Below are positions 1 through 64,000 of a DNA stretch of 64,000 bases, in pieces. Made by a program: the position numbers and the translations under genes. Position 1 is the stretch's first letter. Every line of letters starts with the position of its first letter. The DNA comes from Mobula hypostoma. Lineage: Eukaryota. The notes beneath the pieces were generated by a model, which was not told where the DNA came from, ran no database searches, and worked only from the letters and a program-made list of their open reading frames with translations. The stretch lies in assembly GCF_963921235.1 (NCBI RefSeq), contig NC_086108.1, forward strand, positions 18,662,001 through 18,726,000, given 5' to 3'.

Positions 1-868
1 GCTGGAGCTTAGACTGGGGTCAGAGCCGAGTTTGCAGAAACCAGGGGGAGGGAACATGGGTGTGTTCAGCAGCTGCAGCTGGGATCTGGAATCAATCTAA
101 ACTTCAGTTCATTTTGACAAGCGGAGACTTACATAGAACTTGTTCTGTCCAACGAAGAGTTGACCACCGTGTGGCGTTACAACCACAGTGTCATTGCCAG
201 CATACATAGTAGAATCTGCATTTTCTTGTTAACCAAGGAACTCTTTGCCTTCACAAATAATGAGCGAGAACTTGGTGCAAATAGTTAGCTTCAAGTTGGT
301 GGTGTGACAGAGACGGTCTGCCACAAGAATTTCTTCCCCTCCCCCCGAAATAATAATATTTTCATTATCCCTGTCTAGCAGAGCTGACATTGGGTGCATG
401 TACGAAGCTAACATGCAGCATGAACTTACAGACTTGCACACTGCAGGGCAGTAAGGTTCTTTGACACGACCTGAGTGATGGGTGGGAGTCTTTAAAAAGG
501 TGCCCAATTGTGGTGGTCAGTGCTGGCTCAGTGGAAGAGTTGATTTTCAGGGATGAGCCAAAGTGCTGGCTCCTGGAAAATGGTTAGTTATTGAATGATT
601 TTGGTTGTGAAATATCATTGTGAGCTTATCATAATGCATGTACTTGTGGACATTTATGATTGTGAAGAAGGATGTGAATTTCTGTGTTTTGGTCTTTGTG
701 TATTTGTTCAGACTCATGATAACTCCCCCTACCGCATTCCAAAGAATGGGCCATCCCTTATCTCCTTAAGGAGGCGATCCTGAAAGGCTCGTTTTGGTGT
801 GAGAGAAGGAGAGAGGGTGTGGTAGGGTGGTCTGTATTACTTCACTCGAGACCTAAAGGTTGGATAGT

Positions 869-1078
869 ATATGTCTGTATTTTCTCTTTTGTCATTTTGC
901 CAATTTTTTTGCACTGTAAATATTTTTTTTACTTGTGACACACAATAAACACCTTTGCACTGAATGTGCCTACCATCTGTTCTTTAAGGTCCACACCTTC
1001 ATAAAGGCACGCAACCCTCACCAAAACCCGATGCTGTGACACATAGTTCCCCTTTCTCTTCCGCGTGTTTTAAAGACA
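869..1078 (+). repeat. ~210 bp direct repeat, copy 1 (copy 2 at 2001-2224)
   Basis: ATATGTCTGTATTTT...CAATAAACACCTTTGCACTGAATGTGCC...GTGTTTTAAAGACA occurs at both sites, nearly identical apart from an indel in the T-rich part. Confidence 0.9.
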
Positions 1079-2000
1079 CCTTCCCTAACCTTACTGTATT
1101 CTTCCTTACCGTATACTGCTGAATGGTTATTGAATGAGTAGCGCTCTCTTCACCATCTTTCTGTCTTCAGTTTCCAAGCCCCAACCAACAAAAATGAGCT
1201 CTCTTACTGATCAACACTGGTGCATTTTCTGTGTACTTTTGCAATGGAGACTCAGACTTAGCCTGTCAAGGTGATAGACACGACAGGCGGATGGCTTTGA
1301 TGCTGACATCAACTGGTTATATGACTTCTGCTCCCTCACTGCCACCCTAAGGAGACCACCCTCTGGACCTCACTCAGAGGCTGGGCAGGCTGTCAATCAT
1401 AAATGAGCATTACACAACTATTGACTGATAACCCGTTCCCCGGATAACTAGTGTGGCTGCTGCTGGCTTAATGGACCAGTCATGGAAATGAAAAGGAAGC
1501 TCTAGCTCTGTCTACACGTTGCCCCATGTCACACGGGGAACAAGCTAATAACTGCACTGTCATCCCAACCCACGGCTTACTGTGTTACCCAATGTCTACA
1601 CCACTAAGCAAGCCTGCTGAAAGTTCCACTGGAACCCCCATAGGATAATTGGATAGTTCCATTAAATTTCTAAGTAACTCATTGAGAGATTAGCCTACTG
1701 GAAAAGGGTTATCAAAGAACAGACATTTCAGACCACAGTGGCTATTAACTAGCCATGTACGGCAATGCCACCATCCCTTTTATTCCCCTCAGATTCTCAT
1801 CAATGGCCCTCAAAATTCTACCATTCACCTCAACACTGGGGGCAATTTATAGCAGGTAATTACCCTCCCGGGGTAACAGTGCACCCAAAGGAAACACATG
1901 TAGTCCCAAGGTAAATTAAACATACACTCAAAAGCAGGTCTCCGGAGCTGTTTGACAGCAGCCTTACTGCATCACTCCAGTAGTGTGCAGTTTAGCTTGG

Positions 2001-2224
2001 ATATGTCTGTATTTTCTCTTGTCATTTTGCCAATTTTCTGCACTGTAAATATTTTTTGCACTTTTCTATTTTTCTTACTTGTGACACACAATAAACACCT
2101 TTGCACTGAATGTGCCTACCATCTGTTCTTTAAGGTCCACACCTTCATAAAGGCACGCAACCCTCACCAAAACCCCATGGTGTGACACATAGTTCCCCTT
2201 TCTCTTCCGCGTGTTTTAAAGACA
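2001..2224 (+). repeat. ~220 bp direct repeat, copy 2; abuts the CR1 5' end
   Basis: Matches 869-1078. Confidence 0.9.
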
Positions 2225-2338
2225 GAGTAGGAAGGCTTTGGCTCCTAAGGCTTCGGCGAGCAGAGGCTGAGGAAGAGCTTCACTCCAAGTGTGGTAAGGC
2301 CAGGTAAGCTCCTTTAATAAATCTAATTACCTTAAGTA

Positions 2339-4157
2339 ATGGAGGCAGCAGTTAGGGCAGTTGAGTGCTCCATTTGCAGGATGTGGGAAGTCAGGGTGAG
2401 CACAATCGTCCCTGATGACTAAACCTGCGAAAGGTGCATCCAGCTGCAGCTCCTGACAAACCAAGTTAGGGAACTGGAGCAGGAGCTGAATGAACTTTGG
2501 ATCATTTGTGAGTGTTACGTACCCCGTAACTGGGTTGCCAAACCAGCAGAAATGGATCACTCAGTTGGAGTCTGGAGTACTAGAACTAAGAAAGTTTTAT
2601 TAAAGAAACAAGCAACACAGTAATCGAAAGGATAATAAATGCAACAGTTCAGTGATGATAAACACACATGGGCACAGCATTAAGATAACAGCATCAATCA
2701 AGCTCTATCGTTGTCTAGGGGTAAATGACCAATTTCAAAATGACTCAAAGTTCAGTCCAGTTAGTAGTTCAGTTCGCAGTAATCGTTGCCATGGCGGTGG
2801 ACAACGTGGGGGAAGAGAGAGATAGAATAGGAACAACTGATCATTCAGAACACTGCTTCACTCACAGACCAGCAAGATGGCTCACAGACCAGCGAGATGG
2901 CTCACAAACAGCATTTGGGCGGGTCCTTGGTGATGTCACCTGAGGTCACCGACTGTGACCCCTCCTCCAGATGCGGTCGATCCTCTGCAGTGAACCCGGC
3001 ACCCAGGCAAGGGCGGACACACACCGGGTTCCCGCTGATCGTACCTTTCCACCCTTGTCGTTGTCTGGCACTTCTCACCCACTCGTGAGAGGCGCACCGC
3101 TTCCAGGGTCTCGTTACCTCGGGTGGCGTGTGTGTCTGTCTTAGCGAACCTGTCCCTTTTTATCCCCCTGCTGGGGTATCGCCTGTCCATCACTTCAAAC
3201 AGTTCAGGGTTCAAAGGGGGGAGCCGCTCCAGACAGCTCTCTCTCCCACATCCCTTCATTACACATCTCCAGTCGCTGCTCCATTGTTCCTCATCTCTCC
3301 TTCCCCTGAGGGCAGGTGGCAGACCAACTGCTGATGCCACTGATGCTAGCCCAGGCCAGCAAACATCTTAATTTTATGTGTATTCTCGTAACATGAGGCA
3401 GAGGCAGAAATAGAGAGGAGTTACAGGCAGATAGTCTCCCCTAAGAGTCAGGAGACAGGTAGCTGGGTGACGGTCAGGAGAGGGAAGGGGAAGAGACAGA
3501 ATGAGCAGAGCACCCCTGTGGCCGTTCCCACCAATAATAAGTACATTGTTTTGGATACTGTTGATAGGGATGACCTATCAGGGCAAGTTGCAGGGGTTGT
3601 GTCTCTGGCACAGAGATGGGACCCTCAACTCAGAAAGGAAGGAGGGAAAAGAGGAGAGCAGTAGTGACAGGGGATTCGATAGTTAGGGAGACAGATAAGA
3701 TGTTCTGTGGAAGAGATCGAGAATCCCGGATGGTCTGTTGCCTCCCTGGTGCCAAGGTCCCCGATATCTCGGATTGAGTTCTCGGTATTCTCAAGAGGGA
3801 GGGTGAGCAGCCGGATGTCGTGGTCCATGTAGGGACCAATGACGTGGGTAGGAAGAGTGTGGAGGTCCCGAAAGGTGAGTTTAGGGAGTTAGGCACCAAG
3901 TTAAAGGACAGCACCTCCAGAGTAGCAATCTCAGGATTGCTACCAGTGCCACGTGCAAGGGGGTTTAAGAAATAGTAAGATAGCGCAGATCAGCACATGG
4001 CTGAAGGCATGGTGCAGGAGGGAGGGCTTCAGATTTATAGATAATTGGGCTGTTTCCCAGGGAAGGTGGAACCTGTTCCAGTGGGACGGTCTACATCTGA
4101 ACTGGAGGGGGACAAATATTCTTGCGGGTAGGTTTGCTAGAGGTAGATTTAAACTAG
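2339..4157 (+). pseudogene. CR1 ORF1 (zinc finger/leucine zipper + SGNH esterase), disrupted by a solo LTR, stops and frameshifts
   Basis: MEAAVRAVECSICRMW...TCERCIQLQLL, then GDSIV, VHVGTND and DGLHLN motifs; homologous to 29100-30017 and 35469-36404. Confidence 0.9.
2513..3393 (-). mobile_element. Solo LTR (881 bp, Gypsy-like) inserted in CR1 ORF1
   Basis: Termini TGTTACG...CGTAACA are a 7-bp inverted repeat; 4-bp TSD TGAG at 2509-2512 and 3394-3397; AATAAA on the minus strand near 2596; removing it restores ELWIICE-AEAEIERS. Confidence 0.92.
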
Positions 4158-7039
4158 ATACGAGGGGGGAGGGGAACCAGAGTGTAGGAACAGATGTAGG
4201 GAAGGAGGAAGAAGAAGAAAATAGTAAAATTGTTTGCACAGTTAGTGATAAACAGAGCGTAAGAGGTGGAAAATTTCTTAAATGCATTTATTTTAATGCT
4301 AGGAACATTGTAAAAAAGGTGGATGAGCTTAAAGCATGGATTGATACCTGGAAGTATGATGTGGTAGCTATTAGTGAAACATGGTTACAGGAGTGGCGTG
4401 ATTGGCAACAAAATATTCCTGGATTTAATTGCTTCAGGTGTGATAGAATTGGAGGGACAAGAGGGGGAGGCGTTGCATTGCATGTCAGAGAAAATATTAC
4501 AGTGGTGCTCTGGCAGGTTAGTTTAGAGGGCTTGTCTAGAGAGGCTTCTTGGGTGGAATTGAGGAATGGGAAAGGTACAGTAACACTTATAGGGGAGTAT
4601 TATAGACCACCAAATGGGGAGTGAGAATTGGAGGAGCAAATTTGTAAGGAGATAGCAGATATTAGTAGTAGGCACAAGGTTGTGATTGTGGGAGATTTTA
4701 ATTTTCCACACATAGACTGGGAAGCCCATACTGTAAAAGGGCTGGATGGTTTGGAGTTTGTAAAATGTGTGCAAGATAGTTTTTTGCAGCAATACATAGA
4801 GGTACCAATGAAGGAAGGGGCGGTGTTGGATCTCCTGTTAGGGAATGAGATAGGTCAGGTGACGGAGGTTTGTGTTGGGGAGCACTTCGGGTCCAGTGAT
4901 AATGCTATTAGTTTCAATATAATCATAGAGGAGGATAGATCTGGACCCAGGGTTGAGATTTTTGATTGGAAAAAGGCTAACTTTAAGGAGATGCAAAAGA
5001 ATTTAGGAGGAGTGGATTGGGACAATTTGTTTTATGGGAAGGATGTAATAGAGAAATGGAGGTCATTTAAAGGTGAAATTTTGAGCGTACAGAATGTTGG
5101 GATGTAATGTACAAGGCATTGGTGAAGCCAAATTTGGAGTATTGTGTACAGTTTTGGTCACCAAGTTATAGGAAAGATGTCAACAAAATAGAGAGTACAG
5201 AGAAGGTTTACTAGAATGTTACCTGGGTTTCATCACCTAAGTTACAGAGAAAGGTTGAACAAGTTGGATCTTTATTCTTTGGAATGTAGAAGGTTGAGGG
5301 GGAACTTGATAGAGGTATTTAAAATTATGAGAGGGATAGATAGAGTTGACGTGGATAGGCTTTTTCCATTGAGAGTAGGGGAGATTCAAACAAGAGGACA
5401 TGAGTTGAGAGTTAAAGGGCAAAAGTTTAGGGGTAACATGAGGGGGAACTTCTTTACTCAGAGAGTGGTACCTGTGTGGAACGAGCTTCCAGCAGAAGTG
5501 GTTGAGGCAGATTCGATGTTGTCATTTAAAGTTAAACTGGACAGCTATATGGACAGGAAAGGAATGGAGGGTTATGGGCTGAGTGCAGGTCGGTGGGACT
5601 ACATGAGAGTAAGAGTTCGGCACAGACTAGAAGGGCCGAGATGGCCTGTTTCTGTGCTGTAGTTGTTATATGGTCAAGAAAAACTAACAACTCATTCATT
5701 GAACTCCATACACTGAACACAAAGCTCAGTAAAAGTGCTTTACATAATTATGCCACCTCGTCAGACTAGCCTCTTAAAGTGACCCCAATTTAACTTAAGT
5801 GGCTGTGAATTATCTATGTTTCCACCAATTACCCTATGGTCTTAAGAAGTCCCTAGATGAGCATTTGACTCACAAAGAGCTCTAAAGAGCTGTGGACCAT
5901 GCACTGGAAAATGGGGTTGAATAGATGGGTATGGTGGTCTCATAGACATGGTGGTAGGTGAGCTTATTTCTGTGCTACATTAAATTATGACACCGTGACT
6001 CTCAGCTGTAAGAGTTCTCTGTCCCTTTAAACAGTACTGGTGAGTGGTTTGAAGTGCCATTTAACATCACTTTGTGCCACAAATTGAGCTTGGAAAAGCT
6101 GAAGAGGCTGTTCAATAGGTGCAGGACCCCAGCCTTCTTGAATTTTGTCCTCTTAAATATTGCTGAGGTTATCTCCTGCAAGAAAGTGACTCACCTCTGG
6201 ACAAAAAGTACAATTACATTTAGGTATGTTTACCTATGATATTTACACTTTGGTAAGCAAGATATATCCAAGTATACTGACAATCTCCAGAATAAGGTGA
6301 GCATTGGGGAACAGAGGACATTTTTCACATTTTATAAATGTTTGCCTCTAGTTTCTGGGTTCTACATTACTTATTCTCCTTCTACCTCTCACCTTCCTAG
6401 AAAGCTATAGGAGTCTATGTGAAAATAAAAGGTAGGGTAAAACTGAAGAAGAAATGCAAGGTGGAAAGTAAAGAGTCAACTACAGTGAGAGGGAGATTGA
6501 GTCAGACAGGAAGAGAAAGGAGGAATATGTCCCACCACAGCCCACAAGCCTCAGGCATCTCTCAATACAACACTGGGAGGGACTGATTGATAGTTTAGAA
6601 TTTGTTTCTCAGACTGATTTTCAGGCAGATAACATAATACACAAGTGCTAGCAACCATTGAAGCTGAGACAGCAAATGGGAACAGACATAAATTTTTGGC
6701 AAATCAACACTGAACTTGACAGCAAGGTGTGCCGATTTTTTTAACTGCTCACTTCCTTTCTCCTTTGGCACGGGATATCCAATGCAAGAAGGGGCCAGTT
6801 AAGATTTGTGATCCAGACTTTAAGAATGTCTGCTTGGGCAAAGTTGTTTGGAAACCCTTTCAGTTTGATGATGGCCTACGGCTTTTATGCAAACTAGGTT
6901 TTGAGTAGGAGCACCCGTATATAATATTCAGGCTGGTGTGAAATTTAGCTTCAGCATGGGTGGGGAAGAAGGACAGCCTTATCAAGGCAACACATAACCA
7001 AAGGCAAAACCAGGCAAATGCTGGAAACAGTAATTTTTT

Positions 7040-8160
7040 TTATTATCTCATGGATAAAACATGGAGTGAAGATTGCCTGATGGGCAGAAGGCAAAGAGTG
7101 GGAATAAAGGGGGCCTTTTCTGGTTGGATGCCGATGACTATGGTGTTCCAGAGGGGTTAGTGCTGTTTGCTTCTTTTCATGTTTTATGTCAATGATCTGG
7201 ATGATGTAAAGTCTGGCCAAGTTTGCAGATGATACAAAGAAAGATGGAGGGGCAGATAATGTAGAGGAAGCAGGGAATCTACAGAAGGATTTGGACAGAT
7301 TAAGAGAGTGGGCAAAGAAGTGGCAGATGAAATATAGTGTAGGGAAGTGTATGATAGAAAGAATAAAGACTATTTTCCAATTGGGAAGAAAATTCAGAAA
7401 TCGGAGGTGCAGAGGGACTTGGAAATCCTCATGTAGGATCCTCTGAAGGTTGACTCAGTGGTAAAGAAGGCAAAAGCAATTTTAGCATTCAGTTCAAGAG
7501 GACTAGAATATTAAAGTAAGGATGTAATGCTGAGGCTTTATAATGGCATCAGTCAGACAGTACTTGGAGTATTGTGAGCAGTTTTGGGCCCTTATGGGAG
7601 AGGATGTACTGACATTGGAGAAGGTCCAGAGGAGGTTCATGAGGATGATCTTGGGAATGAAATAGTTAATGTACGAGAAGTGTTTGATGGCTCTGCCCTC
7701 ACTGGAGTTTAGAAGGATGAGGGTGGATCTCATTGAAACCTATCCAATATTGAAAAGTCTAGATAGAGTGGATGTGGAGAGGATGTTCCCTATAGTGGGG
7801 GAGTCTATATAGTGATGTATAGTGAACATATAGTGATGTTCCCTATAGTGGGGCACCAAATAGGACAGCCTCAGGATACAAGAACATCTCTTTAGAATAG
7901 AGATAAGGAGGAATTTCTTGAGTCAGAGGATGGTGAATCTGTGGAATTTATTGCCACAAACAGCTGTGGGGCCACATCAATTGACATATTTAAAGTGGAG
8001 CTTGATAGGTTCTTGATTAATAAGGGTGTCAAAGGTTACAGGGGGAAGGAAGGAGAATGGGGTGGAGAAAGATAATAAATCAGCCATGATGAAATGATGG
8101 AGACTCAGGAGGTATAATGGCCTATTACTGCCCCTTAGTCAAATGGTCTTATGGTCTAAA
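7040..8160 (+). mobile_element. Degenerate 5'-truncated CR1 (RT C-half and 3'UTR)
   Basis: KFADDTK remnant (AAGTTTGCAGATGATACAAAG), EWAKKWQM, RRNFLSQRMVNLWN, TATGGTCT tail. Confidence 0.88.
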
Positions 8161-8543
8161 ATGGTGGAGACACTTAGCAATTCAGCCAGCACTTAGAGGG
8201 AACAACAGTTGGAATCAAAATCAGAATCAGGTTCGTTATCACTGACATAGATAACTGCAACAACAATACAATGCAAAACTGACAAAATTATTAAAAATTA
8301 CAAAAATAAATAGTTCAAATAAAGTAAAAACAGGTATTGTTTCTATATTCATGGACTATTCAGAAATCTGATGGTGGAGGAGAAGAAGCTATATCTGATC
8401 ATTCAGTGTGGGTCTTTAGGCTCCTGTACTTCCTACCCTATGGTAGTACTGAAAAGAAGGCATGTCCTGGGTGGTGAGAGTTTTAGTAATGGATGCCACC
8501 TTCTTGATGTGGACATGGAGTTAAAAAGAACAGGAGTTCAACT

Positions 8544-8679
8544 TCAAAGTACCATACTGAAACACCATGGAGTTCATTGTCCTAACTGTCCTCTCATTCT
8601 ACCTCCTGGTCAAAGTACTATACCCAAAACACCATGGAATCCATTGTCCTAACTGTCCTCTCCTTCTACCTCCTAGTCA
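8544..8679 (+). repeat. Two-copy tandem duplication, unit ~66 bp
   Basis: TCAAAGTAC..CACCATGGA..CATTGTCCTAACTGTCCTCTC..TTCTACCTCCT repeated twice. Confidence 0.85.
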
Positions 8680-9205
8680 AGCCTCCCCTGGATCCCCCAC
8701 TATATCTCTGAAAGCAGAGGCCAGAGGTTAATCATTAGCCCATATTTCATTTCACAGAGACCTCTAAATAATGAGCATGCTTCAAGTCAATTGGTCTCCA
8801 CACAGGCTGCATTGTCCATTTGATTAGGGATGTTGAAGCAGAGACTCCTAGCAAGGAGAGTCTGATGATTGGGCAAAATTGCAGTCAACAAGATAAGTTG
8901 CAATGTAAAAGGTGGACAAAATCAAAAAGGGTGAATGCACAACTGAAGGTATTATATTTGAAAGCATGTAGTATATGGAATAAGGATGATGAACGTAGCA
9001 CAGTTACAAATTGGCATGTATGATGTTGTAGGCATCATTGAATCATGGCTGAAAGACTATAGCTGGGAGCTTAATGTCTAAGGGTACACATTGTATCAAA
9101 AGGCTGAGCAGTAAGGCAGAGAGTGTGGCATTGCTCTGTTGGTAGAAAATGAAAAAGTCATTAGAAAGAGGCGACATGGGGTCAGAAGGCATTGAACCAT
9201 TGTGG

Positions 9206-9273
9206 CCTGACGAAGGGTCTCGCCCCGAAACGTCAACTGTACCTGTTCCTAGAGATGCTGCCTGGCCTGCTGC
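9206..9273 (+). mobile_element. Short Penelope-like tail fragment carrying a hammerhead core
   Basis: CCTGACGAAGGGTCTCGCCCCGAAACGTCAACTG...GATGCTGCCTGGCCTGCTGC matches 49739-49806. Confidence 0.8.
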
Positions 9274-10360
9274 AAATACAAAAGTAAGCTAGCCAATAAT
9301 ATTGAAGAGGATACCAAAAGTTTCTTCAGATACATAGAGTGTAAAAGGGAGATGAGAGTAGATATCGAACTGCTGGAAACCAATGTTGTAGAGTTAGTAA
9401 TGGGGGACAAGAAAATGGCGGATGAGCTGAATAGATATTTTGCAACAGACTTCACAGAATTGATGGATTTGTTGCAAAGTTTGTGGATGATACAAAGACA
9501 GGTGGAGGGGCAGGTAGTTTAGAGGAAGTAGAGAGGCTACACAAGGACAGGGGAATGGGCAAAGAAGTGGCAGGTGGGATATAGTGTTGGGAAGTGTGTG
9601 GTCATGCACTTTAGTAGAAGAAATAAAAGGTTTGACTATTTTCTAAGTGGAGCGAAAATTTAAAAATCTGAGGCACAAGGGGGACTTGGGAGAGCTTGTG
9701 CAGGGTTCTCTAAAGGTTAATTTGCAGGTTGAGTCTGTGGTGAGGAAGGCAAATGCGATGTTCGCATTTATTTCAAGACGACTGAAATATAAAAGCAAGG
9801 ATGTAATGCTGAGGCTTCATAAGGCACTGGTGAGGCCTCACGGAGTTTTGTGAGCAGTTTTGCATCCCTTGGAAAGGATGTGCTGACACTGGAGAGGGTT
9901 CAACTAGGTTCACAAAGATGATTCCAAGATTGAACGTACTATTATATGAAGAGCATTTGATGGCCCTTGGGCTGTATTCATCGAAATTAGAAGAATGAGG
10001 GGTGACTGAAAGACCTTGATAGAGTGAATGTAGAGAGGACATTTCCTACAGTGGGAGAGTCTAGGACCAGAGGACATAGCCTCAGAAAAGACAGAGGTCC
10101 TTTTAAAACAGAGATGAGGAGGAATTTCTTTAGCCAGAGAGTGGAGAATCTGTGGAATTTGTTGCCACAGGCAGCTATGGAGGCCAAGTCTTTATGTATG
10201 TTTAAGGCAGATGGTGAGAGATTCTTGATTGGTCATAGCATGAAGGGATGAAGCATAGCATTGGAGGAAGGCAGAAAATTGGGACTGAGGGAAAAAATGC
10301 CATGATGTAACGGTGGAGCAGACTCAATGGGCCAGATGGGCTAATTCTGCTCCTATATTG

Positions 10361-10883
10361 ATGGAGACAGATGTGAGAAGCAGAGGAACTTCTGGACGAA
10401 TTTCTGAAATGCCCGGTTTGCTTTGCTGCGCGATTAAGAATCTCCAGAGGGAAGGCCCCAAAATCCCTAGCTTTGCCTGCTGCTGGCGACCGAGGCTGAA
10501 GTCAAAGCATTCGGCAGAGATGGTATTCGGTACTCTGTGTCGGAGGGCTGATCAAAGCTTGAAGTTTTTGGACGACTCAGAGTCGGATTGTGATCGGGCA
10601 TGGCAAGGAGAGTTTTCTTCCTTCTCCCGTCTGCATGAGATGTGGGACTTTTGAGAGACTTTGAACTTTTTTTTTAACTGTGCCATGGCCTGTTCTTCAA
10701 GTTATGGTATTGTTGCACGGTTGTAACTATATGTTATAATTATGTGGTTTTTGTTAGTTTTTTGGTCTTGGTCTGTCCTGTGTTTTTGTGATATCACACC
10801 GGAGGAATATTGTATAATTTCTTAATGCATGTATTACTAAATGACAATAAAAGAGGACTGCGTGTATCCATAATCTAATCTAA
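10361..10883 (+). mobile_element. Unclassified SINE-like/non-LTR 3' element inserted in a CR1 tail
   Basis: Ends with AATAAA and an (AATCT)n tail; the CR1 3'UTR is continuous across it. Confidence 0.55.
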
Positions 10884-10984
10884 TATCTTATGGCCTTATG
10901 GTCTTAGGATCTAAAAGCCTTATCATGGCAGATATATTCTGAGTGGAATCACTGAGAAATGAGGCTTTAGGACCGGGAGATAAG

Positions 10985-12260
10985 GACATAATAAGATAGA
11001 ACAGGAGTAGGCCACTTGGCATCTCAACCCTGCGCCACCATTCAATATGATCGTGGCTGGTTCATCTCACACCTAATCTCATCCTGCACCAGTTCTCCAC
11101 ATTTCTCGACCCCCTGCTCTTCCAAACATTTATCTACTTCCCCAAATGATCTAACCTCCATATCCCACCGGGGTAGGGAATTCCAGGGATCCATCACCCT
11201 CTTTGAGAAGAAGTTCATACACACCTAATCTTGTAGCCGTGTCCCTTCATTCAAATGAAACACCCTGATTTCCCTGGCTGCACAAGTCTAGGAAAGACAA
11301 CCACCGGCCCCACCAAACATGCTCAATCCCACCCCAAACCCCAGTTTGTGTGGATGCTGTGTCATTTGTTACCCTGTTACAAGTTAATGCCACAGAATAA
11401 CAGACAGTACACTGCATATGGTTAAAGGAATAATATTTATGAATCTTAACTAAAGGGTTAGTAAGGAATAACAAAAAGAAAAGGGCTCATTATAATTAAA
11501 CAGTCAAATGTTCACAAGTTGGAACTCATCTTGAACTTCTGTCACTCACACGCTGGGCCCTTGGTCAACATGAAAGCACGCATCACCATCTGAATATCGC
11601 TCACAATCCATCTCAAACAAATGGGTCTTCCACTGGATCGTATGCTACAACCGGTTGTCCTCAGGGTCTTCTCACTTCATCTTCTCTTGAACAAAAGCTC
11701 CAAGCCCAACCTTCATGTCCCTCACCAGGGAAGCCTCCCCTTAATCCGATCATCCCAATTGGATGGCACACATTTCTCCTATCTCTCATCTTCAACAGTG
11801 ACCCAAACAAGCATGAAAACAGAACAGACTGCTTCTACAGAGCTGCCAAAATGAAACACATACAGCATAACAGGAAAAATATGAACCAGGGCATTACACA
11901 AGATTCCTCCATGTGGGAACATCTCAGCATTAACCCTATCAAGCACTCTCAGAATCTTAAATATTTTAGTCAGATCATCCTTTATTCCTGTAAACTTAAA
12001 GGAATACAGATCTAATTTATTTAGCTAATCATGCTAGGACAAAACTTTCAACCCGGGGAATAGACTCTGGAATTTCTTTTGGATTTTTAAATAAGCAAAT
12101 CAAAGCCATGTATTGTATTCCACTTGTGGCCTCACCAATACTCTGTTAAGTTTTAACAACATTTACCTATTTCCAAACTCCAAACCTCTTGCAGTAGAGA
12201 CAAATATGGTCATTTGTTTTCCTAATCACTTGTTGCAACTACCTGCTAACTTTTTTTGGG
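10985..12260 (-). mobile_element. Old CR1 3' fragment split by a solo LTR
   Basis: Minus strand NFFSKRVMDPWNSLP; CR1 C-terminal sequence resumes at 11899. Confidence 0.7.
11256..11898. mobile_element. Solo LTR (643 bp)
   Basis: TG...CA ends with imperfect inverted termini TGAAACACCCTG / CAGGGCATTACA; flanks CAAA / CAAG (4-bp TSD, 1 mismatch); interrupts a CR1. Confidence 0.7.
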
Positions 12261-12324
12261 TTCCTGCACAAGAACATATAGGTCTTAATATATTTGGCTC
12301 TTCTGCAATTTATTCTTAATTTGG

Positions 12325-12642
12325 ATATATAACCATATAACAATTACAGCACGGAAACAGGCCATCTGGGCCCTTCTAGTCCATGCCGAACTCTTGCTCT
12401 CACCTAGTCCCACCGACCTGCACTCAGCCCATAACCCTCCATTCCTTTCCTGTCCTTATAGCTGTCCAATTTAACTTTAAATGACAACATCGAACCTGCC
12501 TCAACCACTTCTGCTGGAAGCTCGTTCCACACGGCTAACATTCTGAGTAAAGAAGTTCCTTCTCATGTTACCCATAAATTTTTGTCCTTTAACTCTCAAC
12601 TCATGTCCACTTGTTTGAATCTGCCCCACTCTCAATGGAAAA
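12325..12642 (-). mobile_element. CR1 3' end, same family as 5360-5675
   Basis: Reverse complement of the 3' region of the 2225-5675 element. Confidence 0.88.
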
Positions 12643-13179
12643 ATAAAACTCTGTTTTTAGACTCCAAGTGAACATAGCCTCATACTTTTCCCAATTTCAT
12701 TTTTATTTGCCCACTCACTCAACTGATCTATCCAGGAAATCACAGAATCTGTGGCTGTGTTGAGGTTTCTTTGAAGCACCATGATTGCTGGGCATAGGGC
12801 TTAATGTAATGTGGGTTAATGTAATGCTGTGGCCGTCTTGCCACAAGTCACTATCCATATCTATGCTGGGAGAGCAGTTTTCTCAGAACAACCCAGTCAC
12901 TGGTACATGCAGGTAGTACCAGTCGTCTTCCACATGACCTTCCTTAAGGGAGAACGGCAGAAATCTCCCTGTAAGGGTGTTTCATAACCAGAAGTGGCTA
13001 GCTAAATTTCCATTCTGAACTTAAGCAGTCCATTTGTGTGTTTTGCACTCCATAAAAAAGTTTCTCAATTGAAAAGTAATTTCTCAACTACAAAAATTGA
13101 ATTTCTAGTCACTTCTTTGCAGCGTTATTTGTTCATTCAGTCTGAATTATCTTTGTGCTTCCCGAGCAGAGAATTTTAT

Positions 13180-13473
13180 TTATTTATTTATAGATTCAGT
13201 GTGGAACAGACCCTTCTGGCCTTTGAGCCATGCTGTCCAGCAACCCCCAATTAAACCCTAGTCTAATCACAAGGCAAATTACAATCACCAATTAATCTAC
13301 GAACCAGTACATTCTTTGGACTGTGGGAGGAAATCAGAACACCTGGGGAAAACCCAGGCATTCCATGGGGAGGACATACAGACTCTGTACAGAGGATGCA
13401 AGAATCGTACTCCAAATTCTGACTCCCCGAGCTGTGATAGCATCGCACTAACCACTGCGCTATCGTGGTGCCC
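13180..13473 (-). mobile_element. tRNA-derived SINE (HE1/V-SINE-like)
   Basis: Minus-strand head GGGCACCACGATAGCGCAGTGGTTAG (A-box); central GGGTTTTCCCCAGGTGTTCTGATTTCCTCCCACAGTCCAAAGA resembles the V domain; (TAAA)n tail. Confidence 0.75.
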
Positions 13474-15551
13474 AAACCAGAACTTACTGGGTCAAACAGC
13501 ATCTGTGGGGGCAAAAGGTGTCAGTCAAACTTTCAGGTCCAGATTCAGTCCTGTCAATGTCTGAAATGTCTACATAAAACTCTTGCCTCATAAATGATCC
13601 TCATTTATTCTTGAATCAATGCTCCAATTTATTCTTATTGCTATAATATCTTCAACACCTACCTGTAAGGGTAACGTGGATGTCAGAGTAACACCTCATT
13701 GGGAAAGTACCACCTCCTTTAGGGTGGTACTGGAATATCAGCCTCATCTTTATGTTAAGCCTCTCAAGAGGGATTTCTACCCTTGATACTTTAACCCCAA
13801 GCTTTAAGAGTGCCTATAAATCACCACTATCTTCAGTGACTTAAGGGGAAAGCCCAAGAAAGATGATCTTAAGCCTATGGTCCTAATGTACATAAGCAAT
13901 AAGAGGGTGATAGTTGACCAAGGTATAACCCTTGTCACATTGCCTTGGCCAAGCCAGCTTTAATTGGGTAAGTAGAAAAGCAGGTGGGAAGCTTGGGAGG
14001 AGAGCATTGGATGAGGGGGAAAGCCAAAAAAAGAAAACAAGGTCTGGAAATGCAAAATAGAAGCACCCAGCATCTGGGGAGGGGGGAGGGGGGGGAGAGA
14101 CAGAGACAGACAGAGACAGACTGTAGCAACGTTTTATATCCATGAAGGACTAGAAAAATAAGAAAACTGATGTATCTTATGCTGCAGTTAGAGCAAGGTT
14201 TGGACAGAGCAGAATGAATGTCTGTGATGGAGTGAAGCCAAGTTGACACTGTGCTGTCGAAGAGAAGCGAGAGTATACCAGTTAGTCATAGCTGATAAAT
14301 CTAGAGCCGGGACACTGAAGGGAAATTGCAAGACATTAGAATTGCTGCAACTCATCAAGTTATGTGTGCAGTTTTAATTGGTGAAGGAGATGAAACGTTA
14401 AAGGTGAAAGATGGGAAAATTATTGCTTCACTAGAACTGCTCACCAGATGGAATCAATGCCAAGCAAGTCAAGAGTGTGGCAGGTTTATAGATGATAATC
14501 CACATTTAATCTTTTTTTACAGACTTAAAACTATCTTTAAAACTAATGTAGTTCTGCCATAACGTATTTTCATAATGCAGATTGGTTATAATGAGATTGA
14601 TGGATTCAGAAACACTATTTGCATTACACAAGTCACATTGATTATAGTGTGATAACAATCAGGAAACCTATTTAAATCAATGCTTTGAAGGCAACTACAG
14701 CTGTCCTGTTGTAATACAACTTTTTATAAAGCAACATTTCTTACAATTGCATTACAGCAGAACTACCTGTATCCCTATAATACCCTGTGTACAATAACTC
14801 ACAATTATGCAAGAATTCCTGCGAAAAATATGCTCTCTCTTTTCCTTACATATACTCCCTCTGCACAGTTCTTCTTTCCTCTTGGAATTGGTTTCACTCT
14901 TCACTTGCTCCAGTGCAGTACAAGTCTGGTCCAAAATAGGCAGTGACTCTCATCATTGGAAGCAGTGTAGATGAAAACCCTTTGGTTGTTGTGGAAGAGA
15001 GTTGACACTTTTTCTAACACTATCACTGCCTCAAGCCTGTTGACAAGGAATGATGAAGATTAAGACTATTAGGAATGCAGGTTCCACTACAGAAGAGGTT
15101 GAATATATTATATGACACAAAGAATACATCAGAGAGAATGAAAACGTGATTCTGTTGTCCATGTTCTGGTGAAGGTGCTGACCTATAAAGCATTCAGTTC
15201 ACATTGCTTTTCCCTTCCCTGCATCAAAGCAGCAATCTGTATATGACCACAGATGCAGAGCATTTTCTCCACTGTAAACATCACTGAGACACCCTGAAGT
15301 GATGAGAGATGATAGAATGAAGGACTTTTTGAAGGCCTTGTGTATCCTTCTGCTTATAGTAGGGATCTCATTACCTGTCCCTCAGTATTGGTTGTATCAG
15401 AAAAGAACAGCAGTAAATGGAAAATAGAGAACATGGAGTAGAAAGCAAGCCATTATCCATTGTACGCATTGCTAACTAGAATGGCAACTCACAATGGGCA
15501 ACACTTTGGTTTGTGTGGGATGCACTCAGATTTGAACCCCTGTCTTATATG

Positions 15552-16005
15552 CACTCAGTGGCCACTTTATTAGGCATCTCCTGTATATAATAAAGTGGCC
15601 ACTAAGTGTAATGTTCATGGTCTTCTACTGCTGTAGCTCATCTGCTTCAAGACTCGATGTGTTGTGTGTTCAGATGTTCTCCTGCACATCACTGTTGTAA
15701 CACATGGTTATTTGAGTCACTGTCGACTTCCCGTCAGCTTGAACCAGTCTGGCCATTCTCCTTTGACCTCTCTCATTCACAAGGCACCTTCACCCTCAGA
15801 AATGCTGTTCACAGGATGGTTTTTGTTTTTTTACACCATAAACTCTAGAGCAGGGGTTCCCAACCTGGGGTCTGTGGACCCCTTGCTTAATGGTATTGGT
15901 CCGTGGCATAAAAAGGGTTGGGAACCCCTGCTCCAGAGTCTGTTTTGTGTAAAAATCCCAGCAGATCAACAATTTCTGAGATACTCAAAACACTCCGTCT
16001 GGCAC
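15552..16005. mobile_element. Tc1/mariner-like non-autonomous remnant
   Basis: CACTCAGTGGCCACTTTATTA (15552-15572) with its inverted copy TAATAAAGTGGCCACTAAGTG (15588-15608); assignment to fish Tc1-type termini is from recall. Confidence 0.55.
15851..15930. mobile_element. 80-bp hAT-type MITE
   Basis: TIRs CAGGGGTTCCCAACC / GGTTGGGAACCCCTG; 8-bp TSD CTCTAGAG / CTCCAGAG. Confidence 0.88.
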
Positions 16006-16131
16006 ACATACAGACACATAGATACACACCAATGCATAGACATTCAGATGCAAACACGTACACACATGTGCACATGCACAAAAATACAGACATGTGCACA
16101 AACATACAGATACACACATGCACGCACACAC
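16005..16131. repeat. Degenerate (CA)n microsatellite
   Basis: CACATACAGACACATAGATACACAC...CACGCACACAC. Confidence 0.85.
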
Positions 16132-16842
16132 GTTAGTGTACTGAGCAATATAACATCCACTGATGCCAAATACTGCAGATCATAATTAATAGGCTCATTT
16201 CTACATGCAAGAGTTCCCCACCCCTGCAATAATTAATCAGCTGGCATATTTCTTAACAATGAGACTTTATCAAAGTTACAAAGTATAACACTACATTATA
16301 TCATCACTTAAATTAAAATTCTGTTCCTTGCCATATAATCATTCATACCTTGCCTATTTACTGCTCAAGTTTGTCTCCTGTACATGGATCTTTCATCGCA
16401 GCCTAGGCTAGTCTGACCTGAATCATCCGGCCTCTGCAAGAAGTTCACACGTATATGTGAGCAGGACCAGGCAGCAAGAGGCAGTTTTTGACACTCAAAT
16501 TACAGGTTTGAGAGAACCAAGAAAACTTTGTAGGTAAACATATTGAGAGAGGAAGGAGACCATGATGCATCTTGTACATTTTCTATAATTCAACATCTCT
16601 TTGATTTTCTGTCTGTATTTTTTTTTTGACTATCCACAAGACTGAAAATCACAATGTAACGACAAAAATATCCAGAGTCTAGATTCATCCCAAAAGGCTT
16701 TAGGCATCTTAGAGGAACAGATGGTCATTGAGTTGAAACCAAAGGAACAGCACTTCAAAATAAATGTGCAGCTCCTTCAAAGGAAGCCATAAATGTGTGG
16801 CTAAGATCACTTTGTTTACAGAATTGCATTTCTTCAGTAATA

Positions 16843-16980
16843 ATATAACCATATAACAAGTACAGCAGGGAAACAGGCCATCTCGGCCCTTCTAGTCCGT
16901 GCCGAACATTTACTCTCAACTCGTCCCACCAACCTGCACTCAGCCCATAACCCTCCATTCCCTTCCTGTCCATATAGCTC
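16843..16980 (-). mobile_element. CR1 extreme 3' end
   Basis: MDRKGMEGYGLSAG plus 3'UTR, same as 5545-5675. Confidence 0.85.
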
Positions 16981-18927
16981 AGTTCAATAGATCAATTAAC
17001 TTGGGTTTTTTCAACAAACAAAACAGAGAGTGCAACCAATGAAAGGAGGTAGGGAGGATGAATATTGGAAATTATATTTTCTTATCTAAATTCCTGCTCC
17101 ATTGCCACTGTGTTTTCCCACTGAAAATGTTTACTTGAAATGTAATTCAATTGTGACCATAATACAGAAAATGAAAGCCAACAGCAACAATGGTGGGCAT
17201 TTGAGACTAATATAATGAGGTGTGACAAAGAGGTGGGACTTTCAGACTGCTTAGATGAGGAATGGAAGTATGCAAAACAAGGGGCACTGAGAGGGGTTCT
17301 TCCTTATTGGTATATCCTTTTCATCACGAGAATAGTCAGGAATGGGTGGCCTGATTAGTGTCCAGCAGTCATGTTTCATTACCTTCTCCAGAGATTGAAC
17401 ATAAGTGTGTGAGCACTCAGGGTTTGGTTCATAGTGATCAGAGTAAAGAGAGTTGGTAGTTATTGTAAGTGTCTGCAGTTACATTAAGGTTGCTGTAACC
17501 TCTCCATGGTTAACACCATAGAATAAGAAATATGCTGTTTATTAAATCCCTCTGTTCCACAGCCAGGAGTAGTTCAATCTCCACCATTGTAAGTACAACA
17601 GTCCTACAGCATTAAGCTCTGGAACTCTGATTCAATTTCTCCCATTTCTCTGTCACCTTCTTCAAAATCTTCTTTTCTGTTCAGGCTTTCCGTCACTTGC
17701 TCTGTTATCCTCTAATGTGGTTCAGTCTTAGATTCTGCTTGATAATATTCCTGCTAAATCCCTTGCAACATTTGACAATGCTAAAGGTGTTTTGTGAAGT
17801 GCAAGGTTGTGTACAAAGCTGCCTGTACTACTACCTTCCATAAAGCATAACTATCCCTCTATCTCTATTGAAGTCAATGAAGAGAGAGACTATCCGATTA
17901 GATCCTATTCAGATTAGCATTCTTAGCATTTGTCTACCAACTGACTTCAACCAAAGTTAAAAGTTATATTTCAGCTATTGAAAAAAACTTTAATTTTATC
18001 TAACTTTGCCTTCTTGAGAAGTCGTGTCACAAATCTAGGGAGGAAAAAAAAACTTTCCCATTAAGAACCCCTGAGCATCAAACAATCATGTATGGTCTAA
18101 AGCACCACATTGCCTCAGAAACCAAGTTTATTGTCATCGACATATGTATACAATTTACAAATGCCATGAAAATTAGCTTTTTGCAGCAGCTGCAAAAGTA
18201 CATTAAAAACACGTTAACATAAACTTAAATTAACATTAACATAACATAAATAAACATAAATCATACATAAAATATTTGGAGCACTGCATACAACATTTGT
18301 CTCCTTATTTAAGAATGTTAATGACAGGAAGCAGCTTTGAAAGAGTTTTCTAGACTAATACATGAAATGAGAAGCTTGTATCTTGGGGCAAAGTTGGATA
18401 GCCTGGCTTTACATCCCCTGAAGTTTAATAAGAGAAGGCTTGAACAAAACATGAGAAGGAGAGAAGAATAGAAAATGCTGGAATCAGTCAGCAGGCCTGA
18501 TAGTCTGTGGAAAGAGAACCAGAGTTAATGTTTCAGATCAAGATTCAGCTTGATAGAATAGCAGAGAAAGTGGGAGATGAATGGGTAAAGAAAAATAAAT
18601 ATCTCTGGTAGGGTGAGACCAGGTGACTTAGTTAATTAAATTAAGAATAGATTAAACTTCTTTGTCTGTGTAATGCGTTGCCAATGTTAAGGCTATGGGG
18701 CATCCACAGCAGGTCAGACTATATAAAGAACAGCTGAGACAAAATAAAGACAGGTATAAATAGCTAGTTCTGATACTTAGAGATAAAGAGTTACCAAAGG
18801 TTGGGGGATTCAGTACTGAGTCCCTGAAGGATTCATAGAAGATGTAGTTCCTCTGGCTTGAGCTGAGGAAACAAAACAAAATCCCACAGGCAAAAGGTGA
18901 GAGAAGGAGTGGGATGGAGAAATCAGG

Positions 18928-20045
18928 TGGTAGGCAATGGAAAACTCAGGGTCATCCCAGATGGTAGGCAATGGGAAACTCAGGGTCATCCCAGATGGTA
19001 CTAGACACTAGAATACTACAGCACAGTACAGGCCTTTTGGCCTTCGATGTTGTGCCAACCCATATATTCCTTAAAAAAAAGTACTGAACCCACACTACCC
19101 CGTAACCCTCTATTTTTCTTTCATCCATGTGCCTGTCCAAGAAGCTCTTAAATACCCCTAATGTTTTAGCCTCCACCACCATCCCTGGCAAGTCATTCCA
19201 GGCACCCATAACCCTCTGGGTAAAAAACTTACCCCTGATGACTCCCCTAAACTTCCCTCCCTTAACTTTGTACATATGCCCTCTGGTATTTGCTATTCAT
19301 GCCCTGGGAAACAGGTACTGGCTATCCACCTTATCTATGCCTCTCATAATCTTGTAGACCTCTATCAAGTCCCCTCTCATCCTTCTACGCTCCAAAGAGA
19401 AAAGTCCCAGCTCTGCTAACCTTGCCTCATAAGACTTGTTTTCCAATCCAGGCAACATCCTGGTAAATCTCCTCTGCACCCTCTCCACAGCTTCCATATC
19501 CTTCCTATAATGAGGTGACCAGAACTGAACACAATACTCTAAGTGTGGTCTCACCAGAGATTTGTAGAGTTGCAACATGACCTCTCTACTTTTGAACTCA
19601 ATCCCCCTATTAGTGAAGCGTAGCATTCCATAGGCCTTCTTAACTATCCTATCAACCTGTGCAGCAACCTTGAGAGATGTATGGATTTGAACCCCCAGGT
19701 CCCTCTGTTCATCCACACTCTTAAGTAACCAACCATTAACCCTGTACTCAGCCTTCTGGTTTGTCCTTCCAAAATGCATCACCTCACACTTATCCGGATT
19801 GAACTCCATCTGCCACTTTTCTGCCCAACTCTGCATCCTGTCTATATCCTCTTGTTACCTTCGACAACCTACAGCTCTATCCACAATTCCTCCAATCTTA
19901 GTTCAACCGCAAACTTACTCACCCATCTTCATCCAGGTCATTTATAAATAGTAGGCAATGAGAAACTCAGTCATCCCTGATGGTAGGCAATGGAAAACTC
20001 AGGGTCATCCCTGATGGAAGGCAATAGGAAACAGGGTCATCCCTG
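18928..20045 (+). repeat. 34-bp minisatellite (~5 units) split by a CR1 insertion
   Basis: Unit TGGTAGGCAATGGAAAACTCAGGGTCATCCCWGA at 18928, 18962, 18996|19951, 19981 and 20015. Confidence 0.9.
19001..19950 (-). mobile_element. 5'-truncated CR1 (ORF2 C-terminus and 3'UTR)
   Basis: WAEKWQMEFNPDKCEVMHFG...LYKSLVRPHLEYCVQFWSP...RRMRGDLIEVYK; GTA on both sides. Confidence 0.93.
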
Positions 20046-20682
20046 CAGACTGAACAAAGGTGCACTGCAAAATGTATAACTAATCTGTGTTTGGTTCCTC
20101 CAACAGAGAGGAGACTATACAGTGAATGCAGTACCCAGATTGGAAACAGAGCAAGTTAATCATTGCTTGGACTGGAGAGAATGTTTGGGAATGAGTGGGG
20201 GAAAGGTTAGAGGTGAAAGGACATGTTGCACCTGTTGCTGTTGCATGGATGTGCAATGATTGTAGGCAGTGAAGTACAGTGATTTCACTGAAATCCAGTA
20301 TCTGCAGAATTTAATTTTCTGATGGGTCCTGGCAAATACCTAAGTGAGGCCAGGAGTTAGACAAGAAAGTGAAGCTGTGGTTGCAATCATAACAGCCACA
20401 ATTTTATTAAATGAGGGGTGGAATAGGTTTTACCCGCCAGGCAGTCTTTTCTTATCCCTAATCTACCTGTTAGTTTGTAAAATGTCAAAGCTCAGGATCA
20501 ATTTTTGATTGCAAATGCCACCTGTCTGATGGGAGTGAAATTGGCACTTCCAGGTCAACCATCAGTGAATTGTAACAAGCTCATACCAATTAATTATCTA
20601 CAAACCAAGGTTACCCAGGCCAAGTAGACAAAGTACCCATAAAACCAAGCAAGAGGGATGCCTTCCATTTAGGCTTGTGGAT

Positions 20683-21180
20683 CATCATTATCGTTATGTG
20701 CCGTAGGCGATCATGGTCTTCCATCTGTCTTTAATTTGAGGAGTTTGATAAGGTCTTCAAAACTTTGCTTGTTCATCCCTTGATGTAACTTATAAATGTC
20801 ATGCGCCATTCTCCGCAACTTTTTCTTCCAACAATTTTTCCCATCACTCAGCACATGTCCCAGAAGTTTCAGCTGCTCTTTCCTGATTGATGATATCAGC
20901 TCTCTTCTTATTCTGGTTTTTCACAACACTTCCCCATCTGAGAGGAAGGCCTGTGGATACTGATGAATAAATCCCAAATGCAATTCTATTTTGATGCACT
21001 GATAGAGATCAGCATACAAAATCTGATTCTAACCAAAGACCTTTTTTCCAAAATCAATAGTGCTCAGTTTATGACACAACAGTATTTCAACTTGTGTTCG
21101 AGAAATACCTTTGACACCTTAGTATTCTTATCCAGCTTCCACATGATAAGTTGCTCCAAAGGTTGCTCACTGTTATGACA
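20683..21180 (-). mobile_element. Decayed RTE-like LINE 3' fragment
   Basis: Minus strand ELISSIRKEQLKLLGHVL, typical of the RTE ORF C-terminus; short (TGA)-like tail. Confidence 0.5.
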
Positions 21181-22197
21181 TACCTCATACCCAAGATGCA
21201 CTTTGTGGTTTTACTTCTGCAAAGTTTTGCCTTGCAATGACAAGTCTCACTAGACTAATAACTTTTAATTATCTTAATAGTTACACAAGATGAGTCATTT
21301 TGATGTAATGTGGTGGAGCACAGAGGGACTGAAATTAAGGAGTAACTAGGCACAGGAATAAATTTGATTTATTAGATTTTTCTTGACTCCCATCTCCTCA
21401 ACTGTCTATGCACACTGCACCATTATCCACTCCTACATCAAATATCTCTCCTTCCTTCCCACAACTCTACATTTGACACCTTCTAATCAAGGTTCCATTT
21501 CTCCTGTAGCCCTTATATTGAAAGCTCTTATCAATATCCAAAATGACAATAAACATGAAGATTAAAAATGAGCTTTATATCTAACATTTACATTAAAGCA
21601 TCAAAGCACATGGTGAAATGCATAGTTTACTCCAGCTCAAATCAGTGACGATTGTGCTGGATAGCCCACAGGTGTCGCCATGCTTTCAGTGCCAACATAG
21701 CATTGGAGTTGTCAGATATCTTGCTTGATGTCCATTCATTGCTGGGCTGATGATATCTATTCCTGGATATCTATTATATCTACATAGCACTTGGGAAGCC
21801 AGGTCCATTGACTATTTCCAGTTGTGTAAAAGGGATTGAATAGATCTGTAGATGCTTTGATAAAAGACAGCAAATGGGAGAGTCCAGGAGTGACCTCACT
21901 GAACCTTTTTCAAATGAGGGCCTTCTTGGTTCAATCCTTCCTTCAATTATAACTGGACAGATTTCATCCCATGTACATATTTTGCACCTTATGCTTCTTT
22001 GATTAAAATGTGGAAATAAGACCATTAGACCATAACATATAGGAGCAGAATTAGGCCATTTGGCCCACTTAGTCTGCTCCGCTATTCCATCATGGCTTGT
22101 TTATTATCCCTCACAACCCCATTCTCCTGCCTTCAACACCCTGACTAATCAAGAACCTGTCCACCTCAACTTATCTACCTTCAGATGTTCCAAGCAC

Positions 22198-25100
22198 CTT
22201 AGAAACCATAGAAAAACTACAGCACAGAAACAGGCCTTTTGGCCCTTCTTGACTGTGCCAAACCATTTTCTGCCTAATCCCACTGACCTGCACATGGACC
22301 ATATCCCTCCATACACCTCCCATCCATGTATCTGTCCAATTTATTCTTAAATGTTAAAAAAGAACCCGCATTTACCACCTCGTCTGGCAGCTCATTCCAT
22401 ACTCCCACCACTCTGTGTGAAGAAGCCCCCCCTAATGTTCCCTTTAAACTTTTCCCCCCCTCACACTTAACCCATGTCCTCTGGTTTTTTTTCTCCCCTT
22501 ACCTCAGTGGAAAAAGCCTGCTTGCATTCACTATCTATACCCATCGTAATTTTATATACCTCTATCAAATCTCCCTTCATTCTTCTATGCTCCAGGGAAT
22601 AAAGTCCTAACCTATTCAACCTTTCTCTGTAACTGAGTTTCTCAAGTCCCAGCAACATCCTTGTAAACCTTCTCTGCACTCTTTCAACCTTATTTATATC
22701 CTTCCTGTAATTTGGTGACCAAAACTGAACACAATACTCACCAATGCCTTATACAACCTCATCATAACATTCCAGCTCTTATACTCAATACTTTGATTAA
22801 TAAAGGACAATGTACCAAAAGCTCCCTTTATGACCCTATCTACCTGTGACGCCACTTTTAGGGAATATTGTATCTGTTTTCCCAGATCCCTCTGTTCTAC
22901 TGCACTCCTCAGTGCCTTACCATTAACCCTGTATGTTCTACCTTGGTTTGTCCTTCCAATGTGCAATACCTCACACTTGTCTGTATTAAATTCCATCTAC
23001 CATTTTTCAGCCCATTTTTCCAGCTGGTCCAAGTCCCTTTGCAGGCTCTGAAAACCTTCCTCACTGTCTACTACACCTCCAATCTTTGTATCATCAGCAA
23101 ACTTGCTGATCCAATTTACCACATTATCATCCAGGTCATTGATATAGATGACAAATAACAATGGACCCAGCACTGATCCCTGTGGCACACCACTAGTCAC
23201 AGGCCTCCACTCAGAGAAGCAATTCTCTACCACCAGTCTCTGGCTTCTTCCATCGAGCCAATGTCTAATCCAATTTACCACCTCTCCATGTATAACTAGT
23301 GACTGAATTTTCCTAACTAACCTCCCATGCAGGACCTTGTCAAAGGCCTTACTGAAGTCCATGTAGACAATATCCACTGCCTTCCCTTTATCCACTTTCC
23401 TGGTAACCTCCTCGAAAAATTCTAATAGATTGGTCAAACATGACCTACCACGCACAAAGCCATGTTGACTCTCCCTAATAAGCCCCTGTCTATCCAAATG
23501 CTTGTAGATTCTGTCTTAGTACTCCCTCCAATAACTTACCTACTACCGATGTTAAACTTACTGGCCTATAATTTCCCAGATTACTTTTCGATCCTTTTTT
23601 AAACAATGGAACAACATGAGCCACTCTCCAATCCTCCGGCACCTCACCTGTAGACAGCGACATTTTAAATATTTCTGCCAGGGCCCCTGCAATTTCAACG
23701 CTAGTTTCCTTCAAGGTCCGAGGGAACACCCTGTCAGGTCCCAGGGATTTATCCACTTTAATTTTCCTCAAGACAGCAAGGACCTCCTCCTTTTCAATCT
23801 GTACAGTTTCCATGATCTCACTACTTGTTTCCCTTAATTCCATAGACTTCATGCCAGTTTCCTTAGTAAATACAGACGCAAAAAATCTATTTAAGATCTC
23901 CCCCATTTCCTTTGGTTCCACACATAGCCGACCACTCTGATCTTAAAGAGAACCAATTTTATCCCTTACAATCCTTTTGCTCTCAATATACCTGTAAAAG
24001 CTCTTTGGATTATCCTTCACTTTGACTGCCAAGGCAACCTCATGTCTTCTTTTAGCCCTCCTGATTTCTTTCTTAAGTATTTTCTTGCACTTCTTATACT
24101 CCTCAAGCACCTTATTTACTCCCTGTTTCCTATACATGTCATACAACCCCCTCTTCTTCTTTATCAGAGTGGCAATATCCCTTGAGAACCAAGGTTCCTT
24201 ATTCCTATTCACTTTGCCTTTAATCCTGACAGGAACATACAAATTCTGCACTCTCAAAATTTCTCCTTTGAAGGCTTCCCACCTACCAATCACATCCTTG
24301 CCAGAGATCAACCTGTCCCAATCCTTGCTTTTTAGATCCTTTCTCATTTCTTCAAATTTGGCCTTCTTCCAGTTAAGAACCTCAACTCTAGGACCAGATC
24401 TATCCTTGTCCATGATCAAGTTGAAACTAATGGTGTCATGATCACTGGAGCCAAAGTGCTCCCCTACACAGACTTCCGTCACTTGTCCTAACTCGTTTCC
24501 TAACAGGAGATCCAATATTGCCTCCCCTCTAGTTGGTTCCTCTATATATATTGATTTAGAAAACTTTCCTGAACACATTTTACAAACTCTAAGCCATCTA
24601 GACCCCTAACAGTATGGGAGTCCCAATCGATATATGGAAAATTAAAATCCCCTACCACCACAACTTTATGTTTCCTGCAGTTGCCTGCTATCTCTCTGCA
24701 GATTTACTCTTCCAATTCTCGTTGACTATTGGATGGTCTGTAATACAATCCCACTAATGTGACCATACCTTTCCCGTTTCTCAGCTCCACCCATAAGGAC
24801 TCAGTAGACAAGCCCTCTAATCTGTCCTGCCTGAGCACTGCTGTAATATTTTCCCTATCAAGCAATGCTACTCCCCCACCTTTCATTCCTCTGCCTCGAT
24901 CACATCTGAAACATCGGAACCCTGGAATAATAAGCTGCCAGTCCTGCCCCTCCTGTAGCCAAGTTTCACTAGTTGCTGTAACGTCATAATTCCACGTGTC
25001 AATCCACGCCCTCAACTCATCCGCCTTCCCCGCAATACTCCTAGCATTGAAATATATACACCTCAAGATTTTTACCACCACTCACAACCTTTCTATTAGC

Positions 25101-25985
25101 AGATTTGCTTGAACTTTTAACATCATTTATTTTCACCCCAGCCACACTGTCAGTTTTGACATTCTGGTTCCCATCCCCCTGCAAATCTAGTTTAAAGCCT
25201 CCCCAATGGCACTAACAAACCTCCCTGAAAGGATATTGGTCCCCCTGTAGTTCAAGTGTAACCCGTCTCTACAGGTCCCACTTGCCCCAGAATAGGTCCC
25301 AATGATCCTGAAATCTGAAACCCTGTCCCCTACACCAGTTCCTCAGTCACTTGTTCATCCTCCAGAGAATCCTATTCTTACCCTCACTGGCACATAGCAC
25401 AGGTAGCAATCCTGAGATTACCACCCTTGAGGTCCTGTTTTTCCAACTTCCTACGAAGCTCTCTATACTCACTCTCCAGGACCTCCTCACTCTTCATTGT
25501 CATTGGTCCTCCTTTTCAATCTGTACAGTTTCCATGATCTCACTACTTGTTTCCCTTAATTCCATAGACTTCACGCCAGTTTCCTTAGTAAATACAGACG
25601 CAAAAAATCTATTTAAGATCTCCCCCATTTCCTTTGGTTCCACACATAGCCGACCACTCTGATCTTAAAGAGAACCAATTTTATCCCTTACAATCCTTTT
25701 GCTCTCAATATACCTGTAAAAGCTCTTTGGATTATCCTTCACTTTGACTGCCAAGGCAACCTCATGTCTTCTTTTAGCCCTCCTGATTTCTTTCTTAAGT
25801 ATTTTCTTGCACTTCTTATACTCCTCAAGCACCTTATTTACTCCCTGTTTCCTATACATGTCATACAACCCCCTCTTCTTCTTTACCCGACATCTGGCTG
25901 ATCACCCTCCCACTTCAGAATGTCATGCAAGCGATCAGAGACGTCCTTGACCCTGGCACCCAGGAGGCAACAAACCATCCTGGAT
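22198..25985 (-). mobile_element. CR1 family A: ORF1 3' half, full ORF2 (EN+RT) with stops/frameshifts, 3'UTR
   Basis: ORFs 24704-25081, 23943-24578, 23490-23921, 22997-23497 ([27 protein letters not shown]), 22694-22996 and 22467-22679 are collinear; ORF1 remnants at 25190-25985. Confidence 0.96.
25507..25885 (-). repeat. 379-bp local duplicate of 23785-24163 inserted into the same element's ORF1
   Basis: Offset 1722; only one difference seen (ATG/ACG at 23852/25574); shares the private TAA stop. Confidence 0.92.
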
Positions 25986-27740
25986 AGTAATAGCACTCAC
26001 TTCTGACCCTGACACATTTGAATTTTTCACATACTGCTAGTGCTTTCCAGAGTGAAGACTGATGCAAAATACTTATTATGCTCATCTGCCATTTCTTGTT
26101 CCCCACTACTACCTCTCCAGGATTATTTTCCAGTAGTCTGATATCCACACTCCCCTCTCTTTTACTCTGAAAAATAACTTTTGGTATCATCTTTTATATT
26201 AAGCTAGCTTACCTTCAAATTTCATCTTTTCTCTTCTTATTGCTTCTTTTGTCTCCTTTTGTTGTTTTTTTTTTAAAAACTCCCAATCCTCTAACTTCCC
26301 ACTAATTTTTGCTGTGTTATATGTCCTCTCTTTTGCTTTTATGTTGTCCATGACTTTCCTTGTCAGCCATTGTTGCCTTATCCTCTCTTGAGAATACTTC
26401 TTCATCTTTAGGATGCGTCTATCTTGTGTCTTCCAAATTGTGCCCAGAAACTCCAGCTATTACTGTTCTGCAGTCATCCCGTTATTGCCCTCTTTCAATC
26501 AATTTTGGCCAGCTCCTCTCTCATACTTTACTCACTGTAACACTGATAAATCTGACTATTTCCTCCCTCTAAAACTGCAGGGTGAATTCTATCATATTAT
26601 GATCACTATTTCCTAAGATCTCCTTTACCTTAAGCTCCCTAATCAAGTCTGGTTCATTACAAAACACCCAATCCGGAATTGCCTTTCCCTTAGTGGGCTC
26701 AGCCACAAGCTTCTCTAAAAAGCCATCTCAGTCATTCTACAAATTCCTTCTTTTGGGATCCAGCACCAACCTGATTTTCCTAACCTGCCTATATATTGAA
26801 ATCTCCCATGACTGTCATAACACTATCCTTATTAAGTGCCTTTTCTATTTCCCATTGTAATTTATTTCCCACATCCTTGTTCAGAAGCCGATTACAACTC
26901 TCATCATGTGTATCCTTGGATGTTAAGCTTCAACTGTGATCTTCTTTCAACTATGACTCAATAATGCCCACGATGTTATACCTTTCAATCTCTAACAATG
27001 TTACAAGGTCATTTGCCTTATCCTGTATACTGCATGGATTCAAATACAACACCTTCAATCCTGTTCTTTAAACCCTTTATGATTTTGCCCCCATGTTACA
27101 CTTCAACTCATCTCATTGACTGCAATTTTGCCCTCTCCTTCCTCACAACCTCACTACACAATGATTCGACTTGTCTACCAAATGCCCCATCTTCAGCCCT
27201 ATCACTCTGGTTCCCATCCCCCTGCCAAATTAATTTAAACCCTCTCCAATAGCTTTAGCAAGCCTGCCAACAAGGATATTGATCCTACTCAGATTCAGGT
27301 GTAACCTGTCCTTGTGATCATATCTTCCCTAGATATGATCTCAATAATTGAAAAATCTGGAACCCTGACCCCTGCACCAGTTTTTCAGTCACTTATCCTA
27401 CCCTGACTAGTATGTGGTACTGGGAGTAATACAGAAATTGAGTCTCCTGTCACTATCCTTCTGCCAGACTTCACCATTCTCTGCTGAGCCTTGGAGTCAG
27501 CCACAGTGCCACTGGCCTTGCTGTTGCTGCTGCTCCATGATAGGACATCTCTCCCCCAGCAGTATCCACAGGGATATATTTGTTGCTGAAGGAAATGTCC
27601 ACAGGGAAACCCTGTACTGACTGCTTACTTCCCTTGCTTCTCCTGGTGGTAACCCAACTACTATCTGCACTCTGGGTTTGACCACCTCAGTAAAAGTCTC
27701 ATCTATGAGGTTTTGAGCCTCCCAGATGGTCCTGAGTGCA
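25986..27740 (-). mobile_element. Older degenerate CR1 (ORF1 remnants, EN, linker)
   Basis: Minus strand WLTRKVMDNIKAKERTYNTAKISGKLEDWE; EN remnant GDFN near 26800; ORF1 end GLN* at 27230-27241. Confidence 0.8.
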
Positions 27741-28429
27741 TCCAGGAAATGATGAGTTAATCAACTTCAAGCAAGAAAACAGAAATATGCAGGACTACAG
27801 ATATACAGGTAGGAGCAGGTACATAGGAGGGGTCCATAACAATAATCCCCTACATGAAAGAGCAGGAATATCAACAGCAGATAATTCACCATCATTGAAG
27901 CTTATCATTATCCCTTTACAAAATGATATTAATCCTAAAATAACTGTGTTTGAACTCCTGCATCAAATAAGATCAATTTGTCTGGCTTTCGAAGGATCTA
28001 TCCTTTTCCTTATGGTAACACATTTCATGATTTATATTATTGCTTGCTGCATCTTCTCAGTACGAGAGATTCTTTAGTCAGGTCATGAGAGGTTAAACAG
28101 TTTAACGTTAGGGAAGCAGGGACCAAGGAATTCTAGCCCAAATGATTTGATAAGCTGGTGTTGTGTTAAGGTACAACCTTAAAAGTTTAGCTTTATTTGT
28201 CTGATGTACATTGGAACAAAGTGAAATGCACAATTTTACACCAAATCAAATCAGCAAGAATTGTGCTGGGCAGCCCACAAGTGTCACAAGAAAATCTGCA
28301 GATCAGGCATCTGGACTAAAACCAGAGAATGCTGGAAACACTTGTCAGGTCAGGCACCACAGAGAAGCAGCTAACATTTCAAGTCCAAGATCATTCGCCA
28401 GAAGAGATCAAAAGCAGCAGACTCTTCAG

Positions 28430-28790
28430 GCTCATCACAACACACAAAATGCTGGAGGAACTCAACAGTTCAGGTAGCATCAGTGGAGGGAAATGGACAG
28501 TTGATGTTTTGGTTCAAAACCCTTCTGGAAAAATAGAGGAGAGATAGCTAGTACAAATAGGTGAGAAGGAGTGGAGCAAGAACTGGCAAGTTCTAGGTGG
28601 ATCCAGGTGAGAGGGATGGGGAAGGGAGAATGGGAATAGTGATAGAGGCTGGTTGAGAGTTAGATGTGACAAAGGACGATGGTGGAGTCTGATATGAGAG
28701 GAAGGTGGAGCATGAAATCAAGTGAGGTGGTGGGGAGGACAGATAGGGACAGTGGGGGGAGGGGACCTAGTGTGCTTGCTGAGGGGCTTG
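28430..28790 (-). mobile_element. Penelope-like tail remnant
   Basis: CACACAAAATGCTGGAGGAACTCAACAG followed by a purine-rich tract, as at 37825-38150. Confidence 0.6.
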
Positions 28791-29039
28791 GGTGAGAGAA
28801 GTGATCACACTTCACTTGAGAGATAGGTTAAAGATGTGAACGATGAAGACGAGGTCTTGTAACGAGGGTAGGGGTTACAATGAGTGGGGAGGGCATGAGT
28901 TCTGCGACCTGACAGGGAATGACACATCAGTGACAAGTGTAGAATGACCCACTCTGAGTAACAGAGAAACAGACAGTCAATATTGGTCAATGTGAGTGCA
29001 CTGGATGATCCACAGGCTGTCTATACACGCTGTCCTTGC

Positions 29040-30365
29040 ATGACCTTTATCCCCCATCTCACCATCTGCTCTAATACTGATTCCTCTCCCCCTGAAAATC
29101 TAGTTTAAACCCCCCTGAGCAGAACTAGCAAACCTACCCACAAGGATATTAGTCACCCTCCAGTTCAGGTGCAAATCGTCCTGTCGGAACAGGTCCCACC
29201 TTCCCTGGAACAAAACCCAATTGTCTTGAAACATGAAGCCCTCCCTCCTGCACCATCTCCTTAACCACGTATTTAACTGCATTATCTTCCTATTTCTAGC
29301 CTCACTAGCACATGGCATGGGTAGCAATCCTGAGATTACAACCCTGGAGGTCCTGTCCTTCAACTTTGCACCTAACTCCCTAAACTCTCTTTGCAGGACC
29401 TCCTCCTCCTTCCTAGACACGTCATTGGTCCCTACATGGACCACGTAATCTGGCTGCTCATCCTCCCTCCTGAGAATACCAAGAACTTGATCCAAGCTAT
29501 CACAGACCCTGGCACCAGGGAGGCAACAGACTATCTGGGATTCTCGTCTCTCCCACAGAACCTCTTATCTGTCCCCCTATCACTACTGCTCTCCTTGTTT
29601 CCTTCCTTCCCTTCTGAGCTGAGGGTCCAGTCTCAGTGCCAGAGACAGACCACTACAACTTGTCCCTGGTAAGTCATCCCCACCAACAGTATCCAAAATG
29701 GTATACTTATTATTGATGGGAATGGCCACAGGGATGCTCTGTTCATTCTGTCTCTTCCCCTTCCCTCTCCTGGCAGTCACTCAGCCATCTGCCTCCTGAC
29801 TCTTAGGGGTGACTATCTCCCTGAAACTCCTGTCTGTTTCTGCCTCTGCCTCCCAAATGATCCGAAGTTCATCCAGCTCCAGCTCCCTAACTCGGTTTGT
29901 CAGAAGCTGCAGCTGGATGCACCTTTTACAGGTGTAGTCATCAGGGACAATTGTGCTGCCTCTGACTTCCCACATACTGCAAACAGACCACTCGACTGCT
30001 CTAACTGCTGCCTCCATTACCTACCCCTGTTAATTAAATTAATTAAAGGAACTTACCCGGCCTTACCTCACTGGGAGCAGGCTCATCCTCAACCTCTGAA
30101 GTCTCTTGAGCCAAAGCTTCAATGCTCCACTCCTCCTGAGCCTATCACACACTGGCTGTTCCTCTTCAATTACCTCTCCTTTTATTTGTCCTTGCCAATT
30201 ATCTCAAGTACTCACTCCCTCTAATCAACTAATCAATACTGTTTAACCCTTCAGTTGCCCTCCATGCTCCTTTTTAAAGCACACTCACCTGAGCTGCTAC
30301 ACAGCACTCAGCGCTCTCCCGAGCCTCTTGCTCCTCCTCCTGCTGTGACTGTTCCTCAATCACAC
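29040..30365 (-). mobile_element. CR1 5' portion (5'UTR, ORF1 pseudogene, first bases of ORF2)
   Basis: MEAAVRAVEWSVCSMW...CKRCIQLQLL; VHVGTND; DDLHLNW...GGLN*. Confidence 0.92.
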
Positions 30366-30497
30366 TGTCTGGATCTAGAAGATTATAAGGCTAGCAGGAA
30401 GGAGCTTAAGAAAGAAATTAGGAGAGCCAGAAGGGGCCATGAGAAGGCCTTGGTGGACAGGATTAAGGAAAACCCCAAGGCATTCTACAGGCATTCT

Positions 30498-33388
30498 GTG
30501 AGTGGTGGTAAAAATCTTCTGAGGTGTATATATTTCAATGCTAGGAGTATTGCGGGGAAGGCGGATGAGTTGAGGGCGTGGATTGACACGTGGAATTATG
30601 ACGTTGTAGCAATTAGTGAAACTTGGCTACAGGAGGGGCAGGACTGGCAGCTTAATATTCCAGGGTTCCGATGTTTCAGGTGTGATCGAGGCAGAGGAAT
30701 GAAAGGTGGGGGAGCAGCATTGCTTGTTAGGGAAAATATTACAGCAGTGCTCAGGCAGGACAGATTAGAGGGCTTGTCTACTGAGTCCTTATGGGTGGAG
30801 CTGAGAAACAGGAAAAGTATGGCCACATTAGTGGGGTTGTATTATAGACCACCCAATAGTCAACGAGACTTGGAAGAGCAGATCTGCAGAGAGATAGCAG
30901 ACAACTGTAGGAAACATAAAGTTGTGGTGGTAGGGGATTTTAATTTTCCATACATTGATTGGGACTCCCATACTGTTAGGGGTCTAGATGGTTTAGAGTT
31001 TGTAAAATGTGTTCAGGAAAGTTTTCTAAATCAGTATATAGAGGGACCAACTAGAGGGGAGGCAATATTGGATCTCCTGTTAGGAAACAAATTAGGGCAA
31101 GTGACGGAAGTCTGTGTAGGGGAGCACTTTGGTTCCAGTGATCATAACACCATTAGTTTCAATTTGATCATGGACAAGGATAGATCTGGTCCTAGGGTTG
31201 AGGTTCTGAACTGGAAGAAGGCCACATTTGAAGAAATGAGAAAGGATCCAAAAAGCATGGATTGGGACAGGTTGTTCTCTGGCAAAGATGTGATTGGTAG
31301 GTGGGAAGCCTTCAAAGGGGAAATTTTGAGAGTGCAGAGTTTGTATGTTCCTGTCAGGATTAAAGGCAACTTGAATAGGAATAAGGAACCTTGGTTCTCA
31401 AGGGATATTGCAACTCTGATAAAGAAGAAGAGGGAGTTGTATGAAATGTATAAGAAACAGGGGGTAAATCAGGTGCTTGAGGAGTATAAGAAGTGCAAGA
31501 AATCAGGAGGGCAAAAAGAAGACATGAGGTTGCCTTGGCAGTCAAAGTGAAGGATAATCCAAAGAGCTTTTACAAGTATATTAAGAGCAAAACGATTGTA
31601 AGGAATAAAATTGGTCCTCTTGAAGATCAGAGTGGTCGGCTTTGTGTGGAACCAAAGGAAATGGGGGAGATCTTAAATAGGTTTTTTGCGTCTGTATTTA
31701 CTAAGGAAGCTGGCATGAAATCTATGGAATTGAGGGAATCAAGTAGTGAGACCATGGCAACTGTACAGATTGAAAAGGAGGAGGTGCTTGCTGTCTTGAG
31801 GAAAATTAAAGTGGATAAATCCCCGGGACCTGACAGGGTGTTCCCTCGGACCTTGAAGGAGACTAGTGTTGAAATTGCAGGGGCCCTGGCAGAAATACTT
31901 AAAATGTCACTGTCTACGGGTGAAGTGCCGGAGGATTGGAGAGTGGCTCATGTTGTTCTGTTGTTTAAAAAAGGATTGAAAAGTAATCCGGGAAATTATA
32001 GGTCGGTGAGTTTAACGTCAGTAGTAGGTAAGTTATTGGAGGGAGTACTAAGAGACAGAATCTACAAGCATTTGGATAGACAGGGGCTTATTAGGGAGAG
32101 TCAACATGGCTTTGTGCCTGGTAGGTCACGTTTGACCAATCTGTTGGAATTTTTTGAGGAGGTTACCAGGAAAGTGGATGAAAGGAAGGCAGTGGATATT
32201 GTCTACATGGACTTCAGTAAGGCCTTTGACAAGGTCCCGCATGGGAGGTTAGTTAGGAAAATTCAGTCGCTAGGTACACATGGAGAGGTGGTAAATTGGA
32301 TTAGACATTGGCTCGATGGAAGAAGCCAGAGAGTGGTGGTAGAAAATTGCTTCTCTGAGTGGAGGCCTGTGACTAATAGTGTGCCACAGGGATCAGTACT
32401 AGGTCCATTGTTATTTGTCATCTATATCAATGACCTGGATGATAATGTGGTAAATTGGATCAGCAAGTTTGCTGATGATACAAAGATTGGAGGTGTAGTA
32501 GACAGTGAGGAAGGTTTTCAGAGCCTGCAAAGGGACTTGGACCAGCTGGAAAAATGGGCTGAAAAATGGTAGATGGAGATTAATACTGACAAGTGTGAGG
32601 TATTGCACATTGGAAAGACAAACCAACGTAGAACATACAGGGTTAATGGTAAGGCACTGAGGAGTGCAGTGGAACAGAGGGATCTGGGAATACAGATACA
32701 AAATTCCCTATAAGTGTCGTCACAGGTAGATAGGGTTGTAAAGAGAGTTTTTGGTACATTGCCCTTTATTAATCAAAGTATTGAGTATAAGAGCTGGAAT
32801 GTTATAATAAGGTTGTATAAGGCATTGGTGAGGCCGAATCTGGAGTATTGTGTTCAGTTTTGGTCACCAAATTACAGGAAGGATATAAATAAGGTTGAAA
32901 GAGTGCAGAGAAGGTTTACAAGGATGTTGCCGGGACTTGAGAAACTCAGTTACAGAGAAAGGTTGAATAGGTTAGGACTTTATTCCCTGGAGCGTAGAAG
33001 AATGAGGGGAGATTTGATAGAGGTATATAAAATTATGATGGGTATAGATAGAGTGAATGCAAGCAGGCTTTTTCCACTGAGACAAGGGGAGAAAAAAACC
33101 AGAGGACATGGGTTAAGGGTGAGGGGGGAAAAGTTTAAAGGGAATATTAGGGGGGGCTTCTTCACACAGAGAGTGGTGGGAGTATGGAATGAGCTACCAG
33201 ACGAGGTGGTAAATGCGGGTTCTTTTTTAACATTTAAGAATAAATTGGACAGATACATGGATGGGAGGTGTATGAAGGGATATGGTCCGTGTGCAGGTCA
33301 GTGGGACTAGGAGAAAATGGTTCAGCACAGCCAAGAAGGGCAAAGGGCCTGTTTCTGTGCTGTAGTTTCTATGGTTCTATGGTTCTAA
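30498..33388 (+). mobile_element. CR1 family A, 5'-truncated at the ORF2 start; near-complete EN+RT with a frameshift (~31500) and stops (32570, ~32710)
   Basis: ORFs 30255-31550 (EN part), 31493-32572 and 32714-33310; (TTCTATGG)n tail; inverted sister of 22198-25090. Confidence 0.96.
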
Positions 33389-35137
33389 GTATGTGAAGAG
33401 CAAAAGGATAGAGAATAGGACCAATCAAGTGTGACAGTGGAAAAGTGTGTATGGAACTGGAGGAGATAGCAGAGGTACTCTATGAGTACTTTGCTTCAGT
33501 ATTCACTATGGAAAAAGGTCTTGGCAATGATAGAGATGACTTACAGCGGACTGAAAAGCTTAAGAATGTAGATATTAAGGAAGAGGATGTGCTGGAGCTT
33601 TTGGAAAGCATCAAGTTGGATAAGTCACCGGGACCAGAAGGAATGTACCCCAGACTACTGTGGGAGGTGAGGGAGGAGATTGCTGAGCCTCTGCCAATGA
33701 TCTTTGCATCATCAATGAGGATGGGAGAGGTTCCGGAGGATTGGAGAGTTGTGGATGTTATTCCCTTATTCAAGAAAGGGAGTAGAGATAGCCCTGGAAA
33801 ATTCAGTGGTTGGTAAGTTGATGGAGAAGATCCTGAGAGGCAGGATTTATGAACATTTGGAGAGACATAATATGATTAGGAATAGTCAATATGGTGTTAT
33901 CAAAGGCAGGTCGTTCCTTACGAGCCTGATTGAATTTTTTGAGGATGTGACTAAACACATTGATGAAGGTAGAGCCATAGATGTAGTGTATATAGATTTC
34001 AGTAAGACATTTGATAAGGTACCCCATGCAAGGCTTATTGAGAAAGGAAGGAGGCATGGGATCCAAGGGGACATTGCTTTGTGGATCCAGAACTGGCTTG
34101 CCCACAGAAGGCAAAGGGTGGCTGTAAACAGGTCATATTCTGCATGCAGGTTGGTCACCAGTGGTGGGCCTCAGGGATCTGTTCTGGGACCCCTATTCTT
34201 CGTGATTTTTATAAATAACCTGGATGAAGAAGTGGAGGGATGTGTTTGTAAATTTGCTGATGACACAAAGGTTGGAGGTGTTGTGGATAGTGTGGAGGGC
34301 TGTCAGAAATTACAACGGGACATTGATAAGATGCAAAACTGGGCTGAGAAGTGGCAGATGGAGTTCAACCCAGATAAGTGTGAGGTGGTTCATTTTGGTA
34401 GGTCAAATATGATGGCAGAATATAGCATTAATGGTAAGACTCTTGGCAGTGTGGAGGATCAAAGGGATTTTGGGGTCCAAGTCCATAGGACACTCAAAGT
34501 TGCTGTGCAGGTTGACTCTGTGGTTAAGAAGGCATATGGTGCATTGGTCTTCCTCATTCGTGGGATTGGGTTTAAGACCCGAGAGGTAATGTTGCAGCTA
34601 TATAGGACCCTCGTCAGACCCCACTTGGAGTATTGTGCTCATTTCTGGTCGTCCCACTACAGGAAGGACATGGAAACCATAGAAAGGGTACAAAGGAGAT
34701 TTACAAGGATTGGGGAACGTGCCTTATGAGAATAGGTTGAGTGAACTCAGCCTTTTCTCCTTGGAGCAACAAAGCATAAGAGATGACCTGATAGAGGTGT
34801 ACAAGATGATGAGAGGCATTGATCGTGTGGATGGCCAGAAGCTTTTTCCCAGGGCTGAAATGGCTAGCACAAGAGGACACAGTTTTAAGGTGCTTAGTAG
34901 TAGGTACAGACGAGCTGTCAGGAGTAAGTTTTTTTCCACAGAGAATCGTGAGTGCATGGAATGGGCTGCCGGCGACAGTGGTGGAGGCGGAAACCATTAG
35001 GTCTTTTAAGAGACTCCTGGATAGGTACATGGAGTTTAGAAAGATAGGGGACTATGGGTAAGCCTAGATAATTTCTAAAGTGAGGTCAAGTAGTTTTAAA
35101 AACTTCTTTGAGTGAAAGAAGGACGAGACTGCACAGG

Positions 35138-35175
35138 CACGTGACGTCAACAGGACAGCATGGAGAGTTTAAAAA
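35138..35175 (+). promoter_or_regulatory. Candidate CR1 internal promoter: overlapping E-box and CRE, then a TATA-like tract
   Basis: CACGTG (35138-35143) overlaps TGACGTCA (35142-35149); TTTAAAAA at 35168-35175. Confidence 0.5.
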
Positions 35176-35468
35176 GAAGACCACCCTATACAGCGGGCAG
35201 CTGTCGGAGTGGGCAGCGGGGTGAGTGGGAGCAGAGTGTAGGGCTTTGGCTTCAACGGGCTTCGGCGGTAAACGGGAAGAGGCGAGAGCAAGGCACCAAC
35301 TCTTTTTTTTCTCCCCCCCCACCTTTCGCGAATCGGCCTGGACAGACAGGAACAGCAGGGCTCTCACAGCTAATGGTTCGAGCTAACGGTTTAAAAAGTT
35401 CGTCTGTTTGGCGAGGTAAGTGGGTGAGTAGACATTTTTCCTGTTTCATTCCTGTAGAATTAGATAGC

Positions 35469-36404
35469 ATGCCTGCAGGGTTCGTGCTTTGTTCAGGGTG
35501 TCAGATGTGGGAATCCTGGGAGACCTCCAGCCTCCCTGATGGCCACATCTGCGCCAGATGCACTGAGATGCAGCTCCTCAGAGACCGTGTTAGGGATCTG
35601 GAGCTGCAGCTTGATGACCTACTGCTTATCAGGGAAGGTGAAGAGGTGATAGACAGGAGCTACAGGGAGGTAGTCATCCCTAGGCTACAGGGGTCAGAAA
35701 ACTGGGTCACTGTCAAGAGAGGGAAGGGAAATGCCCGGATAGTGGAGAACACACCTGTGACTGTCCCCCTCAGCAACAGATATCTTGTTCTGGATGCTGT
35801 TGAGGGGGATGACCTGATGGGGGACGCCCACGGTGACCGGGTCTCTGGCAATGAGCCTGGCGCTGTTCTGCAGGAGACAAGGAGGGAGAAGAGGAATGCA
35901 GTAGTCGTAGGGGATTCCATAGTCAGGGGAACGGACAGGAGATTCTGTGAGCCTGATAGAGATACCCACATGGTGTGTTGCCTCCCAGGTGCCAGGGTAC
36001 GGGATGTCTTGGATCGGGTCCTGAATATTCTGAAGGAGAAGGGTGAGCAGCCAGTTGTCTTGGTACATGTTGGTACCAATGACACAGATAGGACAAAGGA
36101 GGGGGTCCTGAAGAGAGATTTCCAGGAGTTAGAAAGGAAGCTGAGAAGCACGACCTCCAAGGTAGTAATCTCGGGATTGCTACCTGTGCCACGTGCTAGC
36201 GAGGGCAAGAATAGTAGGATCAGGCAGATGAACGCGTGGCTGAGAGACTGGTGCAGGGGGCAGGGCTTCAGATTCTTGGATAATTGGAATCTCTTCTGGG
36301 GGAAGTATGACCTGTTCAAAAAGGACAGGATACACCTGAACCTGAAGGGGACCAATATCCTGGCGGGAAAGTTTAATAGAGCTGTTAGGGAGGGTTTAAA
36401 CTAA
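35469..36404 (+). CDS. Intact CR1 ORF1 protein (311 aa): CxxC/CxxC zinc finger, leucine zipper, SGNH/GDSL esterase-like domain
   Basis: MPAGFVLCSGCQMW...HICARCTEMQLLRDRVRDLELQLDDL...VVGDSIVRG...VHVGTND...DRIHLN; start chosen by homology to the other ORF1 copies. Confidence 0.85.
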   Translation: MPAGFVLCSGCQMWESWETSSLPDGHICARCTEMQLLRDRVRDLELQLDDLLLIREGEEVIDRSYREVVIPRLQGSENWVTVKRGKGNARIVENTPVTVPLSNRYLVLDAVEGDDLMGDAHGDRVSGNEPGAVLQETRREKRNAVVVGDSIVRGTDRRFCEPDRDTHMVCCLPGARVRDVLDRVLNILKEKGEQPVVLVHVGTNDTDRTKEGVLKRDFQELERKLRSTTSKVVISGLLPVPRASEGKNSRIRQMNAWLRDWCRGQGFRFLDNWNLFWGKYDLFKKDRIHLNLKGTNILAGKFNRAVREGLN

Positions 36405-37824
36405 TTTGGCAGGGGGATGGGAACCGGAATGACAGAGCAGAGGAAGGGGAAAACAAAAATAAATCTAAGATAGTGAGCAGTAAAGATGTCAGGAAAGACA
36501 GGCAGGTGATGGGGCAAATTTGTAGCTATTGGGATGAGTTGCAGTGCAATAAAGTTGCAGTGAAATCAAAGTGAAAAGTACCAAATACTGGTCTTAAGGT
36601 GTTATATTTAAACGCACGCAGCATAAGAAATAAGGTGGATGATTTTGTCGTACAGCTACAGATCAGCAGGTACGATATTGTGGCCATCACTGAGACGTGG
36701 CTAAATGATGCATGTCTCTGGGAGCTGAACGTCCAAGGATACACAGTGTATCGGAAGGATAGGAAGGTAGGCAGAGGGGGTGGCTTGGCTTTATTGGTAA
36801 AAAATGATATTAAATCATGAGAAAGAGGTGCTATAGGATCGGAAGGTGCAGAACGGGCAAAGAAGTGGCAAATGAAGTACAATGTTGGAAAATGTATGCT
36901 TATGCACTTTGGCAGAAGTAATAAACGGGCAAACTATCATTTAAATGGGGAAAGAATTCAAAGTTCTGAGATGCAACGGGACTTGGGAGTCCTTGTACAG
37001 GATACCCTTAAGGTTAACCTCCAGGTTGAGTCAGTAGTGAAGAAGGCGAATGCAATGTTGGCATTAATTTCTAGAGGAGTAGAGTATAGGAGCAGGGATG
37101 TGATGTTGAGGCTCTATAAGGCGCTGGTGAGACCTCACTTGGAGTACTGTGGGCAGTTTTGGTCTCCTTATTTAAGAAAGGATGTGCTGACGTTGGAGAG
37201 GGTACAGAGAAGATTCACTAGAATGATTCCGGGAATGAGAGGGTTAACATATGAGGAACGTTTGTCCGCTCTTGGACTGTATTCCTTGGAGTTTCAAAGA
37301 ATGAGGGAAGACCTTATAGAAACATCTTGAATGTTGAAAGGCATGGACAGAGTGGATGTGGCAAAGTTGTTTCCCATGATGGGGGAGTCTAGTACGAGAG
37401 GGCATGACTTAAGGATTGAAGGGCACCCATTCAGAACAGAAATGCGAAGAAATTTTTTTAGCCAGAGAGTGGTAAATCTATGGAATTTGTTGCCACGGGC
37501 AGCAGTGGAGGCCAAGTCATTGGGTGTATTTAAGGCAGAGATTGATAGGTATCTAAGTAGCCAGGGCATCAAAGGTTATGGTGAAAAGGCCGGGGAGTGG
37601 GACTGAATGGGAGAATGGATCAGCTCATGATAAAATGGCGGAGCAGACTCGATGGGCTGAATGGCTGACTTCTGCTCCTTTGTCTTATGGTCTTATGGTC
37701 ATGTCCGGCACAGCTTTGTGGGCTAAAGGGCTATGTTTTTTCTAAGACACCTACCATTAACTGAGGGGTTTGTGGACCCCAGGTTGGGTACCCCTGGGCT
37801 GGACAAACTGGATATGGGAACACA

Positions 37825-38150
37825 AAATAATCTGCAGATGTTGTTGTCAAAGGAACACTCACAATGCGCTGGAGGAACTCAGCAGGTCAGTCAGCATCAG
37901 TTGAAAAGATTAGTCGACGTTTCGGGCCAAAACCCTTCATCAGGACTGAAGGAAGAACTTTGGGGAGGGTTTGAAGAATGCTGTTAGTTGAAAAAAACAG
38001 TAATTTGAAAGACAAAGGGGTGGGGGAGGGGAAGCAGGGAGGTGATTGGCAGGAGAACAATGCGCAGTAGTAGAAGGAGGCGGAACTTTGAGGGAGGTGA
38101 TGTGAAATAGGGATAGAGGAAGGGGCGGGGGGGGGAGGGAATTACTGGAA
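37825..38150 (-). mobile_element. Penelope-like 3' tail
   Basis: Reverse complement of the pyrimidine tract + CAGTCCTGATGAAGGG...CTGCTGAGTTCCTCCAGC terminus. Confidence 0.75.
37911..37948 (-). ncRNA. Minimal type I hammerhead ribozyme motif (core intact, GUC site)
   Basis: CAGUC-CUGAUGA-A-GGGUUUUGGCCC-GAAA-CG-UC-GACUA. Confidence 0.75.
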
Positions 38151-38304
38151 GGATGGGATATGGGAAGGATGTTTCCCCTGGCAGTAAAGATCTAGAATGA
38201 GAGATCACAATCTTAAATTATAGAACATAGAACACTGAACATGGAACATAGAACAGTACCCTGCAGGAACAGGCTATTCAACCCATAATATCTGTGTGAC
38301 CATG

Positions 38305-39595
38305 ATAGAAACATAGAAACGTAGAAACATAGAAAATAGATGCAGGAGTAGGCCATTCGGCCCTTCGAGCCTGCGCCGCCATTCAGTATGATCATGGCTG
38401 ATCATCCAACTCAGAACCCTGTACCCGCCTTCCCTCCATACCCCCTGATCCCTTTAGCCACAAGGGCCATATCTAACTCCCTCTTAAATATAGCCAATGA
38501 ACTGGCCTCAACTGTTTCCTGTAGCAGAGAATTCCACAGATTCACCACTCTCTGTGTGAAGAAGTTTTTCCTCATCTCGGTCCTAAAAGGCTTCCCCTTT
38601 ATCCTCAAACTGTGACCCCTCGTTCTGGACTTCCCCAACATCGGGAACAATCTTCCTGCATCTAGCCTGTCTAATCCCTTTAGGATTTTATACGTTTCAA
38701 TCAGATCCCCCCTCCACCTTCTAAATTCCAACGAGTATAAGCCTAGTTCATCCAGTCTTTCATCATATGAAAGTCCTGCCATCCCAGGAATCAATCTGGT
38801 GAACCTTCTTTGTACTCCCTCTATGGCAAGGATGTCTTTCCTCAGATTAGGGGACCAAAACTGCACACAATACTCCAGGTGTGGTCTCACCAAGGCTTTG
38901 TACAACTGCAGTAGTACCTCCCTGCTCCTGTACTCGAATCCTCTTGCTATAAATGCCAGCATACCATTCGCCTTTTTCACCGCCTGCTGTACCTGCATGC
39001 CCACTTTCAATGACTGGTGTATAATGACACCCAGGTCTCATTGCACCTCCCCTTTTCCTAATCGGCCACCATTCAGATAATAATCCGTTTTCCTGTTTTT
39101 GCCACCAAAGTGGATAACTTCACATTTATCCACATTAAATTGCATCTGCCATGAATTTGCCCACTCACCCAACCTATCCAAGTCACCCTGCATCCTCTTA
39201 GCATCCTCCTCACAGCTAACACTGCCGCCCAGCTTCGTGTCATCCGCAAACTTGGAGATGCTGCATTTAATTCCCTCATCCAAGTCATTAATATATATTG
39301 TAAACAACTGGGGTCCCAGCACTGAACCACTAGTCACTGCCTGCCATTCTGAAAAGGTCCCGGTTATTCCCACTCTTTGCTTCCTGTCTGCCAACCAATT
39401 CTCTATCCACATCAATACCTTACCCCCAATACCGTGTGCTTTAAGTTTGCACACTAATCTCCTGTGTGGGACCTTGTCAAAAGCCTTTTGAAAATCCAAA
39501 TATACCACATCCACTGGTTCTCCCCTATCCACTCTACTAGTTACATCCTCAAAAAATTCTATGAGATTCGTCAGACATGATTTTCCTTTCACAAG
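38305..39595 (-). mobile_element. Relatively young 5'-truncated CR1 (RT and C-terminus, 3'UTR)
   Basis: KGKSCLTNL, DFQKAFDKVPH, KFADDTK, RPHLEYCVQFWSP; (ATAGAAAC)n tail on the plus strand; small deletion at GVPQ. Confidence 0.95.
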
Positions 39596-40099
39596 GAAAT
39601 GCTAATTTAAACTTGACATATGCCTGTGCACTGATCCTATCCCCTTATTCCCTGTTGGGTCATTTGCCTGTCCAAATGCTTCCTAATCATTGCTATTGAA
39701 TCTGCTATTAACACTTACCCTGGCAGCATGTTCCAGACACCTACCTCTCACTATGCAAAAAAGAACTGCCTTTTAAATCTTTAAACTTTCTCCCTCTCAC
39801 TTTAAGTGTATACTTTCCAGTGTTTGACATTTCCATCCTGGGAAATAGATAATCTACCCTATCTTTGCCTTTCATAATTTTATATACTTCAAACGCATTG
39901 CCCCCCAGCATGCAACACTCCAAAGAAAATAACACAAATTTGTCTGTTCATTATTTATGCTTGTTATTATAAATCATAGGGCAAGAGACTATGGCTTGAG
40001 TTGAGAAGACATTTAATTGCTTAGATGGTGGTGAACCCTTTGAATTTGCTACTGCCCCAGGACTATGGAAGCCAAGATACTGACTATATTTAAGAAGGA

Positions 40100-40612
40100 G
40101 GTTGTGGCTGTCCATCATGTCCGATGATGACAGGAAAACTGTGTGGGAGAGTTTTTAAAGTGGAAAAGCCATTGCACTGGGCTAGTCCCACTCTCTCAAC
40201 CTCAGAAGTCTGGGTCCAGTGGTACAATCAAGCATCACAAACTGGAGTCTTCCTTGGTTACAGTGGATGACCATGATGTCTTCTGTACTTGTCATGCCCT
40301 TCGCTCTCCACGGAGTTTTACACTACCACCTTCCTGGCCGTTGGATCTCACTGTAGATCTCATCCAGCCAGACCACCAGAGCTGACTTCACATGCTAGGA
40401 CAGGTATGCCACTGGCTACCCTCACCTGGTTTATCCTGTCTGTCAAAGTAGTGTACCGAAGAGTGGCCGCTCTCACAACCAAACAGCTGCTTGGAGCCAC
40501 GGATGAAAGCTGAGAATCCAGTGGGGACCAATGGTGACAGAACTGCCCCAGAATGGACTCAACAAGCCCCTTCACAGAGGTGCTACCCCTACCTATACAC
40601 CCCACACACACC
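40100..40612 (-). mobile_element. 513-bp non-coding retroposon (RTE-like SINE) inserted in a CR1 3' fragment
   Basis: 8-bp TSD AAGAAGGA at 40092-40099 and 40613-40620; host CR1 is continuous across it; RTE affinity and strand are inferred. Confidence 0.65.
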
Positions 40613-40696
40613 AAGAAGGACGTAGATAGATTTCTAAACATAAAAGGCATAGAAAGGCCACTTGACTTAGTGCTAGTAAATGAGGTTAGTGTAGAT

Positions 40697-40776
40697 CGGG
40701 GATTCACAACTTGTAGTCCACAGACCCCTCAGTTATGGTAAGGGTCCATGGCATAAAAAAAGGTTGGGAACCTATG
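40697..40776. mobile_element. 80-bp hAT-type MITE, same family as 15851-15930
   Basis: Perfect 8-bp TSD GTGTAGAT; degenerate TIRs; shared GGTCCRTGGCATAAAAA core. Confidence 0.85.
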
Positions 40777-41109
40777 GTGTAGATGGATACAACGGGCAGT
40801 ATGAAAATGATTGATCGATGGGACTGTTCTAGTGCTGTATGACTCTATAACTGCCTTCCAGACTGAATCTATACAGTCCAATCGCACTCCCATTCTTCAT
40901 CTACTGCTTCATTCCTGCTCCACTCCGGAATCTCCTATTAGTCATCTACATCCTTCTGTAATCCATCTAATTGCTAATCCATAGGTTGCCCGAAAAATTA
41001 GCTAGGAAAGGGGATTGTTCCATGTGGCAGTGTGGGCTGGAATGGCCTGGGAAGGTGGGGAGAATAAAATGAAATTAGAGTAGTGAAAATGGGGTCTGAT
41101 TATATTTTT

Positions 41110-41650
41110 CCTTTTCAAAAGAGAATTATTCATTGATTACAGCATTGCATAATATAGTCCTGCAATATTCCATGATTCACACTACTTACAGTCAGTAGCT
41201 TCAGTTTACAACATAGACATCTCTATCCAGAGTGCACTCAAGCCCCTCTGGTGCTTACCAATGTTGGAAATCCCCCATTGTACCCATGCTCCTTTTCCAA
41301 AGGTACAAGGGGCAAGCAATCGGCTCTGGCAGAACCTACGACTTCCCACCACCCAGACCCATGGTCACCTTGGCCAGGCGCAAACCAGCAAGGGAGATAC
41401 CCGACATACCCCCACCAGCCGCTCCAAATGCCCACCCAACCCCGCACTAGATGGCCAAGATCAGGAGCAGGGAGCCGAAGTGCAGCCAAAACTTGCGGAG
41501 CAGGCCCCTCAGATACTCAAGTAAAGGCTGCAACCTCTCACACATGATACACTGACTCCTCCCAGCCACAGAAATACCAGAGAGTCCAGAAAGCAATTTC
41601 GGAATCTGCTGTTTGCAACACTTCCCACCCCAGGTCACAATAATTCATTC
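41110..41650 (-). mobile_element. Tx1-clade non-LTR retrotransposon 3' fragment
   Basis: Minus strand DLGWEVLQ...FCGWEESVYHV, CERLQPLLEYLRGLLRKFWLHF, GSARADCLPL, VPLEKEH (Tx1/L1 C-terminal zinc-knuckle region). Confidence 0.75.
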
Positions 41651-42554
41651 ACTCAGTGTACTGCAAGATCAGTTTCTGTGCTCTACAGGTGGAGACCCAT
41701 ATGGAGATAAATGTAAGAGCAGCTCGAAATCCAGAATGGCCATGTCTTTCCTAAGGGTGATTAATCCATCTAAATTCACTCAAACTGGTCCCAAACGTCT
41801 CCTGCCTTCTTTTCAAAATAGCTGTTCATGTGCAACTCAGGCAGACAAAGTGAGCTTTGCATTAAATTTCCATTGCCTCTCTCCTGTGGTTATACATTCT
41901 GACATGCTCAAACAGCACCTGGTGCTTAGACGGTTCCCACAGTCTCTCCTGGACTCCACGTTCCCCAGACAGTCTGCATAACACTTTGTGAATTTGGTCA
42001 ACTTTCCCAGCCTGCCTCCTGTAACAGTTCATTTAGACCAACCTCAGCTTCTCTCGCAGGTAATTAATCCAGAGTTTGTTCGAACCCTTTGCTCTCTTAA
42101 GAACAGTACTGAAAAGTCCAAGAGCTCTTTGGGGGAAATGGCAATGTGTGACGCACCTGACCTGCAGTGAAAATATTCCAGAAGGAGAGTCCTCGGGAGG
42201 GTTCTCCCAATCAGCTGTCTGTCCGTGCTTGTAGAGGGATCACACGGTATCATAGGTCTTTTTACCCTTCGACCAGAAGCAAAGGCATGCTCGGAATTTA
42301 AATAGTTGCTCTTAAAGGCACTTGAAACAGATGCCTTTATAGGTGTCTGCATTTATGGGTTCTTTCCTAATGTTCTGTGCAGGAGGGTGTCCATAGAGGC
42401 ATCACCAACTCCCAACTCCACCAACTCCCCAACCCCATGCTCGTTCCTCAGAGCATGATACTCACACAGATTGGATGCTGATTTTTCTTTCTATTGCTCA
42501 TCCTGTTTTATATTCCCTGGCCGTGGAGAGCTGCATGGCTGACAGAGCTGGTAC

Positions 42555-42845
42555 CTCTCAGTTCCAGTGACTCTGGCTCAATCCCAACCTCCAGTGCTCT
42601 CTGCGTGGAATCTGCATGTTCTCCCTGGGACCGGGTGGCTTTACCCCAGGTGCACTGACTTCCTCCAACATCCCAAAGATGTGTGGGTTAGGGGAGTCCA
42701 TTGGCCATAGTAGATTATCCCTTCTGTGAATGGTAGGTTCCAGGGGGAATTGATGGGAATATGGGGAGAATGGATGGCAGGAGAATTGGTGGGAAATGAG
42801 ACTGCTCTGTGAATCAGTGGGGTAAATGATTTTATTCTGTGTTGT
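42555..42845 (+). mobile_element. Degenerate HE1/V-SINE-like SINE
   Basis: GTGGAATCTGCATGTTCTCCC...GTGGCTTTACCCCAGGTGCACTGACTTCCTCCAACATCCCAAAGA; CR1-like tail. Confidence 0.65.
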
Positions 42846-43976
42846 AAGGAAATACGGAAATGTGGGAATCTCCAGGAATACTTCCAGCTTCACTCACCCA
42901 ATGCAATCAAACTAACATATTGTCAGTAAACATCACTTCCCTTTAAACAACAAGAACAGGAAAACTCCCATAACCCACTCTCTAATTATTCTGAAATCCC
43001 ATTGGTTTAGCATCTGGCTCACCAAAAAGTACACTCTATTCTCCCGACCCAGCCACCAGGGCCTCCCTTCCTGTGCTCCTTGTTTCGGGCTCTTCCATAA
43101 AACTCACCAGCTTCACAAGAAAATTGACTGTTCTACCATGTAACATCTAAAGAAATTGATTTCATGATGTGTTGGAGTGTTGCTACCAAAACATCGGACA
43201 CTCCAGATAATCTGAAAATCTCTTTGTCTGGCATCTTCAAAGTTCTAAGCGAATTAGATTAACAGTTTTTGACTCAAAGACCACTGAATTCCCCATTTTT
43301 GATAATGTGTCGAGTTTTTCAAATTAGAGGTGGATACTAAAATAAAATAATATACATTATGGAATGATGGAATGCACTGCCTGAATCAGTGGTGGAGGCA
43401 GATACACTAGTGAAGTTTAAGAGACTACTAGACAGGTATATACGAGGAATTTAAGGTGGGGGGTTATATGGGAGGCAGGGTTTGAGGGTCGGCACAACAT
43501 TGTGGGCCGAAGGGCCTGTAATTTGCTCTACTATTCTATGAATCTATGAATACACACTCAGCGATTCAGGGACAGCTTCTTCCACTCTGCCATCCAATTC
43601 CTAAGTGGACACCACCTCATTTTCTTTTTAATATACAGTATTTCTGTTTTTTGCACATTTTTAATCTATTCAATATACATATACTGTAATTGATTTACTT
43701 ATTTATTTATTATTGCTATTTTCTTTTCTATGTTACGTATTGCATTGAACCTCTGCTGCTAAATTAACAAATCACATGCCAGTGATAATAAACCTGATTG
43801 TGATTCTGATTCTAAGATAACATATATAATAGAATAATATACATGATACATTCTGCCTGCAGCTTGGCAACTGAGGCTGCAAAAATCTGCTGAGAGTTGT
43901 GGGCACAGATGAGCACATCACGGAAACCAGCCTCCCCTCCAAGGACTCTGTCTACACTTGTTGCCTCGGTAAAAAA

Positions 43977-44345
43977 TAGAGGGGAGAACTGATGGAGGTA
44001 TACAAAATTATGAGGGGTGTAGATAGGGCAAGCAGGCTGAGTTCAGGTAGGATGACAACTAGAGATTATGGATTAAGGGTGAAAGGTGAAATATTTAAGG
44101 GGAACATGAGGAAGAATTTCTTCACTCAGAGAGTGGTGAGAGTGTGGAAGGAGCTATCAGCACAAGTGGTGCATGCAAGCTCGATTTCAATGTTCAAAAG
44201 AAGTTTGGATAGGTACATGAATGAGAGAGGTATAGGGAGCTATGGTCCCAGTGCAAGTTGATGGGAGTTGGTAGCTTAAATGGTTCAGCATGGACTGGAT
44301 GGGCCAAAGGGCCTGTTTCTGTGCTGTAGTTTTCTATGACTCTAA
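43977..44345 (+). mobile_element. CR1 3' fragment inserted in a Rex1/L2-like remnant (43850-44640)
   Basis: EVYKIMRG...RKNFFTQRVVRVW; TTCTATGACTCTA tail. Confidence 0.8.
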
Positions 44346-44769
44346 AGTAGCCAATATAATTAAAGACCCCTCCCACCAGGAATATTCTCCCTGCTCCCAT
44401 TGAGCAGAAGATACAAAAGCTCGAAAGCACGTATCACCAGGCTCGAGGACAGCTTCTGCCCCACTTTCATACAACTATTGAACAGAAGCCATGTACAATA
44501 AGATGGGCTCATGATCTCACAATCCATCTCATTCTGGCCATGCACCTTATTGTCTGCCTGCACTGCAGTTTCTCTGTAACTGTAGCACTTTATTCTACAT
44601 TCTCTTATTGGTTTCCCTTGTGCTACCTCAATATACTGATAACCATATAACAATTACAGCACGGAAACAGGCTATCTCAGCCGTTCTACTCCGTGCCGAA
44701 CGCTTACTCTCACCCAGTCCCATCTACCTGCACTCAGCCCATAACCCACCATTCCCTTCCTGATATGTA

Positions 44770-45445
44770 GAGGACCCAAACAGTCCTTCCAGGTGAGGCA
44801 ACACTTCACTTGTGAGTCTGTTGAGGTCATCTATTGCATCCAGTGCTCCCGGTGCAGCCTCCTCTACATCGATGAAACCCGACGCAGACTGGGGGACCGC
44901 TTCATCGAGCACCTCCGCAGACACAACAGACAGGATCTCCCAGTTGGCACCCACTTCAACTCTGCTTCACATTCCCATTCGGATATGTCCATACATGGCC
45001 TCCTCTACTGCCATGATGAGGCTCAACTCAGGTTGGAAGAGCCACACCTCATTTACCGTCTGGGTAGTCTCGAGCCCCTTGGTATGAACACTGAATTCTC
45101 CAACTTCCAGTACTTCCCTCCCCCTCCCTTCCCCTATCCCAGTTTCACTCTGCCCCCTCCCCCAGCTGCCTACTACCTCCCTTATGGTTCCGCCTCCTTC
45201 TACTACCCATTGTGCTTTCTCCTATTCCTTCTTCACCTTTCCTGCCTATCCCCTCCCCCACCCCTTTATCTTTCCCCTTACTGGTTTTTCACCTGGAACC
45301 TTCCAGCCTTCTCCTTCCCACCCTCCCCCCACCTTCTTTATAGGGCCTCTGCCCCTTCCCTCTTCAGTCCTGATGAAGGGTTCCGGCCCGAAACGTTGAC
45401 TGATCGATTCCACGGATGCTGCCCGACCTGCTGAGTTCCTCCAGT
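44770..45445 (+). mobile_element. Penelope-like element 3' part: GIY-YIG endonuclease and tail
   Basis: FTCES..VIYCIQCSRCSLLYIDET.RRL..RF.EH...HFN...E.HLIYRLGSL.P.GMN, the PLE-type GIY-YIG domain with CCHH. Confidence 0.9.
45364..45403 (+). ncRNA. Minimal type I hammerhead ribozyme motif (core intact, GUU site)
   Basis: UCAGUC-CUGAUGA-A-GGGUUCCGGCCC-GAAA-CG-UU-GACUGA; 6-bp stem I. Confidence 0.78.
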
Positions 45446-45887
45446 TTGGTTGTTAACCTGAAACGTTAGCCCTATTTCTCTGTCCACAGATGCTGCCTGA
45501 CCTGCAGGATATTCTCTGTTTTTACTTCAAGTTTCACTTTCAGTTACACATTAAGTCCTTCAGCTTTACTCACTTACTTTTATATCACTCTCAAGGGATC
45601 ATCAGCTTGTTTGTATCCACACCATCTCACTTCTGAGACTCTAACCCTGCACGATATCTCAGTCACACAGAAGCCACATTACCTTAAGTATCTCACCCTC
45701 TGTGATTAATTCAGCAACTGTTCACCTTTGGCATCATGTACTGGAACTTCTTCTCAGACTGGGAAGTGTGACTTTTGATTCCTAATGAGTTTGCTGCCAT
45801 TTGCAGTCTGAAAGGATTGAGGGTGAATGGAAAGAGGAAGGTTATTGAACAAAGGAAGGAAAAGAAGTGAGATGCAGTTATCATTGT

Positions 45888-46130
45888 AACACACACAAAA
45901 TGCTGAAGGAAATCAGCAAGCCAGGCAGCATCTATGGAAAAATATAAACAGTTGACATTTCGGGCCAAGCCTTTCATCAAGACTGGAAAAAAATATGCTA
46001 AGTCCTGATGAAGGGTCTCAACCCGAAATATCGACGGTTTACTCTTTTCCCTAGATGTTGCCTGACCTGCTGAGTTCCTCCAGCATGTTATGTGTGTTGC
46101 TTGGATTTCCAGCATCAGCAGATTTTCTCA
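45888..46130. mobile_element. Inverted pair of Penelope tails (fold-back element)
   Basis: 45890-45985 is the approximate reverse complement of 46001-46098, with a ~15-nt A-rich spacer. Confidence 0.8.
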
Positions 46131-46974
46131 TCTTTGTGCTACAGTTATCATTGGCTATGTATCCAACCGTTTCTGAGGGTAGTGTATCTAATTATATCTC
46201 TGAAAGGGTTTGAAAGGACAATGTATGGGATAGTTCATTATCTAACCATGTTCTGGAGGAATATGATGACATAATGTGAAGGAAGGCTTACTGTTTATTT
46301 AATCGCTGCTCTGGAAGGAATTCTAAACATGCTGAACAAGATTTCCTCCCTTTCTGCCTGTGCTATATACGTGCTCCTGGATTTCTTCCAGTCATGATTT
46401 CAATGTCTCTTCCCTTTATGAATGCACAGATCACAAAATCAAAGACTGAAAGATATACGAGAGGTGCTGACTGAAGAGAGTGATGATGTGCCATGGCGCT
46501 GGAGGCTGCTCAAGATACTGATTCTTTGGAAGAGATTTCAGCCACACATCTTCCTACTTTAGCTGAAAGGACAAGTGAGAACACTTCCATGGACCCATCC
46601 GTCACCACCTCCAGTTCTTCCATCTTCCAGAGCATTGACAGCCATACTTAGCCCAGTGCTAGGTGTCTTTGCAGAGGAGAGTAGCAAAGGTGTGCAGTGA
46701 AAGATGTGGCAAAAAAGGCAAGGCTGAACATTACTGGAGTACAGAGTGTTTATCCAACACCACACCCTTCAGACAGATGGTTTCACCACTGCAGGCAGAA
46801 TAGGATCAATAAAATCTGAAACCTCATTCCTATCAGGTGTCCTGTTATATTGGTTGGGTACTCAGCAATTAAACCAGTCCCAACTGTGCAGCCCATGTGT
46901 GTCTCTGTACGGAATACACAGGAGTGCATTGTTGAATATTTTATGTGTAATTGTTTGTAATCCCATTCAATAGA

Positions 46975-47462
46975 ATTTGAGTATGTCACCAAAGATTCTT
47001 ACAATTTTCTGTGGATGGATGGTGGAGAACATTCTGGCTGGTTGTACCACAGCCTGGTATGGGGCTCTAATGCACAGGATTGTAAGCGATTATGGACGTT
47101 TGTTAACTCAGCCACCTCCATCACATGTACAACTTTCCCCACCATTCAGGACACCTTCAAGAAGTGGTGCCTCAAGAAGGAGGCATCCATCATTAAGGAC
47201 CCTCGCCATCTGGAAAATGACCACTTCTCATTACTACCATCAGAGAGGTGATACAAGAGCCACGCTCAATGATTCAGGAAAAGTTTTTTTTCTCCCTCCA
47301 CCATCAAATTTCTGAATGGTGTGAGAACATGACTACCTTGTTATTCCTTTTTTTTACACTATTTATTTATTTTATAGTAATTTTATGTCTTGCCACTGCA
47401 CTGCTGCTACAAATTACCAAATTTCATGTCATTTAGGTTAGTGATAATAAATCTGATTCTAA
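46975..47462 (+). mobile_element. Rex1/Babar- or L2-like LINE 3' fragment
   Basis: ENILAGCTTAWYG...KKWCLKKEASIIKDP...FSLLPSER; (CTGATT) tail; related pieces at 43550-43815 and 55380-55720. Confidence 0.7.
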
Positions 47463-48319
47463 TATATATCCTTCCCCTCACACCCCTATCTTTTTTACTT
47501 TCACCAAACATCCTCCTGTCGAATGATATAACTCCACCTTTGGACAAGTTTTTCAGAAGCACATACAGGTATCCTTATCACAGGAGGGGCAGTGGACCAA
47601 GTGTGTGGCTCTGTTCCCAACTTTCCTTGTCTAAGAAAGGAAATGTTGGCAACATTCAGCAGGTCAGGCAGCATCTGTGCAGCAAAGCAGAGATGGCATT
47701 CCAGGTCAGTAGCCTTCTTTTGGAACAAGTAATTCTGAACATAATTTTGATTGGCTGGTATATGAAGTGGTTGAATTCAGAAGACTTATTTTGTCTCTTT
47801 TTTGGCCATCTGTGAAGGCCATCATTTTTTGCCCATCCTTAATTGCCCAAGATCTGAATGGCTTGCTAGGCCATTTTAAAATCAACCATATGATCTGGTC
47901 CTGGACTCACACATGGACCAGTCCAGGTAAACACAACAGCCTTCCTCCCATTTGTGAAGCAAATGGGTTTTTGCAGTCATCCTTTTTAAGCACTGTTTTT
48001 TCCCCACCCCCACTATATAAAGAATTAAATTCCACAGTTGCTGTGGTGAGATTTGAATTCAGTTTTCTGGATTCTGACTCCATTAATTTAACCACTGTGT
48101 CATCACTGCATTCTTATGTCCCTAAATGGAAGTTGAAATCAGGCATTTCTCAAAGTTAAACAAGTTTATTGTTAACTGTACAAGTGCATGTATGAAAAAC
48201 GTCCTTGCAGCAGTGTCACAGGCACATAGCATCAGATAACCAGCATTCAAAATTAAACATAAAATGCACACAATTTTTACAATAAAGAACACAAGCAGAA
48301 TGAAAAGAAATGCCCCAAG

Positions 48320-48580
48320 CATTTTTCCCCCTCCTCCAGCCCTTTATCTCTTTCACCATTCAACTTCCTGACTCCTTACTTCACCCCCTCCCCCTCTTCT
48401 GGTTTCACCTATCACCTGCTACCTTGTGCTTCTTCCTTCCCTCTACGCTACCTTCTTATTATGATTTCTCCCCTTCCTTTCCAGCCCTGATGAAGGGTCT
48501 CGGCCCAAAACGTCGACTGTTTACTCTTTTCCATAGATGCTGCCTGGCCTGCTGAGTTCCTCCAGCATTTTGTGTGTTGA
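48320..48580 (+). mobile_element. Penelope-like tail (hammerhead core with G12 changed to A)
   Basis: CAGCCCTGATGAAGGGTCTCGGCCCAAAACGTCGACTG at 48482-48519. Confidence 0.75.
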
Positions 48581-48756
48581 AAAAGAATTGAAATTGTAGT
48601 GCAAGGTTGTTATAATGTTCATTTATTACCCATCCTTAATTGCCCAATATCTGAATGGCTAGCTAGGCCATTTAAAAATAACCACCTGATCTGGTCTCAT
48701 ATTATAATACAAGATAAGGTCATTTTAGCTCTGTAAAATGACACCTTCAATCTTCT

Positions 48757-49873
48757 CGGATTTCCTCGTGTTTGCATTTTTAACATGCTCTCACTCCATC
48801 CTCCCGCCACCCCACTAGGAATAGGGTTCCCCTTGTCCTCACCTACCACCCCACCAGCCTTCAGGTCCAACATATAATCCTCCGTAACTTCCGCCACCTC
48901 CAACGGGATCCCACCACTAAGCACATCTTTCCCTCCCCCTCCTCTGCTTTCCGCAGGGATCGCTCCCTACGTGACTCCCTCGTCCATTCGTCTCCCTCAT
49001 CCCTCCCCACTGATCTCCCCCCGGCACTTATCCTTGTAAGCAGAACAAGTGCAATACATGCCCTTACACTTCCTCTCTTACCACCATTCAGGGCCCCAGA
49101 CAGTCCTTCCAGGTGAGGCAACACTTCACTTGTGAGTCAGCTGGGGTGATATACTGCGTCCGGTGCTCCCGATGTGGCCTTCTATATATTGGCGAGACCC
49201 GACGCAGACTGGGAGATCATTTCGCTGAACACCTACGCTCTGTCCGCCAGAGAAAGCAGGATCTCCCAGTGGCCACTCATTTTAATTCCACGTCCCATTC
49301 CCATTCTGATATGTCTATCCAAGGCCTCCTCTACTGTCAAGATGAAGCCACACTCAGGTTGGAGGAACACCTTATATTCCATCTGGGTAGCCTCCAACCT
49401 GATGGCATGAACATGACTTCTCTAACTTCTCCTAATGCCCCACCTCCCCCTCATACTCCATCCGTTATTTATTTATATACACACATTCTTTTTCTCTCTC
49501 TCCTTTTTCTCTCTCTGTCCTCCTCACTATACCCCTTGCCCATCCTCTGGGCTTTCCCCCCCCTCCCCCTTTTCTTTCTCCCTAGGCCTCCTGTCCCATG
49601 ATTCTCTTATATCCCTTTTGCCAATCAACTGTCCAGTTCTTGACTCCATCTGTCCCTCTCCTGTCTTCCCTTATCATTTTGGATCTCCCCCTCCCACTCC
49701 CACTTTCAAATCTCTTACTACCTCTTCTTTCAGTTAGTCCTGACAAAGGGTCTTAGACCGAAACGTCGACTGTACCTCTTTCTAGAGATGCTGCCTGGCC
49801 TGCTGCGTTCACCAGCAACTTTTATGTGTGTTGCTTGAAATTCCAGCATCTGCAGGTTTCCTCGTGTTTGTGT
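48757..49873 (+). mobile_element. Penelope-like insertion (linker, GIY-YIG, tail) with a 13-bp TSD
   Basis: RVPLVLTYHP, AFRRDRSLRDSLV, GVIYCVRCSRCGLLYIGETRRRL; TSD CCTTCAATCTTCT at 48744-48756 and 49874-49886. Confidence 0.93.
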
Positions 49874-51050
49874 CCTTCAATCTTCTTCCCCATCTGCTAA
49901 TTGTCCAATCACCCTGCACTAGTTTCTCTCACAAACACATCAACTTACTGTGATTACTAAGTGATTCAGGCGCTCATCTAGATCTTAAATGTTGTGAGAC
50001 AGTGTGCCCCACGTTCCAATCATTCCCTTGTTGAAGAAAGACCCTCATTGATTCCCGCTAAACATCTTGCTCCTGCCCTAAACCTAAATCCTCTAGTTGG
50101 CTGTGCTGCTACTGACAACACAGAGGGGACTTCATTTAAGCATGTAAGGTCCTGAAGGTTATAAATAGGGTGGATGTGGAAGAGATGATTCCTTGGCATA
50201 GAATCTAGAACTAAGAGTCACTATTTAAAAGATTGCCCTTTTAAGGGGAACTTGAAGAGCCTATTTAATATTCTTAAGGCTGAGGTAGATAGGTATTTGG
50301 CAAGCAATGGGATGAAGATTTACTAGGATTAGATGGAAATGCAGAGCCTAGATTACAATCAGATCAGTCCGATCCTGCTGAGTGACAGAGCAGTCCCCAG
50401 GAGCAGAATAACCTACTCCTGCTTCTAATTTGAAAGCTTGTATAAAACTCAAGATCTTACCTCTGTTATCACTCCTGGGCCACTCATTTTCAAGAAGAAG
50501 AACCCTTCTTCCTTGATAGGCTGAAGACTCAGTCCTACTGGGAGATTACTTCAATCTGTTGGATTTATGACATAAAATCTCAAGTTGGCATCTGAAATTG
50601 TGCCATTGGGAACCAAAGCAGATTTACATCTGTGTCAGAAATTCGCTACCAGAAACTATAAGACTTTGCAGAACACTGTCCTTTAAATCATTTTGGCAGT
50701 TTCTCCTTACCTTCCATTTTTTTTTGTAATAATGAGATAACCAAAATCATATACAGCACTCTAAAAATAATTAAACTCATGTAAGTTTGGCATATCTTCC
50801 CTCCTAGACTATCCTGTTACTCAAGAGCCATAACTTCAGCTCTTGGTTTGAATGACCTAACATATAATTATACCCATATAGTTTATCACTTACTGACCCA
50901 TTTGGCAGGATTTTGTGCGAGGAGCTCCACTTGCCACTTGATCTTGACTAAAAGTTCAAACCTGAGTTATGGAAAGTTTGGCCTGGCTTTTTTTTAAATA
51001 TTCATCCAATGAATGTAGGCTTTACAGGCTGGATGGCATTTAATTTCCCA

Positions 51051-52246
51051 TGAAGCTGGGGTCACCTATTGTGTCCAATTCTCCCGATGAGGCCTTCTCT
51101 ACACTGGTGAGTTCCAGCATAATTTGGGGAATGCTTTGTCGAGCACCTTTGCACCATTTAGTCATAGTCATAGTCATACTTTATTAACCCCGAGGGAAAC
51201 TGGGTTTCGTTACAGTTGCACCAACCAAGAATAGAGTTTAAATATAGCAATATAAAACCATCAATAATTAAATAATAATATGTAAATTATGCCAGATGGA
51301 AATAAGCCTATTGGCTCAGGGTGTCTGACCCTCCAAGGGAGGAGTTGTAAAGTTTGATGGCCACAGGCAAGAATGACTTCCTATGACGCTCAGTGTAGCA
51401 TATCGGTGGAATGAGTCTCTGGCTGAATATACTCCTGTGCCCAACCAGTACATTATGTAGTGGATGGGAGACATTGTCCAAGATGGCATGCAACTTAGAC
51501 AGCATCCTCTTTTCAGACACCACCGTCACAGAGTCCAGTTCCATCCCCACAACGTCACTGGCCTTACGAATGAGTTTGTTGATTCTGTTGATGTCCGCTA
51601 CCCTCAGCCTGCTGCCCCAGCACACAACAGCAAACATGATAGCATTGGCCACCACAGACTCGTAGAACATCCTCAGCATCGTCCAACAGATGTTAAAGGA
51701 CCTCAGTCTCCTCAGGAGATAGAGATAGCTCTGACCCTTCTTGTAGACAGCCTCAGTGTTCACCACAAGCAGGACTTCCCAGGGGCCAAACATTTTAATT
51801 CCGATTCCTATTCCCATTCTGATACATCGGTCTATGTGCCATGATGACGCCACCCTAAGGGTGGAGGAGCAACACTTCATATTCTATTAGGGTAGCCCCC
51901 AACCTGATGGCATGAAAATCAATTTCTCCTCCCTCCCCACTTTCTTTATTCTCTGCTGTGGCCTCTTGCCACTTCTCATCTGCCTATCACCTCCCCCTGG
52001 GTCCCCTCCTCCCTCCCTTTCTCCTATGGTCCACTCTCCTCTCCTTCAGATTCCTTTATCTCAAGCCCTTGACCTTTCCCACCCACCTGGCTTCACCTAT
52101 CACCTTCCAACTATCCTCCTTCCTCTCCACCCACCTTTTTATTCTTCCCCCCTTCTTCTCAGTCCTGAAGAAATGTCTTGGCCGGAAACATCATTTCCAC
52201 AGATGTTGTCTGACCTGCTGAGTTCCTTCAGCATTTTGTAAGTTCC
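51051..52246 (+). mobile_element. Penelope-like insertion with a 12-bp TSD, interrupted by a Rex1-like LINE
   Basis: TSD TTTAATTTCCCA at 51039-51050 and 52247-52258; GIY-YIG remnants on both sides of the nested insert. Confidence 0.85.
51158..51758 (-). mobile_element. Rex1/Babar-like LINE 3' end
   Basis: NTEAVYKKGQS.LY.LRRLRSFN...FYESVV...VVCWG...HPLH...RHRKSFLPVAIKLYN; AATAAA then a (TATGAC)n tail. Confidence 0.85.
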
Positions 52247-52569
52247 TTTAATTTCCCACACCTAGTTGTCTTTGAGAAAATGGTAGTGAGCTGCTTTCAT
52301 GAACCACTGCAGTCCTAGAGGTGTGGGCACACCCACAAAGCTGGGATATAATGTGGCCGTGAATTGGAAACTGCTAGATTGTGAGAACCATTTTCAAAGA
52401 GAGGATGCAAGGACTGATGTTCTCATGAAAAGAATAGCACCCAGTTCCAGTCCCCACAGAGGCCTAGGAGCAGCATATATAGCAAAAAGTCCAGGTTTTT
52501 GCAGAAGGTGAGGGCTCAAATCTTCAGAAAGCCTGGAGGGTAAGAGGAAGAGAGAGCTGAGGAGAGTCA

Positions 52570-53347
52570 ATGGCGCCTAAAAGCGACTCTTTTGCTTACA
52601 TCTATCTTTAATATCTCTATTTTTTCCATTTCAGGGTTCTTTTGAATGGCCTGACCTGGAGTTACATGCTAACTGTGGTTCTTTGTGGGAATGGGACCTG
52701 CTCTAGGGGTTTCATGACTGGCCGTTATTCGACATGCCAAGGGCACAGCCTAAGAGCTTCACTCACCTTCGGGGGTCTGAGATTTTATAGCTCTGGAGAT
52801 GGACAGACCGAAGGTCGGTGTCAAGGCAGATGGGTGTGTTGTGGAAGTTGAAAGATCCTTGGCTATGTGCCCAGAGACCTGAGATCTTTAGGCACAGAGC
52901 TCGGAAAAAACGACGCAATGGACTTTTAACATCGTAAACCAGCGAGTTGTTTGTTATGTCTCCCATCTCACTGTGAAACTGAGACATCTCTTTTTCTCTT
53001 ATCAGGGAGAGAGAGAACCTGTGGTATGTCGAACACTGGGTGAACGAGTAGTCTTTAGGGTACTGAAAGTCTGTGTCTTTGCTGTTGCTTTGCTGCATGC
53101 TGGAGTGTTCGGTGGTGGGTGCTGATGCTTTTTTGCTGGTGGGAAAGGGGGGATCGGGGCTTGCTGCTGCTTTCACGCAGGAGGGAGGGGAGCTGGGTTG
53201 GGGGATTTTGAGGTTCTAACATTTAACTGTCATTCATTCTTTGGGGCACTCGTCTGTTTTCGTGGATGGTTGCAAAGAAAAAGCATTTCAAGGTGTATAT
53301 TATATACATTTCTCTGACATTAAATGTACCTTTGAAACCTTTGAAAT
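52570..53347 (+). repeat. Unclassified interspersed repeat (SINE-like)
   Basis: Starts ATGGCGCC; ends ATTAAA plus a tandem ACCTTTGAA tail. Confidence 0.45.
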
Positions 53348-53734
53348 AAGGAAGAAAGTAAGGAAGTCACACATAATCTAATCTTATACTTAAATCATTG
53401 CTGCAGGGGCCATTCAGCCCATCTGATCAATCCTGTTTCTGAGCAACCAGTTAGCCTTTGGACTGTGGGATGAAACCAGACCAGCTGGAGAAACCCCCAC
53501 CTGGTCAAAAGAAGTCACAGTCTACCAAGAAAGCCAGTCACCCCCTCCTTGGAGATGGAGTGGAGCCCACAGTCAGATCAAATATGATCTCACTGAATGG
53601 CAGAGTAGACTTGATGGGCCAGATGACCTACTCCTGCTCTGATGACATATGTTCTTTTTTCCTTATATATGGAACAATCTGCCAGGATAATATGCAATTA
53701 TATTGACAACAATAAACCAATACCATTTGCTCAT

Positions 53735-54648
53735 TATGGAATTAATGTCTTTGTGGCCAAGTGCGCAGACAACCTGAAGATAGGTGGAGGTTCAGGTACT
53801 GTTGTGGAAGCAGGGAGACTGCAGGAGGACTTGGACAGATGTGGGGAATTGGTAAAGAAATGGCAGGTGGTATAAGTGGCAGTTGTATATGGTCATACAC
53901 TCTGGTAAAAGGACTAAAGGCATAGACTATTTTCTAAATGGGGAAAAAACTCAGAAATCAGAAGAGCAGAGGAACTTGGTAGTCCTTGTGTAGGATTCGC
54001 ACAACTTGCAGGTTGAGTCAGTGATAAGGAAGGCAAATGGAACGTTAGCATTCATTTCAAGAAGGCTAGGGTATAAAAGCAAGGATGTAATGCTGGGGCT
54101 TCATAAGGCATTGGTCAGAACAGACTTGGAATATGGTGAGCAGTTTTGGCCACTTATTTAAGAAAGGATGTGCTGCCATTGAAGAGGGTCTTTAGAAGAT
54201 TCATGAAAATGATCCCGGGACTAAAGGGTTAACATATGAGGAGCGTTTGGTGGCCCTGGGCCTATATTTGCTCCAGTTTAGAAGGATGGGAGGGATCTTA
54301 TCGAATATTGAAAGGCCAAGATAGAGTGAATATGAAGAGGATGTTTCCTATAGTGGAGGAATCTAAGACTAGGGGACATCCCTTTAGAACAGAGATAAGG
54401 AACTAATTCTTTAGCCAGAAGGTTGTGAATTTGCAATATTCATTGTCACAGATGGCTGTGGAGGCCAAGTCATTAGGTATATTTAAAACAGAGGTTGATA
54501 GGTTCTTGATTAGTAAGAGTGTCGAAGGCTATGAGGAGAAGGCAGGAGAATGGGTTTGAGGGAGATAATAAATCAGCTATGATAGAATGATGGAGCAGAT
54601 CCGATGGGTTGAATGGCCTAATTCTGCTCCTATGTCTTATGATCTTAT
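53735..54648 (+). mobile_element. Degenerate CR1 3' third
   Basis: VAKCADNLKIGG, LQEDLDR, KKWQ; TCTTATGA tail. Confidence 0.85.
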
Positions 54649-55720
54649 CCATTAGCCCCCTTATCTCTTGGTATCCCTGAACCTTATTCTCTCATACTGT
54701 GCTTATTGCCTTTCTTTTTAAGGTTTTTCTTCCACCGATAAGGAAGTTTAGTCATTTACAGTAGCCAATCAACCAACTCGCTCATCTTTGGGATGTGCTT
54801 GAAAATCAGAGCAGCCAGGCAAAATAATCATAAGGTCACTAAGAAAAACTGCAGTCTCTATGCAGACAGCTGCTGAAGTCCCTGGACCTGTCAGACACTT
54901 GCATTAACTTCTGAACTACTTAGTGTGTCTAACAGTTTCTCAGTTCTGCTGTGAACTTCGCATGCTTTCCTTTAACAGGATCTGCAACACCAGCTGTTCA
55001 TTTGTTCCATTGTCAAATGGCTCTTGGTCCCTGGTGGTTCAGAGATGTGACCTCCCTGTCCATGGGCACCTGAAGAACTGGTGATCACTGCTCAATAGAG
55101 TAAACATTGGAAAGCTGGACACTGCTTTGATTGTAGGACCTCAGGAAGTCTGTCTGCCCTCAGGTTGCAGTTATGTCGTCTCAGCAGTAGATGGTGCTGT
55201 TACTGTATCATGGTTAACAGGGTTTGGCTTATTCAACAGGGTGAATTGAAAAGAGACTGGAAGCAGGAATTCAAGAACGCTGAAGGAGCTCATTAAGAGA
55301 ATCTGGTGTTCCTATGTAACCTAGTTCTGCGTGTCTCCTTTGCCATTCCTTCTCCAAATGCATTGAAGTTCTTTACAGGATGACCTTCACCAAGTGTTTT
55401 TCAGATGCACCACAGAAAGTATCCTATCCAGATGCATCACAGCTTAGTCTGCAACTGCTCTGCCCAAGACTGGAAGACATTGCAGAGAGTTTGAACACAG
55501 CCCAGTCCATCATGGAAAGCAGCCTCCCTTCATTGACATACACTTGTCTCTGGCAAGCAGCCAACTTAATCAAGAACCCATCCCACCCAGTCGTTCTCTC
55601 TTCTAACCCCTCCCTCTGAGCAGAAGATACAAAAACTTGAGAACATGTACAGTAGTTCCAGCCTCAAGGACAGATTCCATCTTACTATTGTAAGATTATT
55701 GAACAGATTTCTCATACGAT

Positions 55721-58700
55721 ATTTTTGTTCGTGCTCATAGGACTAGTTGCTTCAATCCCTTTGATAAACAGGTCCTAACTCGGGTCATAGCATAGAGATC
55801 TTGAGGTGGGGCTCGGTGGCTGGCAGATGCTTCCCAGGGGTCATTAGGTGGGCACCCCTCTTCTTAGATATTTTGTCAATTTAAGCCCACTATATCTCCA
55901 GAGGGCTCAATAATGCGACCCGGCATCCCAGATGCACCCCCCTTCACATCTGGCCATCCATGGGTCATTTTAGGGCCCAGCTGCTGTCACTCCTCTTCAG
56001 GCATAACCAGTGGCTGCTTCGCTCGGCTACCTCCGAGAGTTCTTTTATAGCATGTTGTTGGCCCTGGCCTCAGACTCCCAATCCCTTCAGCAATCTGACC
56101 ATGGAAGTAGCCACAAATCCTCTGCAGCCAACCTTCCCTGGGAAAATCTGCACCTTCCATCCACACTCTTTAGCATCTCTTCAGCGTATCTTAGATGTTT
56201 CCACTCATACACCTCACAGACTGTATCTTCCCAGGGCACTGTGAGCTGTGAGATTACTACAGCCTTCAGACTGTTGGACCACAAGACCAAGTCTCGTCTG
56301 AGGGTGGCAGTGGCTATTTCCAGGGAAAATATTGGTATTTTGTCAAGGTTGATAGCCATGTTCCAGTCACAGACAGTCTCTAGTATGCCTGACACCAACC
56401 GTGTCACTGAGGGTGGCGCTGTCTGTCTTTGCCGGATAAAGGGTTTAGCGATTCTTATAGTCATATGGGGTTTAGAGTTGTTATTCAGCCTTTGCTTCTC
56501 CACACTGGATGTCAAATATCCAAGGACCTGGCTGTGTCTCCATGTGCATCTTCCTTGAGTGAGACTTACTTTGCAAGATGAGAGGAGGTGCTTGAGATTT
56601 GCGGTTCTTCCACAAAATGGCAAGCTGGGTCTTCACTGAGCCAGTGGTTCAGATTTTAGGGAGTTGGGAGAACATCATAAACAGTCCTTATAAGGAAGCT
56701 AATCTCTCTTCCTTCCTTTTCCCATAAGTCTTTCCAGCTGAATTTTCTTTTCTCAATGTTTTCCCACCTTGTGCACTGTCCCCGTTTTGCCTGAGACACT
56801 GCTCTTGCACATCTCATCTGCTCCTCCTGTCACGGTACTTCCTCTACCACCATAACTCACCTTTTCTTTTGTGTTGTCACCATTTGTCAAATAGACCTAT
56901 TTGAGCTTGTGCCAAGGCCCCCTCTTCCAGATTGCACCTGGCCCACCATGTCTGCAAATCTGAGTGCCTGTTTTACTAACTCAGCTGGACACTACTTTCT
57001 CCCTGTTGAGGTCCTAGGTGCAGTATCCTGGACAACACTGTCACGAGATTCTGAGAGAGTCATCTTAATGCTCACCTTGGCACACTAGAACTCTTCAGTC
57101 AGCCCTGTAACAGGCAACTCCTGTTAATTTGCCATATAGGTAGACGTTACTTGGCGACTTGTCAGGTCCATCCACTTCTTAATGAAGGAACTAAATGTCC
57201 TCTCCAGCATTTCAACAGGAGTGATGGACTTCATATAGAGTCAGTGACCACAACACCAAGGGAGCAATCCAAACTGAAGCCACCAGAGCTTGAGGTTTCC
57301 CAGCAGCAAGGTCTTATTAATGTCTTTAAGCCCTTTCTTTTCTCAGCAATTTCACTTGATTTGTATTACTGAGATTGATGTCGTATCAACGCCCCAAGCT
57401 TTAACTGGTATTTCTGACACAGTAGGAATTACGTTCCCATCCACATGGAACTTATAGTTGACTAGCCTTCCCTTGACTTTCGAAATGATCCTAGACTTCT
57501 TTGTTTTAATTGTCATTTGGGCCAATTTGATGTTTGAATGGAGCTTCTCAAACAACTGTTTGATACATGAGATGGTAGTTGTCAGGATGGTTAAATCATC
57601 CATAAATGCCCAGATTGGTGGCAGGTATAGACCTGACCAGTTGTTCTTCTCCTATTACCCATTTAGAAGCTCTAATGATTGTCTCCATTGCCATGGTAGA
57701 GGCCAGCATAGAGATGGTACAACCTGTCATTATGCTATCTCCACAGGCTGCCAGGCTGTGATGTACTCTGTGGTTATCAGTGAGAACTGGAGATCTCAAA
57801 AGTAGGCTTTGACCAGGGTTGTAACACGTTCTGGTACACGGAAGAATTCTAATGAAGACCACAGGAGGTTATGTGAGACTGACCTAAAGGCATTGACTAG
57901 ATCCAAGAACAAGACATGGAGGTCATTCTTTCCCTTTTAGCAGTTTGTATCTGATGCCAAATTACAAGCAGCCAGAGAAACCCAGTATCCCTGCCTTCTG
58001 CACATGCGTCGATGAAGTTGTTTTCCTCCAGATAAGTAAACAACCTTTGTGCTATGACACTGAAAAATATTTTCCCTTCAACATTTAATAGATTTATTTG
58101 CTGTAACTGTCCAATTTCCAAGGAATCTTTTCCTTTAGGAAGTAAAATTCCTCCTGTCCGCAACCAAGCTCTAGGAATAAATTTATTCTTCCAGACCACC
58201 TTCATCTGTTTCCATAAGAAGTCCAGGACTCTTGGTACATTTTTTGTAGAGTTTATACGGAACTCCATTTGACTCTGGTACTGAAACAGCCCTTGTCCAC
58301 TCTACTGCTTTTATTATCTCACTAAATCTGGGGTGACTGATGTCAAACTGATGATGTAGAGGGAGGATGGCTGGCATATCTGAAGGTGTTGAGATGTGTT
58401 CAGCTCTCTGGCTGTCTGAGTATGTCAGCTTCAGATGATTTTCCAACTCTTCCTTTGACATCTTAGCAATTCCATTCTTTTGCTTTATGGAAAATCTTTT
58501 CACAGACCTATAGGGGTCCTTATAGAATCTTGTCTGAGTGTGTTCTTTATTCCTTCTTCAAAGCCTGAGGTTTTCTGCCCTCTTTAGAGTCAACAGTCAT
58601 GTCTTTAGTTCTGCCTGCAGGATGGTGATTCCTTCTCTTTCCTCTCTTAGACTCATGGTTTTCGCACTTTACCAATTACGAATGATCTATTCTATCATCC

Positions 58701-58995
58701 ATCTCTGCCAGACTCCATCTCTCCAGTGTTCCACAGTCAGAGGCCACTTACCAAAGCCATCACTAAGCATCCCATGTGATTGCCGCAATGGTGCACTATT
58801 CCAAACCAATTCTTACATTTGGGTGGGACCACATTGGCTGCAACAATCCAGACCCATCCTGTGGTAGCTGAAGGACTGCAAACACTTTCTTCTCTTTCTG
58901 CTCCAATTCCACTATCTCTGGTTGCACAAAGGACTCACCCTTGGTCACTCCCTGTTTCTCATTGAGACTCTACCCATTCCTGCCCCAGAAGTACA
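55721..58995 (-). mobile_element. R2-superfamily (Hero-like) non-LTR retrotransposon, RT + restriction-like endonuclease, decayed and 5'-truncated
   Basis: DPYRSVK, NGVPYKLYKKC, INLLNVEGKIFF, GCTISMLA, WAFMDDLT (RT); CPFC..NLKHLLSSC, QGRCTWRH, LRRDLVLWS..QLTVPWE..K.LRY (CCHC + RLE). Confidence 0.88.
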
Positions 58996-59009
58996 GTGTC
59001 AGTGTCAGC

Positions 59010-59600
59010 GTGTACAAGTATGTGAGGAGCTGTGTGAGAAAAGGACCAACCAGGAGCAATAGTGGAAACATGCATGGAGTTGGAGGAGGTAGTGGAGGTA
59101 CTTAATAAATACTTCGCTTCAGTATTCACCAGGGAAAAGGGATCTTGGCAATTGACTGAAACGCTTGAGCGTATAGACATTAAGAAAGAGGATGTGCTAG
59201 AGTTTTTGGAAGGTATTAAGTCACATAAGATGCTGAGACCAGACAAAATATACCCCAGGCTACTGTGGGAAGCTTCTGCTGAGCCTCTGGCAATGCTCTT
59301 TGCATCATTATTAGAGCCATGAGAAGTACCAGAGGATTGGGAGGTTGCAAATGTTGTCCCCTTGTTCATAAAAGGGAGTATAGCTAACCCTGGAAATTAT
59401 ACGCCAGTGCATCTTACTTCAGTGGTGGGCAAGTTGTTGGAGAAGATCCTGAGATGCAGGATTTATGAGGATTTGGAGAGACGTAGTTTGATTAGAGATA
59501 GTCAGCATGGCTTTGTCAAGGGCAGGTTGTGCCTTACGAACCTGATTGAACTCTTTGAGGATGTAACAAAACACATTGATGAAGGTAGAGCAGTAGATAT
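59010..59600 (+). mobile_element. CR1 family B RT N-terminal fragment, target of the Gypsy insertion
   Basis: LNKYFASVFT, PGNY.PV.LTSVVGK, SQHGFVKG, DEGRAVD; breaks at 59600. Confidence 0.88.
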
Positions 59601-60066
59601 TGTTGCAACAAATGAGGCGGACCCAAGTGCAGGACACAGGCACTGAGATTTAGTTAGGGTGCAAATGTGAATGGCAAACAAGAGGGAGAGCAAGAAGGCA
59701 GGAGGCAGGCAGAATTATCTTGACATGGAGTGTAGAAAGGGAAATGGCAGACAAAACGCTTCTTAACACGGAGAGACAGAGTTACGCAGGCAAACCTCGG
59801 TGCTGAAGTAAAACTTGAGAAGACTTATCTTGACACAGAGAGGCTGGGTTTCAAAGATAAGCCTCAGAACAGGAGTAGAACTTAGAAAACTGATCTTGAT
59901 ACGAAAAGATTGAGTTTCACAGGTAATTCTCAGTACTGGAGCAAAACTTAGAACACACAGTCCTAAGCAGCTGGGAAACGTTCATTACCACACAGGCAAA
60001 ACCAACGATCTGGCAACTAGTGGTTGTAAAGCTGGGGTTCTTATGCTGCAGGTCAGAACCTTGACA
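59601..60066 (-). repeat. 3' LTR (466 bp) with adjacent polypurine tract at ~60070-60085
   Basis: Minus strand GAGGGGGGGCGGTGGGTAT, then TGTCAAGG...TTGCAACA (TG...CA). Confidence 0.88.
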
Positions 60067-60084
60067 ATACCCACCGCCCCCCCT

Positions 60085-63000
60085 CAACGGGAGTCCCCAG
60101 GCGAACCACCAGGCTTGTTCGGATTGTCTTGATGGAAATCTCAGATGAGGGAAGGGTCCAGGATGAAGGAGCAGGGAATCCAGGAGCATTCCTCCAGGTC
60201 GTATCCCTCCCAATCGACCAGGTACTGGAGACAGACACAAAGGGCTGACAGACACAGGTTTCATTTGGGAGATATGGAACGTGGGATGAATGTGTATAGA
60301 TCTAGGCAGTTTGAGTCTGACTGCCGAGGGGTTGATTATGTTCTCAATTTTGAATGGTCCCAGGTAGCGAGGGGCGAGTTTCTTGGGTTCATTCTTGAGG
60401 GGGATGTCTTTTTACGAGAGCCAAACCTTCTGCCCAGGCCGATAATTTGGTGCAGGAATTTGATGGCAATCGGCAATCCTCCAGTTGCGGTCAGCTGAGT
60501 GGAGCAGGGCCGCGCGTGCAACCTTCCAGATCTTGCGGCACTGGTGGAGATGGGCCTGAACAGAAGGCACAGCAATGTCATCTTCATGTGTGGGAAACAG
60601 AGGGAGCATTCGAAGGGAGATATTCCGGTGACAGTGCTGACCAGGGAGTTATGGGTGTACTCAACCCAAACGAGATGGGTGCTCCAGGATGAGGGGTTGT
60701 TGGCGGTTATGCAGCACAGTGCTACTTCCAAATCCTGGTTTCCTCATTCAGTTTGACCATTAAGTCTGCGGATGGAAGCTGGAAGACAGGTTTACTGAGG
60801 CTCCAAGGGCTTGACAAAAGGATCTCCAGACTTGAGAGATGAATTGGGCACCCTGGTCAGAAATAATGTCAGAGGGAATACCATGAAGGCAGAAGATGTG
60901 ATGAACAAGGAGGTCGGCTCTCTCAAGGGCTGTGGGGAGTTTGGGAAGGGCTACGAAGTGCACAGATTTGGAGAAGTGGCCCACCACGGTGAGTACAGCA
61001 GTGTTCCCATGTGAAGTGGGTAGCCCAGTAACGAAATCCAGCGCAATTTGAAACCAGGGGCAACTAGGGACAGGTAAGGGATGAAGCAACCCAGCAGGTG
61101 TTCGGTGGGAGGCTTTTCCGCGGGCACAAACAGGACAGGCAGAGACGAAGGAACGGGTGTCAGTGTCCATGGAGTTCCACCAGAAATGTCTCTTCAAAAG
61201 GGACAGAGTTCGGTCACTTCCGGGATGGCAGGCGAAACGAGAAGTGTGCCCCCACTGGAGGACCTGAGACCAAACAGAGTCAGGCACGAAGAGGCGACTG
61301 GGGGCCCCTTGCCTGGGTCAGGTTGAGTCCACTGGGCCTCTTTGACTATGGATTTCGATCTCCCAGATGAGGGCGGCCACTACACAGGATTGTGGAAGGA
61401 TGGTCTCGGGATTGGGAAGGCCCTCCTCGGAGACGTATTGACGGGAGAGAGCATCAGGCTTCCCATTCTTGGACCCCAGATGATAGGTGAGTGTGAATCT
61501 GAAACGGCCAAAAAATAATGCCCAACGGGCTTGTCGAGAATTCAGGCATTTGGCGGTTTGGGTGTATGCGAGATTCTTGTGATCTATCCAGATGATGAAT
61601 GGATGTTCTGCTCCCTCCAGCCAGTGCCTCCATTCCTCCAAAGCAAGTTTGATGGCCAGTAACTCCCGCTTCCCTTCATCGTAGTTCTGTTTGGCGAGAA
61701 AAGAAGGCAAAGAGATGGAGTTTTTGGTCTGGGCCGGAGAGTTGGGAGAGGACTGCTCTCACCCCAGAGTCAGAAGTGTGGACTTCCACAATAAACTGAC
61801 GAGAGGGGTCAGGTTGGACCAGGATGGGAGCGGAGGTGAAACGCCTCTTCAGCTCCGAGAAGGCTGAGTCCGCTTCGGGGTCCCAGTGAAAAGGGGTCAG
61901 TGAAAAGATGAGTTGAGTAATGGGCGCTGCCACCCGGCTGTAATCCCTGATGAAGCGATAGTAGAAGTTTGCAAACCCCAGAAGAAACTGGAGTTGCTTG
62001 AGTGTCATGGGTTTTGGCCACTCCACCTCTTTTTGGGATCCGCCCTCACTTGCCTGCTCTCGATGATGTACCCTAAGAAACTGACAGAAGGGACATGAAA
62101 CTCGCACTTCTCAGCCTTCACGAATAGTTTGTTCTCCCAAAATCTCTGCAGAACCTGACGGACATGGTGGGTGTGTTCCTGAAGACTGCGGGAGAAGATT
62201 AAGATGTCATCCAAATAAACAAAAATGAAACGGTTAATAAAGTCCCTAAGGACATCATTTATCAGGGCTTGGAAAACGGTGGGGGCATTGGTGAGATCTA
62301 ATGGCATGACCAGATATTCAAAATGACCGAGGAGGGTGTTAAAAGCTGTTTTCCACTCATTTCCCTCTCTTATCCTGACCAGGTGGTAGGCACTTCGTAG
62401 GTCCAACTTAGAGAAGATGGCGGCTCCGTGAAGGGGTTCGAAAGCAGAGTTGATAAGGGGCAGCGGATAGTTATTTTTTATGGTTATGCTATTCAGGCCA
62501 CGGTAGTCAATGCAAGGATGCAGTGAGCCGTCTTTTTTCCCCACAAAGAAGAACCCTGAGCCTACAGGGGAAGATGAGGGTCAGATAATGCCAGCCGCGG
62601 GAGAGTCATTAAGGTAAGCCTCCATTGCTTCCCTTTCTGGCCGGGACAAGTTATACAGCCAACTGGAGGGTAGAGGGATTCCGGGGAGAAGGTCAATTGT
62701 GCAATCGTAAGGGCAGTGTGGAGGCAGGGAAAGAGCCCGTTGTTTGCTAAAAGCTTCTCCCAGATTGTGATACTCTGCTGGAACCTTGGATAAATCGGGG
62801 GTTTCAGCGGCAGATGAGGTCACGGTGACTTTCACAGGGGAAAGGGCCGATTGTAGACAAGTGGATTGCCAGAACAGACTCCAGCTGACTATCTTCCCGG
62901 TGGACCAGTCAATGTGGGGATTATGGCGGCTTAACCAGGGGTACCCAAGAACTATAGGAGCTTGAGGAGAGGAAATTAAGTTAAATTGTACCTGTTCCCA

Positions 63001-63295
63001 ATGGTTCCCGGACAGAATAAGAGACGGGGTGGTGTGCAGTGTGTGACTCGGGCCAGGAGTCTACCGTCCAGTGCCCAGGCTTCCAGAGGACTCCCGAGGA
63101 ATTCCGGCCCGGGAAGCTATGTTTTCATCCAAAAGGTTTCCCTCAGCCCTGGAGTCCACTAGAGCTGACAGAGGCAGGGACTGTTGGTTGTAACGTAAAG
63201 TAGCTTGGATTTGCATCCGGGTTCGGGGGATGGAAGGGAATGTTGTCTGGCTCACCAGGGTCCCCCTTTCTACTGGTGAGCCTTCCCTTTTGGCC
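60085..63295 (-). pseudogene. Gypsy pol (protease, RT, RNase H, integrase, chromodomain) with many frameshifts and stops
   Basis: ALVDSRAEGN (PR); [23 protein letters not shown] (RT); [17 protein letters not shown] (RH); H-H-C-C zinc finger, [17 protein letters not shown] (IN); YLVDWEGY (chromodomain). Confidence 0.93.
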
Positions 63296-64000
63296 AAAGG
63301 GGGCAGGTAGCACGGAAGTGGCCGGACTGGCTGCAATAGAGACACTCCCCCACTCTCAATCTCTGGAGTCGCTCTGTGGGAGAAAGATGGTTTCATCCCA
63401 GCTGCATGGGTTCCTCTCCCGGGGCAGTGGAAACGGCCGGGCTGGGAGCTATTCTAGGAGCAGGAGGAAAAGAGAGGCTTGTGCTGGTGGGAGACGGTAA
63501 TAAGTCCCATGGAGTGGCCAAAGGTGGTGGACGACTAGTTCTTTCCTTACAGCGTTCTTGAAGATGATTGTCCAACCTGGTGGCTAGGGAGATCAAGGAA
63601 TCCAGGCTTTCGGTGTCATCCCTTGCCGCCAACTTGTCTTTCACCATGTCGCTGAGACCATTCCGAAATACCTCTTGGAGTGCCTCATCGTTCCACCCCA
63701 AATCGGCCACTAACATCCAGAACTCCACAGAATATTCCGCAACACTGGGTGAGCCCTGATGGAGAGTGAGTAGATGCTTAGCAGCATCTTTACCATGAAT
63801 GGGGTGGTCAAAGATCTTTCTCATTTCCGCGATAAAGGTGGGGAAAGAAGAGCAGATATCTCAGTTGACTATCCCAAACAACTGCAGCCCACGCTAAGGC
63901 ACTTCCCCACAACAACCCCAAAGCTATCTTTGACTTATCCATGGAGTACGTGGATGTCTGCTGTTCGAACACCAAGGAGCATTGCAGAAGGAAGGCCTGG
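63270..64000 (-). pseudogene. Gypsy gag (capsid + CCHC zinc knuckle), partial
   Basis: [55 protein letters not shown] at 63270-63272. Confidence 0.9.

Follow-up and report, generated by a model that had tools for sequence, protein, structure and literature searches.

A Penelope-like retroelement that has reached huge copy numbers in the ray Mobula hypostoma carries a minimal type I hammerhead ribozyme motif in its terminal repeat (pLTR). In the reading that we consider the most probable, the motif likely cuts weakly or seldom, and its fold likely stops reverse transcription and turns the new strand back on itself. This kind of motif, with its extra A and palindromic helix III, is already published (PMC4209133), and its copies in the window (the whole 64-kb stretch of DNA analysed) are mostly decayed. 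What is added here is a fossil record of more than 100,000 recent inserts, which bears on what the hammerhead does in Penelope-like elements (its role is called unclear in PMC8557442). The record contains no use of cut RNA, tolerates lineages with weakened cores, and links both truncations and inversions with stem I. The long-noted inverted repeats of Penelope-like elements would be explained by the fold-back reading, if it is true.

Positions in the motif are numbered with +1 as the first base 3' of H17 (the predicted cut), so that C3 is at -28 and the outer (5') strand of stem I spans -29 to -33. We call a motif complete when it has the 11 core bases, H17, four pairs in stems I and II, and paired 15.2/16.2. 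The core CUGANGA...GAAA...UH and both stems are present, and pairing holds in 92.5% of stem cells across 68 copies; positions 15.1-16.1 form the palindrome ACGU, and the monomer has no helix III. An extra A between A9 and G10.1 was found in 74/81, 21/23 and 45/48 copies of three lineage groups. An extra A at the same position occurs in a viroid hammerhead. The initial annotation, which had described a minimal type I hammerhead in a Penelope-like element, with a palindromic ACGU helix III, an extra A after A9 and a very high copy number, was thus correct in its main outline. The extra A does not set these copies apart: a nucleotide between 9 and 10.1 is a standing feature of such motifs (PMC4209133).

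All eight motifs that had been listed in the window were found where they had been placed, and two of the nine copies scored are complete under the test of core, H17 and stems. The motif at 45364-45403 (+) has a 6-bp stem I (45364-45369 with 45398-45403), C3 at 45370, the extra A, a 4-bp stem II, ACGU, and a predicted cut after 45397 at GUU. It lies inside a 5'-truncated Penelope-like copy of an older lineage (44772..45444, +), which consists, in order, of the GIY-YIG end of the ORF (44772-45108), a pyrimidine-rich 3' UTR, the hammerhead and a tail. The other, at 37911-37948 (-), has a 4-bp stem I and GUC with H17 at 37916, in a copy that extends to about -231.

The remaining copies show varied stages of decay. 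A solo hammerhead with a short tail (9206..9273, +) has its 5' end at -29; the intact core reported at 9207-9239 holds, with a T.C mismatch in stem II and a G>A change at +1 as further, unlisted faults. Two motifs had been classed as single-core mutants, and both core changes are present: G12A at 48482-48519, in an old-lineage 3' fragment (48337..48579, +), and G8A at 49735-49772, in a 1.1-kb 5'-truncated copy with a target duplication (48758..49873, +). The former also has a stem I mismatch and the latter a G.A mismatch in stem II, so neither is a clean single mutant as a whole ribozyme. The 1.1-kb copy includes a frame (49014-49418) encoding a CX4CXXC linker and a GIY-YIG domain; it opens with a short piece of its own tail end (48758-48785) in direct orientation followed by ORF sequence, likely a template jump. 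The decayed motifs at 45949-45986 and 46001-46036 are both present, the first on the minus strand and the second on the plus strand from -32; they belong to a single head-to-head insertion (45887..46139) with a 14-bp target duplication (45873-45886 / 46140-46153, one mismatch). An eroded motif near 52160-52195 lies in a decayed copy at 51767..52256 (+). Absent from the earlier listing were a decayed tail with a partial motif from -23 (28435..28527, -) and two tail-only pieces (47656-47679, -; 45483-45505, +). An Rfam scan of the window returned no hammerhead family at E<=5; because Rfam models require helix III, this is no evidence against hammerhead identity.

The carrier element encodes a reverse transcriptase (RT), a CX4CXXC linker and a GIY-YIG nuclease, and has the pLTR, the tail and the adjacent inverted copy. 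The GIY-YIG domain match (E = 1.5e-4, 22.4 bits) is slightly below the cut-off of 22.6. The closest annotated relatives of the element protein are in the rays Mobula hypostoma (92%) and Hypanus sabinus (87%). Residues 2-726 of an RT-bearing relative, P0009, are matched at 49-50% by 61 genome places, the number scored out of 137,294 candidates, and 58 of these 61 are stop-free. The full unit measures 3.51 kb from motif to motif and comprises the motif, a short tail, an ORF of ~1,016 codons that begins ~139 bases after the upstream predicted cut site (+139), a 3' UTR, and the motif again (L249, L250); at L249, L250 and L258, two motifs ~3.5 kb apart flank the RT-GIY-YIG ORF. From the order of motif, tail and ORF in full units, the "tail" is the element's own leader, repeated. 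One exact pattern for the repeat joined to the ORF start matched 423 genome places. The linker sequence points to a Neptune or Nematis type, since a CX2-5CxxC linker in a single ORF with RT and C-terminal GIY-YIG is described for these EN+ Penelope-like elements (PMC8557442, Craig et al. 2021).

Some annotated ray proteins also match the element protein, namely P0004, P0005 and P0010, recorded as mucin-2, DIPK1C and chitinase domain protein 1 isoforms. P0005 and P0010 are nearly all RT or nuclease sequence. The records reflect copies that are read through or exonised, or else they are artefacts of annotation. In all lineages, a pyrimidine tract at ~+6..+21, often ending in TAG (e.g. window 48520-48538), lies directly 5' of a conserved ATG, from which the main lineage has a frame of 16 codons; the arrangement resembles an upstream ORF or a further splice acceptor.

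Copy number was assessed across the 3.48-Gb genome. The strict-core pattern gave 23,303 matches and its reverse none, and an exact 21-base core pattern permitting U at 11.1 gave 65,913. A tail profile found 184 matches (149 at >=20 bits) in 126 evenly spaced 10-kb stretches from seven large contigs (1.26 Mb), and none in the reversed control. The zero matches in reversed controls indicate that the motif matches are not due to chance. Extrapolation from the tail-profile sample gives about 0.4-0.5 million relics genome-wide. Complete copies numbered 10/133 in the sample by the strict definition and 22/133 with G.U permitted at 10.1-11.1, which by extrapolation corresponds to about 28,000 and 61,000 genome-wide. 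Tandem arrays occur outside the window: at L247:1150-1560 (minus strand; C5 near 107.46 Mb), three 104-base units, each with a complete U11.1 motif, are joined to the ORF, and at C2:157816730-157817680 four junction matches are spaced 310 bases apart. Such retrozyme-like arrays would be a natural setting for a dimer.

Selection on the motif differs between source elements and their inserted copies. Across seven representatives of different lineages, mean identity is 0.87 in the motif, 0.58 in the 66 bases 5' of it and 0.43 in the 14 bases 3' of it, which argues that source elements kept the motif. Moreover, 10 of 11 core bases are fixed in every lineage despite flank divergence, as selection for cutting would give, and this counts against our preferred reading. 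Among inserted copies, conversely, the core changes at a rate like that of the 3' flank (4/467 vs 29/1,924 non-CpG changes, p = 0.38), so that inserted copies decay neutrally. The decay test used copies not chosen by their core and excluded G12 and nine columns with shared lineage variants. In 52 co-linear main-lineage copies, non-CpG changes numbered 4/467 in the core, 12/727 in the stems, 13/1,352 in the tail and 16/572 in the spacer. A core no more conserved than its flanks had been proposed, together with an absence of cleavage, as grounds for rejecting the ribozyme; such a core is what we found among inserted copies, and the opposite holds between lineages. Covariation was no guide, since the stems barely vary and the test has no power: a single cell changed on both sides in 68 copies, which is not above shuffles. 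We infer that selection acts only on source elements and that inserted copies are passengers.

Two lineages carry changes that could weaken the ribozyme. The youngest copies, whose median nearest-neighbour identity is 0.978 (n=59, vs 0.922, n=24), are marked by U at 11.1, giving G10.1-U11.1, and this U is also present in 51/51 motifs from loci where the ORF is open or joined to the repeat; the G10.1-C11.1 pair is found in both complete window copies and in older lineages. A literature search found no published measurement of the rate effect of G10.1-U11.1. An older lineage carries A6C. Exact matches with a base other than A at position 6 numbered 806, and among 100 of them listed, C occurred in 83, G in 11 and T in 6 (counted by eye); the sevenfold excess of the transversion over the transition indicates shared descent of the A6C copies. 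A6C is reported to strongly lower Mg-dependent cutting in two hammerheads other than the present one (PMC7151607, PMC3088659); at 0.3 mM Mg, the rate of a test hammerhead fell to 3.6e-6 per min, against 0.30 before the change (PMC7151607). Given that both lineages were amplified, catalysis looks relaxed. However, A6C copies might derive from rare sources copied by the protein of other elements, and A6C ribozymes retain cutting in Mn or at high Mg.

The ends of inserts carry no trace of the predicted cut. Among 117 copies selected on -28..-8 only, no 3' end falls at -3..+3, while 48 fall at +55..72 and 46 at +95..112, two zones that resemble the two internal start sites reported for the anole element (PMC11167929). 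Thirty copies extend out of the ORF into the upstream repeat. Eight of them stop within the tail and 22 cross the predicted cut site; none of these 22 starts at that site (upper 95% bound 13%), and ten extend beyond -200. Genome-wide, foreign sequence interrupts the cut-site window (-5..+4) in 917/100,521 copies (0.9%) and a control window (-43..-54) in 1,428/61,912 (2.3%), a rough comparison in that the pyrimidine and purine filters differ and may pass unequal shares of copies. Within the cut-site window, +1 is the commonest apparent start, with 28 among 100 matches listed (by eye); these 28 comprise 10 stem I fold-backs, 7 other inversions, 5 internal deletions and 6 cases of unrelated flank. 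Complementarity accounts for most such starts, although a few may be true products of cutting. In the fold-backs, 10 among the 100 matches listed, an arm ending at -31/-32 is joined to +1 exactly via the stem I complement. Cut RNA that is destroyed or never copied leaves no fossil, so the missing +1 ends do not show an absence of cutting.

The 5' ends instead accumulate at the outer strand of stem I. In the outer-edge window (-28..-39), 4,063/65,913 copies (6.2%) have turned to foreign sequence by -39, 2.7 times the control share under the same filter. Fine end positions were tallied by eye on the first 100 matches listed of each set. In this one, they fall at -28 (7), -29 (9), -30 (7), -31 (24), -32 (21), -33 (3), -34 (5), -35 (6), -36 (8), -37 (8) and -38 (2), so that 45 among the 100 listed end at -31/-32; a second bump at -35..-37 (22 among the same 100) fits an initiator-like start site and not stem I. 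The sample taken without a filter has 86 copies at risk, of which 23 have their end at -28..-34, a rate of 0.038 per base vs 0.003-0.012 elsewhere. Exact target duplications of 9-16 bp were present at 10/30 loci, and four of them fix the end at -31 or -32 (L187, L189, L210, L216). An inverted partner lies alongside 44/128 sampled copies; the 128 are those mapped from the 149 copies of >=20 bits, the others being near a stretch end, partial profile matches or duplicates. Boundary mapping used 41/49 references, those with inverted arms being excluded, and ends assigned to +4..+22 in old copies result in part from indels.

The A6C lineage allows the position of this edge to be compared with stem length, since its stem I has a fifth Watson-Crick pair (C-G) where the other lineage compared has U.G. 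Its 5' ends, by eye in 96 rows among the matches listed (four rows of that other lineage having been excluded from the 100), fall at -28 (13), -29 (14), -30 (15), -31 (21), -32 (12), -33 (16) and beyond (5). By these tallies, ends at -33 make up 3/24 of those at -32/-33 in the U.G lineage vs 16/28 in the C-G lineage (p = 0.001). The presence of the pile-up in the A6C lineage, together with its shift, indicates that it needs no canonical core and follows the length of the Watson-Crick stem. In the literature searched, we found no published description of 5' ends clustering at a Penelope hammerhead; the supplements of PMC4209133 and 10.64898/2026.07.22.740005 may list cartilaginous-fish motifs.

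We propose a mechanism in which the reverse transcriptase would start inside the RNA at the two tail zones (+55..72 and +95..112), by analogy with the anole element in vitro, and would copy through an uncut motif on tandem RNA. Copying would often stop once the new DNA end complements the stem I strand copied earlier. The stopped end could then join the target, giving solo inserts of 100-140 bp with target duplications, or could fold back on itself, giving head-to-head inserts. More tentatively, it is possible that the Penelope hammerhead has been largely repurposed, with the self-complementarity of stem I, not chemistry, setting the stop and fold-back. Lineages with A6C or a weakened 10.1-11.1 pair would then spread no less well, or even better, and the weakened pair would be behind the most recent burst. 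Were this repurposing true, stem I would be the source of both the head-to-head repeats and the tiny solo inserts that typify the class.

Predicted folding of the motif is in line with poor activity. The 45364 monomer is predicted to fold most stably as a rod, with its 5' core paired to the bases that precede the cut (-13.0 kcal/mol, with the open hammerhead at -12.4), and in the dimer the double hammerhead is predicted at -23.1 vs -31.1 kcal/mol for the best fold, in a nearest-neighbour model that ignores tertiary contacts and protein. A predicted rod-like monomer and a disfavoured double hammerhead fit the weak, helper-dependent cutting reported in PMC4209133 and PMC11167929. Metazoan motifs of the same kind are described as cutting weakly even as dimers (PMC4209133), and the anole (Poseidon) motif as cutting only with the element's protein (PMC11167929). 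In the latter study, catalytic mutants left insertion in vitro unaffected and RNA-seq ends at the cut site were reported absent.

These observations also bear on what else the motif may do. A working, protein-assisted dimer ribozyme could trim tandem precursor RNA, with products going to decay, translation or circles and seldom serving as insertion template; this is in part compatible with our preferred explanation, and we regard it as rather doubtful as a full account. The fixed core and stems amid flanks at 0.43-0.58 identity, the two motifs 3.51 kb apart in full units, the tandem array at L247 and the protein-dependent cutting of the anole element (PMC11167929) all favour such a ribozyme, but neither the 117 inserts nor the 22 read-through copies end or begin at the predicted cut site, the A6C and U11.1 lineages were amplified, and the predicted energies favour the alternative dimer fold and the monomer rod. 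Alternatively, the pile-up at -31/-32 could mark the start of the element RNA, through a start site or a splice acceptor just 5' of the motif, with short inserts as run-off copies. A pyrimidine tract followed by YAG does lie directly 5' of the motif in all lineages seen, a D. virilis intron ends at helix I (PMC4209133), and the D. virilis repeat contains an internal promoter (PMC2377424); the second bump at -36/-37 and the G that precedes 13/24 ends at -31 (by eye, among matches listed), as a copied cap could give, point the same way. We nevertheless think an RNA start unlikely, because only 3/21 ORF-joined upstream repeats end at -28..-39 (p = 0.0007 vs one half, and matching the general rate) and the edge shifts with stem I length. 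GT..AG joints, at 0/14 in four contig sets guessed to be RNA, argue weakly in the same direction, as such sets cannot show starts, ends, strand or level. A shared spliced exon 5' of -30 was ruled out, the flanks varying from copy to copy.

The initial annotation had raised the further idea that host transcripts are cut by intact copies when these pair in cis or trans. The extrapolated 28,000 to 61,000 complete copies, and the abundance of related repeat sequence in the contig sets guessed to be RNA, speak for such cutting at scale, which would matter more than the mechanism proposed above, but the idea is without support here and we judge it very improbable. In the window, one complete copy is on the plus strand and the other on the minus strand, same-strand complete pairs amount to 1 among 22 complete copies in the 126 10-kb stretches, and inserted cores are neither kept nor purged; moreover, a rod is the predicted monomer fold, an antisense partner adjoins a third of the copies, and published activity is low. 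Appreciable cutting of host RNA by inserted copies is thus unlikely.

Minimal hammerheads in metazoan Penelope-like pLTRs were described by Cervera and de la Pena in 2014 (PMC4209133), including those of fish Xena, Poseidon and Neptune elements. Ours share with these the type I form, a helix III consisting only of a palindrome, the extra base 9/10.1, the location in a terminal repeat, and the occurrence mostly as solo copies from truncated elements and as opposite-strand pairs. They differ in their higher number (23,303 by the strict pattern, and more with the wobble pair, vs 4,000-9,000 in coelacanth and Xenopus), in a short 4-bp stem II, in stems that barely vary and show covariation no higher than shuffles within the Mobula genome, in the A6C lineage, and in a youngest lineage without the G10.1-C11.1 pair that is called highly conserved there. 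Compared with PAc, the Anolis carolinensis Poseidon element (PMC11167929, Frangieh et al. 2024), the motif likewise lies at the boundary of repeat and ORF, two downstream RT start zones define a 30-40-base tail, and use of cut RNA is unseen. In PAc, however, the ORF starts inside the motif and not downstream of it; the CX4CXXC linker (Neptune or Nematis type) is a further difference, and, as far as the published account of PAc goes, a 5'-end pile-up at stem I is described only here.

With Neptune and Nematis elements (PMC8557442), the present element has in common the RT, CX2-5CxxC linker and C-terminal GIY-YIG as well as partial tandems, an inverted 5'-truncated neighbour and a tail. Non-LTR retrozymes (10.64898/2026.07.22.740005), reported in one cartilaginous fish, are similarly pLTR-derived with a type I motif. 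The window copies, in contrast, are dispersed monomers and inverted pairs: tandem units with complete motifs, a feature of these retrozymes, were found in none of them and are present elsewhere in the genome at L247. The fold-back junctions recall the snap-back 5' junctions of the R2 protein (PMC11331408), in which a new DNA end primes on a nearby strand to yield a reverse-complement arm. Such junctions are described as rare for R2, whereas an inverted partner accompanies about a third of the copies here, with the junctions clustering in one RNA motif.

Several other features were recorded in the window. Remnants of a non-LTR element with a GDSL-type ORF1, AP endonuclease and RT span 29673-37330 (+), with more RT pieces at 22997-23515 (-) and 39038-39601 (-) and ORF1 and endonuclease pieces at 3926-5107 (+). 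Pol fragments of an LTR retroelement (RT, integrase and a Tf2-like SH3) occupy 59917-62580 (-). A near-perfect palindrome at 15547-15614, with an Rfam mir-9256 match on both strands (45 of 80 bits, below the gathering score), is likely a small inverted-repeat element. A 46-codon frame after an acceptor-like AG at 46422-46562 (+) is perhaps a host exon; a search for relatives of this candidate (46422-46559) found none. Finally, a frame at 51308-51883 (-) matches ALKBH8_N, a family that is frequent at the ends of LINE ORFs.
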